Positions 1 through 64,000 of a stretch of DNA of 64,000 bases are shown piece by piece. The translations under genes and the position numbers were made by a program. The stretch comes from Eledone cirrhosa. Lineage: Eukaryota. The stretch is from contig OZ024742.1 of assembly GCA_964016885.1 (NCBI GenBank), positions 259,594,001 to 259,658,000 of the forward strand, in the 5' to 3' direction. The notes under the pieces are model-generated. The model was not told the origin of the DNA, searched no databases, and was given only the letters and a program-made list of their open reading frames with translations. Position 1 is the stretch's first letter, and the number at the start of each line of letters is the position of its first letter.

Positions 1-493
1 ATCTCATTCAACTAAAACGTACGCTCATTCAACTAAAAGTATTAGTACGCTCAGATAATATTGCTAAAAAAATAAGATATTTTATAGTTGTGCTGCTTTA
101 TTAAGATAGAAGGACATATTGGGACATAACAGCACATAATATATCATAGTCTCTGTTTATAATATATAAAGCAAGACCTTGATTGCTAAAACGTGAGAAA
201 TGTGCCCGGCCATTTTTTCAGCGTAAAGTAATGCGGTTCTAAATTATGGAAACCTTGAATAAAATGGCTGCAAGCTATTTTTTCTTCGTTATCGATATTC
301 CATCTCCATGAAGGTGAAAGGATCACTGACCTTCAATATATAATCAAAGAGAATTATCTATATATTCTGGCATACACATCTCATAGAAACTATTAAATAA
401 TATCTTCCATTGTATCTCAAAAATGTGTATTCAAGTGAAATCTATCTTGACGTCGTTCGCGTTTTCTCTTTCTCTGTCTATCTTTCTCTCTCC

Positions 494-571
<78 letters not shown>

Positions 572-1098
572 GTGTATATGTGAGTATGTGTGTGTATGTG
601 TGTCTGTGTGTGTGTACTGTATATGGGCAAAGCAAATAAAACAAAATAAACACACGGATATAAAAATACAAAGTGTTATTAGCATCACGCTTGATGGAAG
701 TGGGGTGGGTTCGGCGCTACTGAAGGAAGTCCTTCGTCATTAAATGGAGAGTTGGGATAGGGAGAGAACGTGTAGGTACATGAATGTTTGGAAAAGATTG
801 GTAAGAAGGCTGGAGGTGGTAGGCGAATGGTCCGGCATTCCGAAATGGGGGCCGAAGTGCAAGGTCCAGGTGTGTCATGGGACCAGTTTCAAGACGTAAT
901 CATGTTGAAGCAAAATGGCGAATGGTGTTTAAGACTATGTAGTTAAGGTCACTATTGATTCGGTTAGGCCACGTAGTGTAGTTGCAAGTCCGCAACAGCA
1001 GATGAATGCGTTAACTCTGATTGATGCTAATGATAACTACTGTATGTTAGTGGGCGCTATACATTGTACCTATTGTGTTATTATTTCTGTTTACCTTT

Positions 1099-1188
<90 letters not shown>

Positions 1189-1191
<3 letters not shown>

Positions 1192-1644
1192 CGTATTCCT
1201 AAAGAAACACGGTTTTAAAAGAAGCCGTAGCTATGCAATCACCGGAGCTGACGCCCTCTGGTGGTGTCCAGCAGAATCAAGGGGAACAATCGTCTATGCA
1301 TTTCAGGCTTGACTGGCCTTCTTCAGGACAGTCCCTCCCACGGCTTGCAACTGCTTGACTTGGAAACAGTCGAGAATATATAGTTTTCTCGTCTGTGTAA
1401 ATTAGGTGATTAATCTCATTTGTATATGAAGCTGCATAAGTTGGCTCAACTTATAATAGAATAGAAATAGTATTTCGCTTCAAGCATAGCGTTATACAAA
1501 TAAGTATAGACATTTCGTATTTCTAAAGAAACACGGTTTTAAGAAGCCGCAGCTATGCAAACACCGGGGCTAACCCCCTCTGGTGGTGTCCAGCAGAAGC
1601 AAGGGGGACAAGCGTCTATGTATTTTAGGCTTGACTGGCCTTCT
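1189..1644 (-). repeat. Tandem direct repeat of PLE terminus (pLTR-like), about 135 bp units at 1189-1323 and 1513-1644
   Basis: Both copies read ttcgtatt.ctaaagaaacacggtttt...ccctctggtggtgtccagcagaa...aggcttgactggccttctt. Confidence 0.85.
1291..1330 (-). ncRNA. Minimal type-I hammerhead ribozyme
   Basis: Reverse complement is TGTC CTGAAGA AGGC-CAGTCAA-GCCT GAAA TGCA TA^GACG, with an intact core, stem II and palindromic stem III ATGCAT. The second copy (about 1613-1648) has a mutated core. Confidence 0.85.
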
Positions 1645-2435
1645 TGACTGTTTTCAAGTCCAGCGGTTGCAAGCGCAGACACGAAAAATGAAAAAATGCA
1701 CCACCAAACAAAGACAAGATGGCACAGAAATTTAAAACCAGGCAAAAGAGTGGGCGCAAAACAGAGAGCCATTGTGGAGGTCACAAACGTCATTACAATT
1801 TACAATGTTATTAGTTATTTTTCTTGTACAGTTAGAATGCTATATGTTATGTGAGTGGAAAATTATCTAATAGGTAGTAGTAAGTAGATTTATTTTTCTC
1901 TTTTACAATTATGTTATTAACATTAGGCCATATAAAGCTATACTTTAATTAATACTGGGGTATAAATTTAGATTACTTCTCTACTTGGAATTTTATAAGT
2001 AAAAAATTGTTAGTTTAAGTTAGATTAGATCAGATTATTGTTAAATTGTTAAATTGTTAAATTATATCTATAATATTTTTTAATATTTATTTTTACTAGG
2101 GACTATCATAAGTACAATTAAAGCTCCTAACGAATCATGATGTACTTGTATATAAAAAGATATCCACCCAAGTATACAAAGAAAAATATATATATCCATT
2201 CATCTACTTGAATACTCATATATATTTTTTTACGGACTCATACGCGCGTATTCTAGTAAGACTTCTCATACAGCAAAATATTGTATAACATAATACTATA
2301 CGACACAACATCGTATTGTACACATTATAATTATATTATTTTTGGTTGCATTCTTCAATTCCATATTATACTGTGTCTAATATAGGGTGTGTATTTAGGT
2401 CAAGTCTGTATATGGAATTCTATGAATAAAGGTTT

Positions 2436-3519
2436 CTTCGTCTTCGCCACTTATTCCTGAGAGAGTCGTAAGAGCAGATTCCTCAAACACTACTTCCAGC
2501 GGGTCCTGTCAAAAGAAACCGTCTCCATCTGATATGCCTGGATTCCCAGACGAGACCAGCCAAGCTCATAGATGTTGTCCAACCAACTTTCTCGGGGTCT
2601 GCCCCTGGTTCTCTTGCCGGTTGGTTTTGCCCTTAAACTCTGTCCAGCGATTCTTTTCTGAGATATTCTAACCACATTCCCATAGTATCGGAGCTGACTC
2701 TGATCTACGAGCTACACAGTCTATCGAGTAACCGGAGACCCTTCGAAGGAATCTCATATCAGCCGCTTGTATTTGCGACCGTATTCTTTCAATCATTACA
2801 CAAGTGTTGGCAGAATACCGAATTGAAGGTAGCGTGTTTGGCTTTTATACCTACCTCCCTTTTTCTGACGATAGAATGCTGAACCTGGGGCATTACTGCA
2901 CCAGTTGCTGCAATTCTTGCACTTACATCAGCCTCTTGGGATCGCTGATCAGCTTCTTGCTGCCCTGGTGTCTCTATACGAATGCCCAAATATTTGTGTT
3001 CGGATAAATGGCACTAAATGGAAATCATTAAATGTGGGAGTCGGAATCCATCAAAGGTGCGTACTTTCATCTCTCCTGTCCATTATTTACAAGGGCGGTG
3101 GATTGGCAGTATCGGTAGAGAGTCGGACGCCATGCTTTGTAGCAAGGAGTTACGGCTCTTTATAGTCTGAGTTCAAATCCCGCCGAGGTTAACTTTGCCT
3201 TTCATCATCAAAGGGTCTATAAAATAAAGTACCAGTAATACACTGGGATAAATGCTGGCTTTGTGCCAAAAGTAGAAACAATTATTTGCAGGAACAGGAT
3301 TGAAATGCGCAGCCAGATTGGAAGTGGCATCATGACTGGCGGTTATAATATCGTCATGATGTTACTTAACTCGACAGAAGGTAATTTCCGATGTGCACTC
3401 GGTAGGTTTGATGCCGAATTCTTCATGGCTGGAATGTAGTGCACTCTACTTGTGAATGAAGTTTCACTGAAACAGGTAGAGAAGTTTAAGTACCTCAGGG
3501 CCATTTTCTCTAGTGATGA
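2436..3519 (-). mobile_element. 5'-truncated RTE-clade LINE with 5' inversion
   Basis: Minus 2436-2937 gives QEADVSARI...RAKPTGKRTRGRPRESWLDNI. Plus 2938-3519 gives GIADQLLAALVSLY..VRING..GIHQRCVLSSLL..QVEKFKYLRAIFSSD. Candidate TSD is atgaataaa(ggt/aac)ttc at 2422 and 3516. Confidence 0.85.
3093..3287 (+). mobile_element. tRNA-derived CORE-SINE (octopus OR-like) inserted in the RTE
   Basis: A-box-like tggcagtatcgg, B-box gagttcaaatcc, CORE-like gcctttcatc..ataaaataaagtaccag, and tail agtagaaacaattatt. Confidence 0.85.
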
Positions 3520-4220
3520 ATAAAAACTTCTATTCAAAATCAGATTCTAATGAGCTAAGGTCAGACCTCTGTTGGAATATATCTATATTACATGTACTTT
3601 CAAAATATATAGAGAAAAGTATATTCACAAGTAGTTCAGAAAAGATTTTAATCACAGTTATATATGCATTCAAATATCTAATCATATCTATAGATAGATA
3701 TTATATGTGCCTGATACTAAGTAGGCCCAACCCCTACACATCAATATACATTCAAACATATCTACTCAGTCTGTTGGCTAGAACACTTGATAGAATAATA
3801 GAGTAATATTACATTTAACTATAGATCTGTTAAATTGTTATTTGATTAAAGTTTAGATAGCATAATTATTTCGATATTTACTATAATAGAAGGATTGAGA
3901 ACATTTACCGGGGCAGGTGGAAAGAATATCAGATGTTCTGTTAAAGATTATCAGTTTGGAATATAAATTATAGAGACATTCAGAAAAACACAAGTTATAT
4001 CTTTTACTTCCACGTTAGTAAGAATGGGCAACTTTTAGAATCTTCCAATAGAGAACTCAGTATTGACTTCTGTGAGATCCCATATATACCGAGCTAAAGA
4101 AGTTAAGCTATTAAGTATTTTTCCTTTTTAAAAGGTGGTGGTGCATATACAACTTTACATATAAAAAGATTTACGGCTATCCGAAGTGACATCTATATAT
4201 ATATCGTGCTATTATTATTT

Positions 4221-4580
4221 AGTGAATTGGCAGTATCGGTAGAGGGTCGGACACCATGCTTTGACGCATAGAGTTACGGCTCTTGCCATTCTAAGTTCAA
4301 ATCCCGCCGAGGTTAACTTTGCCTTTCATCCTTATGGGGTCGATAATATAAAGTACCAGTAATGTACTGGTTAATTGCTGGCCTTGTGCCATAGTAGAAA
4401 CAATTATTTGTGGATAACGCTAGCCATGCTTTGATGCATAGCGTTACGGCCCTTGCCATTCTGAGTTCAAATCCCGCCGAGGTTAACTTTGCCTTTCACC
4501 CTTCCGGGGTCGATAAAATAAAGTACCAGTAATGAACTGGATAATTGCTGGCCTTGTCCCAAAAGTAGAAACAATTATTT
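4221..4580 (+). mobile_element. Two tandem CORE-SINE copies (4221-4409 and 4423-4580)
   Basis: Same head, CORE and tail as the 3093 copy. Confidence 0.85.
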
Positions 4581-4817
4581 GTGGATAAAGTAGATTCTTA
4601 TTGTATTTACCCGTCTATCAATTTGTAATTGGTAAACATTATTCTTCTCCTTTTCCTGGGGATATACGAGTTATAAGTATTATATATTGGGATGATAACT
4701 AAGGATTTCCAGTTGATCTACAAATGTATGTTCCATTGTAGCCGTATTGAATCGGACGGAGAAATAAAGGGATAAATGTAAGTTGTTAAATTTGGTATAT
4801 ATATATATACGTATATG

Positions 4818-4859
<42 letters not shown>

Positions 4860-4959
4860 AGTGTGCGTGTGTGTGTATGTGTATGTATACACACAAAGGA
4901 CGGAAGAACTCATAAGAGTCAACGGCCATCCAAAAGTGTGTAAATATGTATATACACAT

Positions 4960-5275
4960 GTACCGCGCGGTTAAACCACTGGGAGTGAAGGTCCCCTAGC
5001 CTTTGTCAGGGCATTCTTCTAGGAGAAGGCAACTCAGGAAACTGGGATAACTCCGATATAAACCTGCGGCTCAGTAGTTACTGATGATGTTGATCTCTTC
5101 TCTTTTGGGGTTATAGCTCCTGTCGCTCAGAGAGTGGGATTGGCTCAGTGCACAGTCTTTCCTCACTTTAAAAAATATCTTCACGCACAGGCATTGCACG
5201 ATAGAATTAATTAATAATTATTAATAATGGTATATCGTGCAATGGCCATACGCGCTAACGAGGGGGCAGCTATCA
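4960..5275 (+). mobile_element. Non-coding repeat resembling an RTE 5'UTR-derived element
   Basis: Contains a ctaggagaaggcaactc motif and a hairpin attgcacgata..tatcgtgcaat, and is flanked by TA tracts. Confidence 0.35.
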
Positions 5276-5529
5276 TATGTATATGTACATATATATATAT
5301 ATATAATTATATATATATATGTGTGTATATATATATAAGTATATGAATTTGTTTTGCAATATTATTACAGCAACATTAACTTTGCCTTTCATCCTTACGA
5401 GGTCGATAAAATAAAGTACCAGTAATGTACTGGGTATTTGCTGGCCTTGTGCCTAAAGTAGAAACAATTATTACAACATGACCCTCTCCAAGTATAACAA
5501 TATGTATATAAGTATAAATAAATATTTAT

Positions 5530-5656
5530 GTATGTAAATACATATGCATCTAAATATATATGTATATATATATTTACATATGTGTGTGTGTATATATATA
5601 TATATATATGTGTGTGTGTATGTATATATATATATATATATATCTGTGTATATACA

Positions 5657-5745
<89 letters not shown>

Positions 5746-5804
5746 GTGTGTATATATATATACGTGTGTATTTATTTATATACGCGTGTATTTTTATATA
5801 TATG

Positions 5805-5857
<53 letters not shown>

Positions 5858-5900
5858 TTATATATGTATATATGTATATATGTATAGACAGATAGATATG
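5530..5900. repeat. Compound (TA)n/(TG)n microsatellite, representative of dozens in the window
   Basis: Directly visible. Similar arrays lie at e.g. 503-567, 13955-14095, 38615-38905 and 60135-60660. Confidence 0.95.
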
Positions 5901-6298
5901 TGAGTGTGTGTTCATGTCTGTTTTCGTTTGAGTCTTTGTTCATGTCTCATAACTTAATGGTTTGTCAATAAATACAGCGACATCATCGGAACCAGCCATG
6001 AAAATATCGACTGATGTCAGTGTGATCGACTAAACCAAGCTGATGCCCCAGCATGACCGTATTCTAATGATTGAAACAAGTAAAGGTTAAATGAAGTCAA
6101 GAAAATTATTGAATATATTAAATAGATGCATCGTTCCTAAGTCGTTCGTAAATGTCTGGCGCCATTATAAGTAGAGAAAGAAGCTGCAACGTACACAACA
6201 AACTGACCCATGGTATATTTAGGCGCAAACCTCGCAATATTCCATGATAAAATGCGATGGAGGTTACTTTTAAAGTCGAGATGTCAAAAGACTCATTC

Positions 6299-6335
<37 letters not shown>

Positions 6336-6739
6336 CACATATATATATATACTCACATATGTATGTATATATATACATATATGTATACATATTTATATAT
6401 ATATAAATATATATATAATATATATATTTACAGGCACACACACTCACACACATACACACTCACATCCACACACACACTCACACGCACACACACATACACA
6501 CATATATATATATATATATATGATGCATTCACTAAGGATCTATCACATCCAGCATCAAAATACGCTGGCAGATATTTGTAGACACTTTAACAAACATATG
6601 TGCTAAACATCAAGATCTCTCAAGAAAACCAAGTGTAGATTCCAAAAAGACAGAAAAGCTATTATCAGAAAAATATAAATAACAAACAAAAATACTGCCA
6701 ACAGCAACACACACCTTCGACTGCTACTGCACTACTCGA

Positions 6740-8072
6740 ATAAAAAAATATATATAATCTACAACAATGCATGAAGAACATTATCATTAACCAAAGAAGA
6801 GCTGAGGAGGAATGGGTCATTGAGAAAATCAATCTCAATCCCAAATTGTTCTTTTCATTTTCTAAAAACCACATGGTCACTGACTCCACTGTTGGCCCTC
6901 TGATTCATGAAGACGACACTCTCCGAGGCAATGATACAACCATAGGTGATATACTGTAGAAACTATGAAATCCTGAAATGGCTGATCTATGCTGTTACAT
7001 TGGCGTTAATCCCCAACACATAATATCTGAGATAACTTTTGGCGCCACTGATGTCTTAGCGGCAATAAACGGAATTAAAAACAACTCACGAGTAGGCCGC
7101 GATATGTTCTCTGCTAGTCTCCTGAAGATGTATCGACACCAACTTGCATCTTCTTTAGCTAATCTGTGGAGAAGCTTAGTGGATGCTTGTTATATATCTG
7201 AGAATTTTCTATCCCGTCTCTTGTCTCATTTTAACAAGTCCCCTGTTGTGTATTACCGTCTGATCTCACTCACAGTGAGATCGCGAATAACTCCCTTTAT
7301 TGAATAACTCCCTTTATTGAACGCAACTATCTGCTGAATTCCAACCAACATAGGTTCCTTAATGGAAGGGATTGCATAACGCAGCTACTACATCAATGTG
7401 ATGACATTTTGAGAGCTTTGTGAAGGGGCTCCAACACTCATGTCAAATACCTTGACTTCAGCAAGGACATTGACCTTGATTCATGACAATATCCTATTGA
7501 AAAAAACTATGCAGCATGCGTGTGTCTGCAAACTTAATACAATGGAATAAGTGTTTCTTGACAAACAGAACCAAACATGTGGTAGTTGAAGTAGTACAAT
7601 TAAGCCCAGTCAACGTCAGTTGTGGCGTCACGCAAGGCCTTGTGTTTGGGCCAACCTCTCTCCATTATCTATATCAATGACATTATGGACGTTATCAACC
7701 ACAGCAACATCTTTGTTGATGATTGATTCCAAGCTCCAGAAAGGCATCAATGGAGTGGGAGACAGTATATGCCTTCAATCAGATCTACTTATCCAATGGG
7801 CGGAAAAAACAATAGGTTACTGAACGAGAATAAATATGAACTAATCCACTTAAAACATAAAAACAGAAACAGATTCCATAAAATTCAAAACGTTTTTGTA
7901 CAAAGAAATTGCGGATAAACCCGCTATACGCAAATATGTCTCCGAAAAAGAAATAATAACTTTCTGCTTGAGTGGACCATGTTGTCAAAATCATGATTTG
8001 AAATACATCATCAGGTGAGGCTATTAAGTTAGACATGGCCTGAGCCAATACTGACCGACGTCTATCAAAGTT
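6740..8072 (+). mobile_element. Degraded CR1/L2-group LINE ORF2 fragment and 3' end
   Basis: KINLNPKLFFSFSK, EITFGATDVLAAINGIKNNS..GRDMFSASLLK, NQHRF..GRDCITQLL, YLDFSK, QGLVFGP. The 3' motif ctattaagttagacatggcctg recurs at 60185-60240. Confidence 0.75.
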
Positions 8073-8094
8073 ATATATATATATATATATATAT

Positions 8095-8498
8095 ATTTAA
8101 AGATTAAACAAGGTTCAATGAATAAATCAAAGAATGAGTTTTACAATAGATTGGAAGCACTCCACAGGATTGGTTTTCCGGAGTAATTAATATTAATTCA
8201 AAATATTAACAAAAATAGACATTTGTGTGTTCAAATATTTTTTATTATACATATTTCAGAGGTACTGAGCTATCTTCAACAGTACGTCCTCATCAGATAA
8301 AATAAGATGATGCATGACATACCATGACTTAGTAGATGGTTAAGATTCAGTCATGGTATGACTGAATCTTAACTATGACTGGATCTTAACCATCTACTAA
8401 GTCAGGGTATGTCATGCATCATCTTATTTTATCTGATGAGGATGTACTGATAAAATATACTTGATCACACGATTGTCTATTTTTGTTAATATTTTGAA

Positions 8499-8503
<5 letters not shown>
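8095..8503 (-). mobile_element. Non-coding PLE-derived fold-back element in (TA)n
   Basis: Inverted arms at about 8191-8354 and 8375-8503, with a tail at 8095-8190. A related copy lies at 19830-20009. Confidence 0.8.
8240..8302 (-). ncRNA. Hammerhead ribozyme motif
   Basis: Reverse complement is TTTTAT CTGATGA GGACGTACTG..CAGTACCTCT GAAA TATGTA TA^ATAAAA. Confidence 0.75.
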
Positions 8504-8551
<48 letters not shown>

Positions 8552-8580
8552 TTCTTGAGTAAACCAATCTTAAAGAGAGA

Positions 8581-8657
<77 letters not shown>

Positions 8658-9296
8658 ATTGACATATATATATATATATATACATACACATATAAAAATG
8701 AGAAAACTCATCGCTAAAACACCCGTCAAAGCATAATCACCCTCATCAGCTCTCAAACCAGCAAGATGGTAAAATGGTTTCGCGCGATTTTATTGAGAGT
8801 AATATTTTAAAATATTGGATCGTGAAACAAAAAAATAAATCTTTCGGATGGTATGATGTGTTTGATAAAACAAACAGCATAAATACAAGGACAAAAGAAA
8901 ACAAAGAATAAGAAAATAATTGAAAAGTGGATCTCAAGCTGTGGTGTATGTCCTAAATAGAGAACTGATGAGGGTGAAGATGTGTGTATATAAACTTGTC
9001 TTTTACATCGCCTTTCTTTATTTCCTTCTTCCAGTCACTTCTATGCGCCAACAGCCTTCTCCTTGTCCTCATCTTCTTTCAGTCATTTCTATATTTCAGT
9101 GTATTCAGTCAGTGATACATACATATATGTGTGGGGGTGGCGTGCGTGTGTGTGTGTGTGCGTGTGTGTGTGTACGTGTGTTTGTGTGTACGTGTGAGCG
9201 TTTGTGTGTGTATGCAAAAGTCAAACAGAAATAACAAAGCAATCGTGCCTCGGGGGAAACTTTTTAGGTTAAAACCATGGTCCTTAGTGACCAATA

Positions 9297-9369
<73 letters not shown>

Positions 9370-10104
9370 AGGTTAACGGGACTGGCATAAGGTTCCCCTG
9401 CTAGTACCGGTTGCATCTCAGCTTACTCAATAGGTAAGTTTATGTATAAATCCCAGAGTAGACACAAAGTTATATGCCTCAATACAACACATAAATGGGT
9501 ACCATAAATTCATACGCGTACTCGAGATTGGCCACAATCAATGCAGCAAGAGAGCGTACAGCATCCACTGTCTTTCATTTATTATGCAATAATACACACT
9601 CGCTGCATGTAGCTTCTTCACCGGGTCTCGCCTAATCAAATCTATCGACTGGATTCGATTCCAGTCTGTGCTGTCTATGGCAGTTAGTGCGTCAGACGAC
9701 CCAGAAGTATATTAGTAACTGAAATCCTCCTGGGTCATCCAAATACCGTCAACCGATTGGCTACTAGTTCAGAAATTTACGTGATGGTAGGAGTCGAGAT
9801 TCAATACATCGACCCTTCGATATGCACATATGTATATATATATACACATATATTTATATATATATATATATACATTTATATATGTGTGTGTGTGTGTGTG
9901 TGTACATATCTCCCCCCCCCCCTCTCTATCTCTCTCTCCCTTTCTCTCTATCTCTGTATATATATATATAAAGTATAACAAGACGAAGTTTCTCAGTAAT
10001 GTTTTTATTGATTATCGACCAGTTACGTACGTTTCACAGATGGTTAGCTGAAGATCCATATTTGTGTTATAGACCCAATGCCAGCATGAATCTTCTATTA
10101 AAAC

Positions 10105-10230
10105 TTGTTAATCAAACTAAAACAAAATTTAATCTGAAATTAGTGTTGATGTTGGTACCACCTTTATTGAAGCTGGTACCAACATCAGCACTCAATTTCA
10201 GATTAAATTTTGTTTTAGCTTGATTAACAA
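10105..10230. repeat. Inverted repeat with about 55 bp arms, in a probable PLE-derived fragment (9965-10250)
   Basis: ttgttaatcaa.ctaaaacaaaatttaatctgaaatt..gttggtacca is followed by its reverse complement. A GAAACGTACGTA half-hammerhead lies nearby on the minus strand. Confidence 0.7.
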
Positions 10231-10509
10231 ATTACTGAGATTATTGAATAGACCAATGTGTGTGAGTGCGTACGTTTATATGTATATATGTATGCTTATG
10301 TCGGTGTATATAAACCATGTAGACCGACAGCTAAAATTTATTTCCACCAAAAATCCGAACATCAACCTAATATGAGGGATGTTATTGTGATAAAGTTTGT
10401 CTAAACTGTATGATGTGAATATTGCTTAACGCTGTAATATTAAATATTGTCGCATATTAAAATCTGCTTTAATATACAGGAATAATTTTTTTTTAATATC
10501 GTTATTAAT

Positions 10510-12533
10510 CTTCTTCTTCTCCTTCTTCTTCTTCTTTATAATATTATTGCTCGTAACGCTTTTGCTGTCAGATGGTATACATACACTATACCAAATGAGC
10601 GAGCCATAGCCGATGGCCATAGGTCCTTTGGGTCATTCCTTCTCCTTCAACTTTTCAACACCCCTCTTAGAGTCCTTCCTGTTCCTAACAAAGTTTTTTT
10701 TCTGCAGCAATCCCGTCCTAATGTCAATTCCTAGCTTCTCAAGCCATGCATCCAACATTTTACGTACTGCTCTCAGTGTGTCAACCATAGTCGATATCAC
10801 TTCTACGTGTTTGATTCTCCAAAGTTTCCTGATCTTTTTTGTCAGCTCCTGGTATTTCTTAACTTTATCATTTTCCTTCTCATTCATCCTGTGGTCCCAC
10901 GATGAAGCAATATCCACAAAAAAATTGCCTTGCTCTGCTTCTTCACTGTGACAACAATGTCTGGTTTTCTAACCACAATAAAATGGACGCACTGGATAGT
11001 CATGTCCCACAAGATCTTATACTGTTCATTTTCAGTGACCCTTTCCGGTTGTTCATACCATTTCTCACTTCAGCTGATATTATACATATGACAGCTTCCA
11101 TTGAAACAATCTGACAATGCTGTCGTGTCGTGCCTTCTCTTGCAAGCATTTGACATTCACTAATATTGTGGTTTATTGTCTCACCATTTCACCACACAGC
11201 CCACAATGTGAATAATTCACAGACTTGTCAATATTGAACTTGATATAGTTCGTTCTCAGTACCTGTTCCTGGGATTCGAAAATACGGGCCTCAGTTTCAA
11301 CTTTTAAGTCAATTTTCCTCGTCCATTCACAGTTCCTATCTTTGTCAACTGTCTCAGGCATTTCACATACGAACTGTCCATACATTTTTCCTTCCATCTA
11401 TTCAATGTGTCATTCTGTCTGTCTTGTTTGAATTCTCCATTTTCCTTTGTTTCATCACTGTTTAGTACCTTAATCTCTTTTACTCCTGGCATCAATCTCT
11501 GTTTTAAATTCTTTACATACCATGCCAGATTATATTCCTCCAACTTCACACACATTTCACGTCTAATGTGACCTCTTCGCCCTCTCTACCATGATAGATG
11601 ATACAACCGATCCACGTAACTTTGGTGTTGTGGGGCCCCTTGTAATGTCATCATTTTCCTGATTTTTCTGTCAACCTCCTTAAGTTCATCACATCTCAAC
11701 TCTATCACACCAATGCAATAACTTAGATCTTCAACAGCTCATGTTGATAGCTTGTATCTTATTCCTACCACTTAAATTCTTCTTTAACACCAACTCCAGT
11801 TCCGTTTATATTCCTTATCAAAGGTTTGTTACCAGGATGCCGAAGTACTTATACCCGTTGGCGGCAATTTCCTTCATAACTTGTCCGTCTGGTAATTTAA
11901 TTCCTTCCATCTTATCAAATCTACATCGCTTCAGTAGTAGCAACCCACACTTTTTTGTGCAAAATTCCATTCCTATGTCTGTACTGAATATATGAACTGT
12001 CTGTACAAGGGTAACAATATGTTCATATGATTTCTCATAAAATTTTACCTCATCCATGAACAACAGATGGTTTATCTTAAATTCGCGTCCTCCCCGCTCG
12101 TAACCAATCTTTGACCTCAACTCTAATGAAAGTTGAACCATACACAGTACAATCAGTAAAGGTGAAAGACTGTCTCTCTGACATATTCCTCTCTTGAAAT
12201 TCACAACTCCCAATGTTTGTCTACATGAGGTCAGTTCAGTTTTCCAACCATCCATACTGCTGACTAGAAACTGTCTAACGTTAGCTGCAATACCAAACAT
12301 TTTCAAACAAACTATTATCCAACTATGTCGCTCCATGTCGTAAACCTTGCAATAATCGATCCAGACCATGGCAAAATTTGTGTGTCTTCTTTTACAATAT
12401 TTAGGGATCATCATTTGATCCATAGTCCCCCGGCTTCTTATCTTACATCCCTTCTGCTTTGCAGATAGTGTCTACTTCAGGTATTTATACATTACATCAG
12501 CAAGGACACCTGTCATACGTTTCTACATAAGGG
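10510..12533 (-). mobile_element. R4/Dong-clade (RLE-type) non-LTR retrotransposon, 5'-truncated and degraded
   Basis: RT motifs [26 protein letters not shown] and [17 protein letters not shown] zinc knuckle, RHD motif, RLE KPDIV..DIASSWD..KENDKVKKYQEL, and a simple-repeat tail. Confidence 0.85.
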
Positions 12534-12577
12534 GGTGGCTAGAGATGAGTCCAAATTTGTCAACTGCATTTCCATTG

Positions 12578-12975
12578 CTGATTTAGGCACAACAATTTCT
12601 GAGGGAGGGGAAAGTCGATTAAATCGACCGCAGTACATTACTGGTACTTTATTTTATCAACCCCATAAGGGTGAAAGGCAAAGTAAACCTCGGCTGGATT
12701 TGAACTCAGAATGTAAAGTGACGTAATTCTATGCTGCAAAGCATGATGTCCGACGCTCTACTTCCCAATAATAATGATTTCTTCTATCAGCACAAGTCCA
12801 GCGCTTTTGGGGGTAGGAGGAAAATCGTTTAAATCGAGCCCAGTGCATTACTGGTGCTTTATTTTATCAACGCCGTAAGGATGAAAGGCAAAGCTAACCT
12901 CGGTGGTATTTGAACTCAGAACGTAAAGGGTCATAACTCTATGCTGCAAATCATGGTGTCTGACACTCTACCGAA
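12578..12975 (-). mobile_element. Two adjacent CORE-SINE copies
   Basis: Each reads ctggtactttattttatcaacccc..aaggcaaag.taacctcggc.ggatttgaactcag. Confidence 0.85.
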
Positions 12976-13102
12976 ATAATAATAATAGTGAAGAAGACGT
13001 TTACCATATAATTTTACACAGTTTAGCATTGGCTGTCTAATCTTGATAATCAACAATAACAGAAGGTTATCATTTGAAAAATTAGAGAGAGAAAGCGACT
13101 TT

Positions 13103-13166
<64 letters not shown>

Positions 13167-13617
13167 GAGAGAGGGGGGAGACAGAGAGAGAGAGGGTGAA
13201 TCAAAGCAGTAAAAACATATTTAAACTGAGGCTAAAAATAATAACATGGACGCCAGCATAGTTATTAGGATATGAAAGTAGAGAGAAAATCTGTTTGACG
13301 AACGTTTGCTAATATGGCTGGCAAACAACACTGTTAACGGAATTGTCAACAGGAACACACAGTAAAGTGGAGAGGGCGTGAAAGGCCTTACAGCGTATTC
13401 AGAGGCTATAATTACATAGGGGAAAATATCCAACCTTTTCAATTTTCCAATAGTTGTCTGCTCCTTAAAACGGTTTCTCTGTGTAAATATTTGTCTTTGC
13501 ATTTTCCCCAAACAAAGCTTGCTTCACAGAAACGAATATTGAATTGCAAGGTAGCAAGATGAAGCAAACAAGGCAAGCAGCAGGTTCAGACATTATTAGC
13601 TGTGTTGCAATCTATAA

Positions 13618-13955
13618 TAATAATTGTTTCTACTTTTGGCACAAGATCAGCAATTATCCCAGTGTATTACTGGTACTTTATTTTATTGACCCCGTAAGGA
13701 TGAAAGGCAAAGTTAACCTCGGCGGGATTTGAACTCAGATCATAAAGGGCCGTAACTCTTTGCTGCAAAGCATGGCGTCCGACCGTCTGATGATTTCTAC
13801 TATAGGCACGAAGCCAGAAATTTGGAGAGAGAGGTAAGTCGATTAAATCGACCTCATAGCGTCACTGGAGCTTTATTTATCGACTCCGTCCATAAGGATG
13901 AAAGGCAAAGCTAACTACAGCGGGATTTGAACTCAGAATGTAAACGCCCGTAACT
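13618..13955 (-). mobile_element. Two adjacent CORE-SINE copies, the second cut off by a (TA)n array
   Basis: CORE and B-box motifs on the minus strand. Confidence 0.85.
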
Positions 13956-13957
13956 AT

Positions 13958-14069
<112 letters not shown>

Positions 14070-14096
14070 GTTACGGGCGTTTATATATATATATAA

Positions 14097-14599
14097 AACA
14101 AGAAGTGTAAGTCAACAGGTTAAAATTAACTTCGTTTATTCATATTCGCTGCAATATATATTTCGGTGATAACCATAATTCAACAGCTATGACCTCATCA
14201 GGCAGCTACAACTTGAACAGAGACAACAGGGAAACATAATGGTGGGATAAATGTTACCTTGTTAATTCATTGATATGCCCAGATTCGAAATAATTAACAA
14301 CACTACATTTCGGATCTGGGCATATCAACAAGGCAAACTTTATTACACCATTATGTTTCCTTGTTTTTTGTTTTTTCTGTTCAAGTTGTAGCTGTCTGAT
14401 GAGGTCATAGCTGTTGAATTATGGTTATCCCCGAAATATATATGGCAGCGAATATGTTAATTTTAATAAGTTAATTTTAATCTGTTGACTTACACTTCTT
14501 GTGTTAAATTACTCCGGAGGAAACAGACCCACCTGCGCACTTCGTTGACTCTAACCTGCATACTGAAGTGTCGGTAAGCAGCCAACACAATCTCAAATG
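14097..14599 (+). mobile_element. PLE-derived fold-back element in (TA)n
   Basis: About 195 bp inverted arms at 14097-14292 and 14307-14503, with a tail at 14504-14599 and a hammerhead in each arm. Confidence 0.85.
14148..14206 (-). ncRNA. Hammerhead ribozyme motif
   Basis: Reverse complement is GCTGC CTGATGA GGTCATAGC..GTTATCACC GAAA TATATA TT^GCAGC. The mirror copy at 14391-14449 (+) has G at the cleavage position. Confidence 0.85.
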
Positions 14600-14602
14600 T
14601 AT

Positions 14603-14668
<66 letters not shown>

Positions 14669-14961
14669 GTGTTTGTTAATTTACAAAATGTTTTGATGCT
14701 TTAAAATGTTATTACTAAACTTGCTTTATATACTTCACTCTGCCTTTTCAGTTGACTCAGTACATTTATACTGCTCAAGAGCAGCGTTTCCATTGTCTTG
14801 ATATCAAATCAAAACTGTTGGATGAGTAATCTTCGGCGAAACTTTGAAGCTACTGTCCCAGTTCGTATATAGAATAAATATTTACTTCTTCACGAATTAA
14901 GTGCTTCTTCAGTTAATGTTTCAGGGTCTTATATATATTTCATATATTTAAAACTCCCGTG

Positions 14962-15008
<47 letters not shown>

Positions 15009-15009
15009 G

Positions 15010-15091
<82 letters not shown>

Positions 15092-16218
15092 GTATATATG
15101 CATATCTTTATATATATATATATAATATATGAGGTAGAGACTGGTAGTAGTATATAATGTTTGTTGGAGAAAAAAGGTAGAGAGATTAATGTGTAAGTAT
15201 TATTAAAGGAAAGCCTAAGGCACTTGTCAGTGATAAATAGACATAGTGAGAGTGATCTTGATATAAGAAGAGAATGTGTATAACAGAGATAGACGAGAGA
15301 GAAATCAGTGATAGGTACCGAGGGAGAGAGATAATGGATGGTATAAGTCTCTTAATAAAATGTTAAATCTCTGCTTTCGAGTGGAAATATTTCTGGTGTA
15401 AACTTTTATTTTTTCCCTGTTATTTATTTATTTATTGTTAATTATTATTATTTTTATTATTATTATTATTATTATTTTTCAATAGTATTCTACAATAGTT
15501 GTAACCGAGAGACGTTAAACTAGGTGAAAATAGTGTTTGATAGTTCAATATGAACGGCAAGAGCATTAAGAATGGAATGAATAATAGATATATAAGATGC
15601 TTCATAACAACATCTTCAACCGTAGCACCAACAACTCAACAACTACATCAACAGCAGCAGCATTGAGAACAACAACTTCAGCTACTATATCATTCAGAGC
15701 AACAACAACAGCAGCAGTATCATCGATCCACGTGGACGGTAAATTCCTGTTGCAGAAAGGAGCAGCTACGGGATCCAATGAGGGAAGTTTCGGGCTCTTA
15801 AACAAAACAGTTAAATCTCACTTACATAACACCCTACTGTCATGAAAAAACATTTTACGTGCTAACGTACAAGGCTTTTATTTAGTTGTTCCCATTGCGA
15901 GAAACAACAGCCAAATCTATTTACGTGCTAATGAATGCGGCCTCTACTTGGGTGATCCGCCTGCTAAAAGGAGTAACTAATTCTTACTTAAATCATATCG
16001 TACAGTCATGGAAAGAAATAAAACAAGATAAATGAGGTGGCTCTGAGTTCTGTGCGCATAAGAAAAAAGACATGTAGAATGCGTTTGATCACCTGTCTAA
16101 TTGTCTAGGATTGACCTAGGGCTAAATAAAGATACGCGCGGTAAAGGAATCAAGCTTCACAAAATTACAACAAATAGAATAACAAAGACAGCTTCAAAAG
16201 TGTCAGGAATAGACCTCA

Positions 16219-16510
16219 GTTGGTTTCGACGATGAAGGTTCCAGTGTTTTAATCAATGGAACTTCTTACTCTTGAATTTAACCTGTAAGTTGCTCCACAT
16301 ACCACAGATACGTACACCTTTAACGTATTTCTCATGGACTTTCTGCATGACACTGTGAGTGACAACACCGGCCCTTTGATATACGAGTTTCCAAACAGTT
16401 CCTGAATTTCGGTGTTATGGCAAATGATATATGCCTCTGCTGGCCTTCGGTGGGTTCGAATTCGACACCTAATTATTGCGAGGCAAATTTCTTAACCATT
16501 CACCCATCCT
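16219..16510 (-). mobile_element. Older long tRNA-headed SINE family
   Basis: tggtttcgacgatgaaggttccag..atcaatggaac..ccacagatacgtacaccttaacgta.ttctca. Related copies lie at about 21290-21510, 25930-26180, 40110-40380, 46060-46375, 47330-47470, 50750-51050 and 52750-53045. Confidence 0.7.
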
Positions 16511-16717
16511 GCATCCATTAACAGCTACGATAAAATGACAGTTTGAATAGAGACAACAATGCTGAGTGGTTAAGGATTTACCTACGGTTTCACTATCACT
16601 GCATCGCATTTCAGGAAAAGGTCTTTTTATATAGTCATTTGTGAGCAATGTTCTGTGAGTTAAATTTGGTAGACGGAACCTGCAGAAGGTTATTGTATAG
16701 TCTCCTTCTCAACAAAG

Positions 16718-16757
<40 letters not shown>

Positions 16758-16760
16758 TAT

Positions 16761-17162
16761 TTCGTTTCTGAATTTGTTTAGCAAGATTCTTTATCTGAAA
16801 TCGTGTGTTGAAACCGATATTGTTATACTTTGGGAGGGTCATGTTGCCAATAAGAAACACACGCACCAGTTGCTTTCACTTCAATTTATTATATATTTAT
16901 AAATTTACAAATTTATAAATATATAAATTTCTGGTTGGTTGGTTGGTTCCACAACCAGATAGTTGTTTATATATAGTCATAGTCATTTCGTCACACACTC
17001 TGTGACCTCTTCAGTGACATATAAACAACTATCTGGTTGTGGAACCAACCAACCAGAAATTTATAAATTTATAAATTTGTAAATTTATAAATATATAATA
17101 AATTGAAGTGAAAGCAACTGGTGCGTGTGTTTCTTATTGGCAACATGACCCTCCCAAAGTAT

Positions 17163-17170
<8 letters not shown>
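16761..17170 (-). mobile_element. PLE-derived fold-back element in (TA)n
   Basis: Near-perfect arms at 16817-16972 and 17019-17170, with a hammerhead in the loop. An older copy lies at 24571-25082, with fragments at 5470-5502 and 31872-32030. Confidence 0.85.
16976..17018 (-). ncRNA. Hammerhead ribozyme motif
   Basis: Reverse complement is GTCA CTGAAGA GGTCACA-GAGTG-TGTGAC GAAA TGAC TA^TGAC. Confidence 0.8.
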
Positions 17171-17206
<36 letters not shown>

Positions 17207-17502
17207 CTTTCCTTCTTACCCACTCTTAATCTCTACCCTCCCTTTCTCTGTCCCTCTCTTTATACCTTCTCTACCCTCATATATGGTAAACATCAAAACC
17301 TTCACCTATACAAAGAATAATTATTCCACATCACATCACAGAGAATGATAGTGTGCAACTCTTTACCCCACTCTCTCTCCTCTTTACTACTACACAAAAT
17401 GACTGTATTTCATTCTATTTTTAACTTCTTTACATTTCCGAAACAAAAATCCTATTACTGAATTCTACCACGTTGTGAATAGTTGAATTCCACTACTATA
17501 AG

Positions 17503-17612
17503 TTTTCTGATGAAGTGTAATAAGTAATTAAGTATTGCATATGATTCAACAATATACATTGTAGTAAGCATATGTAGACAATTTATAATAGACACAGAAA
17601 CTTATGTCAAAG
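17503..17612 (+). ncRNA. Hammerhead-like motif with a long (about 83 nt) stem II
   Basis: TTTT CTGATGA AGTGT...catatg...catatg...GACACA GAAA CTTATG TC^AAAG, within a TA-flanked element at about 17203-17673. Confidence 0.55.
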
Positions 17613-18454
17613 AAAATAAATTCATAATCTCTTCGCGCCGACGTTTTATTTTTCTTGGTGCAACACTTGCTTGTATATATATATACTCGTGTGATATATA
17701 CGGGCACGAGAATGAGCACTCAATACCCAAGTAGAGTTTAATGATATTCTTTATGATGGCTTGTCTGATGATCCTGTTATTTGTCAGGTGTAACTCTAGA
17801 GTAACTCGAGTCATCACCTAGCCATAATACAGAATATACAGGCACAGATATAGACACATACACAGACACACACACACACGCACAAACAAACAAACACAAA
17901 CACATATACACACACACACAAACACAAACGCATATACACACACAAACACAAACACATATACACACACACACACACAAACGCACACACAAATATATACATT
18001 GTTATTTATTTATTTGTGTTCGAGCCGAAGGGGCTGCGGCCATATATATATAGGGGTGATTCAAAATATCTGGCCCCATTTTTATTTTTGTTCACATAAT
18101 CATTTTTTTTACGAAATGCAATGAAACTCTGAATACATACATATCAAAATCGCTCTTCAAACTGATCACACGATTTCCACAAATATTTTTCAGTCGTTCT
18201 CGCGACTCACTGGAGGTGTAAGAGCTTCCTACGTTTTGCTAGAACCAGAACTTATTAGTGATGGGCACGTGGTCTATTGTTCCTTTTTGCTGTCTACAAG
18301 GTTTACCACATATAATTTTATGATTTTAGGAGTGACACCATTTTCTTCCACGAAGGGAGCGCCAATCAACACGCTCTTAGAAAAAGTAGTCCAGACTGTA
18401 CATGTAGCCGAGTAGAGAGATTTCACAGCCACTTCAGTCGGTTCTCTTAAAGTT

Positions 18455-18545
18455 CATCTTCCCATCTAAGTCTCATATCCGTACAGCAGAACCGCCTTCG
18501 GGTTGGAATTGAAGATGCACAGTTTACTGAACATTTTAGAGATTA
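18455..18545 (-). mobile_element. Small RTE ORF fragment
   Basis: Minus-strand translation KLCIFNSNPKAVLLYGYET. Confidence 0.55.
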
Positions 18546-18785
18546 AAAATTGCTTTCATACATATATATTGTGGAGGCACGTAGCCTAATGGTAAGGGTG
18601 TTGGACTTACGATCATAATGTCGTGGGTTCGATTCCTGGGTGGGTTGCGTGTTGTTCTAGAGCAGTATCCTGAGCTGAAACAGAAAGAATACCAGTTGGG
18701 AGTTTTGTATTCTCAGTCGCTTCACTCCACTGAAACCGGAATAATCACTGGCCTGATGTTCGAGTCTGACTTTCTATATATATAT

Positions 18786-19369
18786 AATGTATAATAAACA
18801 ATACAATATAATTACCTCATTACCAGAGGTTTCCCGAATAGAAGGTGTTGGGATATTCTTGATGGAGTAATCCAAATGATGTCTATCCATGTTCAGTATT
18901 GGTTAAAAATCCTTTTGACTGAAGAGTGCTCGATTTTAAAAGGGCGGAAAACCTCTGGTAATGAGGTAATTATATTGTATTGTTTATTATACATTAAATT
19001 TAGCTCTGTAACTGACATAGAGCACTCTTCACTCCTATGACTTTTTCAATTTTCAACGGAAACTTCAATACTTTTACAGCTCCCAAGAGAATGATCGTAG
19101 CATATTCTACATGTTTATGAGATTGGCACCTTCCAGCCCTTTTAAAGTCGAGCACTGTTCAGTCAAAAGGATTTTTAACCAATACTGAACATGGATAGAC
19201 ATCATTTGGATTACTCCATTAAGAATATCCCAACACCTTCTATTCGGGAAACCTCTGGTAATGAGGTAATTATATTGTATTTTTTATTATACATTAAATT
19301 TAGCTCTGTAACTTACATAGAGCACTCTTCACTCCTATGACTTTTTCAATTTTCAACGGAAACTTCAAT

Positions 19370-19370
<1 letters not shown>
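18786..19370 (+). mobile_element. PLE-like element with combined inverted and direct terminal repeats
   Basis: Inverted 18786-18944 vs about 19136-19295, and direct 18948-19070 vs 19248-19370. Flanked by TA/CA tracts. Confidence 0.75.
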
Positions 19371-19422
<52 letters not shown>

Positions 19423-19443
19423 TATATATGTGTAGATATGTAG

Positions 19444-19515
<72 letters not shown>

Positions 19516-19627
19516 CCTGAGTTCAATCGGGGGTAACCACAGTAAGTAAGGTACTCAATACATAGCAGAGTATGAATTCCTTCGAGTGAAACAGTTCTAG
19601 TTATGTAGAAACCATTTATATATATAT

Positions 19628-19786
19628 AGGAAAAAGTAGTCCAGAAATAACCGTCGAAATGGCTTGAGCTCTGCCGTCGGGGTCTTGAACTTTTCCTATT
19701 ACCCACTCTACTACCCTAAGCATTGAGTACTCTCGTGCGATATGGTCCATCTGTTTCCTTACCACACTTCCTTCGTTATATATATA
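19628..19786 (+). mobile_element. TA-embedded PLE-like terminal fragment
   Basis: Homologous, in reverse orientation, to 53616-53802, and carries the ACTC..GAGTAC tail hairpin. Confidence 0.6.
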
Positions 19787-20004
19787 TATAACACCATCAT
19801 TATTGTTGCAAATATTATTATACATATATATATTAATTCAAAATATTAACAAAATAGATATTCTTGTGATCAATTACATTTTATTATACATATTTCAGAG
19901 GTACTTAATATTAATAATTCTGTAAAACCTTTTTTATTGTTGAGTGCTTCCAATCTATGGTAAAACTCATTCTTTGATATATTCATTGAACCTTGTTTAA
20001 CTTT

Positions 20005-20070
<66 letters not shown>

Positions 20071-20805
20071 ACAAGAACAATAGTTTTGCTGCTCTTTCTT
20101 CTTCCTTTCACTTAGACTCTCAACGACGAACCATAAATTTCAAGACAAAACCGAAACCCATTAAATCTGAACAGCAATAACATACACCACCATCACCACT
20201 GCCACCGCCAGTTTCTTCTTCCTCTCGCCCTATCCCCTTTCCCTCCTGTAACATATATTACAATTTTCTGCTCGGAATGATCATTAGAAAGAACAAAGCA
20301 CAACACAAACAATAAATCCTATCTTCGACTTAAAGACGAGATGATAAATATGATAGGCTTGCTTTTTTTAAATATTTATATTTTATTTTCATTTTGATCT
20401 ATTTCATTTTTAAACTTTATTGCATTATTTATTTTCTTGACTCTTATTCTTGCAATTAATTTCTTCACTTTTTTATATTTTGATAAACAGTTTCCTAAAT
20501 TTTTATTTATACGTTTATGTTTTATATTTTAGTTCGTTCTTATACATATATTTATATTTTATTCTTTACTGCTTTCAGTCATTATGTTGTGACCGGCCAT
20601 ACTGGGGCACTGCCGTCATTTAATCGATCATATAAACACCAATATATATATATTTTTTTTTTCAAGTCTGGTATTTATTTTATCCACCTTTATTTTATTG
20701 AGCCACTAAGTTATAGAAAACACATACAGATCTTAGCACGCATACACGCGTAAACACACATATATATACATATATCTATCTATATATTTGTGTGTGTGTG
20801 TTCGC

Positions 20806-20863
<58 letters not shown>

Positions 20864-21806
20864 CGGGCTTTTCCTAATTACGACTACCATATTCCATTCC
20901 GAGGCCATTGGTCAATTCATGTCTATAGTAGAAAACGCCCAAAGGGTGATAAGAGAAATATTTAAACATACAGCCATATATTTTATTTTATTTTTTAATA
21001 TTATACTTTTTGTGAGAAAAAGTTTAATCGCGGTTATAATTCTTTCGGAATGTTTTCTAATAACAATTGTTTAGTGATCAATAAACTATACAGACAGAGT
21101 GACAGACGAGCACTGTTGACCGAGTATATAAAACCTAGGAGAAAGTTCGATTGCTCGAATTCTATTCCGCCCAACATGGACGACACACTGTCGAACAGTT
21201 AAAAAAATCACTTCGCAGTCATTAGGTGCCGGTTTCGAACCAATTGTGTGGTATTTCGCGTAAGTATCGTTTACCATAGCCTCATGTCGACCTTTGTGGG
21301 TTAAGCTGGGTAGACGAAACTGTTTGGAAATCGTCGGATGGAGCGTACCAGTAATTCAAAGGGTTACACATGCTATTAATTGTATCGCACAGAACCTGTT
21401 TGAATATTAGGTTAAGCGTACACTTGTCTGTGGTATGCGCACTCATTTATATGTTAAATTCATAATCTGGCAGTTCCGCTGATTGAACAGCTGGAACACT
21501 CGGAGTTGAAACTTACGGAGGTTCATTTCATTCATTACCTAACACTTAATGGTGTTAATTGTCAGTTAATATGATAGATTGATCTATCATATTAACTGGC
21601 AGAAGTACCGCCATGTCATACGACATATCTTCCGCATTTGAACCAGATGGAGTTCCTCCCAATCCAGATTTGAACACAGACGGTTTCATTCAGAGAAATT
21701 TAGAAATAAATTTGCAAGAGAGAAAGTTAGAAAGGCAGACGTTAGAACAACAGGAAAGGAAAAAAGATAAAGTGAAAAGGAGTGAATGGTTGAAAGTGAG
21801 AGAGAG

Positions 21807-21939
<133 letters not shown>

Positions 21940-22332
21940 TAATGACAGATAATGAGAAAGAGATAGAAAATATCGACCGCAGTACTGGATTCGTATTTTA
22001 TCGATCTTGTATGAAAAGCAAAGTTGACCTCAGTAGGATCTGATCTCACTGCTCACTGGGCTGAAAGGCCATAGTGTATCAAATGTGTCACATTGGTAGA
22101 GACAACGGGTTAAAAGAAATGGGATTAAAATATTTTCGGAAAAATATTTTTAATTAGGAGAGAATCTCGAAAACTGTGTGTATACGTACACACACACAAA
22201 TACACACACAAATACATATATATGTGTGTGTGTGTGTGGCTGTATGTGTGTGTGTCTTTGTTAGCATATAACACTACCATCCGAAGCGAACTTTATAAAC
22301 ATTGAGCCATGTTTTTCCATATAAATATATCT

Positions 22333-24572
22333 TCTACTTCGCTTACTTATTCTTCTGAGGGTCGTTGCGGCAGAGTCCTCAAACACACCTTCCAGCGAGT
22401 CCTGTGAGACGCAACCTTCTCCAACTGATCCGGCTGGGTTCCCAAGCGATACCAGCCGAGCTATGGATGTTATCCTACTATCCTTCTCGAGAAATACCCC
22501 TAGGTCTCCTACTGGTCGGTTTTGCGAATCTTTCCAGCGATTCTTTCCTGAGACATTCTAACTACATGCCTATAACAACGGAGCTGTGATCTCTCAATTC
22601 AGGGAACTAGCGGCTCTACCTAGAATGATTCTCTAATATCCGAGATACGCACTCTATTGACTAACGTTACTCCAAATACCATTCGGGGGAACTTCTTTTC
22701 GGTCGCTTTTATTCGCGATCGAATGTTTCATGAACATAGGTAAGGACTGGCACGAATACCAAATTAAAGATTTTTCTTCTGATTACCGAATGCTGAAGCT
22801 GACACATTACTCACCAGCTCCTGATATCTTGCACTTAATTCAGCCTCCTGCCTTCCATCACTCGTGAACACGGCCCCGAGATAATTGAACTTTTCCACCT
22901 GCTTCAGTAGAGTTCCATTCACATGTAATGTGCACTGCGCAGGCTTTCTTGAGACAACGAGAGTCTCAGTCTTCGCAGCACTGACTTTCATTCCAACTGT
23001 GCAGCACTTGGCATCAAAACTATCTACTGCATATAGATCAACTTCTGACAAATTAAAGAATGCCATGTCGTTTGGAAATTTCAACTAACTGATCCTACAC
23101 CCACCTGTCGTAATACCACTTCCAACTCTACTGCGCATGTTAATCCTGTACATGAAGATTATGACCAGGAGAGCTGACAGTACGCATCCTTGGCGAAGTT
23201 TGATCCCACTTTACATGATTTCGATTTAGCACGATTTATCCGAACACAAATATTCGGGCATTCGTATAGAGACATCAGGGCAACTAGAAACTGTATATTG
23301 ACCCCATACTCCTGTAGAGTCTTCCATAGCCTGTCCATTGAAACGGGATCGTATGCTTTTTAGAGGTCTACAAAGTTGAGAATACACCTCTTAGTACTGC
23401 TCCCATCATTTCTCAGAAACCTGTAGCAGTGTGCATATTTTGTCGGCTAGGCTGCCTCCGAGGCGAAAACCACACTGTTCGTCAGCTAACTTGGACTCGA
23501 CAATCTCCCTAAAACTCTTTCTTGCATACTTAACATAGACTTTACCGTCGAGGCTTAACAAGGATATCCCTCCGTAATTGAAGTAATATCTCTTGTCTGC
23601 CTTTTTGGAAGGAATGGTGATCCCAATCTAAATACAAATGGAGAGGCCTTATTAGATTTCTCTTCTTGCAATGAACTGATTGTGTTATTGTCTCTGAGCT
23701 CTGCGATTCTATGCTGGATAAAGTGGGAAGCCTGGGATTCAGTGGGATAAGATAGTGAGGACCAGGTAGGCAGATACTATTGCATCAAAATTCAGAAAAC
23801 CTCCTGCGCAGATCAAGGATGCTGAAACGGAATGAAGGCTCTTCAGTTCGGCAGTTTCTGGTTCAGCTCTTAAAATCTGCGAGCAAAAGCAGCTTGGTGT
23901 GATGTCGTACAGCAAGATGCCATCGGACCAAAGAAGGCGCCCTACAAACCTTGGTTGGAAATAATTCTCTTTCTTGAACTTGTAGTACAAGCAGATGCGA
24001 AAATGTGCAGCAGAGAGAGTAAAGGCGTCCAAAGTTAAAACATCGGAGGTCTTTGTCGTTAGGCTGAAATCCGACTTCAGATCAGCAAATACAGTGTTCT
24101 GGCACAGACCATCCGCCGACTTCGTAAAAAGAAGTACTACCCCATACAATGCGTTTGGAGTTCTCTCTTCAGAGAGGTGCATCATCACGGGGTGGAGAGA
24201 ATACTTTGTTGATCTCCTAAACCTGATCACAACATCTGATGTACATGAAGTGCATCTAGGAACGATGACTATTTTCCCGGAGGCTGAGGTCACAAGTGCA
24301 ATTAAAGTGCTCAAATGTGGCAAGACCGCTGGGGAGGATAAAATTCGGACAGCGATTTTAAAAGCCTTAAGTAGAGAAGGTATTATATGGCTAACTTGTG
24401 TGTTTCGGATGGCCAGAGTATCTGGAAACGCCCCTAAGTAATGGCAAACATGAGTGATAATTCCAATTGCCCACACGGGAGACAAGAAAGATTGCTCCAA
24501 TTTTAGAGGGATCTTCTTGTTAAGTGCCTGGCAAAGAGATGTGGGGTGATTATCAGATCCAAGTTAGCTGAT
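22333..24572 (-). mobile_element. RTE-clade LINE: 3' part on minus (22333-23620) joined to an inverted 5' part on plus (23620-24572)
   Basis: Minus gives GISLLSL..SKLADEQCGFR and QVEKFNYLGAVFTSDGRQEAELSAR. Plus gives NTNGEALLDF and WREYFVDLLN..EVTSAIKVLKCGKTAGEDKI..GDKKDCSNFRGI. Confidence 0.8.
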
Positions 24573-25082
24573 ATTGTTATATTTGGGGAGAGTCATGAGG
24601 CCAATAAAAACACATGCACTAGTTAATTTTCACTTCAGTTTTATTATATTATTAGTTGGTTCTCTTATGTAATTGTCAACGCTCATTCGTAATACATTCT
24701 GTGAACTCGCCAATGAGTATTTGTGTTCCTTTTGCCTCCTCAAGCAATACTACCCCACAACATAACGGCTGAGTACAGTATAGAACAGAGAAATAGAAAT
24801 AAAATCTAGTACGTAACAAACAAGCATACACGTAAGCACACACAAACATGCATACATATTGCAAACACAAATACACACGCACAGGCCAGACAGAGAAACT
24901 TGTGACAAGATGGAACAGACACGGCTAGAACAAAAAAGGAAGCACAGAGGAACACAAGTAGTCATTGATGAGGTCACATAATGTGTAACAAAAGAGAACC
25001 AACTAATAATAAAACTGAAGTGAAAATTAGCTAGTGCATGTGTTTTTATTGGCAACATAACTCTCCATAAATATCATAATAT
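24571..25082. mobile_element. Older fold-back element of the 16761 family
   Basis: Arms begin atattgttatatttggggagagtcatg and end cataactctccataaatatcataatat. A decayed hammerhead gtcattgatgaggtcaca lies at 24961. Confidence 0.7.
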
Positions 25083-25133
25083 CTGTATGAAGGTAAATAA
25101 TCTCGCAAATTTAACGCACATATACATACTTGA

Positions 25134-25274
<141 letters not shown>

Positions 25275-27117
25275 CGAGAGAGTGAGTGTGTGTGGGGGAT
25301 GACCAGGGTTAGATACATGTATTTATACATTATTTGTGTGAATGTATTTATATACACATCTATTCAGGCTGTATGAAAATGAATCATTCGATTTCGAAAG
25401 TCTATATTTTTTTAAAACAAATGTACATACAATTATCCGGTAACTTGTACAATACATATTTGAATATATAGTGTTATTTACAAATTTTATAAATACTCAA
25501 TATGCCCTCCTTCCGGACACATGATAGTCAAACTCGTCTCATACTCGAGTGAGTATGTTTGGTGATTCTCTTTGGTACATCCTATACGTATATATATATG
25601 GATGTGTGTGTATGTGTGTGTGTGCGTATATATATATGTGTGTGTGTGTGTGCGCGCGTGTGTAATGTAAGCTCCAGTTTGATCAAATATCCAACCTAAT
25701 TAACTGATAGTGTTCCAACCATTTTCAGTATGTTATAATGATAATAATAATAATTTATAATATGATACATACTGTGTATATGTATTACTTTATATATAGT
25801 ATTATATTCACGCGAAATTGGCATCGTTTTTCAATCAAATTCTGTTGGGTTTTGCCCAGAGGTGATCATGTTACAACTTTAATTTGGGAAGCAATAAGTA
25901 TACATGCATGTTTCTGTTTTTAGTGTTCGGCTAACTACCGGAAGGTCGTGAGTTTAACTTCATGTAACGCGTTGTGTTCTTGAGCAAGATATTTCATTTC
26001 ACCTGGCTCCAATCCACGCATTTAAAAGAAAATGAAATGTGGCTATAATTGAAAGGGCCAACTTTTCCTACACTGCCTCATGCTAAATATCCTTGCTGAA
26101 AGTACACGCGTTCACGTTCTTTTCACAAGCAGACTGTTCCGTTGGACGAACAGCTGGAACATTCAGCGACGGAGATCCAACACATAGGAGTAACTATTCA
26201 GAAAATATGTTTTCAGAAATATTCAAGAAAATAACAAATATACCGACTATATTCATGTTAAAGGCGAATTGAAAAATTATTTTTTTTTAGGTTAAATTTA
26301 TCGGCTCGACTATTACATGTATACTTTAGGGATACTACAATCCAATAAGCAGAAGACCAAACGGACACTAAATGGATAAAAAAAACATATTACAGCATTA
26401 ATGCCAACTTTTCTACACATCAAAATATATTTCCTACTAGTAAAAACACATAAATAAAGTGATATAACTCTTATAAATATTTCTACTGCTTGCACATATC
26501 AAAATATTTTTATATTCAAAGTAATTCCTTAAATCATAAAAGTTGGCCTGGTGTCCGTGCAAAGCTAACTTTTAGATTAGCTATTAATTTTCGCTGGACA
26601 AAACATAAAAGGTGGACTTATACATGGGATTGACGTTTACACTAGTATATATGGTAATATCAAAATCGCATATAACTCACTATATTCACTCAAATTTCTT
26701 CTGTTTTCTTCGTGTATACCGAGATTTCAGTTCTTTTCCTATATTTCTTTCTGAAATTACCTTTTATCTAAGCATGTATCGTCAGCTGCACGGAAGCCAC
26801 AAATGACAATATATTATATATCATACATATATTGTATATCTCATATATCAGCTATTTATAATTCAAAATATTCTTTCCTTCGAAAAATTGTCCACTTTCA
26901 TAAAATCACGAACACTGCTTTTGACCTTCATGAAACAGTAAACCATTTGAGAGAAATAACATTGTTGAAGGCTTCAAAAAATATCCCGGAATTGAGCTCG
27001 GAATGTGCAGACTGTCACCAATTTCTTCCCCCTCCGTCACTCTCTGTATATATATATATATCTCTCTCTCTTTCTCTTTATTTCTCCCGTTTCTTCTATT
27101 TCTCTTTCTCTCTCTCA

Positions 27118-27212
<95 letters not shown>

Positions 27213-27214
<2 letters not shown>

Positions 27215-27345
27215 AAAAGTAAAGAGAAATAACAACACAATCGGTACAATATATGGAAGGTGTATATTAGGTTAACGCTTGATATAGCAGGAAGAGAGTC
27301 TTAACGTTTCGGACGCTAGTCCTTCATGTTGAGTCAAACAACGCC
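27213..27345 (-). mobile_element. PLE terminal fragment with a decayed hammerhead
   Basis: Reverse complement includes atgaa GGAC-TAGC-GTCC GAAA CGT TA. A homolog lies at 49280-49415 (+), and the same tail occurs at about 1064-1100 and 37200-37250. Confidence 0.6.
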
Positions 27346-27442
27346 GTACGCTAAAATTATCCACAATACGAAGTATTCACAACCTCTAACTGGATTACCT
27401 ATAACGATATTTTGTTATCCCTATATATATATATATATATAT

Positions 27443-28592
27443 ATCATCATCATCATCATCATCATCATCACCGTTTTACGTCCGTTCTTCCACGCTAGCA
27501 TGGGTTAGACGGGTTGTCCTGTTGTGGGCAGTGTCTGGTCGGCTGACCATGCCTTGCTCATACAGGAACTGATCTGGCTTGATTTCTACAGCTGGATGCC
27601 CTTCCTAACACCAACCTCATTTACAGTGAGTGCTGGGTGCTTTTTCGTGGCGCCTACACGTCCACTTTACAGTGTGGGCTGGGTGCTTTTTTTGCCGTGG
27701 CACCTCCACGACCACCTTGCGCGGGGGGGGGGGCATATTGTCTATATGCTTCAGCTTGTACCCATGGGAGGTCGGGTACTCTGTATTACTGCGTGACGCC
27801 AGAAGTCACGGTCGTGTGTCATTGTCTTTGAGAGGTGTAATTGGGTAAGGTCGGCTTTTATCACCTCATCCCAGGTCATCTTGGGTCTCCCCACTCCGCG
27901 GTTTCCATCAACTTCTAGTGCTCTGCACCTTTTTATGCAGCTGTCATCCTTCATACGCATCACATGTCCATACCAGCGCAACCGCCTCTCCTGCACACAG
28001 CATTTGATTCCTCTTATGCTCAGTCTCTCTCTCAATTCATTTACGCTTTGTCGTTCACGTATATTATTGTTACACATCCATCGGAGCATGCAGGCTTCGT
28101 TTCTCTCTAATCTACGTAAGTCTTCCACCTTCAGCGCCCAGGTCTCACTACCATGCAACATCGCTGTTCGGATACACGCATCATACAGTCTGCCTTTCAT
28201 TCTGAGGGAGAAGCCTTTTGCAGCTAGCAGTGGTAGTAGTTCCCTAAACTTCTTCCATCCCGTTCTTACCCTAGTTATTGTACTTTCTGAGCACCCACCT
28301 CCGTTGCTAATTCGGTCACCTAGGTAGCAGAAGCTGTCTACTGTTTCTACAGGGCCCTCCCAGAGATTGGTGGTACTTGTTTCCTGTGGCTGCTTGCTGT
28401 CTCAGCACAGCTGCTGCATGTGAAACCTACATTATTAATTAAGCTTCCTGAGATCCCGCTACATCTCTTGTGTACCCATTGTTTGCATTTGGGGCAGAGA
28501 ATGGAGTTCCTACCTACACCTTTCCTACATACTGAGCAAGGCCATTTCCCTGAGGGGATCTAGGTTCTGTTTTCTCGTCTACTTACAAGGAC
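27443..28592 (-). mobile_element. RTE-clade LINE 3' portion with a PHD finger insertion and (GAT)n tail
   Basis: CSVCRKGVGRNSILCPKCKQWVHKRC..CSSC, then VDSFCYLGD..WKKFRELLPLL..LHGSETW..RLRWYGHVMR..GRPKMTW. Confidence 0.9.
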
Positions 28593-29846
28593 CTATATAT
28601 ATATAATATAAGATCAAAAGATGGTTAAAAGAGTTCCAAGTATTTTATTATGCGCATTTTATTATGAGCATTTCAAAAAAATATATCATCTGCGTTCTCA
28701 TCAGATAAAATAGGGAGACATGATATGAAGCTTAAAAAACACTTGTGAATAGTGAAGTTTTAAATCAATATATGAAAAATAAATTAAGATTGATGTATGA
28801 GATTGGGAAAAAGTGAGGGGGTTGGAAAAAGTAAGGAAGAGGAAGAAATAAGAGTAAAGAATGGTGGGGGAGGAGTATAAGAAGGAAGGATGAGAGAGGA
28901 GGAGAGATGGGTGATAGAGAGAGAGAGATAGCCTTTACAACTGAGAAAAAAATATTGTCTCACAGAGAGAAATTAAAAAGCCGTTGGAAGATAATAGATA
29001 ATTTAAAAGATTTTGAAATTAAAAGTTAATGAGGTTTATGCATGAAGAAAAAAGAATTAAGAATAGTATTAAATTAAGGTTTGTATATTGAAGGGTTTAA
29101 TAATATGTGCGAAGAAAAGAATTTATTAATATGTATTATTAAAATTAAAATATTAATGATATTAAGGGTATAATGTGAAAAGAAGGAGAAGAATGAATGA
29201 GTTATAAATTTAGAGGAATTAGTTAGGGTTTAAGTTTGTTTTTATGTAATGTAATATGTGTACGGAAATAGTTTGTTTAAAATGAGCGCGGAAGGAAAGA
29301 AGAAAAGAATGTTTAAGAAAGAAAATATCTAACATCAAAAAGTATATATGTTTACGAAATATTGTCTAATGGTAATAATATAATATATTAAAAGAGATTA
29401 GTTAGGGTTTAAGTTTGTTTTTATGTATTGTAATATGTAAAAGTCAAATTAAGTAGTAGGTTTAAAACGAGCATGAAAGGATGGAAGAGATATGAAAAAT
29501 TTAAGGAAGAAAAAATTTAACGTCAAAAGTTTATATGTTTACGAAGGACTTCTAATGGTAATATTATAATGTATTAAAAAATAATGTTTATGGCCATTGA
29601 TATGAGGAAAGATGGAAGAATGGATAATGTTGTGGTGAGTAATAATATGAATTGAGAAATAGTTGGGAAGAAAAAGTACAGATTAGAGGTTAGAAATTAA
29701 AAAGAAAAAAGGAAGAAAGGAAAATAATAAAGAGGAATGAAATAGAATGAGTAAATTGTATTATATAATATATAATACTGAAATAAGGTAGAAAGATAGG
29801 TATATTTGTAAAAGATATATAAGCCTTTGAGAAAAAGGATTTTAAA

Positions 29847-30300
29847 CTAGTAAGGTATTGAGATATTAGTTGTATACTTTATGGAATGTTCTATGGAATT
29901 TATGCAAGCAGAGAGAACAAATATTATTATAGAATTGAAATTAGATATAATGGTAAATTTCTCGGCTAGGCAGAGATTACATGTTCTGGATAGGGAAGAA
30001 TTCAGGTAAGGAAAGGCGGAGATGTTATAGTTAATATTTTTGTCTTTCAAGGACCATATGAGTTCCGAGAGTGCCGTGTTGGTTATTTTAAGTTGGTATT
30101 TAAAAGACGAATTGTGATTATAAAATCTAGCTTTGAAGGAAGTGGAAGTGGAACCGAAATAGGTAAAGGAATTGGTATCAGTTATAACCTTACATTCATG
30201 GACTAAGTTTTTATCAAGACAATGTTTATTAAGAGGACATTTAGTTTTAATAGGGCAATTACAAGTACGATTAGAGAAATTAACAGAGTTATTAACAAGT
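29847..30300 (-). pseudogene. PLE GIY-YIG endonuclease domain remnant
   Basis: CNCPIKTKCPLNKHCLDKNLVHEC..YFGSTSTSFKARFYNHNSSF..TALSELIWSLKD..CNLCLAEKFTII. Confidence 0.85.
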
Positions 30301-30735
30301 GACCTAGTGTTATTTATAGAAGGAATTTTCTTCGCACATATTATTAAACCCTTCAATATACAAAACTTAATTTATTACTATTCTTAATTCCTTTTTCTTC
30401 ATGCATAAACCTCATTAACTTTTAATTTCAAAATCTTTTAAATTATCTATTATCTTCCAACGGTTTTTTAATTTCTCTCTGTGAGAAAATATTTTTTTCT
30501 CAGTTGTAAAGGCTATCTCTCTCTCTATATATATCACCCATCTATCCTCCTCTCTCATCCTTCCTTCTTATACTCCTCCCCACCATCCTTTACTCTTAGT
30601 TCTTCCTCTTCCTTACTTTTTCCAACTCCCCTCAATTTTTCCCAATCTCATACATCAATCTTAATTTATTTTTCATATGTTGATTTAAAACTTCACTATT
30701 CACAAGTGTTTTTTAAGCTTCATATCATGTCTCCC

Positions 30736-30806
30736 TATTTTATCTGATGAGAATGCAGATATCATGCCATGTTGATATTTGTTTTTGAAATGCGCATAAT
30801 AAAATA
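30736..30806 (+). ncRNA. Hammerhead ribozyme
   Basis: TATTTTAT CTGATGA GAATGCAGATATCA..TGATATTTGTTTTT GAAA TGCGCA TA^ATAAAATA, with an 8 bp stem I and palindromic ATGCGCAT. Homologs lie at 28641-28712 (-) and 37971-38040 (-). Confidence 0.85.
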
Positions 30807-30925
30807 CTTGGAACTCTTTTAACCATCTTTTGATCTTATATTATTTATACTCCAGTCCTACAAACTGTAGAGTGCTACTTATGCGATATTTGCATTGCTT
30901 TATTGTGCTACAATAAAACTCACCT

Positions 30926-30969
<44 letters not shown>

Positions 30970-31039
30970 AATTAAAAAGAACAGAAAGATGCAGTAAAAG
31001 AGATTTATTCGGTTCTTACGTACGTTTCAATAGACATCA

Positions 31040-31087
<48 letters not shown>

Positions 31088-31088
31088 T

Positions 31089-31227
<139 letters not shown>

Positions 31228-31458
31228 GTGTGTGTAGGTGAACGAGATATCGTTTCGGATTACCTTAGTTCATGTTTGGAGAAATCTGTTGTACCGAGGA
31301 GTATTTCAACGTACTCAACAAGTTGTTTACTTATTTAGGTTGTTCGAAGGGTATTTACCTGACAGTACTGTGATCAGTAGTTCGTGGAGTAATATATATC
31401 TATATATATACACACACATCTATTATGTATATATACATGTATTATGAATATATATACA

Positions 31459-31493
<35 letters not shown>

Positions 31494-31552
31494 CCCAAGG
31501 CTCTGATACCATCAACACCATAAACACAGAGCTGGCATATCTAAGAATTGAC

Positions 31553-31606
31553 TTACTGCCTGATGAGGTCATAGCCATTCAATGGCTATCATCGAAATAG
31601 CAGTAA
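31553..31606 (+). ncRNA. Hammerhead motif with collapsed stem III, in TA-flanked element 31494-31650
   Basis: TTACTGC CTGATGA GGTCATAGCCATTCAATGGCTATCATC GAAA TA GCAGTAA. The homolog at 53462-53513 retains GAAATATATATA. Confidence 0.75.
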
Positions 31607-31674
31607 ATAAAGGATTATGAGTTCATGCAATTGACTTATGTTTCGTCACTATATATATATATATATATATATAT

Positions 31675-31821
31675 AATGTAGGAGGTGAGTTTTATTGTAG
31701 TACAATAAAGCAATGCAGATATCGGATAAGAAGCACTCTACAGTTTGTAGGACTGGAGTATGCATAATATAAGATCAAAAGATGGTTAATACATGGAACT
31801 CCTTTAACCATCTTTTGATCT

Positions 31822-31828
<7 letters not shown>
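31675..31828 (-). mobile_element. Miniature derivative of the 28605 PLE (tail plus short hairpin)
   Basis: Reverse complement of the 30844-30929 tail, plus the inverted pair taatataagatcaaaagatggttaa / ttaaccatcttttgatcttatatta. Confidence 0.85.
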
Positions 31829-31875
<47 letters not shown>

Positions 31876-32165
31876 AGGGTCATATTGTTGTAATAATATT
31901 GCCAGAATTTATAACAGAACACACTCACTGTTTGGTTGGTTTTCGCTTCTGTATCTTTTGTATCAGTTAATTTATTCGGTCCTCAATGTTTACCATTGAC
32001 TGACCAACGGTCAAAAATACAGATATAATATAGACACAAACACATATATAGTCTAACAAAGTTCTTTCGTTGCATATCTGCAATATCGTCAGTGGTGCTA
32101 TTATGTTTCCTCCTGTTGTATTGTATGTCTATGCCATCTTTATTTAAAATGTTTATTTATTTATT

Positions 32166-32216
<51 letters not shown>

Positions 32217-32278
32217 GGAGAGAGATATAGATATATATATATATATGTATGTGTGTGTATATATATATATATATATAG

Positions 32279-32369
<91 letters not shown>

Positions 32370-32457
32370 TAGATAGATATATAGATATATATATATAGAT
32401 ATATAGATAGATAGATAGATATAGATATAGATATATATATATATGTATGTGTGTGTG

Positions 32458-32548
<91 letters not shown>

Positions 32549-32944
32549 GTGAGGTTTTTTACAAAATGAAAAATAACCGAGGTGTCCTATACGAGTGAAA
32601 GTATAAAGAAAAAGAGATGAAATCGAAAATGCAACTGGCGTCTTATTTTTTTTTTAAATATATATATTTATTTGGTTCCTTTACCGGTTTCGCAGTTCTT
32701 CTGCTTTTCAAAAGGTGAGTTGAGATGGAGGGTCTGTGGTTTTTCTCGCACACACATACATAATACATGTATGTGTGTGCGTCTCTGTCTCTCCCGATAT
32801 ATATATATGTATATATACATATATAGAATGTTTAAGTATCGAGAAAGAGAAAATAGGAAAGATAAGCGATACATATATTTAGTTGCCATAAGCTGGTGCA
32901 AATGTGCTCAATACTTGTGCCTACAGGGTTAAATATTAGAAGCG

Positions 32945-34062
32945 TTAATATTTAGTGGGCGAGAAAATAAGCAGAGCGGTTACAAAAGAAATGAATACAA
33001 AGGAGTATATACCATTAAAACATGTTTATATAACAATGCACCTACGTACGTTTCGCCCAGAACGGGCTTCTCAAGGGCATAGAAAACAAAAAAAAATGAT
33101 CAGTACGCGACTCAGCAGGGGTTTTAAGGTTACATTCACATCAGAGTTCATTCTTCGCTTAAGTGTTGTTATTGCCGCAGAGCAGGGGGGGGGGGGGGAC
33201 TCTGGTCGGTGCTCGAATAATCTTGTGCCACTGGCATTTTTACCCGTTCACATGATGGTGCTTTGCGTTATTATTTTGTGGGTGCTGCTTTACTAATGCC
33301 GGTTCGAGCCGGGTCTGGGATGCATATTTAGTTCCCAGATGTTTGTTTACGCCGCCTGCCCACCGGAGTGTTATGGTTTGGGCAGCGCGACCCAGATTAT
33401 AGTGTTCATGCCACAGTCGCTTCCCACCCGAAGTAAGACGCTTGCATTCGGTGCTTACAGTTTATGACTAAATCGGCTCTGCTGTTTATGAGCTCGTGGG
33501 GTGTTCTTATGATACAGTAAAGCTCCATGAGGCAAAGCTCACACTTCCTCTTGAAATTGTAGGGTGCAGCCCTACCAACAATATACCAGTGTGTGGAGAA
33601 GCTGATTTTGGCGTCTTTTAATTTAGTGACGTAATTGGCAAGTAACGTGGAGTGCCTTAGTTTTTTTTGTTTCTGAAAGAGCGGAGATGTGTTCTAAATG
33701 TCGTTTTGAACTGGCCAGAGGTGGCCCCTATATAGTGTTTAAGTCCATTCTGGCTAGTTATGGTGCACCTTTAAATAACCTTATCAGACAGGCAGTTTCC
33801 CCAGAGAGGGCAGCCTCCCCTGTCACGACAGTTGCATTTTCTGTCACGGTCGCTCCTAGTTCCTGAAGTAAAGCTATTACTATTGCTACCTATGTTGTTA
33901 TCTATGTCTCTATCTCGATCATTGGTACTGTTATATCTCGAGGCGTGCGGGGTAGTACCATTATCCCTCCGCACGCCGCAGCCCGTTCCGTTGCCGGTGG
34001 GTGACCCGTGCGGGTCACAAGCATATTCACCAATCTCGCCTTGGTTATGTCGGTTTCGTCTG

Positions 34063-34065
<3 letters not shown>
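32945..34065 (-). mobile_element. Penelope-like element 3' portion (GIY-YIG remnant and hammerhead)
   Basis: CNCRDRGGCPLWGNCLSDKVI*RC..HYIGATSGQFK..H..SF/HSTLLANYVTKLKD..WYIVGRAAPY..CELCLME..CKH. A decayed hammerhead at 33036-33080 reads GCCC-GTTCT-GGGC GAAA CGTACG TA on the minus strand. Confidence 0.85.
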
Positions 34066-34119
<54 letters not shown>

Positions 34120-34605
34120 GCATGCGTGTATGTATCATTCTCATTTTCTCATTTGTATATCTGTATATCTGTTTGTGCGTGTGTGTTTCAGAGCAATCAA
34201 TTTTGATTTCTTCCAATCGATGATATTCAACAACTAATCCGGTGTTATTTATGCTGAGAATTTAAGCCCTAACAACATCAAGAGGAATTTGGCTATTTTC
34301 CTGGTCGCATATTAAAATGGAAAGAATTGGAATATTCTCTAACAAAATGGATGGCGGATTTACGAGAAAATGCTGTCGTTAAATCTTGCGAGCATTATAT
34401 ATATTCAGTACAGCGTTGCACCTTCTAATTACACCCAAGTAAGGACTATACTATAACATTTAATATCTCCGGTGCAAAGTAACACATCTATGTTAAGAGC
34501 TTTGCTTCTCCGCCTGCATATGTTTAAGATACGCTTTCCAATATTTTGGCACGATTCCATTGCCAAAACTATGGCGCCAACCAAAGAATCTTTAGAGACT
34601 CGAAC

Positions 34606-34690
<85 letters not shown>

Positions 34691-34752
34691 TCTCACTCTC
34701 TCTCTCTTTCTCTCTGCTTCCGGAGTTATCTTGTGCAGCAAAAGAATAGGTT

Positions 34753-34808
<56 letters not shown>

Positions 34809-35246
34809 TGTGTGTATCTGTGTCTGTGAGTGAAAATTTGCATTAGTATTAATGTGATATTATTAATAGTAAAATCAATAATGTTAATGATGATGATGAT
34901 GATGATAAAAATAATAATGACAATATTAACACGAGTTTCTTGTATAACGAGGGCAGGCACACGCGCACACATATATCTTTGTGTGTGTATATATATATAT
35001 ATAATAATAATATCATGTGCATACAAAGTAAATTATATATATGTTTATATATATATAAACATATATATATAATTTACTCTGTATGCACATGAGCAGAAAC
35101 TCATGCATATACACACTACTTCACTCTCATTCTTTCTCTTTATATGTGTGTGTATGTAGGAATGTGTATGTACGAATGTATGTATATATCTATGTTCCAT
35201 ACAAATTCACATACAAATTCTCAAATATACGCAGATATATGAATGG

Positions 35247-35302
<56 letters not shown>

Positions 35303-35510
35303 ATGTGTATATAGTATATTTTTGCATGAGTGTGGACGCCACATAACCGAATGGTTGCAGAGTTTGCTTCGTAATAATTAGTGCCCGAGTTAGATCTGAG
35401 CAGGACTCCTTTAACACTAGACCCAGCACCTTCACACGTACCGAGCGAGCACTCTGACATTATTTGAAAATTATTGTGTCCATGTTGAATTATAACTTAT
35501 AGATAAATAC

Positions 35511-35696
35511 ATAATTGTTTCTACTTTAGGCACAAGGCCAGCAATTATCCCAGGGTATAACTGGTACTTTATTTTATCGACCCCGTAAGGATGAAAGGCA
35601 AAGTTAACCTCGGCGGGATTTGAACTCAGTCTGTAAAGGGACGTAACTGTGCTGCAAAGCATGGCGTCCGACCCTCTACCGATACTGCCAATCCAC
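35511..35696 (-). mobile_element. CORE-SINE, full length
   Basis: Close match to the 3093 and 56069 copies. Confidence 0.9.
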
Positions 35697-37265
35697 ACAC
35701 ATAATGGGACTGAAAAAGGCAATGGTGGGTGACAAAAATTCAAAAGAATATATTATGAATTATTTTCCAAATCGATTTGACAAAACTCTAAGTATTTTTT
35801 ATGATATTGTTGCTGTTGGCATTGCTGTTTGTTGAACAATCGTAAAAAAAAAGAAATTGAGGTTCTAGACGTGATCAATAATTCGGGTTAATATATAAAA
35901 CTAAATTAACGAATGTTTTCATTGTTAAAAATGACTATTTTGTAATATGAAAATGATTTGGCTACTATTTCTAGTACGTTCAGTCACCACAGAGATGCTC
36001 CTTTTCTTGGTTCCAATTGTAAATGTTATATACATGAAAGGTGATCTCTGATCGCATTAAGACGCCAAATATTCTCGTGGTATCTGCCAGTATCTGTATA
36101 GCCGCCATTTTAAAATCACGCGCAAGCCTTGAATACTGAGATCTCCAGGAATGAATACATGAATAAATAAATATATAATACGTAAATAGATATTTCCCAT
36201 TGCGGTTATATTTTTTTAATTCAATTTTACAATTGCCAGCATTTTGAAAGTGTAGGGTTTCTCAAAGTATAATTGTTTTATTAAAATAAAACAATGAAAC
36301 GCATCAATTTCCGGTTTTACATGCAATAAGATTTGCTATATCCTATGCATCTAGGTTGTATGAATAGAAAACATAGCATGGCCAAACGGTTAAGAAGTTC
36401 GGATCACAATTATAAGGTCCTGTGTTCAATCCTAACAGCATGAAATCATAGGAAACTGTCTTATCAGAAGAATTCAAAGAATTAGAAATGGAACATTCAT
36501 ATATACGAATGCATCTATGTTTCCAAACAAATTACAGAAGGCATGAAGTAATGCATATTTTATTACAAACTTCTTATATCAAAATTTCATTAGAAGTGAG
36601 GCACACATCTTTCCAGTTATTATTATTATTATTTATTTTCATTTAATCATGTGCAAGACACGTGATAGTTTCATGACTTAAATATGATAAATATATAACA
36701 CGCAAATTAATGGTAGCTGTTGTTGGTAATAATGATGTATGCAGCATAGCTGCGCGGTAAAGAATCTCACTTTGTAATCACGTAGCTCCGGGTTCAGTCT
36801 TGATGTAAGGCAACTTGAGCAAATATCTTCTACAATAACCTTGGGATGACCAATACTTTCTGAACGCAGTTTCGTAGATGAAAAATGCAAAAGCCCGTCA
36901 TATGTATATATATATATATATATGTGTAACTTAAGTAAGTTAATTATTATAATTTTCTTATTTTACGTCTTTCATATAATTGTTCTACATGTTTGTATTG
37001 AACCACAAAGTTACTAAGACAAAAACTATATCTTGCTAGCATAAGTATACTTCTGTATAAATACGTTGGTAGATATACTAATTCTTTATATATATATAGA
37101 GAGAGAGAGATAGATATGTGTGTGATAACGTTTCGCAACCTACCAGTAATAGGTAACTAGCCGAAACCGCCGAGCTCACGGTAAATCCTCTACTTTCACT
37201 AATATATTCCTTCCATATACTGTACCGATTGTGTTCTTATTTCTGTTTATATATATATATATATA

Positions 37266-37918
37266 GGTTTTAATATAGAAGAGATTCTACAGGACTAGAA
37301 CTGTTTCATTCGTGAGAAATCATCAGGAATCTCACTGTTCAAGTAAATATGTTGCTATTTATATCTTTTCTGGTGGTAGGAGAGGGTGGTTAGGTCGTTG
37401 GTTGAAAGAAAAGGGAATTTATTATAGAATTCTTTCTGCCTTTGTCACTCTAAGTAAAGCTTTAAAGAATTAGCTTTTAAAGAATTCCCCTTTCTTTAAA
37501 CCCATCAACCATGACTGACCTCCAACCATCTTATAGACACCTGAAATATAGGCATTGTTAGCTTAAGAGGAACTTAAAAATAAGGAGTGGCACTCCAATT
37601 TGAACTTGTTTATAGAATTCTTTCTGCCTTTGTCACTCTGAATATAAATTATAGCTTTAAAGAATTAGCTTTTAATGAATTCCCTTTTTTTTTCAACCAA
37701 TGACCTCCACCCATCCCACTCCCCAGCCTCTCCTACCGCCAGAAAAGATATAAATAACACCATATTTACTTGAACAGTCAGATTCTTGATGATTTCTCAC
37801 GAAAGAAACAGTTCAAGTCCTGTAGAATCTCTTCTATATTAAAACCTTTATACTCTGCTATGTATTGAGTACCTTACTTACTGTTGTTACCTCCGATTCA
37901 ACCCGGAATAATTTACCT
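37266..37918 (+). mobile_element. PLE-derived fold-back element in (TA)n
   Basis: Arms at about 37266-37420 and 37676-37847, with a tail at 37848-37918 (also at 19512-19572). Hammerhead-like CTGATGA TTTCTCACGAAT GAAA CAGTTC at 37293-37331 (-), with a mirror copy at 37781-37819. Confidence 0.8.
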
Positions 37919-37929
37919 ATATATATATA

Positions 37930-38612
37930 TATAATATATAAGATCAAAAGATGGTTAAAGGAGTTCCATGTATTTTATTATGCGCATTTCAAAAACGAAC
38001 ATCATCATGCAATAATATTTGTGTTTTCATCAGATAAAACAGGAGAATATGATATGAAGGCTAAAAAACACTTGTGGATAGTGCAGTTTTAAATCAACAT
38101 ATGAAAAGTAGTTTTAGATTGATGTGTGATATTGGGAAAAATATTTTATTTAGAGAGGGGGGGGTGGAAAGGATGAAAAAAGGGGAGGAGATGAGAGTGA
38201 AGGTGGAGAGGGAGAGATGGGTGATAGAGAGAAAGAGATAGTTTTTATAACTGAGAGAAGATATATTGTTTTACATAGAGAGGTTGAAAGCCGTTGGAAG
38301 ATAATGTATAAATTAAAAGAATTTGAAAATTAACGAAGGGAAAAATATGTACGAGGAAAAAATATTTTATTTAGAGAGGGGGTGGAAAGGATGAAAAAAG
38401 GGGAGGAGATGAGAGTGAAGGTGGAGAGGGAGAGATGGGTGATAGAGAGAAAGAGATAGTTTTTATAACTGAGAAAATATATATTGTTTTACATAGAGAG
38501 GTTGAGAACCGTTGGAAGAGAATGTATAAATTAAAAGAATTTGAAAATTAACGAAGGGAAAGAGAGGGAGTTGATATGTATTGAGATTAAAAGTTTGAAA
38601 CTCACCTCCTAC

Positions 38613-38615
<3 letters not shown>
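37930..38615 (-). mobile_element. Non-coding relative of the 28605 PLE
   Basis: Same start aatata(ta)agatcaaaagatggttaa, a hammerhead at 37971-38040, an internal about 200 bp duplication, and the same terminal aaactcacctcct. Confidence 0.8.
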
Positions 38616-38682
<67 letters not shown>

Positions 38683-38804
38683 AAGATCGGAATTAATATA
38701 TATATATATATATATATATATAGAGGTATGTATATATGGTATGTATATATGGTATGTAAATGTATATATTAGTATATATATATATATATATGTGTGTGTG
38801 TATG

Positions 38805-38914
<110 letters not shown>

Positions 38915-39599
38915 CATGTGTGTGGTGTGCATACTTATATATATATACACGAGTCGGTGTGCTTTGAGATTGCTCAGAGAAAATAACATGATAGAAAAGT
39001 GCGAAGGAAAAAAAGAATAAACGACAGAATGCAGCGACAGGGAAATGAATAGAATATACATAGATAAACAAACAAACAAACAACTATAAAAAAAATAATA
39101 TAGCAAAGAAAAAATATCCAAGACGAATATAAATCCAGGGAATATTTAGAAATGAGAAAAATAAACAAGATAACAACGAATACATGGTCGAGGAAAGAAT
39201 ACCACACTAATCATACTTTAGATTAGAAACATAAAAATCATGCAAGTCTGTGTAACTGTGTGAGTTTTTGAGCATAAGTGTATGTTTGTGTTTGCGGGTG
39301 GAAGTGTTTTTACTTGTATTTGTATGGGTTTTTCTTGTTTAAGTTTATGTGTATTTCAAAGTTTATTAATCAGTCTTTAGGTAGTTAGGTTTTTTTTATA
39401 TTCATCCATTTATTAGTTTGTTTAATTATCTGAGGGTCTTGTTTTGATTGTATTGATTGCTTGTGTATTGATCTGTTTGCTTTGATATTCTTTTTATACG
39501 GCGCATAACGCACGGCACACACAAGCACTCAAACACACACAGACACACACAGACACACAGAGACATAAATACAAACACGCACAGACACATACTCATATA

Positions 39600-39659
<60 letters not shown>

Positions 39660-40716
39660 TGTGTGTGCGTATGTATGTAATGTACAACGTGAGTATACAC
39701 TCACAATTAAAAGGACTCAATACTAGACGCAGAGCAATATAAATAAATAGTTTAAATCATGTCATAGAGACAGTTCTAGATTACGAATGACTGCAGTGTC
39801 ATCTGGCGAATTTACAAAATCGCAATAAAGACCACTTGTAGAAATATTGCTTATATAAAAGAGAAAGTGGAAGAGTGGTAATAGGGAGTAATATATAATA
39901 AGTCGGTTAGAATGGAAAAATAGTGTAGGTAGCTATAGAGCTAGTATAATAAAATCATTGAATTAGACAGCTCAGGATATACAAGTTAATTATATGTAAG
40001 AATAAAAATAATATATGTTAAATAAAGTTAATAAAATAGACTGCAATAAAATAAGCTAAACTAAATGGAATTATATGAGAACTGAATAAAAAATATACTC
40101 ACGGATATGGAATGGAATTCTTGTGGTTTCGACGATGAGTGTTCTATTAAGTTAATCAATGGAAAAATCTATTCATGTAATTCAACAACCCATAAGTGAC
40201 TATTAATTCCACAGACACCTGTAGTCTTGACTTAATTCTCAAGGAGATTCAGTGTCGCACGGTGTACGGCAGGGCTGGTTAGCTGGCTCATTCTATTACA
40301 TGTGTAGTCCATCCGACGGGCTTCCAAACGGTTTCTGTCAACTCAGTGTCACTCATATGATATGGGTCGTATCTAGGCTACATATGAAATTTCGTGACTC
40401 AGTGTTTAGAATGTTGGATTCTCATTGACCGGTCTGGGGCTGTGTCCTACAACAAGAGACTTTATTTCACATTGCTCTAGTTCATTCAGCTGTAGAAATG
40501 AGTTGCGATGCCACTGGTGCCTAGCGATATCAACCTTTGTCTCTCTCTTAGACAAATCGGTGGCGTGAAGAGGGAAGAAGGCTGGTCTTCCACGAAAACA
40601 CCTTGGCAGGGCCTGTACCTCGAAGGGGAACTAGCTAAATGCAAATCTCATGAGCATTCGTAACCGAATGAGGTCTTTATTTATATATATATGTACGTAT
40701 ATATATATGGTGGGGG

Positions 40717-40771
<55 letters not shown>

Positions 40772-41049
40772 CGAGAGAGAGAGAGAGAGAGTGTGTGTGA
40801 GAGAGAGTGTGTGTGTGCGCGTGTGACTTGTCGATCTTGATGTATGAGTGTCCACCAGATTTGGCTTAGTCAGTTGACGGATGTTTATTTCTGACATAAC
40901 GCTTATGTCCTGTTGACATCGGTCGTTTGGAGAGGGGTAACTGGTATGTATGGGCGACATCTAGTCTTCCACAAAAACACCTTGCCTGGGGTCTTGTTCC
41001 TTGAAGGGGAGCTTTCTAGGTTCAGAACACACACACACATATAAATATA

Positions 41050-41112
<63 letters not shown>

Positions 41113-41147
41113 TCTTTTACAATATATATTGTTCTGTGAAACTACCA

Positions 41148-41148
41148 A

Positions 41149-41190
<42 letters not shown>

Positions 41191-41230
41191 CACTACTACT
41201 ACTACTAATAATAATAATAATAATAATAAC

Positions 41231-41287
<57 letters not shown>
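41148..41287. repeat. Compound (CTA)n(ATA)n microsatellite
   Basis: Directly visible. Confidence 0.95.
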
Positions 41288-42770
41288 ATGACTACTATAT
41301 AAGATTCCAGTCTTCTTCTCAACAAGAAAGATGAATAAACCTGCTTCAACACTTAATTTTAAATCCTTAATTTTCAATTCTTTTTAATTTTTTTAATTGT
41401 AATACTCAACATTTGATAAGATCGATTACATTGATGCATCGGTTATATTTTATATATTTTATATACATTATAAAACTCCTTTTTTTTTTAAGTGTTCCTC
41501 TCATTTTTTCAATAATGTCAATTTGATGAATGAAAGAAGAAAACATAAATCCCCTAAATATACTTTTCGTGTTATTTCCAATTCCACCCTGTCTCTCTCT
41601 ATATATATATATACTGTATATATATTGGTCTTTGCCTTTCCCTTGTGCAACATCATTTCAGTGAAGCTGTGAGACTTGCATGCATAGCCGACTGCTGGTC
41701 TGTTATAATATACTCTACCTAGACTTTTATCTCTTTGAGATAAGCCCATGGTCAGTCAGTCAAGGGTGTACAACCCATGGTTCGTCGTGACCGGAGTGAG
41801 TATTTGCCTTTTACTCTAGTGTGTATGTGCATTGTTAAAGTCTACATGTTTTGCGTTTATTATTAAAGTAATGCACTGGGTAATTGCTGGCCTTGTGCCT
41901 AAAGTAGAAACAATTATTAAAGTATCAGTAATGTACTGGGTAATTGCTGGCCTTGCGTTAAAAGTAGGAACAATTATTATTATTATTCTGTTCACTTATC
42001 GATACTCCTAGTGATAGTGAATATGATTCCTGTCTTGGAGCATTACGCTTCATTTCACGTTTCTTTGTGATCGGATTAGAAACATTAGCATATTTCTAAT
42101 GAGACATTGCTCATGATTTTCAAATAATTGTGAAACTAAGCAACAATTTTGAGAGATTAATAATACCACTAATGTTCTCATTATTAACCTAAAATTTGAA
42201 ACATAACACAGCAAGAGTTCTTGCATGAAATTATCGTGGAAGGTTTTTAGATAAATATAAACATTTTAAAACAAACACTTTTATTTCATAAATCCACAAT
42301 AAACCTCCTATGATATGCAACATTATAAGGGGCCAGTAAAGCCGATGTAGGTTTGAGCTCTTTTTTTTTAATGCCGATACTGTTTTGTTTTGTTTTTTTT
42401 TAATCGAATTAATATCATAGAACGGCATCTATTGAGAAAAAAGCTGTTTATGGAGATTGGTCACGAGAAGATTCAGTTTTAACACCATTATCGCGTCTTC
42501 CTTTTACTACTGATAAGCTTCTGTATCAGTTAATAATGGTGTGCCAGCCTCTGAAACTAGTGAATTATTAGGATAATTGACTGCCTTACTACCGTGTGTG
42601 TTGAGATAATCACTAGAATTCTTGTAGAGTGGTGGTAAAATGATAGAGAGGGATAGCAGAGAGAGAGACAGAAACAAAGATACAGAGAAAGCAAACGAGA
42701 GAGAGCGAGAGGGCTGAGAGACACAGATAGGTAGAGAGAAGAGAAACAATCAGAAAGACAGATAGCTAGA

Positions 42771-42848
<78 letters not shown>

Positions 42849-43761
42849 GAGAGGCAGAGAGAGAGGGAGAGAAACAGAGAGACAGATAAAGAGAGACAGA
42901 GAGACAGAAAAAAACAGAGAGAGAGAGAGCACCAACAAAATACACACTTCTAAAAGTTACTCTCTAAAAAACAAAAAACTTTAAGTGTATATAATTAAAT
43001 ATAGAAGTATACGTTTTATTTCAAACGATAGACACACTTCTCACGAGTAATGGTTACTTCCTATCATGGCACAATTACCACTCACTCTGCACACCTTCCC
43101 AACGAAAATAAAATGCATTGCTGCTCTGCAAAGCTTGAATGCATTTTTTAAAGATAGGCTATTGAAAGTAGTGCAGGAGATAGGAGATGGAGCTATGTTA
43201 TCTGTAATGTGACAGAAACCAGTGATGGAAAACTTTCATACTTCAGTGATAAAAGTGTTAACGATCGTGATGATGATAGTGACGATAATAACGATAATGT
43301 GGAAAATTGTTGTTGTTGTTGTTGTTGTTATGGTCGTAGCAGTGGTGGGGGCGAACAGTGAAAAGGAAATGGATGAAATGGATTATGGTGATGACAATGC
43401 TAGTGGTGATGTGGGGGATATTCATGATGATGATAATGAAGGTGATGGTGGTTGTGGTTGCGGTAGTGCATTAGATCATTGTGTTGGTCGTGGTTGTGGC
43501 ACTACTGCTGGTGATGAGGATGATAATGATGGTGGTGGTGTTAAAGACAATGGTGACTTTTTTACATGGGTAAAATTTGACCATATATTTTTTGTGATAT
43601 GTACACATTAATGGTCTGCCCTCGAATTTCCTGGTTGAAAAAAAGGGAGGTAATTTGATACTGCTAGTCCTTTCCTCACGTCTCCTAACGCCTTTATCGT
43701 ACTTCTATACCATGAAATACTGTAAACTACTGCGACTACTACTACTACTACTAATAATAAT

Positions 43762-43972
43762 AATGGTTTATTGTTTGGGCACAAGGTCAGCAATTTGAAG
43801 GGGAGGGAAAGTCGATTAAATCCACCCGGTGTATTAGTGTTACTTTATTATATCGACCCATTAAGGATGAAAGACAATATAACCTCGGCAGGACTTGAAC
43901 TCATAACGTAAAGGGCCGTAACTCTAAACTGCAAAGCATATTTTCCGATACTGTACCAATACTGCCAATCCA
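43762..43972 (-). mobile_element. CORE-SINE
   Basis: Head, B-box and CORE motifs. Confidence 0.8.
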
Positions 43973-43989
43973 CTGTCCTAATAATGATA

Positions 43990-44029
<40 letters not shown>

Positions 44030-44526
44030 TTTCTTTATTAACCACAAGGGTTTACATAAAGTAGACATTAAGGACAGTGCAGGACAATACAGGACGGTAC
44101 AAATGGGCATTTCTGCGTGTAAAAAAATAGAGGATGTAATAAAATAACAAAGAAAAATTCCCCAATAGGGGGGAGACTTCCGAGGGACATTTGTGGAGAA
44201 AGCCCATTAAAAGACCACAGTGACCCTGACCACCAGGGCAAGTGCCCTCTCCCAGTTTTCCACCTTCAATTTACAGACACATACTCAGAGAAGGCCCATT
44301 CATTCGGGCCATACTTGCTTCTCTCACCCATCATTCAACAAAATGCTGGGAAGAGAGCACTTCCCTCTCTACCCTGATTTTCCTTTTCAAATGAAATTTG
44401 AAAAAGTTAATCAGGGCATCACCGAAGAGGTAAGTGCTCGTCTTCAGCCCTTTCAAACGTGTCCACCATACTATCTCTTTCGCCATGGCCACCAGACAGA
44501 TAAAAACTGCCTGCCCTTCCCGGCTA
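44030..44526 (-). mobile_element. L1/Tx1-type LINE 3' end flanked by (AAT)n
   Basis: SREGQAVFICLVAMAKEIVWWTRLKG..LINFFKFHLKRKIRVERE..FVE*W, followed by a 3'UTR with aataaa. Confidence 0.6.
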
Positions 44527-44545
44527 AATAATAATAATAATAATA

Positions 44546-44720
44546 ATAATTGTTTCTACTTTTGGCACAAGGTCATCAATTAACCAGTACATTACTGGTA
44601 CTTTATTTTATCGACCCCGTAAGGATAAAAGGCAAAGTTAACCTCGGCGGGATTTGAACTCAGACCGTAAAGGGAGGACGTAACTATGCTGGAAAGCATG
44701 GCGTCCGACTCTCTACCGAT
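44546..44720 (-). mobile_element. CORE-SINE
   Basis: Close match to the other copies. Confidence 0.9.
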
Positions 44721-46854
44721 TAATGATAGCAGTTTTTGATTTAGGCTTGATACATTACTGAGTCATACTCGATTGCGAGTGACGGCCTTAGCTTATTTTT
44801 GTCTTATTGCATCCCAGAGGGAGCAGTAAATTATTAAATAGTCTTCTTATATTAAGTGCTATAGTATTGTTGTTATTATTTGATTGTTGTCGTTGTTGCT
44901 TTTGTTGTTGGTGTGAGTTATGGTATTGATGGCTGGCTGTGTGTTGATGTTGATTTGTTGACCTTAGTAAGGATGGTGGTGTGCTGAGGAGCAGTGAGTG
45001 TAACGTCCTTTACACTACTCTATCCTCAGAGCTGTAATAATAAACGAAATGAAGTAGCCGTCTATATTTTTTTGTCTTTATTCTATTTTCCTTTTTTTTT
45101 CTTTTTTCTTTTTGTTTTGGTTTTTATTTAGCCTAGCAATAAACTTTCTCTGCAGGTCTGGCCTTTATCGATCATATCGTATTTAGTAGTTTGGATGGCT
45201 GTGTTAATAGAAATCATTGGTTGCTGACTTCAGTGAATCAAGGAATAGACAGGAGAGTAGAAATAAAACATTGTTTCAACTGAGCTTAACACCTCTCTTT
45301 TACAAGCAAACACTGTTTCAGCCTACCACGTCTAGCAGCATACTTAACGAAGACCAACAAGGAAGTAATATTTAGTTTATAACATACTAATATGTGAAAG
45401 CACTTGGCCGAGTAGCTAAAGTGTTAGACTCACAATCGTAACATCATATTTTCGATTAGTGGACTGGGCAGCGAGTTGTGTAATTCCTCAATAGGTTTCA
45501 TTCTACGTTGCTTTTCAGGATAGGACTTTGGTCCTTATCATTGAAACTCTTATGACACCTGTCATGTGCAATCTTGTAGGAGGTCAGTGAAACTTGCATA
45601 GGTGTGAGGTATAAGAAAATGCTAGGACATGGACCCCTATCATTAAAACATCTGAGAAACCCATTTTGATATGAAACTTCATATGGGACCAGTTAAATCT
45701 ACGTATTTGTGAGTTGTGCAGTTTTTAACATACCAATAAAACTAATTTTTCGGCAATGCAGAAATGACACATAAAAAAAGGGTAAATAAGAAGTGAGAAA
45801 AGGTATAAAAGTGAAATAAAGGAAAATTGAAAAATACAGAAAGATCTTTGCAGCCATACTAAAGAGTAACATTTTATGCATGGATGTGTGTGTGTGTGTG
45901 TGTGTGTGAATGTTTCTACGTGTGAGAAGTAAGTAGATTTGAATAAATCAGTTGAAATGTTAAATGATTGCCGCCTGAAAGACGTTATAGGGATTTTGAA
46001 AAGAAATTTATTGTGACACTGCCTTCGTTGATATAGGTTTTAATAAAAAGAACTGTTTGGTCAGTTTCGATGATGAATGCTCCAGTTTTTTGATAAACAG
46101 AACGGCCTGCCCATGAAATTAATGTGCCGGTGGGTAATCATTCCACAGACCTCTGTACCCTTTACGTAATTCTCAGGGAGATACATGACACAGTGTATGC
46201 TAGGGCTAAGTGCTAGATATTTGATGACATGTACAATCGATCCATCATCCCAATGTCACTCACAAGGAATGGGTCGACCCAAAGCTATGATAAATGAAAT
46301 TTGCACAATGTGTCACGTAGAAAATTCGAACCTGTGACTTAATGATTGCGAAAGGATTTCTTCAACCATTTGGCTAGGATATCTTAACAATTAGTAAAGA
46401 TGACAGCCATTTTCTTTTAGTACAAATCTTCTGTTGTTGTTTTCATTCACATTGCTATTACTGTTGCGTTTGGTGTTGTTGTTGGTATTGTTGTTGTGGC
46501 TGTTTTTGTTGTTGATATTGTTTTTTTTTCTGATGTGTTTTATTTTTCTTGGTAGTCTTTATAGCATTTTTATTGGTTTTCATAATTTTTCAAATTATCT
46601 CGCATTGTTTTTTATGGCTGTTATTGCTATTGTTGTTGCCGTTGATGTTGTTGCTGCTGCTGTAGTAGTTGTTATTGTTGTTGATATTAAGTGAAATGGA
46701 CGACACATAATTTTCAGGGAAATGAATAAATATATATATAAATAATTAAATAAATGAATATATTTTCTTTTATTAAACAAATTGGACTGGGTGAATATCA
46801 ATAGGTCATATGAAGTACTCAATTGTGCATTGTGTGTAATATACATATATACAT

Positions 46855-46906
<52 letters not shown>

Positions 46907-46977
46907 ACATGAGAGCCACCTATAGTAATCTAATATTACCGATCAACTGACTATGTATGTATATATATATATATATA

Positions 46978-47107
<130 letters not shown>

Positions 47108-49020
47108 TGTGTGTGTGTATGTGTATCTATATATAATGATGCTCTCAAATAAGAGATAACCTGAAAAAAATTATCATTGACCTTAAACCGCTAATATATA
47201 TATATATATATTTATATTTAATAGCACGAGCTCACTATCTTAGAGATATTGTATTTGTAACTGAAGTCTATATAGACGGATACGATAGACAATAGAAACA
47301 TATCTGGGTCTATAAAAAGAGAGAAACAAAGAAACGTACAAAATGTGTGACACTGAGTCTTTAAGGATGCATATACCCGTGGAATGCTGAACCAGTCACA
47401 CGTATATTTCAAGACCAGGCTGTTCCGTTAATCGAACAACTGCAACACTCATCGTCGGAATCGGTGGTGGTCCATTTCATTCCACATTAAACTGCAAAGT
47501 TGACCTCAACTGAATCCGAACTCAGAATGCAGGCTACCGGAATAATTACCGCATAACATCTAATTGGATGCTCTAATGCTTCTGCCCAATTTGGTTGGGA
47601 TGCTTGGCGTAGGATCGTCATGTCGTCGGTTCAATTCCTGGAGAGCTGCTGTGTCGTGTTCTTGAGCAAAACACTTTATTTCGGGTTACTCCAGTATACT
47701 CAGCTGAGACAACTGAGTATCAGCAGTAGTTTGGCTGTTAATCCTGAGATAGACTGGCTTCCAAACCAGGGATAATGTTGCACTCTCAGTCGCTTAGAAC
47801 TAAAGAAATCTGGGATAAGCACTGGGTGGAATATAATAAGAACCTGGATATAAATATAGAGTTTAACATTTCAAATTGTAGAATATTTATAGTATGAATC
47901 TCAGAACTTGTAATGTCCACCGATATATATTGTTGTAGGTTTTGTCTTTTAATGCTTTTAGTATTAAGTCAAACTGAGGCCATGCTAACCACACAGCTAT
48001 ACCTGCGACTAATATAAAGATGAATTTATTTAATTTCAGAATTGTACTTGCCTGTCAGGTAACTTGTTCTGAGACTGCTTGTTGAAACTAAAGCAATTAC
48101 ATCATGAAATATTCCATTTAGCTACAATTATACTTGTCTGGCAGACGACTTGTTTTGAGACTATGCGTTGAAACTGAAGCAATTACATCGTGGAGAAATG
48201 ATGTGAGCCATTCTAAGACACACACAAGAACCGTTAATTTCACAATTATCATATATTTTTTCGTATCAAAATTTTTACAGTGGAACTGTGTCGGTGATCA
48301 AGTCGGGAATAGTGTGACGAAGATGTTGACACGAAACATAGATGATAAATATAAAGTAGTTGTGAAATTTAGAATGACTAAAATGACTCTTCCATACTAT
48401 AATTACTGCATTTTTAAAAATCTTTAAATAAGAATTATTCCAGCAAATAAAATACCTTAAGTGATTCAAACTTAAAGATATTGAATCAATTATCTTCATA
48501 TCGGAAGTAGAATCGTTATATTTTTTATGATATTGAACTTTGACAAGAATTGTCATCTCAGTTATTCTTGTATCGGCGAATTTGGTTTCCTAAACTATTC
48601 ATTGTAGTAACTGCCACTGAGAGTGTGAAGTGTCTTGGATAATAACACACAGAACTGAAAGCCGATAAATATTGCAATGAAACAAACAGTTATCTACTGC
48701 TGTTTGTACAAAGTCGTCTGTTCCCCTGTGATTTGCATCAGATATTACGTACAACTGTTCCTAATAGTCTAACAGTGATATATATCCATATAAATTCCTA
48801 TTTATTTAGCCATAAACTGGTAGTTGAATAAAAGCTAACAAATATCTGTCCAATATATAAAATTCTGCTATGGTATTTGATACAATTGACTAATTTAAAT
48901 GATTTGAATTCCGAGACGTCATGAGGAAATAGAAGAAAGTGATTATTATTAAAAAAAACTGATGTATTAAGTGTCCAAAATAGTGGTCATATATCTTTAG
49001 ACATACATATATATGTGCGC

Positions 49021-49146
<126 letters not shown>

Positions 49147-49412
49147 CTAGCTCTTTCTAACAATGATATTTCCCTATACAAGTATATAACTTCCCCAAAA
49201 TGACTGACTGAAAAAATATTTTCCTTGTCTTAGTTTTCTTAATCTCGTCAATATTTCTATTTCTTTTTCAATCTCTCAGGCTATCTTCCAATGAAAGACT
49301 AACGTCCGAAACGTTACGACAATACTCCTACCATATCAAGAGTTAAACTACTATATATGATCATTGTACTTTATTATTTCTGTATTGTTTTTCTTTGTTG
49401 TGTTTTAGCATA

Positions 49413-49461
<49 letters not shown>

Positions 49462-51229
49462 CGGTATGCTAAAAGACAACAAAGACAACAAATATATTTT
49501 GATCTCGTTGTTTACAATTTGCTAAACAAATTCATTTGGAACATGCTCATGGGATTATTTCTAATACGATATTCCCAGCGAGAAGCCTAAGCTATGAAAA
49601 CAGTATAATTACTGTATCGACAGATTAACATAAAAATGTTAAATTACTCACAATTTCATCAATTGAATCAGCCAGTATCCTCCTAGTTTAGCACACAAAA
49701 ATCCACCGGAGTATATATATGCAGGTTTGGTCGGAGGGGTCGGTTTATTCGCCGAAGACACGACCATGTGACAGGTTGTATAGATGCATATATAATATGT
49801 TTATGTACCTATGTACACACGCTCATTTATATATATTTGTGTATGTGTGTCGATCTTAATGATTTTTAATTTAGGCACCAGTCCAGTAATTTAAGGAGAG
49901 GGGGAAAATCGTTATACTAACCTCAGTACAGGGCTGGTACTTTATGTTATCGGTTACGGAAGGACGAAAGGTAAAGTTGACCGCGGCGGGATATTGGAGT
50001 TTAGAGAGCCAAAACAAACACCACGAAGCTATTTTTCGATGGTCTAACGGTTCTGCCAATCTAGACCTTGTGTGTCTTTAGAATGATCTTTACTACAACT
50101 CCAGTGTCGTTGCTGTCTTCTGGCTGTTGTTGATGTTACTACAATCGATTCCGTAGTTTTGTTACTATGTAATACTAACAAACCAAACGCCATTTGCCTT
50201 TGTAATAAGAAACAGCTGTCATGGAGGTCAACACCAACCAATTTCCTCGCCATCAAAAGAATTCGTCAAGTTCTCTTATCTTTCTCATTTTCATACGTGT
50301 TTTCTTTCAGATTGTTTTTCCTCTCTTTTACTTCTTTTATTCGTCTTTCTTTCCTTCCCTTGTCTTTTATTCCTTCCTTGCTACGTTAATTCTAAGAATA
50401 TTTCTTTGTTTCCTCCTTCTTTCGTTATTTTCTGGATTCTAACGTCAACCCTTTTGATAACAAACTACCTAAAACCGACTCTGGTTCTATGATACAAATA
50501 TTTTTGTTTCAAATGCTTTTTTATGAAAACTCTTCCTCATAATTTTATGGAAGAACCTTTGTTAAGGTATCTTCCAAACCATCTAAAACAGCTCCTGGTT
50601 CTATGATAAAAATATTTGCCTTTCAAATGTTTATGTTTATGTAAAAACCTTAACTCATAATTTTATGTAAGCACCTTTGTTATGTTATGTTCCAAACACC
50701 TCTTTAATACTGAAATAATTAGTTGTTGGATCTCCGGTGGTTTTATCAGTTTTTCTGTTTACTTAAAGAACGGAACACACTTTTCTTGAAATTAAGATGC
50801 AAGTCGCAGAGCATTTCACAGATATACGTATCCTTAACGTAATTCTCAGAGAGATTCAGCGTCACAGGGTGGGTGACATGGCTAGCCCTACGAACTATCG
50901 TTACAGTCTATCCGACGGGCTTCTCACCATTTTCCGTCTACTCAATTTGACTCACAATGAACGAGGCGATCACACTTGTCCAAGATGTCACGCAGTAAAA
51001 TCGAACCACAGACCTAATGATTGTAAAGCCAACCTTTTATTCATTCGACTATACTGCGTTCACAGAGTAGAATAATACCCCTCATTAATTGTTATTAAAT
51101 TCTGATTCTCTCTAATTGGTGTCAATTAAGGAAAATAAATCATTTATATTTTCCTGTAAGACTGCAAGAAGAAGAAGATAAGAGAGCTGAGAGCTTAAGA
51201 TAAGATAGAGATAGAGAGGGAGAGAGAGC

Positions 51230-51305
<76 letters not shown>

Positions 51306-51687
51306 AACAGATGAGGTGAAGTTCAAAGAGTGCGTAGGTATATGAGTATAAGATCAAACTAAAAGACGTAGAGGAAAGAAAAAAGGCAAGAAAATCTAGG
51401 TAAGTGCAAGAGACTGGGAAGAGAGAAAAGCTGAGAAAATCAAGATATGTGTACAAGAAGCGGGAGGAAGTAAGCTGATAGAAAACCAGAATAACCCCAT
51501 GATATAAACAATAAAAATAAGAAAATATTGACGAATGTTTTATTTAAAAATGGTTTACACTGGTAGGTAGTGTGGTTTGGCGTGGGCTGCGGTAGTGGGT
51601 GAAGGTGATCGATTTGGGTAGGTGTAAAATGTTCCGTTCCAGTCACTCTGTCTCGGCATTTATGTATATATATATATCCGTTTACCA

Positions 51688-51718
<31 letters not shown>

Positions 51719-51892
51719 AAGCTGGTTTGTATTTTTAGGATGGGCGAATTGGGAAGATAAAAACAAAGACAAAACAAAAATTATGTATGTGTGTACGTAT
51801 ATATGAGCGATATAGTTTGCTTGAAGCATCGTGATACACACATAAATACACACACACACACACATGCATATATGTATATGTATATATATATA

Positions 51893-51935
<43 letters not shown>

Positions 51936-51938
<3 letters not shown>

Positions 51939-52172
51939 AAGAATTAGTATATCTACCAACATATATATACAGATGCATACCTATGCTAGCAAATATATAG
52001 GTTTTGTCTTAGTAACTTTGTGGTTCAATGCAAGGGGATGCAGAACAATTATATGAAAGACGTAAAATAAGAAAATTATAAAAGTTAACTTACTAAAATT
52101 TCACTCCAACTAATTAGTTGGAGTGAAATTTTAGTAAGTAAGTTAATTTCTATAATTTTCTTATTTTACGTC

Positions 52173-52180
<8 letters not shown>
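51936..52180 (-). mobile_element. Tail plus near-perfect 130 bp palindrome in (TA)n
   Basis: The palindrome at 52051-52180 is centred on ccaactaattagttgg. A homolog lies at 36928-37088. Confidence 0.8.
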
Positions 52181-52237
<57 letters not shown>

Positions 52238-52242
<5 letters not shown>

Positions 52243-52516
52243 ATAAATTAACGGAGCCAAGACTCTCGTTAGTCCCTGTCAATAAGGTGCTCAAAGGAAA
52301 AGGAATCCTGAGCTCTTTAAAATACAATATGTTGAAAAGGTAACACACTAGAGAGAGATAGTGCGTCATCAATAAAACAGGGAAAACCACCAGTGTAAGG
52401 AATCTATAATCTATATAATCTAATTTCATAGATTATAGATTCCGTACATTGGTGGTTTTCCTTGTTTTATTGATGGCGCACTATCTCTCACTAGTGTGTT
52501 ACCTTTTCAACATATT

Positions 52517-52520
<4 letters not shown>
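52238..52520 (-). mobile_element. Tail plus about 90 bp-arm hairpin element in (TA)n
   Basis: Arms at about 52324-52414 and 52428-52518, with a tail at 52238-52323. Confidence 0.8.
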
Positions 52521-52561
<41 letters not shown>

Positions 52562-52572
52562 TACATATATAT

Positions 52573-52645
<73 letters not shown>

Positions 52646-53383
52646 GAAGTGGCTCCAGTTATTTTCAGAATAAATGTTGTGTAAACAAAAATATTTCCCC
52701 AAAATTAGAAATGCCCCAGAATAATGGATTTATATCGATAGACCTGCGTCACATACGAAGATGAATGATCCATTTGTTTGATCAATAGAACAGCTTATTC
52801 ATGAAATTTATGTGTAAGTAGTAGAGCATTCCGTGATATCGAAATTCTGGTAGATACATTGTATAACAAGGTTGGCCCTTTGAATTACAGGTACAGTCCA
52901 AACAGTTTCCGTTTACTGGATTCCACTCGAAAGGTACGGGTCAACCTGTGGCTATTGTAAATCACACTTGCCTAAGATTACACGCAGTGATATTGAACGC
53001 AGTACTTGGTGACTGCGAGGCGAATTCTTTAACCATTAAGCCATGCGGTATCTATTGGATTTAGACAAGGAATAAAGACGCGATCTATACTCAGTATCAA
53101 TCAATCGATATTTAAATTTTGATTCCCTGTAAATAATCTCAATTAGAGGAAGATATGCACTTTGGCAACTAATTCATATCCGTCTTGATTCCACTTTGCC
53201 ATCAATTGTTCCATGGTCGATTTAGAAAGTACCAGCCCAGCACTGTTAAAACTCATTTCTATATATACGAATGAACATAAAAGGGAGGGTAGTCTTAATG
53301 CATAATTAAATTTATCGTGGTATACGCATTTGAAATGGCTAAACGCATGACACACGTCCATTGTGGCGTTTGCTCGCTTAGCA

Positions 53384-53449
<66 letters not shown>

Positions 53450-53820
53450 ATATATATATATATGATGAGGTCATTGCCATACAATGGGTATCATCGAAAT
53501 ATATATAGCGGTATGACCTCCTCAGGCAGTCAGTAAGTTCTTAGATATGCCAGCTCTGGGTTTTGGGTGTTGATGGCTTTAGAGCCTTGGGACATATATA
53601 TATATATATTTATATAACAAAGAGCGTGTGGTTAGATAGGAAGTAGACCATAGCGCACCAGAGTACTCTAATTAGGGTAGTAGAGTGGATAATAGGAAAA
53701 GAGTCAGGACCTCGAACGCTACAAAAATGCTACAATCAAATTGTTCGGCTCTAGCTGTCGAGCCGGCCGGAGCTCAGCCATTAGGGTCCTGAATCTTTTG
53801 CTATATATATATATATATAT

Positions 53821-55463
53821 AGAAGTGGTTACACAACAGTTAGTTCACCATACCGAGAACAATTGTTTCACCTTAGCGGGTTATCAACTCGTAATGGGCA
53901 TGGTTATACGGAACAGGAAGGACAACCGTACGAACGCGCATGCGCAGAAACCCGTCACTTCACACAGGCAATACTAAAATGCGTGCGAGAGGTGTAAGGG
54001 AGATAACTGCGAAAGTTCGAAAAGTTTTTAGTAGATAAGAAAAAATATTGATGTTGTTAGAATAATTCATTCAATCCGGAGCTTTGTAGTCATGCAATAG
54101 GTATTTCGAGACGTGTGGACAACGTGTGAAATATTCATTTCTCGTGTTTAGGCAATTACTATTGCATAATCCCTTTAGAATATTTATTCGTTCGTCAATA
54201 CACAGTCCACACGACGGATTTCCCCTTGCGTATGGCTTGGACTTAGTGATGGCTTTCCATTGAATGGAGTAGTCTATACTTGAGTCCTTGAGGGACCATA
54301 CGTGGCTCGCGAGTTTCGTATATGAACCGGGTAGCTAAAGGTCGACTGATGGTTCAGGAAACGTTCCTTAAATCGGCCCTCCGCCATGCCCACATAGGAT
54401 TTGACTCCTGTGGTTGGTTTGGTCGGTTGGAAGTGACCACAGCTTCATAAATTACAGCTGGTGTGTTGCAACAACAGCAATAAGAAAAGAAAGCGCAACA
54501 ATAGACAAACTATCTGGTTCTCTCCTCGCTTCTCACTCAACGTTACAACTAATGTAGGCAAAAGATTTCTAGCTCTCTTAGACACTTTCCCATAGGTCAT
54601 AAATACCGCTCCATCTTTAACCGACACAAAGTAAAACTAGGATACTCCTGCGCTAAGAACATGAAGGCCTACATCACCAGCAACCCTAGGAGCAACACCC
54701 CACCAGGGTGCTCTTGCCGTAAGCCCTAAGATTTCCCCCTTCAACAGCAATGCAACACACCAGCTTATGAAGTTGTGGTCACTTCCAACCGACCAAACCA
54801 ACAACAGGAGGTCAAATCCTATGTGGGCATGGCGGAGGGCCGATTTAAGTAACGTTTCCTGAACCATCAGTCGACCTTTAGCTACACGGACAGACGTTCA
54901 TCCACGAAACTCGCGAGCCACGTATGGTCCCTCAAGGACTCAAGTATAGACTACTCCAGTCAATGGAAAGCCATCACTAAGTCCAAACCATACGCAAGGG
55001 GAAATCCGTCGTGTGGACTGTGTATTGACGAACAAATAAATATTCTAAAGCGATTATGCAATAGTGATTGCCTAAACACGAGAAATGAATTTTTCACACG
55101 TTGTGCACACGTCTCGAAACACTTATTGCATAACTACAAAGCTCCAGATTGAATGAATTATTCTAACAACATCAATATTTTTCTTATCAACTAAAAACTT
55201 TTCGGACTTTCGCAGTTATCTCCCTTACACCTCTCGCACGCATTTTAGTATTGCCTGTGTGAAGTGACGGGTTTCTGCGCATGCGCGTTCGTACGGTTGT
55301 CCTTCCTGTTCCGTATAACCATGCCCATTACGAGTTGATAACCCGCTAAGGTGAAACAATTGTTCTCGGTATGGTGAACTAACTATTGTGTAACCACTTC
55401 TACCTAACTCGTCCAATGGACTGAGTGCTCTACCACTACGGATATTACCTTCCAGTGTTCTAC

Positions 55464-55467
<4 letters not shown>
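53821..55467 (+). mobile_element. Penelope-like element forming a 1.6 kb palindrome
   Basis: About 650 bp arms at 53821-54470 and 54751-55401, with a tail at 55402-55467. Hammerhead-like CGAG TTGATAA CC..GG T GAAA CAATTG TT^CTCG at 55331-55368 and 53854-53891. Confidence 0.9.
54471..55152 (+). pseudogene. PLE RT-thumb/linker and GIY-YIG remnant
   Basis: KRKRNNRQTIWFSPRFSLNVTTNVGKRFLALL/HFPIGHKYRSIFNRHKVKLGYSC, then SYVGMAEGRFK*RFLNHQSTF..TKLASHVWSLKD..QWK..PY..CGLCIDE..LNTRNEFFTRCAH. Confidence 0.9.
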
Positions 55468-55553
<86 letters not shown>

Positions 55554-55605
55554 GGAAAAAATGAAACGATATTTCATTTCCCACTCTTAGTACGGCTGTT
55601 ACATA

Positions 55606-55697
<92 letters not shown>

Positions 55698-55923
55698 TGG
55701 AAAATGTGTGAGATCCTTAGTACAGTTAGATATACTTGAAAAAAAGGAAAAGAATGACTTCACTTGTAGTGCTAAATAATTTTATTTAATTTTATATTAT
55801 AATATTATGAGTTGGTATCGATGATACATACCTGTCTCCCCTCTCCACGCCACCGTTATTGTCCAAGGGAAAGGCAAAATTTCTAACCACTAAACCACGT
55901 GCCTTCACACAAACACTTCCACA

Positions 55924-56260
55924 TCTGAGTTCAAGTACCACCGAGGTTAGCTCTTTACCCTTCATCCTTACGAGGTCGATAAAATAAAGACCAGTTACGC
56001 ACTGGGGTTGATTTACTCGACTTTCTCCTCCCCGCAAATTGCTGGCCTTGTGCCTATAGTAGAAACCGTGGGCAGTGGATTGGCAGTATCGGTAGAGGGT
56101 CGGACGCCATGCTTTCCAGCATAGTTACGTCCCTTTACGATCTGAGTTCAAATCCCGCCGAGGTTGACTTTGCCTTTCATCCTTACGGGGTCGATAAAAT
56201 AAAGTACCAGTAATGCACTGGGTAATTGCTGGCCTTGTGCCTAAAGTAGAAACAATTATT
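55924..56260 (+). mobile_element. Two CORE-SINE copies (55924-56066 and 56069-56260)
   Basis: Head, B-box, CORE and tail motifs. Confidence 0.9.
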
Positions 56261-56449
56261 AACATTATGTGCAATAATGATTTCTTGTTGGCCACTAGGG
56301 CCGCCATAACAAGGCCAGAGTCAAACCTCATCACAGAACACTTTATATTTTTGTTTTCACCTTCTCACCTTGTCACTCTCTCTCTTATTCAATATTTGAC
56401 CTTGTGTTTAGTCATACGGAATTATACTCTCAGTGATTTATATGTACAT

Positions 56450-57304
56450 TGTTCATCACCATCAACATTATCACAATTATTATCCTTTCATCATCATCAC
56501 CATCATTTTCATCATCACCATCGTCATCCTCATCATCATCATCATCATTATCATCATCATTTTCATTGCCATAAACATCATCATCATCAACATCATCATC
56601 AACATCATCATCAACATCATCATCATCATCACCATATACACCAAGTTCGAAAGGCTCATTCACTTGTAGATAGTCAAACCCCTTCGTGTCATTACACCTC
56701 ACATCGCCACCTGCTGTACCCACTTCTCACTTCACCACACCTCACATCATCACCCCTGACACTACTATGATTGTTTATCATCATAACACCAAAGTGTGTT
56801 TGTTGTTGTTGCTGTTGTTGTTTTGTTATCTATCACCTACTATTCTTCCCCATTGTTTCCAGCGACACCATCACTACCAACGATACCAACATCATCCCCA
56901 CCACCACTCGCACCACCAGTGACACCATCACTACCAACAACACCAACGTCAACTATCATCATCATAATCATCATCATCAACAACATCATTCCACCACTAC
57001 CACCACCACCATGACTATCAGTTACACCAATAACATTATCATCAACACAACAACATCCACCCCAACAATACCAACAACATCAACACCAACAATATCAACA
57101 AAATCAACAACAACTACATCACCAATACCAATGTTATCAACAACAAAAACAACATCATCACCACCACTATCACCACTTCTAAGAACATCACTAATATAAC
57201 ATCACAGCTAACAACAACAATATCACCAACAACATTATCATCATCATTACCAAATAACAATATCACAACCAACAACAAAAACATCATCACCACCCGCCAC
57301 CACT
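56450..57304. repeat. Degenerate (CAT)n/(CAA)n/(CAC)n low-complexity tract
   Basis: Directly visible. Confidence 0.85.
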
Positions 57305-57492
57305 AATAATTGTTTCTACTTTTGGCACAAGGCCAGCAATTACCCAGTACATTACTGGTAGTTTTTTTATCGACCCCGTAAGGATGAAAGGCAAAGTTAA
57401 CCTCGACGGGACTTGAACTCAAACCGTAAAGGGACGTACACGTAACTATGCTAGAAAGCATGGCGTCCAACTCTCTACCAATACTGCCAAAC
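57305..57492 (-). mobile_element. CORE-SINE
   Basis: Close match to the other copies. Confidence 0.9.
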
Positions 57493-59139
57493 CACTAACA
57501 CTAACAAGTATAAATAACACCTTACAACATCATTACAAGGATAGTTTCCCATATATTTCGATGGTCTTCACACAAATCTAACGAACGAGTAAAATAGCAA
57601 AACAACTGGAAATACTATTTCTATGTTTGTCTGTCAGCGATGAAATGATGAATCGTTAGATCTCTGTCACTGCTTGCTTTCAACTATAAAGCTTAATGCT
57701 TTGATCTCTCAGCCTCGCCGCATCCATTCAATGTCACTTACTGATATATTCTACCCTTTGATAAATCGCTTACTTATCTTTCTGGTAGCCATTTTGTGTT
57801 AAGCCATTCTGGTTGACTAATGACCAAACAGATAGGCTGTCACGTGACTGCTTAGATTTTCTAGTTAAATCCATTAGGTAGTTTGAAAATACTTCACTGT
57901 AACATTACTTGACAATATAGATAGAAAAGGTAGTATCATACGTTACTTGGAGTTATAGGTTTGCTAGATAGATTATATTCATCGTTGTGACAATTTAGAA
58001 TGCAGTTTACCTACAGCATTGACTGACTCCATAATATTACTGGTACTTATATTAGAATGGAGCTTGCTGGATTACGGGATTCGACACAAAAACGTATAAA
58101 CTTATGTTCGATTCCTAACGACGCGTTGTGTCTGAGCAAAATACTTTATTTCACGTTGCTCAACTAGCAAACTTAAGTTGTACCTGTAATTCAAAGGGTC
58201 AATTTGTCACTCATTATGTTACATTCAATTTCCAACAAGTAGAGCTTGTTTTTGTAGACCTCCGTCTCAATCCCAATCGCAGTAGTTAGGGAGATGGTTC
58301 GGGTTCTCAGGAAACCAGTTAAATCCACCGTTATGAGTTCCACGATATACCCATCAGAAAGCGGCCGACATCTTGCCTGGGTTTCACAATATTTATTTTA
58401 AAAATTTCACATTTAAACGCTAGTGTGCATTCCATGCTACTGCCAGATAACAATGTTAGATTACAAAGAAACATTTATGTTCTTTTAACAGAAAATTGTT
58501 GTAAAGATAAATATTCTTCGTAGAAAAACTTATAAAACTAAACAACAATTTAGGCTTTAAAAGTACATGAAATTTTTAAAGACTTTTTAATTTTGTTTGT
58601 TCAGATTCTAATATCTTTTATTATTATATATCGGTCTTTTATTTTCTATTTATTTTTATATCCTCCCCCTCTTCTTTAGATATATCGTTACTTCAATAGA
58701 AGAAAAATACACAAACAATATAAGTGAATATTAATTGTAATGATTTCATCTGTTTTGTTATGATTCTGACAATTGTGTCCGAGTGATTGTGTCTGAGTGA
58801 TAAGAATTACAAACAAAAATATCATTCACAATATTGAAATTAAAATCGAAGGAAGGAGGGAAGGAAGAAACAAAATATAAAACAAAAATGTATTCAGCAT
58901 CATTATTTACTGAACCATATGAATTATTTTTCTTTTTCTAATTGTCTTGAATAATTACACTGTTGTTTCTTCTTTACTTCTTCATTGTTAGCAGAAATAT
59001 TTTTCATTTTTTTAATCATTTTTATTTTAGTTTCAGTTTCCAATAATTATCAAATTTGAACAATTTGATTAATTATTGAAAACTAAAGTCGCTGCTAACT
59101 GAGTCAATAAGATATCGGCCTATTGACCTAATGGCTGAT

Positions 59140-59860
59140 GTGTTGTGTTTCATATTCTCATGTGCCTTCACCATATCTGTGCTGTGTTTATAGCCTAGAC
59201 ACTTTATGGGGTTTTCTTTTGCTATTTCGTACAAGAGAGAAGGGCAATTTTCTTGCCCGGCCCCCGAGCCTGGTTGGGGGAGAGAGGAAGACTGGTAAGA
59301 TATTCACAAACTGGAGACTTTACTCGGATGCTTGCAACAGAGTGGATTTCACTAAAGCCACCCAAATACTAGGTGATGGTTTTAAACCGAGAGACAAATT
59401 ATCATAGGCAGACTAGTCATATGGGTTTTCATGCTGAAAAAAAAGTTCACGAAAAAGTCATAGCTGAGAGTCAAATATGGAAACGAAACGGGAACGCATC
59501 TTTGCTGAATAGTGAAAAGTCACCTCTAACCACCATTAATCTGTTAGTGAATGTCGTCTTAACTAAGCTGTAAAAACACACCTCTGACCATCAGAAAACA
59601 CCAGTCGGTTAGTTAGTGCCACCTTCGCTGAGGAGTGAACATCTCTGATCATCAGCTATCAACAGTCTGTCAGTCAGTATCACCTGAGCTGAGCAATGAA
59701 AACACAACTCTATCTCTCAGAATTCAGCAGGTTGTTAGTGTCATCCATTTTTTCAAAAAGCTAATCTGCTTCTGCACGTTATGGTTAATTCTCAATGTAT
59801 TCTCCTCTCTTGTTATAGAAGCCATCTGTGACTAACTTCGGGTACACATTCCCCATGCCA
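59140..59860 (+). mobile_element. Possible highly degraded Gypsy-like LTR retrotransposon fragment
   Basis: Weak peptide traces only (KGNFLARP, KVIAE..NLLVNV, AICD..HIP) in a relatively GC-rich island. Confidence 0.25.
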
Positions 59861-60140
59861 ATTATAAGTTGACAAATCTATTTATTTTTACTTTATGAGA
59901 CAAAATTAATTTCCTTGTATTTTGTTGTGTGAGGTACTTTTCTATAATCACACTCCACCAGAACAGGTCTTTGAAATAACTCAACGTAGATTTCAAAAAT
60001 GTTCTTATTACGATTCTTATTACGATTATTATTGGATTCAATTAATTTAACTTATATTAAGCTACCTTTCTGATCCGTTTGCCCAGTATAAAGTATATTT
60101 ATCATAAGCCATCCGGCGAAGGGCATATATATATAAATAA

Positions 60141-60179
<39 letters not shown>

Positions 60180-60281
60180 TGGTACTATTAAGTTAGACAT
60201 GGCCTGGGCCGACACAGGCCGAATCCTATGAAATTTATATGTATATGTATGTGTGCGTGTGTATGTGTGTTGTGTGTGTGC

Positions 60282-60321
<40 letters not shown>

Positions 60322-60328
60322 GTATAGA

Positions 60329-60372
<44 letters not shown>

Positions 60373-60432
60373 TACCTATATATATATGTGTGTGTATACA
60401 TATATATATATACATATATATATATGTATGTG

Positions 60433-60476
<44 letters not shown>

Positions 60477-60502
60477 ATTTTAGTCTTGAAATTTATTATT
60501 AT

Positions 60503-60578
<76 letters not shown>

Positions 60579-60604
60579 ATTTTAGTCTTGAAATTTATTA
60601 TTAT

Positions 60605-60664
<60 letters not shown>

Positions 60665-61448
60665 TTTGTGTGTGGGGGAGTGATTGTTTGTGTGTTGTGT
60701 ATGGTAGGCTTAGCATAAAATATAGATAGCTATGGAATGGATTTCAGTGGGTTTCGACTGAAATCTGTTCAATATCGGACTACCCTGCACGTGAAAACAT
60801 CATATACGTGTGACTGAGCATTGGAATTTGTAACCCCACCAAGTTTGCTTGGTGAGAAGGGGCATTGTTGGACACCTTGTGGAATGAAAAACAAAACCTA
60901 CTAACGGTTGAGTGAACTCAAAAGAGTCAGCGGCTCTCCAATAGTGTGTAAAAAACGGTTAGACCGAGCTCGGTAGCAATGTTTGGCAGTGTGTATGGGA
61001 GAAAGATCAATCAGATTTTAAAACTATGGTGGGAAGAACTTCTTAGTAACTTAATTGCCAACGTTTCAAGTTGCCAACATATTTTTCCATGTGATGAAGG
61101 CAGAGGCACCGGGGGTGGTTGCCAACTTCCGAGTAATAGTCGGACAATGGTAGATTGCCGATGATCCCCGACCCTCAGTAATGAGGATGATACGAGAGCA
61201 GACCAAAAAAGCAAGGAAGTAGTAACGAACCCGGGGATAAATGATTTAAATATCAACTCCTTAACCATTAAGCCATGTTACGTTGATAGCAAGCATTATA
61301 GCTATAGGTAAAGAGGTAGGTAGGTGACTGGTAAACCGTAACTGCAAATACTATTTTGGTTTCCACATTCCACTTTTATCATTTCGCTTAACGCCGATAA
61401 TGGACTTTGGATAACGCATGATCAGCCATGGGTATCTCTCATCACAGA

Positions 61449-61502
<54 letters not shown>

Positions 61503-61585
61503 TGCATAAATATATACATATATATATTTGTGTGTGTGTAAATATACATACATGCATATATACATACATATATAAATATACATTT

Positions 61586-61664
<79 letters not shown>

Positions 61665-62024
61665 TGTTTAAATCTATATGTGGGTATGGTTGTGTGTGTG
61701 TGGTATGTGTATGCGTCTGTGCGCTTGTAAGCCTATTATGTATTTCTGTAGTCCTAAAAGCCAAGTGTACGGAGGCAGTGAGAGATTTCACGTGAACTGA
61801 GATCAGATCTCTCTCCAAAAGATTTCTTCATAAAATTTCTCTTTTCTTTAGCTCCTTTCTCTCTCATACAGCTTTCTATGCCTTCCTCTCTCCCTCTCTT
61901 CTCTCTAAAAACTGATTCTTACACTCTCTCTTATACCCTCTCGCTCTATCAGTATAGATATATAGAGTTAGAGATAGAGATATAATATATATATATACAC
62001 GCAAACACAAAGACACACACACAT

Positions 62025-62102
<78 letters not shown>

Positions 62103-62289
62103 GCGCGCGCGCACACACACACACATATATAAATATATATATATATTTAAAGTTAGTTCCAAAACGTATTATCAAAGCATCTTCGAGGACACGTGTGTCA
62201 CCTAATGGATTTTCAACCCCAGTGATGAAGGTTCTGAAAAACGGAAGTTTATATGAAGTTGGCCAATCCTGCGCAAGAATAAATGACTG

Positions 62290-62363
<74 letters not shown>

Positions 62364-62406
62364 TTATATATATGTAAATATATATATTTGTCAATGGTGT
62401 ACTAAA

Positions 62407-62530
<124 letters not shown>

Positions 62531-62568
62531 GGAGAGAGAAATTGTTCCACAACAGTTAGTTCACTATG

Positions 62569-62609
62569 CCGAGAACAATTGTTTCGCCTTATGCGGATCA
62601 TCAGCTCGG
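62569..62609 (-). ncRNA. Hammerhead ribozyme of the 53821 PLE family (fragment 62540-62647)
   Basis: Reverse complement is CCGAG CTGATGA TCCGCATAAGGC GAAA CAATTG TT^CTCGG, with an intact core and palindromic ACAATTGT. Confidence 0.8.
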
Positions 62610-63123
62610 TCTGAGTGAAGTTGTACGGAAAAGGAAAATCAACCGTGTATATATATATATATATATATAGTAGAATAATCGAGTATCGAAAAATCGGCGC
62701 ACGAGTTCACGATAAACAAAATTCGAGATGAGCGGCAGAGGGCTCTATAATTCAAATAAATTAGAGCTATAACTATCGTTAAATACCGTCACACGTAGAA
62801 TATGTCTACAATCAACCAAATAACCGATAAGTTCGATATGGAAGATTCGGGACACTCAGATAAATTATCAATAAATGAATAAATGAAATGAATGTAAAAT
62901 GCATACCCGGACCCACTAGAGAGATGGAATATCTAGCTTCTTGGGTTTCTGTAAATCCTTAAACCGTCATCTATCAGCTCATATAAAAATATAAGACTTA
63001 CATATGGCGGGGGACTGGAGTTACTTTATCAACGAGCTTCGTCCGAATGGATAGAAAGATAAGACCCATGCTAAAAATACGCGCATGGATTTCAGCAAGG
63101 GAGATAACCTTTATATCCGCAAA

Positions 63124-63179
<56 letters not shown>

Positions 63180-64000
63180 GCAATCACTTATTCTGTGAGA
63201 TCTTTTCATTTACATGGCGTAGAATACAGCGGATTTTGCTTTTTTTTAAATACCGCTAATGCCATGTGACTCTAGCACATAAATTTGAAACTGCAATATT
63301 ATTAATTGATGGAAATTCCAGTAAAGCGGCGTTGAATTATGTGTACTGGAATGTAAAACTACATACAAAACACATATATACATATATGTATATAATATAT
63401 ATATACGTATATATATGTGTGTGTATGTGTGTGTGTGTGTGTGTGTTGTATACATGTACGTATGTCTGAAACAATGTACGTATGCACATGTGTACGCAAT
63501 ATTTCATTGTAATAATTTCCTATCTCAGATATTTCAAAAGGCGAGCATTCATAATGATGTGTGATAAATTTTATTTAAGTGTTAGATTATCAGATGAACA
63601 TGGCAAAGAAACGGAATCTGTTTCGTTTCTAGCTGGAAGATTTGACAGCAAAATCAACACATATCTTTTAGAACATAAATTACCAATTTATTATTTACAA
63701 CTCATCAGCTAACGTTAAAACATAGAAACACGAAGGCATACACAGTGTCTGTGCGTGCCTGTTTATACAAATACATACTAATACATATTCTTATATATAC
63801 GCATACAGAATTATAAAACAATACAAACGCATATAATGTATGTGTGAGTATTTGTGTGCGTGTATGATTGGATTATTAGTTTCGTCTACATGTATGTTTG
63901 TGATTGTGTGTGTGTGTGGGTTTGTTAAATCACACACACACACAGTCAGTGTTTAGTGGGTGTAATATTATCCAAACATGTACGTGTATAAGTGTATGTA

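What the first reader, a model, noticed from the sequence alone, without database searches (positions are those of the whole stretch)
30849..30873. Conserved bulged hairpin with covariation in the tails of at least seven unrelated TA-targeting PLE families
Seen: a few nt past the point where the inverted arm ends, families with otherwise unalignable sequence carry the same fold, RYTC-[3-4 bp stem-loop]-TW bulge-GARY-(RC). Clear examples are ACTC CAGT CCTACAA ACTG TA GAGT (30849+, 31735-), GCTC TGTA ACT TACA TA GAGC (19303+, variant 19003+), ACTC TGC TAT GTA TT GAGT (37852+, 19553-) and GCTC AGGA TTCCTTT TCCT TT GAGC (52289-). One family shows a compensatory change: GTTC TGCA TCCCCT TGCA TT GAAC (52023-) vs GTTC TACA TGTT TGTA TT GAAC (36982+). 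Looser matches are ACTC GTCC AAT GGAC T GAGT (55407+, 1-nt bulge), ACTC CGGA..TCCTG TG GAGT (8159-) and ACTC TACT..AGCA TT GAGT (19705+). Inner stems differ in sequence but keep pairing. Inference: this is a cis-acting RNA or ssDNA element downstream of the hammerhead, possibly a signal for RT recognition, priming or template switching, by analogy to bulged RT-binding stem-loops such as HBV epsilon. I do not recall it being described for PLEs, but I cannot check the literature.
Basis: partly seen in the sequence, partly recalled or inferred. Interest (0 to 1): 0.8.

Follow-up and report, generated by a model that had tools for sequence, protein, structure and literature searches.

The report
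Twin hairpins marking Penelope retroelement ends
A small bulged hairpin occurs twice in the leader of Hydra-clade Penelope-like jumping genes from many marine animals, each copy sitting about 5-8 bases past one of the element's two insertion ends, so it likely tells the element's reverse transcriptase where to start copying.

Summary
The hairpin is real and belongs to a larger signal. It is present at all 12 cited sites, is enriched about 6-fold over shuffles, and covaries in tests that do not select on pairing. The families are not unrelated. A non-Hydra TA-targeting PLE in the same genome lacks the motif. The same motif, UA-N4-GCUC-[stem-loop]-UN-GAGC-ACU, occurs in 39 Hydra families from marine metagenomes and in published coral and sea-cucumber Hydra consensi. 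Full-length elements carry two copies between hammerhead and start codon. In G000, 197 of 226 TA-junction ends lie 2-13 nt 5' of one of the two copies. A UA dinucleotide peaks at position -6. All 83 inverted insertions have one end at each site. Best reading (inferred, untested): each hairpin docks the RT on the RNA and sets an internal priming site, so two hairpins give the two starts that define the PLE 'tail'. Endonuclease cutting of DNA at the same sites is not excluded. I found no description in Rfam or the searched papers.

The parts
30849..30873 (+). Hairpin 1 (HP1) of Hydra family A: 4-bp outer helix, TA bulge, 4-bp inner stem, 7-nt loop
30842..30928 (+). Tail of family A (short end to long end). 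In full-length copies L031 and L034 it is 5' UTR and hairpin 2 follows 6-8 nt after the long end
30744..30790 (+). Hammerhead core in the pLTR, 105 nt upstream of HP1
   Evidence: pattern scan; cleavage not tested
28606..29118 (-). Inverted arm of the same insertion; it stops at the short end just before HP1
29847..30371 (-). Fragment of the Hydra-type GIY-YIG endonuclease with CxCX5C linker
31735..31759 (-). HP1 of family A in a 160-bp minimal insertion (31674-31834) with one long and one short end
19003..19023 (+). HP1 of Hydra family F16, internal copy
19079..19153 (+).
19303..19323 (+). HP1 of family F16 in the tail
19553..19571 (-). HP1 of Hydra family F2
37852..37870 (+). HP1 of Hydra family F2
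19705..19728 (+). HP1 of Hydra family F18
53665..53686 (-). Further HP1 of the F18 type
52289..52313 (-). HP1 of family G (Hydra ORF upstream in L100)
52023..52046 (-). HP1 of family H, a non-coding 528-bp hammerhead-bearing tandem repeat (retrozyme-like) that keeps both hairpins
36982..37003 (+). HP1 of family H, singleton stem variant
55407..55426 (+). HP1 of family I, 1-nt bulge (Hydra ORF upstream in L060 and L287)
8159..8184 (-). HP1 of family J (hammerhead present, ORF not linked)
62742..62767 (-).
17718..17737 (-). Hairpin copy of an unassigned family, 31 nt before a TA run
39715..39735 (-). Hairpin copy of an unassigned family, before a TA run

Best explanation
The motif is a signal duplicated in the 5' leader of Hydra-clade Penelope-like retroelements, and it likely acts in the RNA as the docking site that positions the element's reverse transcriptase to start copying just 5' of the hairpin. 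Shown: the cassette reads UA, about 4 nt, a 4-bp helix, a U-N bulge, an inner helix with a freely variable cap (4 to over 100 nt), then a conserved 3' flank. It occurs twice between hammerhead and start codon. Each of the element's two genomic ends maps to one copy, and every inverted insertion uses each site once. Inferred: the protein, probably as a dimer, binds both bulged helices. The endonuclease cuts both strands at TA. Each 3' end pairs with a template UA (TA is self-complementary) and primes cDNA synthesis, one at site 1 and one at site 2. Joining the two cDNAs gives an inverted repeat with a tail on one side, and hairpin spacing sets the tail length. Non-coding hammerhead tandems that keep both cassettes would be mobilised in trans.
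For: Covariation without selection on inner pairing: 70 sequence-anchored sites give 63, 50 and 40 paired cells at inner positions 1-3 versus shuffle means 48, 29 and 20 (maxima 55, 40, 31 in 2000 shuffles). Outer pairs also change on both sides (G-C, A-U, U-A). Ten UTRs share no blastn match while the ORF N-termini are 28-69% identical. Strand and place: 40 sense versus 7 antisense hits outside ORFs and 16 versus 24 inside ORFs; 49 of 51 held-out model hits are on the sense strand. Two copies: 19 of 25 complete UTRs have two or more by strict count, and 5 of the other 6 show a variant second copy by eye. Ends: 197 of 226 TA-junction ends in six G000 families lie 2-13 nt before a hairpin, with modes mostly at -6 to -10, although spacing between hairpins varies from 71 to 101 nt. 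Three more families agree (family K only at HP2). In metagenome families 13 of 16 ends lie 0-4 nt before a hairpin. UA starts at -6 in 41 of 83 hairpins, and at -8 to -5 in 73 of 83 versus 27 of 83 at -18 to -15. All 83 inverted insertions pair one short with one long end. The non-coding family H keeps both hairpins and both ends. Precedent: the purified Poseidon protein PAc starts reverse transcription at two internal sites in a stem-loop that match the tail ends, extends both strands, and is predicted to be a dimer (PMC11167929).
Against: No binding, priming or probing data exist for any Hydra protein, and the precedent comes from another clade with an unrelated AC-rich stem-loop. That paper reports initiation at a site not homologous to the cut DNA, whereas this model uses TA microhomology. 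G-U pairs barely outnumber A-C mismatches (17 vs 16; 16 vs 6, p about 0.05, non-independent copies), so RNA is weakly distinguished from DNA. In folds of 8 whole UTRs the intended partner was best for only 8 of 16 hairpins, and 3 paired across the two copies. In families F2 and F3 the second site is followed by a plain GCAC/GTGC hairpin without the bulge. One of six published Hydra consensi shows no motif by eye and one shows only a weak match. A non-Hydra family shows the same short+long rule (11 of 11) without this motif.
Confidence: 0.63

Rival explanations
1. The hairpins act in DNA (a single-stranded or extruded intermediate). The GIY-YIG endonuclease binds them and cuts at the TA 5-6 nt upstream, resolving a longer-than-unit cDNA into short and long ends.
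For: Craig et al. 2021 attribute the tail to endonuclease resolution (PMC8557442). Frangieh et al. cite earlier work that the D. virilis endonuclease needs the tail for recognition (the original was not read). The endonuclease targets TA, which would also conserve the TA. Pairs are almost all Watson-Crick: 1 G-U among 267 cells in the chosen alignment.
Against: Caps from 4 to over 100 nt exclude a fixed-geometry duplex site. The motif is strand-specific, with a slight G-U excess on the sense strand. In vitro the PAc tail ends are RT start sites.
Confidence: 0.17
2. The hairpins direct cleavage of the RNA at the upstream UA, by self-cleavage or a host nuclease. This makes two 3' ends from which ordinary 3'-terminal priming starts.
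For: The ends are sharp and fall at a UA. PLE RNAs already carry ribozymes. No RNA data were available to exclude it.
Against: There is no Rfam ribozyme match and the conserved core is only about 13 nt. PAc initiates on unprocessed RNA regardless of added 3' sequence. The strict one-short, one-long rule is harder to obtain from independently cut RNAs.
Confidence: 0.1
3. The hairpins serve translation or transcription, for example cap-independent initiation after hammerhead cleavage. The ends map nearby only because AT-rich TA sites lie there.
For: Distances to the start codon are fairly constant, mostly 34-70 nt for HP2 and 93-137 nt for HP1. Both hairpins lie in the 5' UTR.
Against: A non-coding tandem family keeps both hairpins. 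The ends follow each hairpin at a fixed offset while other TA sites in the UTR are rarely used.
Confidence: 0.07
4. The matches are neutral shared ancestry or chance and need no structural constraint.
For: The families are related (Hydra clade), the motif is short, and the G000 counts include many copies of the same families.
Against: The UTRs cannot be aligned, inner pairs take all four Watson-Crick forms, shuffles give about a sixth of the hits, and the motif is kept across 39 metagenome families.
Confidence: 0.03

Closest known systems
PLE 'tail' and two-site internal RT initiation in Poseidon PAc of Anolis carolinensis (Frangieh et al. 2024, PMC11167929; first two of four parts of the text and two supplementary figure files read)
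   Same: Two ends define a one-sided tail, initiation lies downstream of the hammerhead next to a stem-loop, AT-rich targets are used, and both strands are extended.
   Different: PAc has one AC-rich stem-loop inside the ORF and no conserved motif was described. Here a clade-wide bulged helix is duplicated in the 5' UTR, one copy 3' of each end, with a conserved UA at -6, and tails run about 50-140 nt rather than 30-40.
Hydra clade of C-terminal EN+ PLEs (Craig et al. 2021, PMC8557442; passages, the Hydra section and File S7 read)
   Same: Protein motifs, hammerhead, (TA)n insertion, and pLTR with inverted copy and one-sided tail.
   Different: The main text has no occurrence of 'hairpin' or 'stem-loop'. 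The motif is visible but unremarked in its own consensus file.
Non-LTR retrozymes (PMC7229834, passages read; bioRxiv 10.64898/2026.07.22.740005, first part and passages read)
   Same: Family H is a non-coding tandem repeat with a type I-like hammerhead core.
   Different: At 528 bp it is longer than the 150-450 bp described. It carries both hairpins, a candidate for the cis signal for PLE mobilisation. The 2026 preprint has no occurrence of hairpin, stem-loop or tail.
3' stem-loops recognised by stringent LINE RTs (eel UnaL2, R2 3' UTR) and L1 twin priming (recalled, not from a call)
   Same: An RNA structure selects the template, partners share it, and two primers can give an inversion.
   Different: Those structures lie upstream of the start and are copied. 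Here the hairpin lies 3' of its start and is not copied in that event, and both arms copy the same sequence.
HBV epsilon and telomerase RNA (recalled, not from a call)
   Same: A bulged stem or flanking helix positions an RT. PLE RTs are sister to TERT (stated in PMC8557442), and a short template stretch could pair with a microsatellite primer.
   Different: There is no sign of protein priming within the bulge, no homology was tested, and repeat addition is not shown.

Membership tests
Hydra-clade PLE (host element, family A) | Single ORF under 3 kb with RT and C-terminal GIY-YIG endonuclease | tested here: met
   Open frames of 715-805 aa in L031, L032 and L034; 29-40% identity to 120 listed homologues. 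Pfam gave no hit.
Hydra-clade PLE (host element, family A) | RWK motif and DKG changed to DKT | tested here: met
   RW-I/R/K and DKT in the G000 families; family A has RWI.
Hydra-clade PLE (host element, family A) | CxCX5C linker, no CCHH, CxxC before E and CxH after N | tested here: met
   Read directly in the L034 protein against the definition.
Hydra-clade PLE (host element, family A) | Hammerhead in the pLTR and insertion into (TA)n | tested here: met
   Core at 30744; TA junctions. Ribozyme activity not tested.
Hydra-clade PLE (host element, family A) | Placement in the Hydra clade of an RT tree with named references | not tested
   No named reference proteins were available as tool sequences; assignment rests on motifs.
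PLE tail (PAc type) | Two alternative ends, tail on one side of an insertion | tested here: met
   Bimodal ends; 83 of 83 inverted insertions short+long.
PLE tail (PAc type) | The ends are RT initiation sites | not testable with these tools
   Needs in vitro priming with a Hydra protein.
PLE tail (PAc type) | Initiation inside an AC-rich stem-loop within the ORF | tested here: not met
   The ends lie in the 5' UTR, 5' of a differently built hairpin.
Any Rfam family (including RT-1 to RT-19 motifs and ribozymes) | Covariance model match over the hairpin | tested here: not met
   The 150 listed of 267 window matches are microsatellite-driven miRNA or snoRNA hits below gathering score, none over 30849. 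Twenty metagenome loci gave 4 matches, none to the hairpin.
HBV epsilon-like priming element | Initiation templated within the bulge | tested here: not met
   The ends map 2-13 nt 5' of the helix base, not in the bulge. Epsilon features are recalled.
Non-LTR retrozyme (family H) | Non-coding tandem unit with a hammerhead in each repeat | tested here: met
   528-bp tandem, no long sense-strand ORF, core with long stem II read by eye. Cleavage and circular RNA not tested.

The most novel reading that the evidence does not exclude
Hydra PLEs encode a duplicated RNA 'initiation cassette': a UA alignment site plus a bulged RT-docking helix placed 3' of the template start. A dimeric telomerase-related RT uses the two cassettes to prime both strands of a TA cut at once. 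This programmed twin priming would explain the inverted, one-sided-tail architecture of PLE insertions and how retrozymes hitchhike, and it would be a minimal telomerase-like template-positioning module conserved across animal phyla.
Probability: 0.45. Interest if true: 0.85.

Novelty: new variant of a known kind. Interest (0 to 1): 0.74.

Why it matters
How Penelope-like elements choose their template and why their insertions carry inverted arms with a one-sided tail are open questions; one in vitro study of one element exists among the papers found. A short motif conserved across phyla predicts both ends to within a few bases and gives precise mutational targets for testing RT initiation against endonuclease resolution. 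It also offers a diagnostic for Hydra elements and their non-autonomous partners, and a candidate minimal RNA handle for the RT family closest to telomerase. At 44 model hits per 600 kb, G000 would hold roughly 2 x 10^5 copies (extrapolated).

Tried and rejected
Repeat finder on the window: swamped by microsatellites; a masked self-blast was used instead. Rfam: no relevant match. Pfam: no hit on the Hydra protein. Expression: no RNA holder listed, so no reads were laid; this is no evidence either way. The contig look-up for homologous proteins was closed, so the hosts of the metagenome elements are unnamed. Whole-UTR minimum-energy folding supported only half the hairpins. G-U versus A-C asymmetry was inconclusive. 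Rejected: 'general TA-targeting PLE motif'. A non-Hydra family with CCHH-type endonuclease has no model hit in its tail or start region in 10 long copies, 3 with an intact 5' region; the stronger hits checked in those loci belong to neighbouring Hydra-type insertions, and the two weakest were not inspected. Two other non-Hydra families showed none by eye. Five 9-mer 3' strands gave 7 hits in the Craig supplement: 4 in Hydra UTR hairpins and 3 scattered in the far larger Naiad and Chlamys files. The window matches at 55362, 53860, 17811 and 48486 were not counted as true copies (hammerhead-adjacent or no positional context). The window six-frame profile search returned nothing although the endonuclease fragment is there; I did not resolve this, and loci were used instead. 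Literature: eight answered searches found no description. Lünse et al. 2017 was not held, Pyatkov et al. 2004 was not read, and subscription papers, Repbase and Dfam notes, figure images and bioRxiv supplements were not seen.

Full report
Observation. All twelve cited sites hold the stated fold: RYTC, an inner stem-loop, a T-N bulge and GARY. In 340 kb of evenly spaced G000 regions the strict pattern occurs 33 times versus 1-8 in ten shuffles. Twenty of the 33 have a (TA)n run 35-102 nt downstream, against 4 with one within 109 nt upstream. A covariance model built from 40 chosen copies finds 44 hits in 600 kb of regions not used for training. Of these, 31 have a microsatellite 25-110 nt downstream and 9 have one upstream.

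Host elements. The insertion around 30849 has an inverted arm (28606-29118), a direct arm ending 30841, a hammerhead core at 30744 and an endonuclease fragment at 29847-30371. Long copies in G000 encode 715-805 aa frames with RW, DKT, CxCX5C, CxxC and CxH motifs and no CCHH, which match the definition of the Hydra clade (PMC8557442). Families at 19303, 37852 and 19705 tie to Hydra N-termini, and those at 52289, 55407 and 62767 to Hydra C-termini. The family at 52023 and 36982 is a non-coding 528-bp tandem with a hammerhead core. The family at 8159 has no linked ORF. The families are therefore relatives: N-termini are 28-69% identical, but ten UTRs share no blastn match.

Range. A profile of 42 proteins retrieved 77 loci from metagenomes, 59 families by nucleotide clustering. 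The pattern occurs 40 times on the sense strand and 7 on the antisense strand outside ORFs, and 16 versus 24 inside ORFs. In 48 loci not used for training, 49 of 51 model hits are on the sense strand. Of six published Hydra consensi read by eye, coral Hydra-2_Amil, sea-cucumber Hydra-1_Ajap (twice) and Hydra-2_Ajap carry perfect copies. Hydra-1_Crog has a variant, Hydra-1_Amil a weak match, and Hydra-1_Obim none that I could see. A non-Hydra TA-targeting PLE of G000 has no model hit in its tail or start region in 10 long copies.

Covariation. Sites were anchored on primary sequence only, with mis-anchored rows kept. Among 70 non-redundant sites, 63, 50 and 40 pair at inner positions 1-3, against shuffle means of 48, 29 and 20 and maxima of 55, 40 and 31 in 2000 shuffles. 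Positions 2 and 3 use all four Watson-Crick pairs. In the chosen alignment, which leans towards the structure, 98.9% of 267 cells pair and 65 show double changes versus 18.6 in shuffles. Only the U-A and C-G pairs next to the bulge never vary. The bulge always starts with U (required by the anchors and invariant). The cap ranges from 4 nt to over 100 nt. These controls do not correct for relatedness.

Two copies and two ends. In full-length elements the motif lies in the 5' UTR and is doubled: HP1 about 70-105 nt after the hammerhead core and HP2 mostly 34-70 nt before the start codon. Of 25 complete UTRs, 18 have two copies, 1 has three and 6 have one by strict count, and 5 of those 6 show a variant second copy. 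In six G000 families, 197 of 226 TA-junction ends lie 2-13 nt before HP1 or HP2. Modes are mostly -6 to -10 although the hairpins are 71-101 nt apart (family F3 was left out because it cross-matches F2, and ends without a microsatellite were not counted). Families H and M agree at both sites, and K at HP2. In metagenome families 13 of 16 ends lie 0-4 nt before a hairpin, measured at the last aligned base; the others were at +4, -21 and -83. A UA begins at -6 in 41 of 83 hairpins from 39 families, and within -8 to -5 in 73, versus 27 within -18 to -15. All 83 inverted insertions of hairpin-bearing families have one short and one long end. Two of these duplicate window sites and L032 and L033 look like duplicates of each other. 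The non-Hydra family follows the same rule, 11 of 11, without this motif.

Mechanism. Shown: the fold, its covariation, clade range, duplication, offset to both ends, the UA, the one-of-each rule and retention in a non-coding partner. From the literature: purified PAc cuts and extends both strands, starts at two internal RNA sites equal to the tail ends, does not need hammerhead cleavage, and is predicted to be dimeric (PMC11167929). Inferred: each bulged helix docks an RT active site, the cut TA end pairs with the UA about 5 nt upstream, and the two DNA ends prime at the two sites to give an inverted repeat with a one-sided tail (0.63). The main rival is endonuclease cutting of a DNA intermediate at the same TA (0.17), as proposed for the tail by Craig et al.. 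Sequence alone cannot exclude it, since G-U pairs only slightly exceed A-C mismatches (17 vs 16; 16 vs 6). RNA cleavage (0.10) and a role in expression (0.07) are less likely. Against a stable free fold, only 8 of 16 hairpins had their own partner as best match in whole-UTR folding, and 3 paired across copies. Families F2 and F3 have a bulge-less second hairpin.

Known versus new. The tail, the inverted architecture, Hydra elements and two-site initiation in PAc are known. The motif has no Rfam match. It was not found in eight literature searches, nor in term searches of the Hydra paper, the hammerhead papers and the 2026 retrozyme preprint. Subscription papers, repeat-database notes and figure images were not seen. 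One earlier AI note from another genome describes a similar hairpin with the same reading; it is a lead, not independent support. Verdict: a real, apparently undescribed, clade-wide duplicated cis-element that predicts both PLE ends; a new variant of RT-recognition RNA signals; function inferred; interest 0.74.

Noticed in passing
L308:1420-1530 + (also L313, L317; the family has a copy at window 16761-17170): In the non-Hydra TA-targeting family (CCHH-type endonuclease, frame over 900 aa) the tail lies at the ORF start, as in PAc. Both ends are followed by the same 6-7 nt (AATATCG), possibly that clade's own duplicated start signal.
   Followed up: partly
L267:6744-7935; window 51931-52181 and 36952-37090: Abundant 528-bp non-coding tandem with a long-stem-II hammerhead core, both hairpins and PLE-type inverted insertions: a retrozyme-like partner of Hydra elements.
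   Followed up: partly
L299 (minus strand, about 290 nt before the ORF start); window 19079-19153: Hairpin caps can hold 65-105 nt folded or low-complexity insertions while the bulged helix is kept, suggesting the cap is not read.
   Followed up: partly
L111-L187: The first inner pair differs by copy: HP2 starts with C-G in 37 of 39, HP1 with U-A in 25 of 44, hinting at non-equivalent sites.
   Followed up: partly
L226, L219 (families F2, F3): The second site is followed by a plain GCAC/GTGC hairpin with no bulge, yet the long end still maps 7-9 nt before it.
   Followed up: partly
window 14098-14502, 31493-31649, 53464-53592: Other hammerhead-bearing TA-flanked inverted families in the window gave no hairpin hit; their clade was not determined.
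   Followed up: no
window 11818-12471 -, 22764-23084 -, 27751-28401 -, 10633-10968 -: Frames that look like fragments of non-LTR (LINE-type) reverse transcriptases, judged by eye.
   Followed up: no
window 3098-3286, 4221-4408, 13618-13788, 35511-35696, 44551-44720, 56074-56261, 57304-57496: A dispersed ~190-bp repeat with at least seven copies, SINE-like; not examined.
   Followed up: no
L120, L125, L136, L146: Some metagenome Hydra copies end outside long (TA)n runs, and the last matching base is still at or next to the A of the UA near -5.
   Followed up: partly
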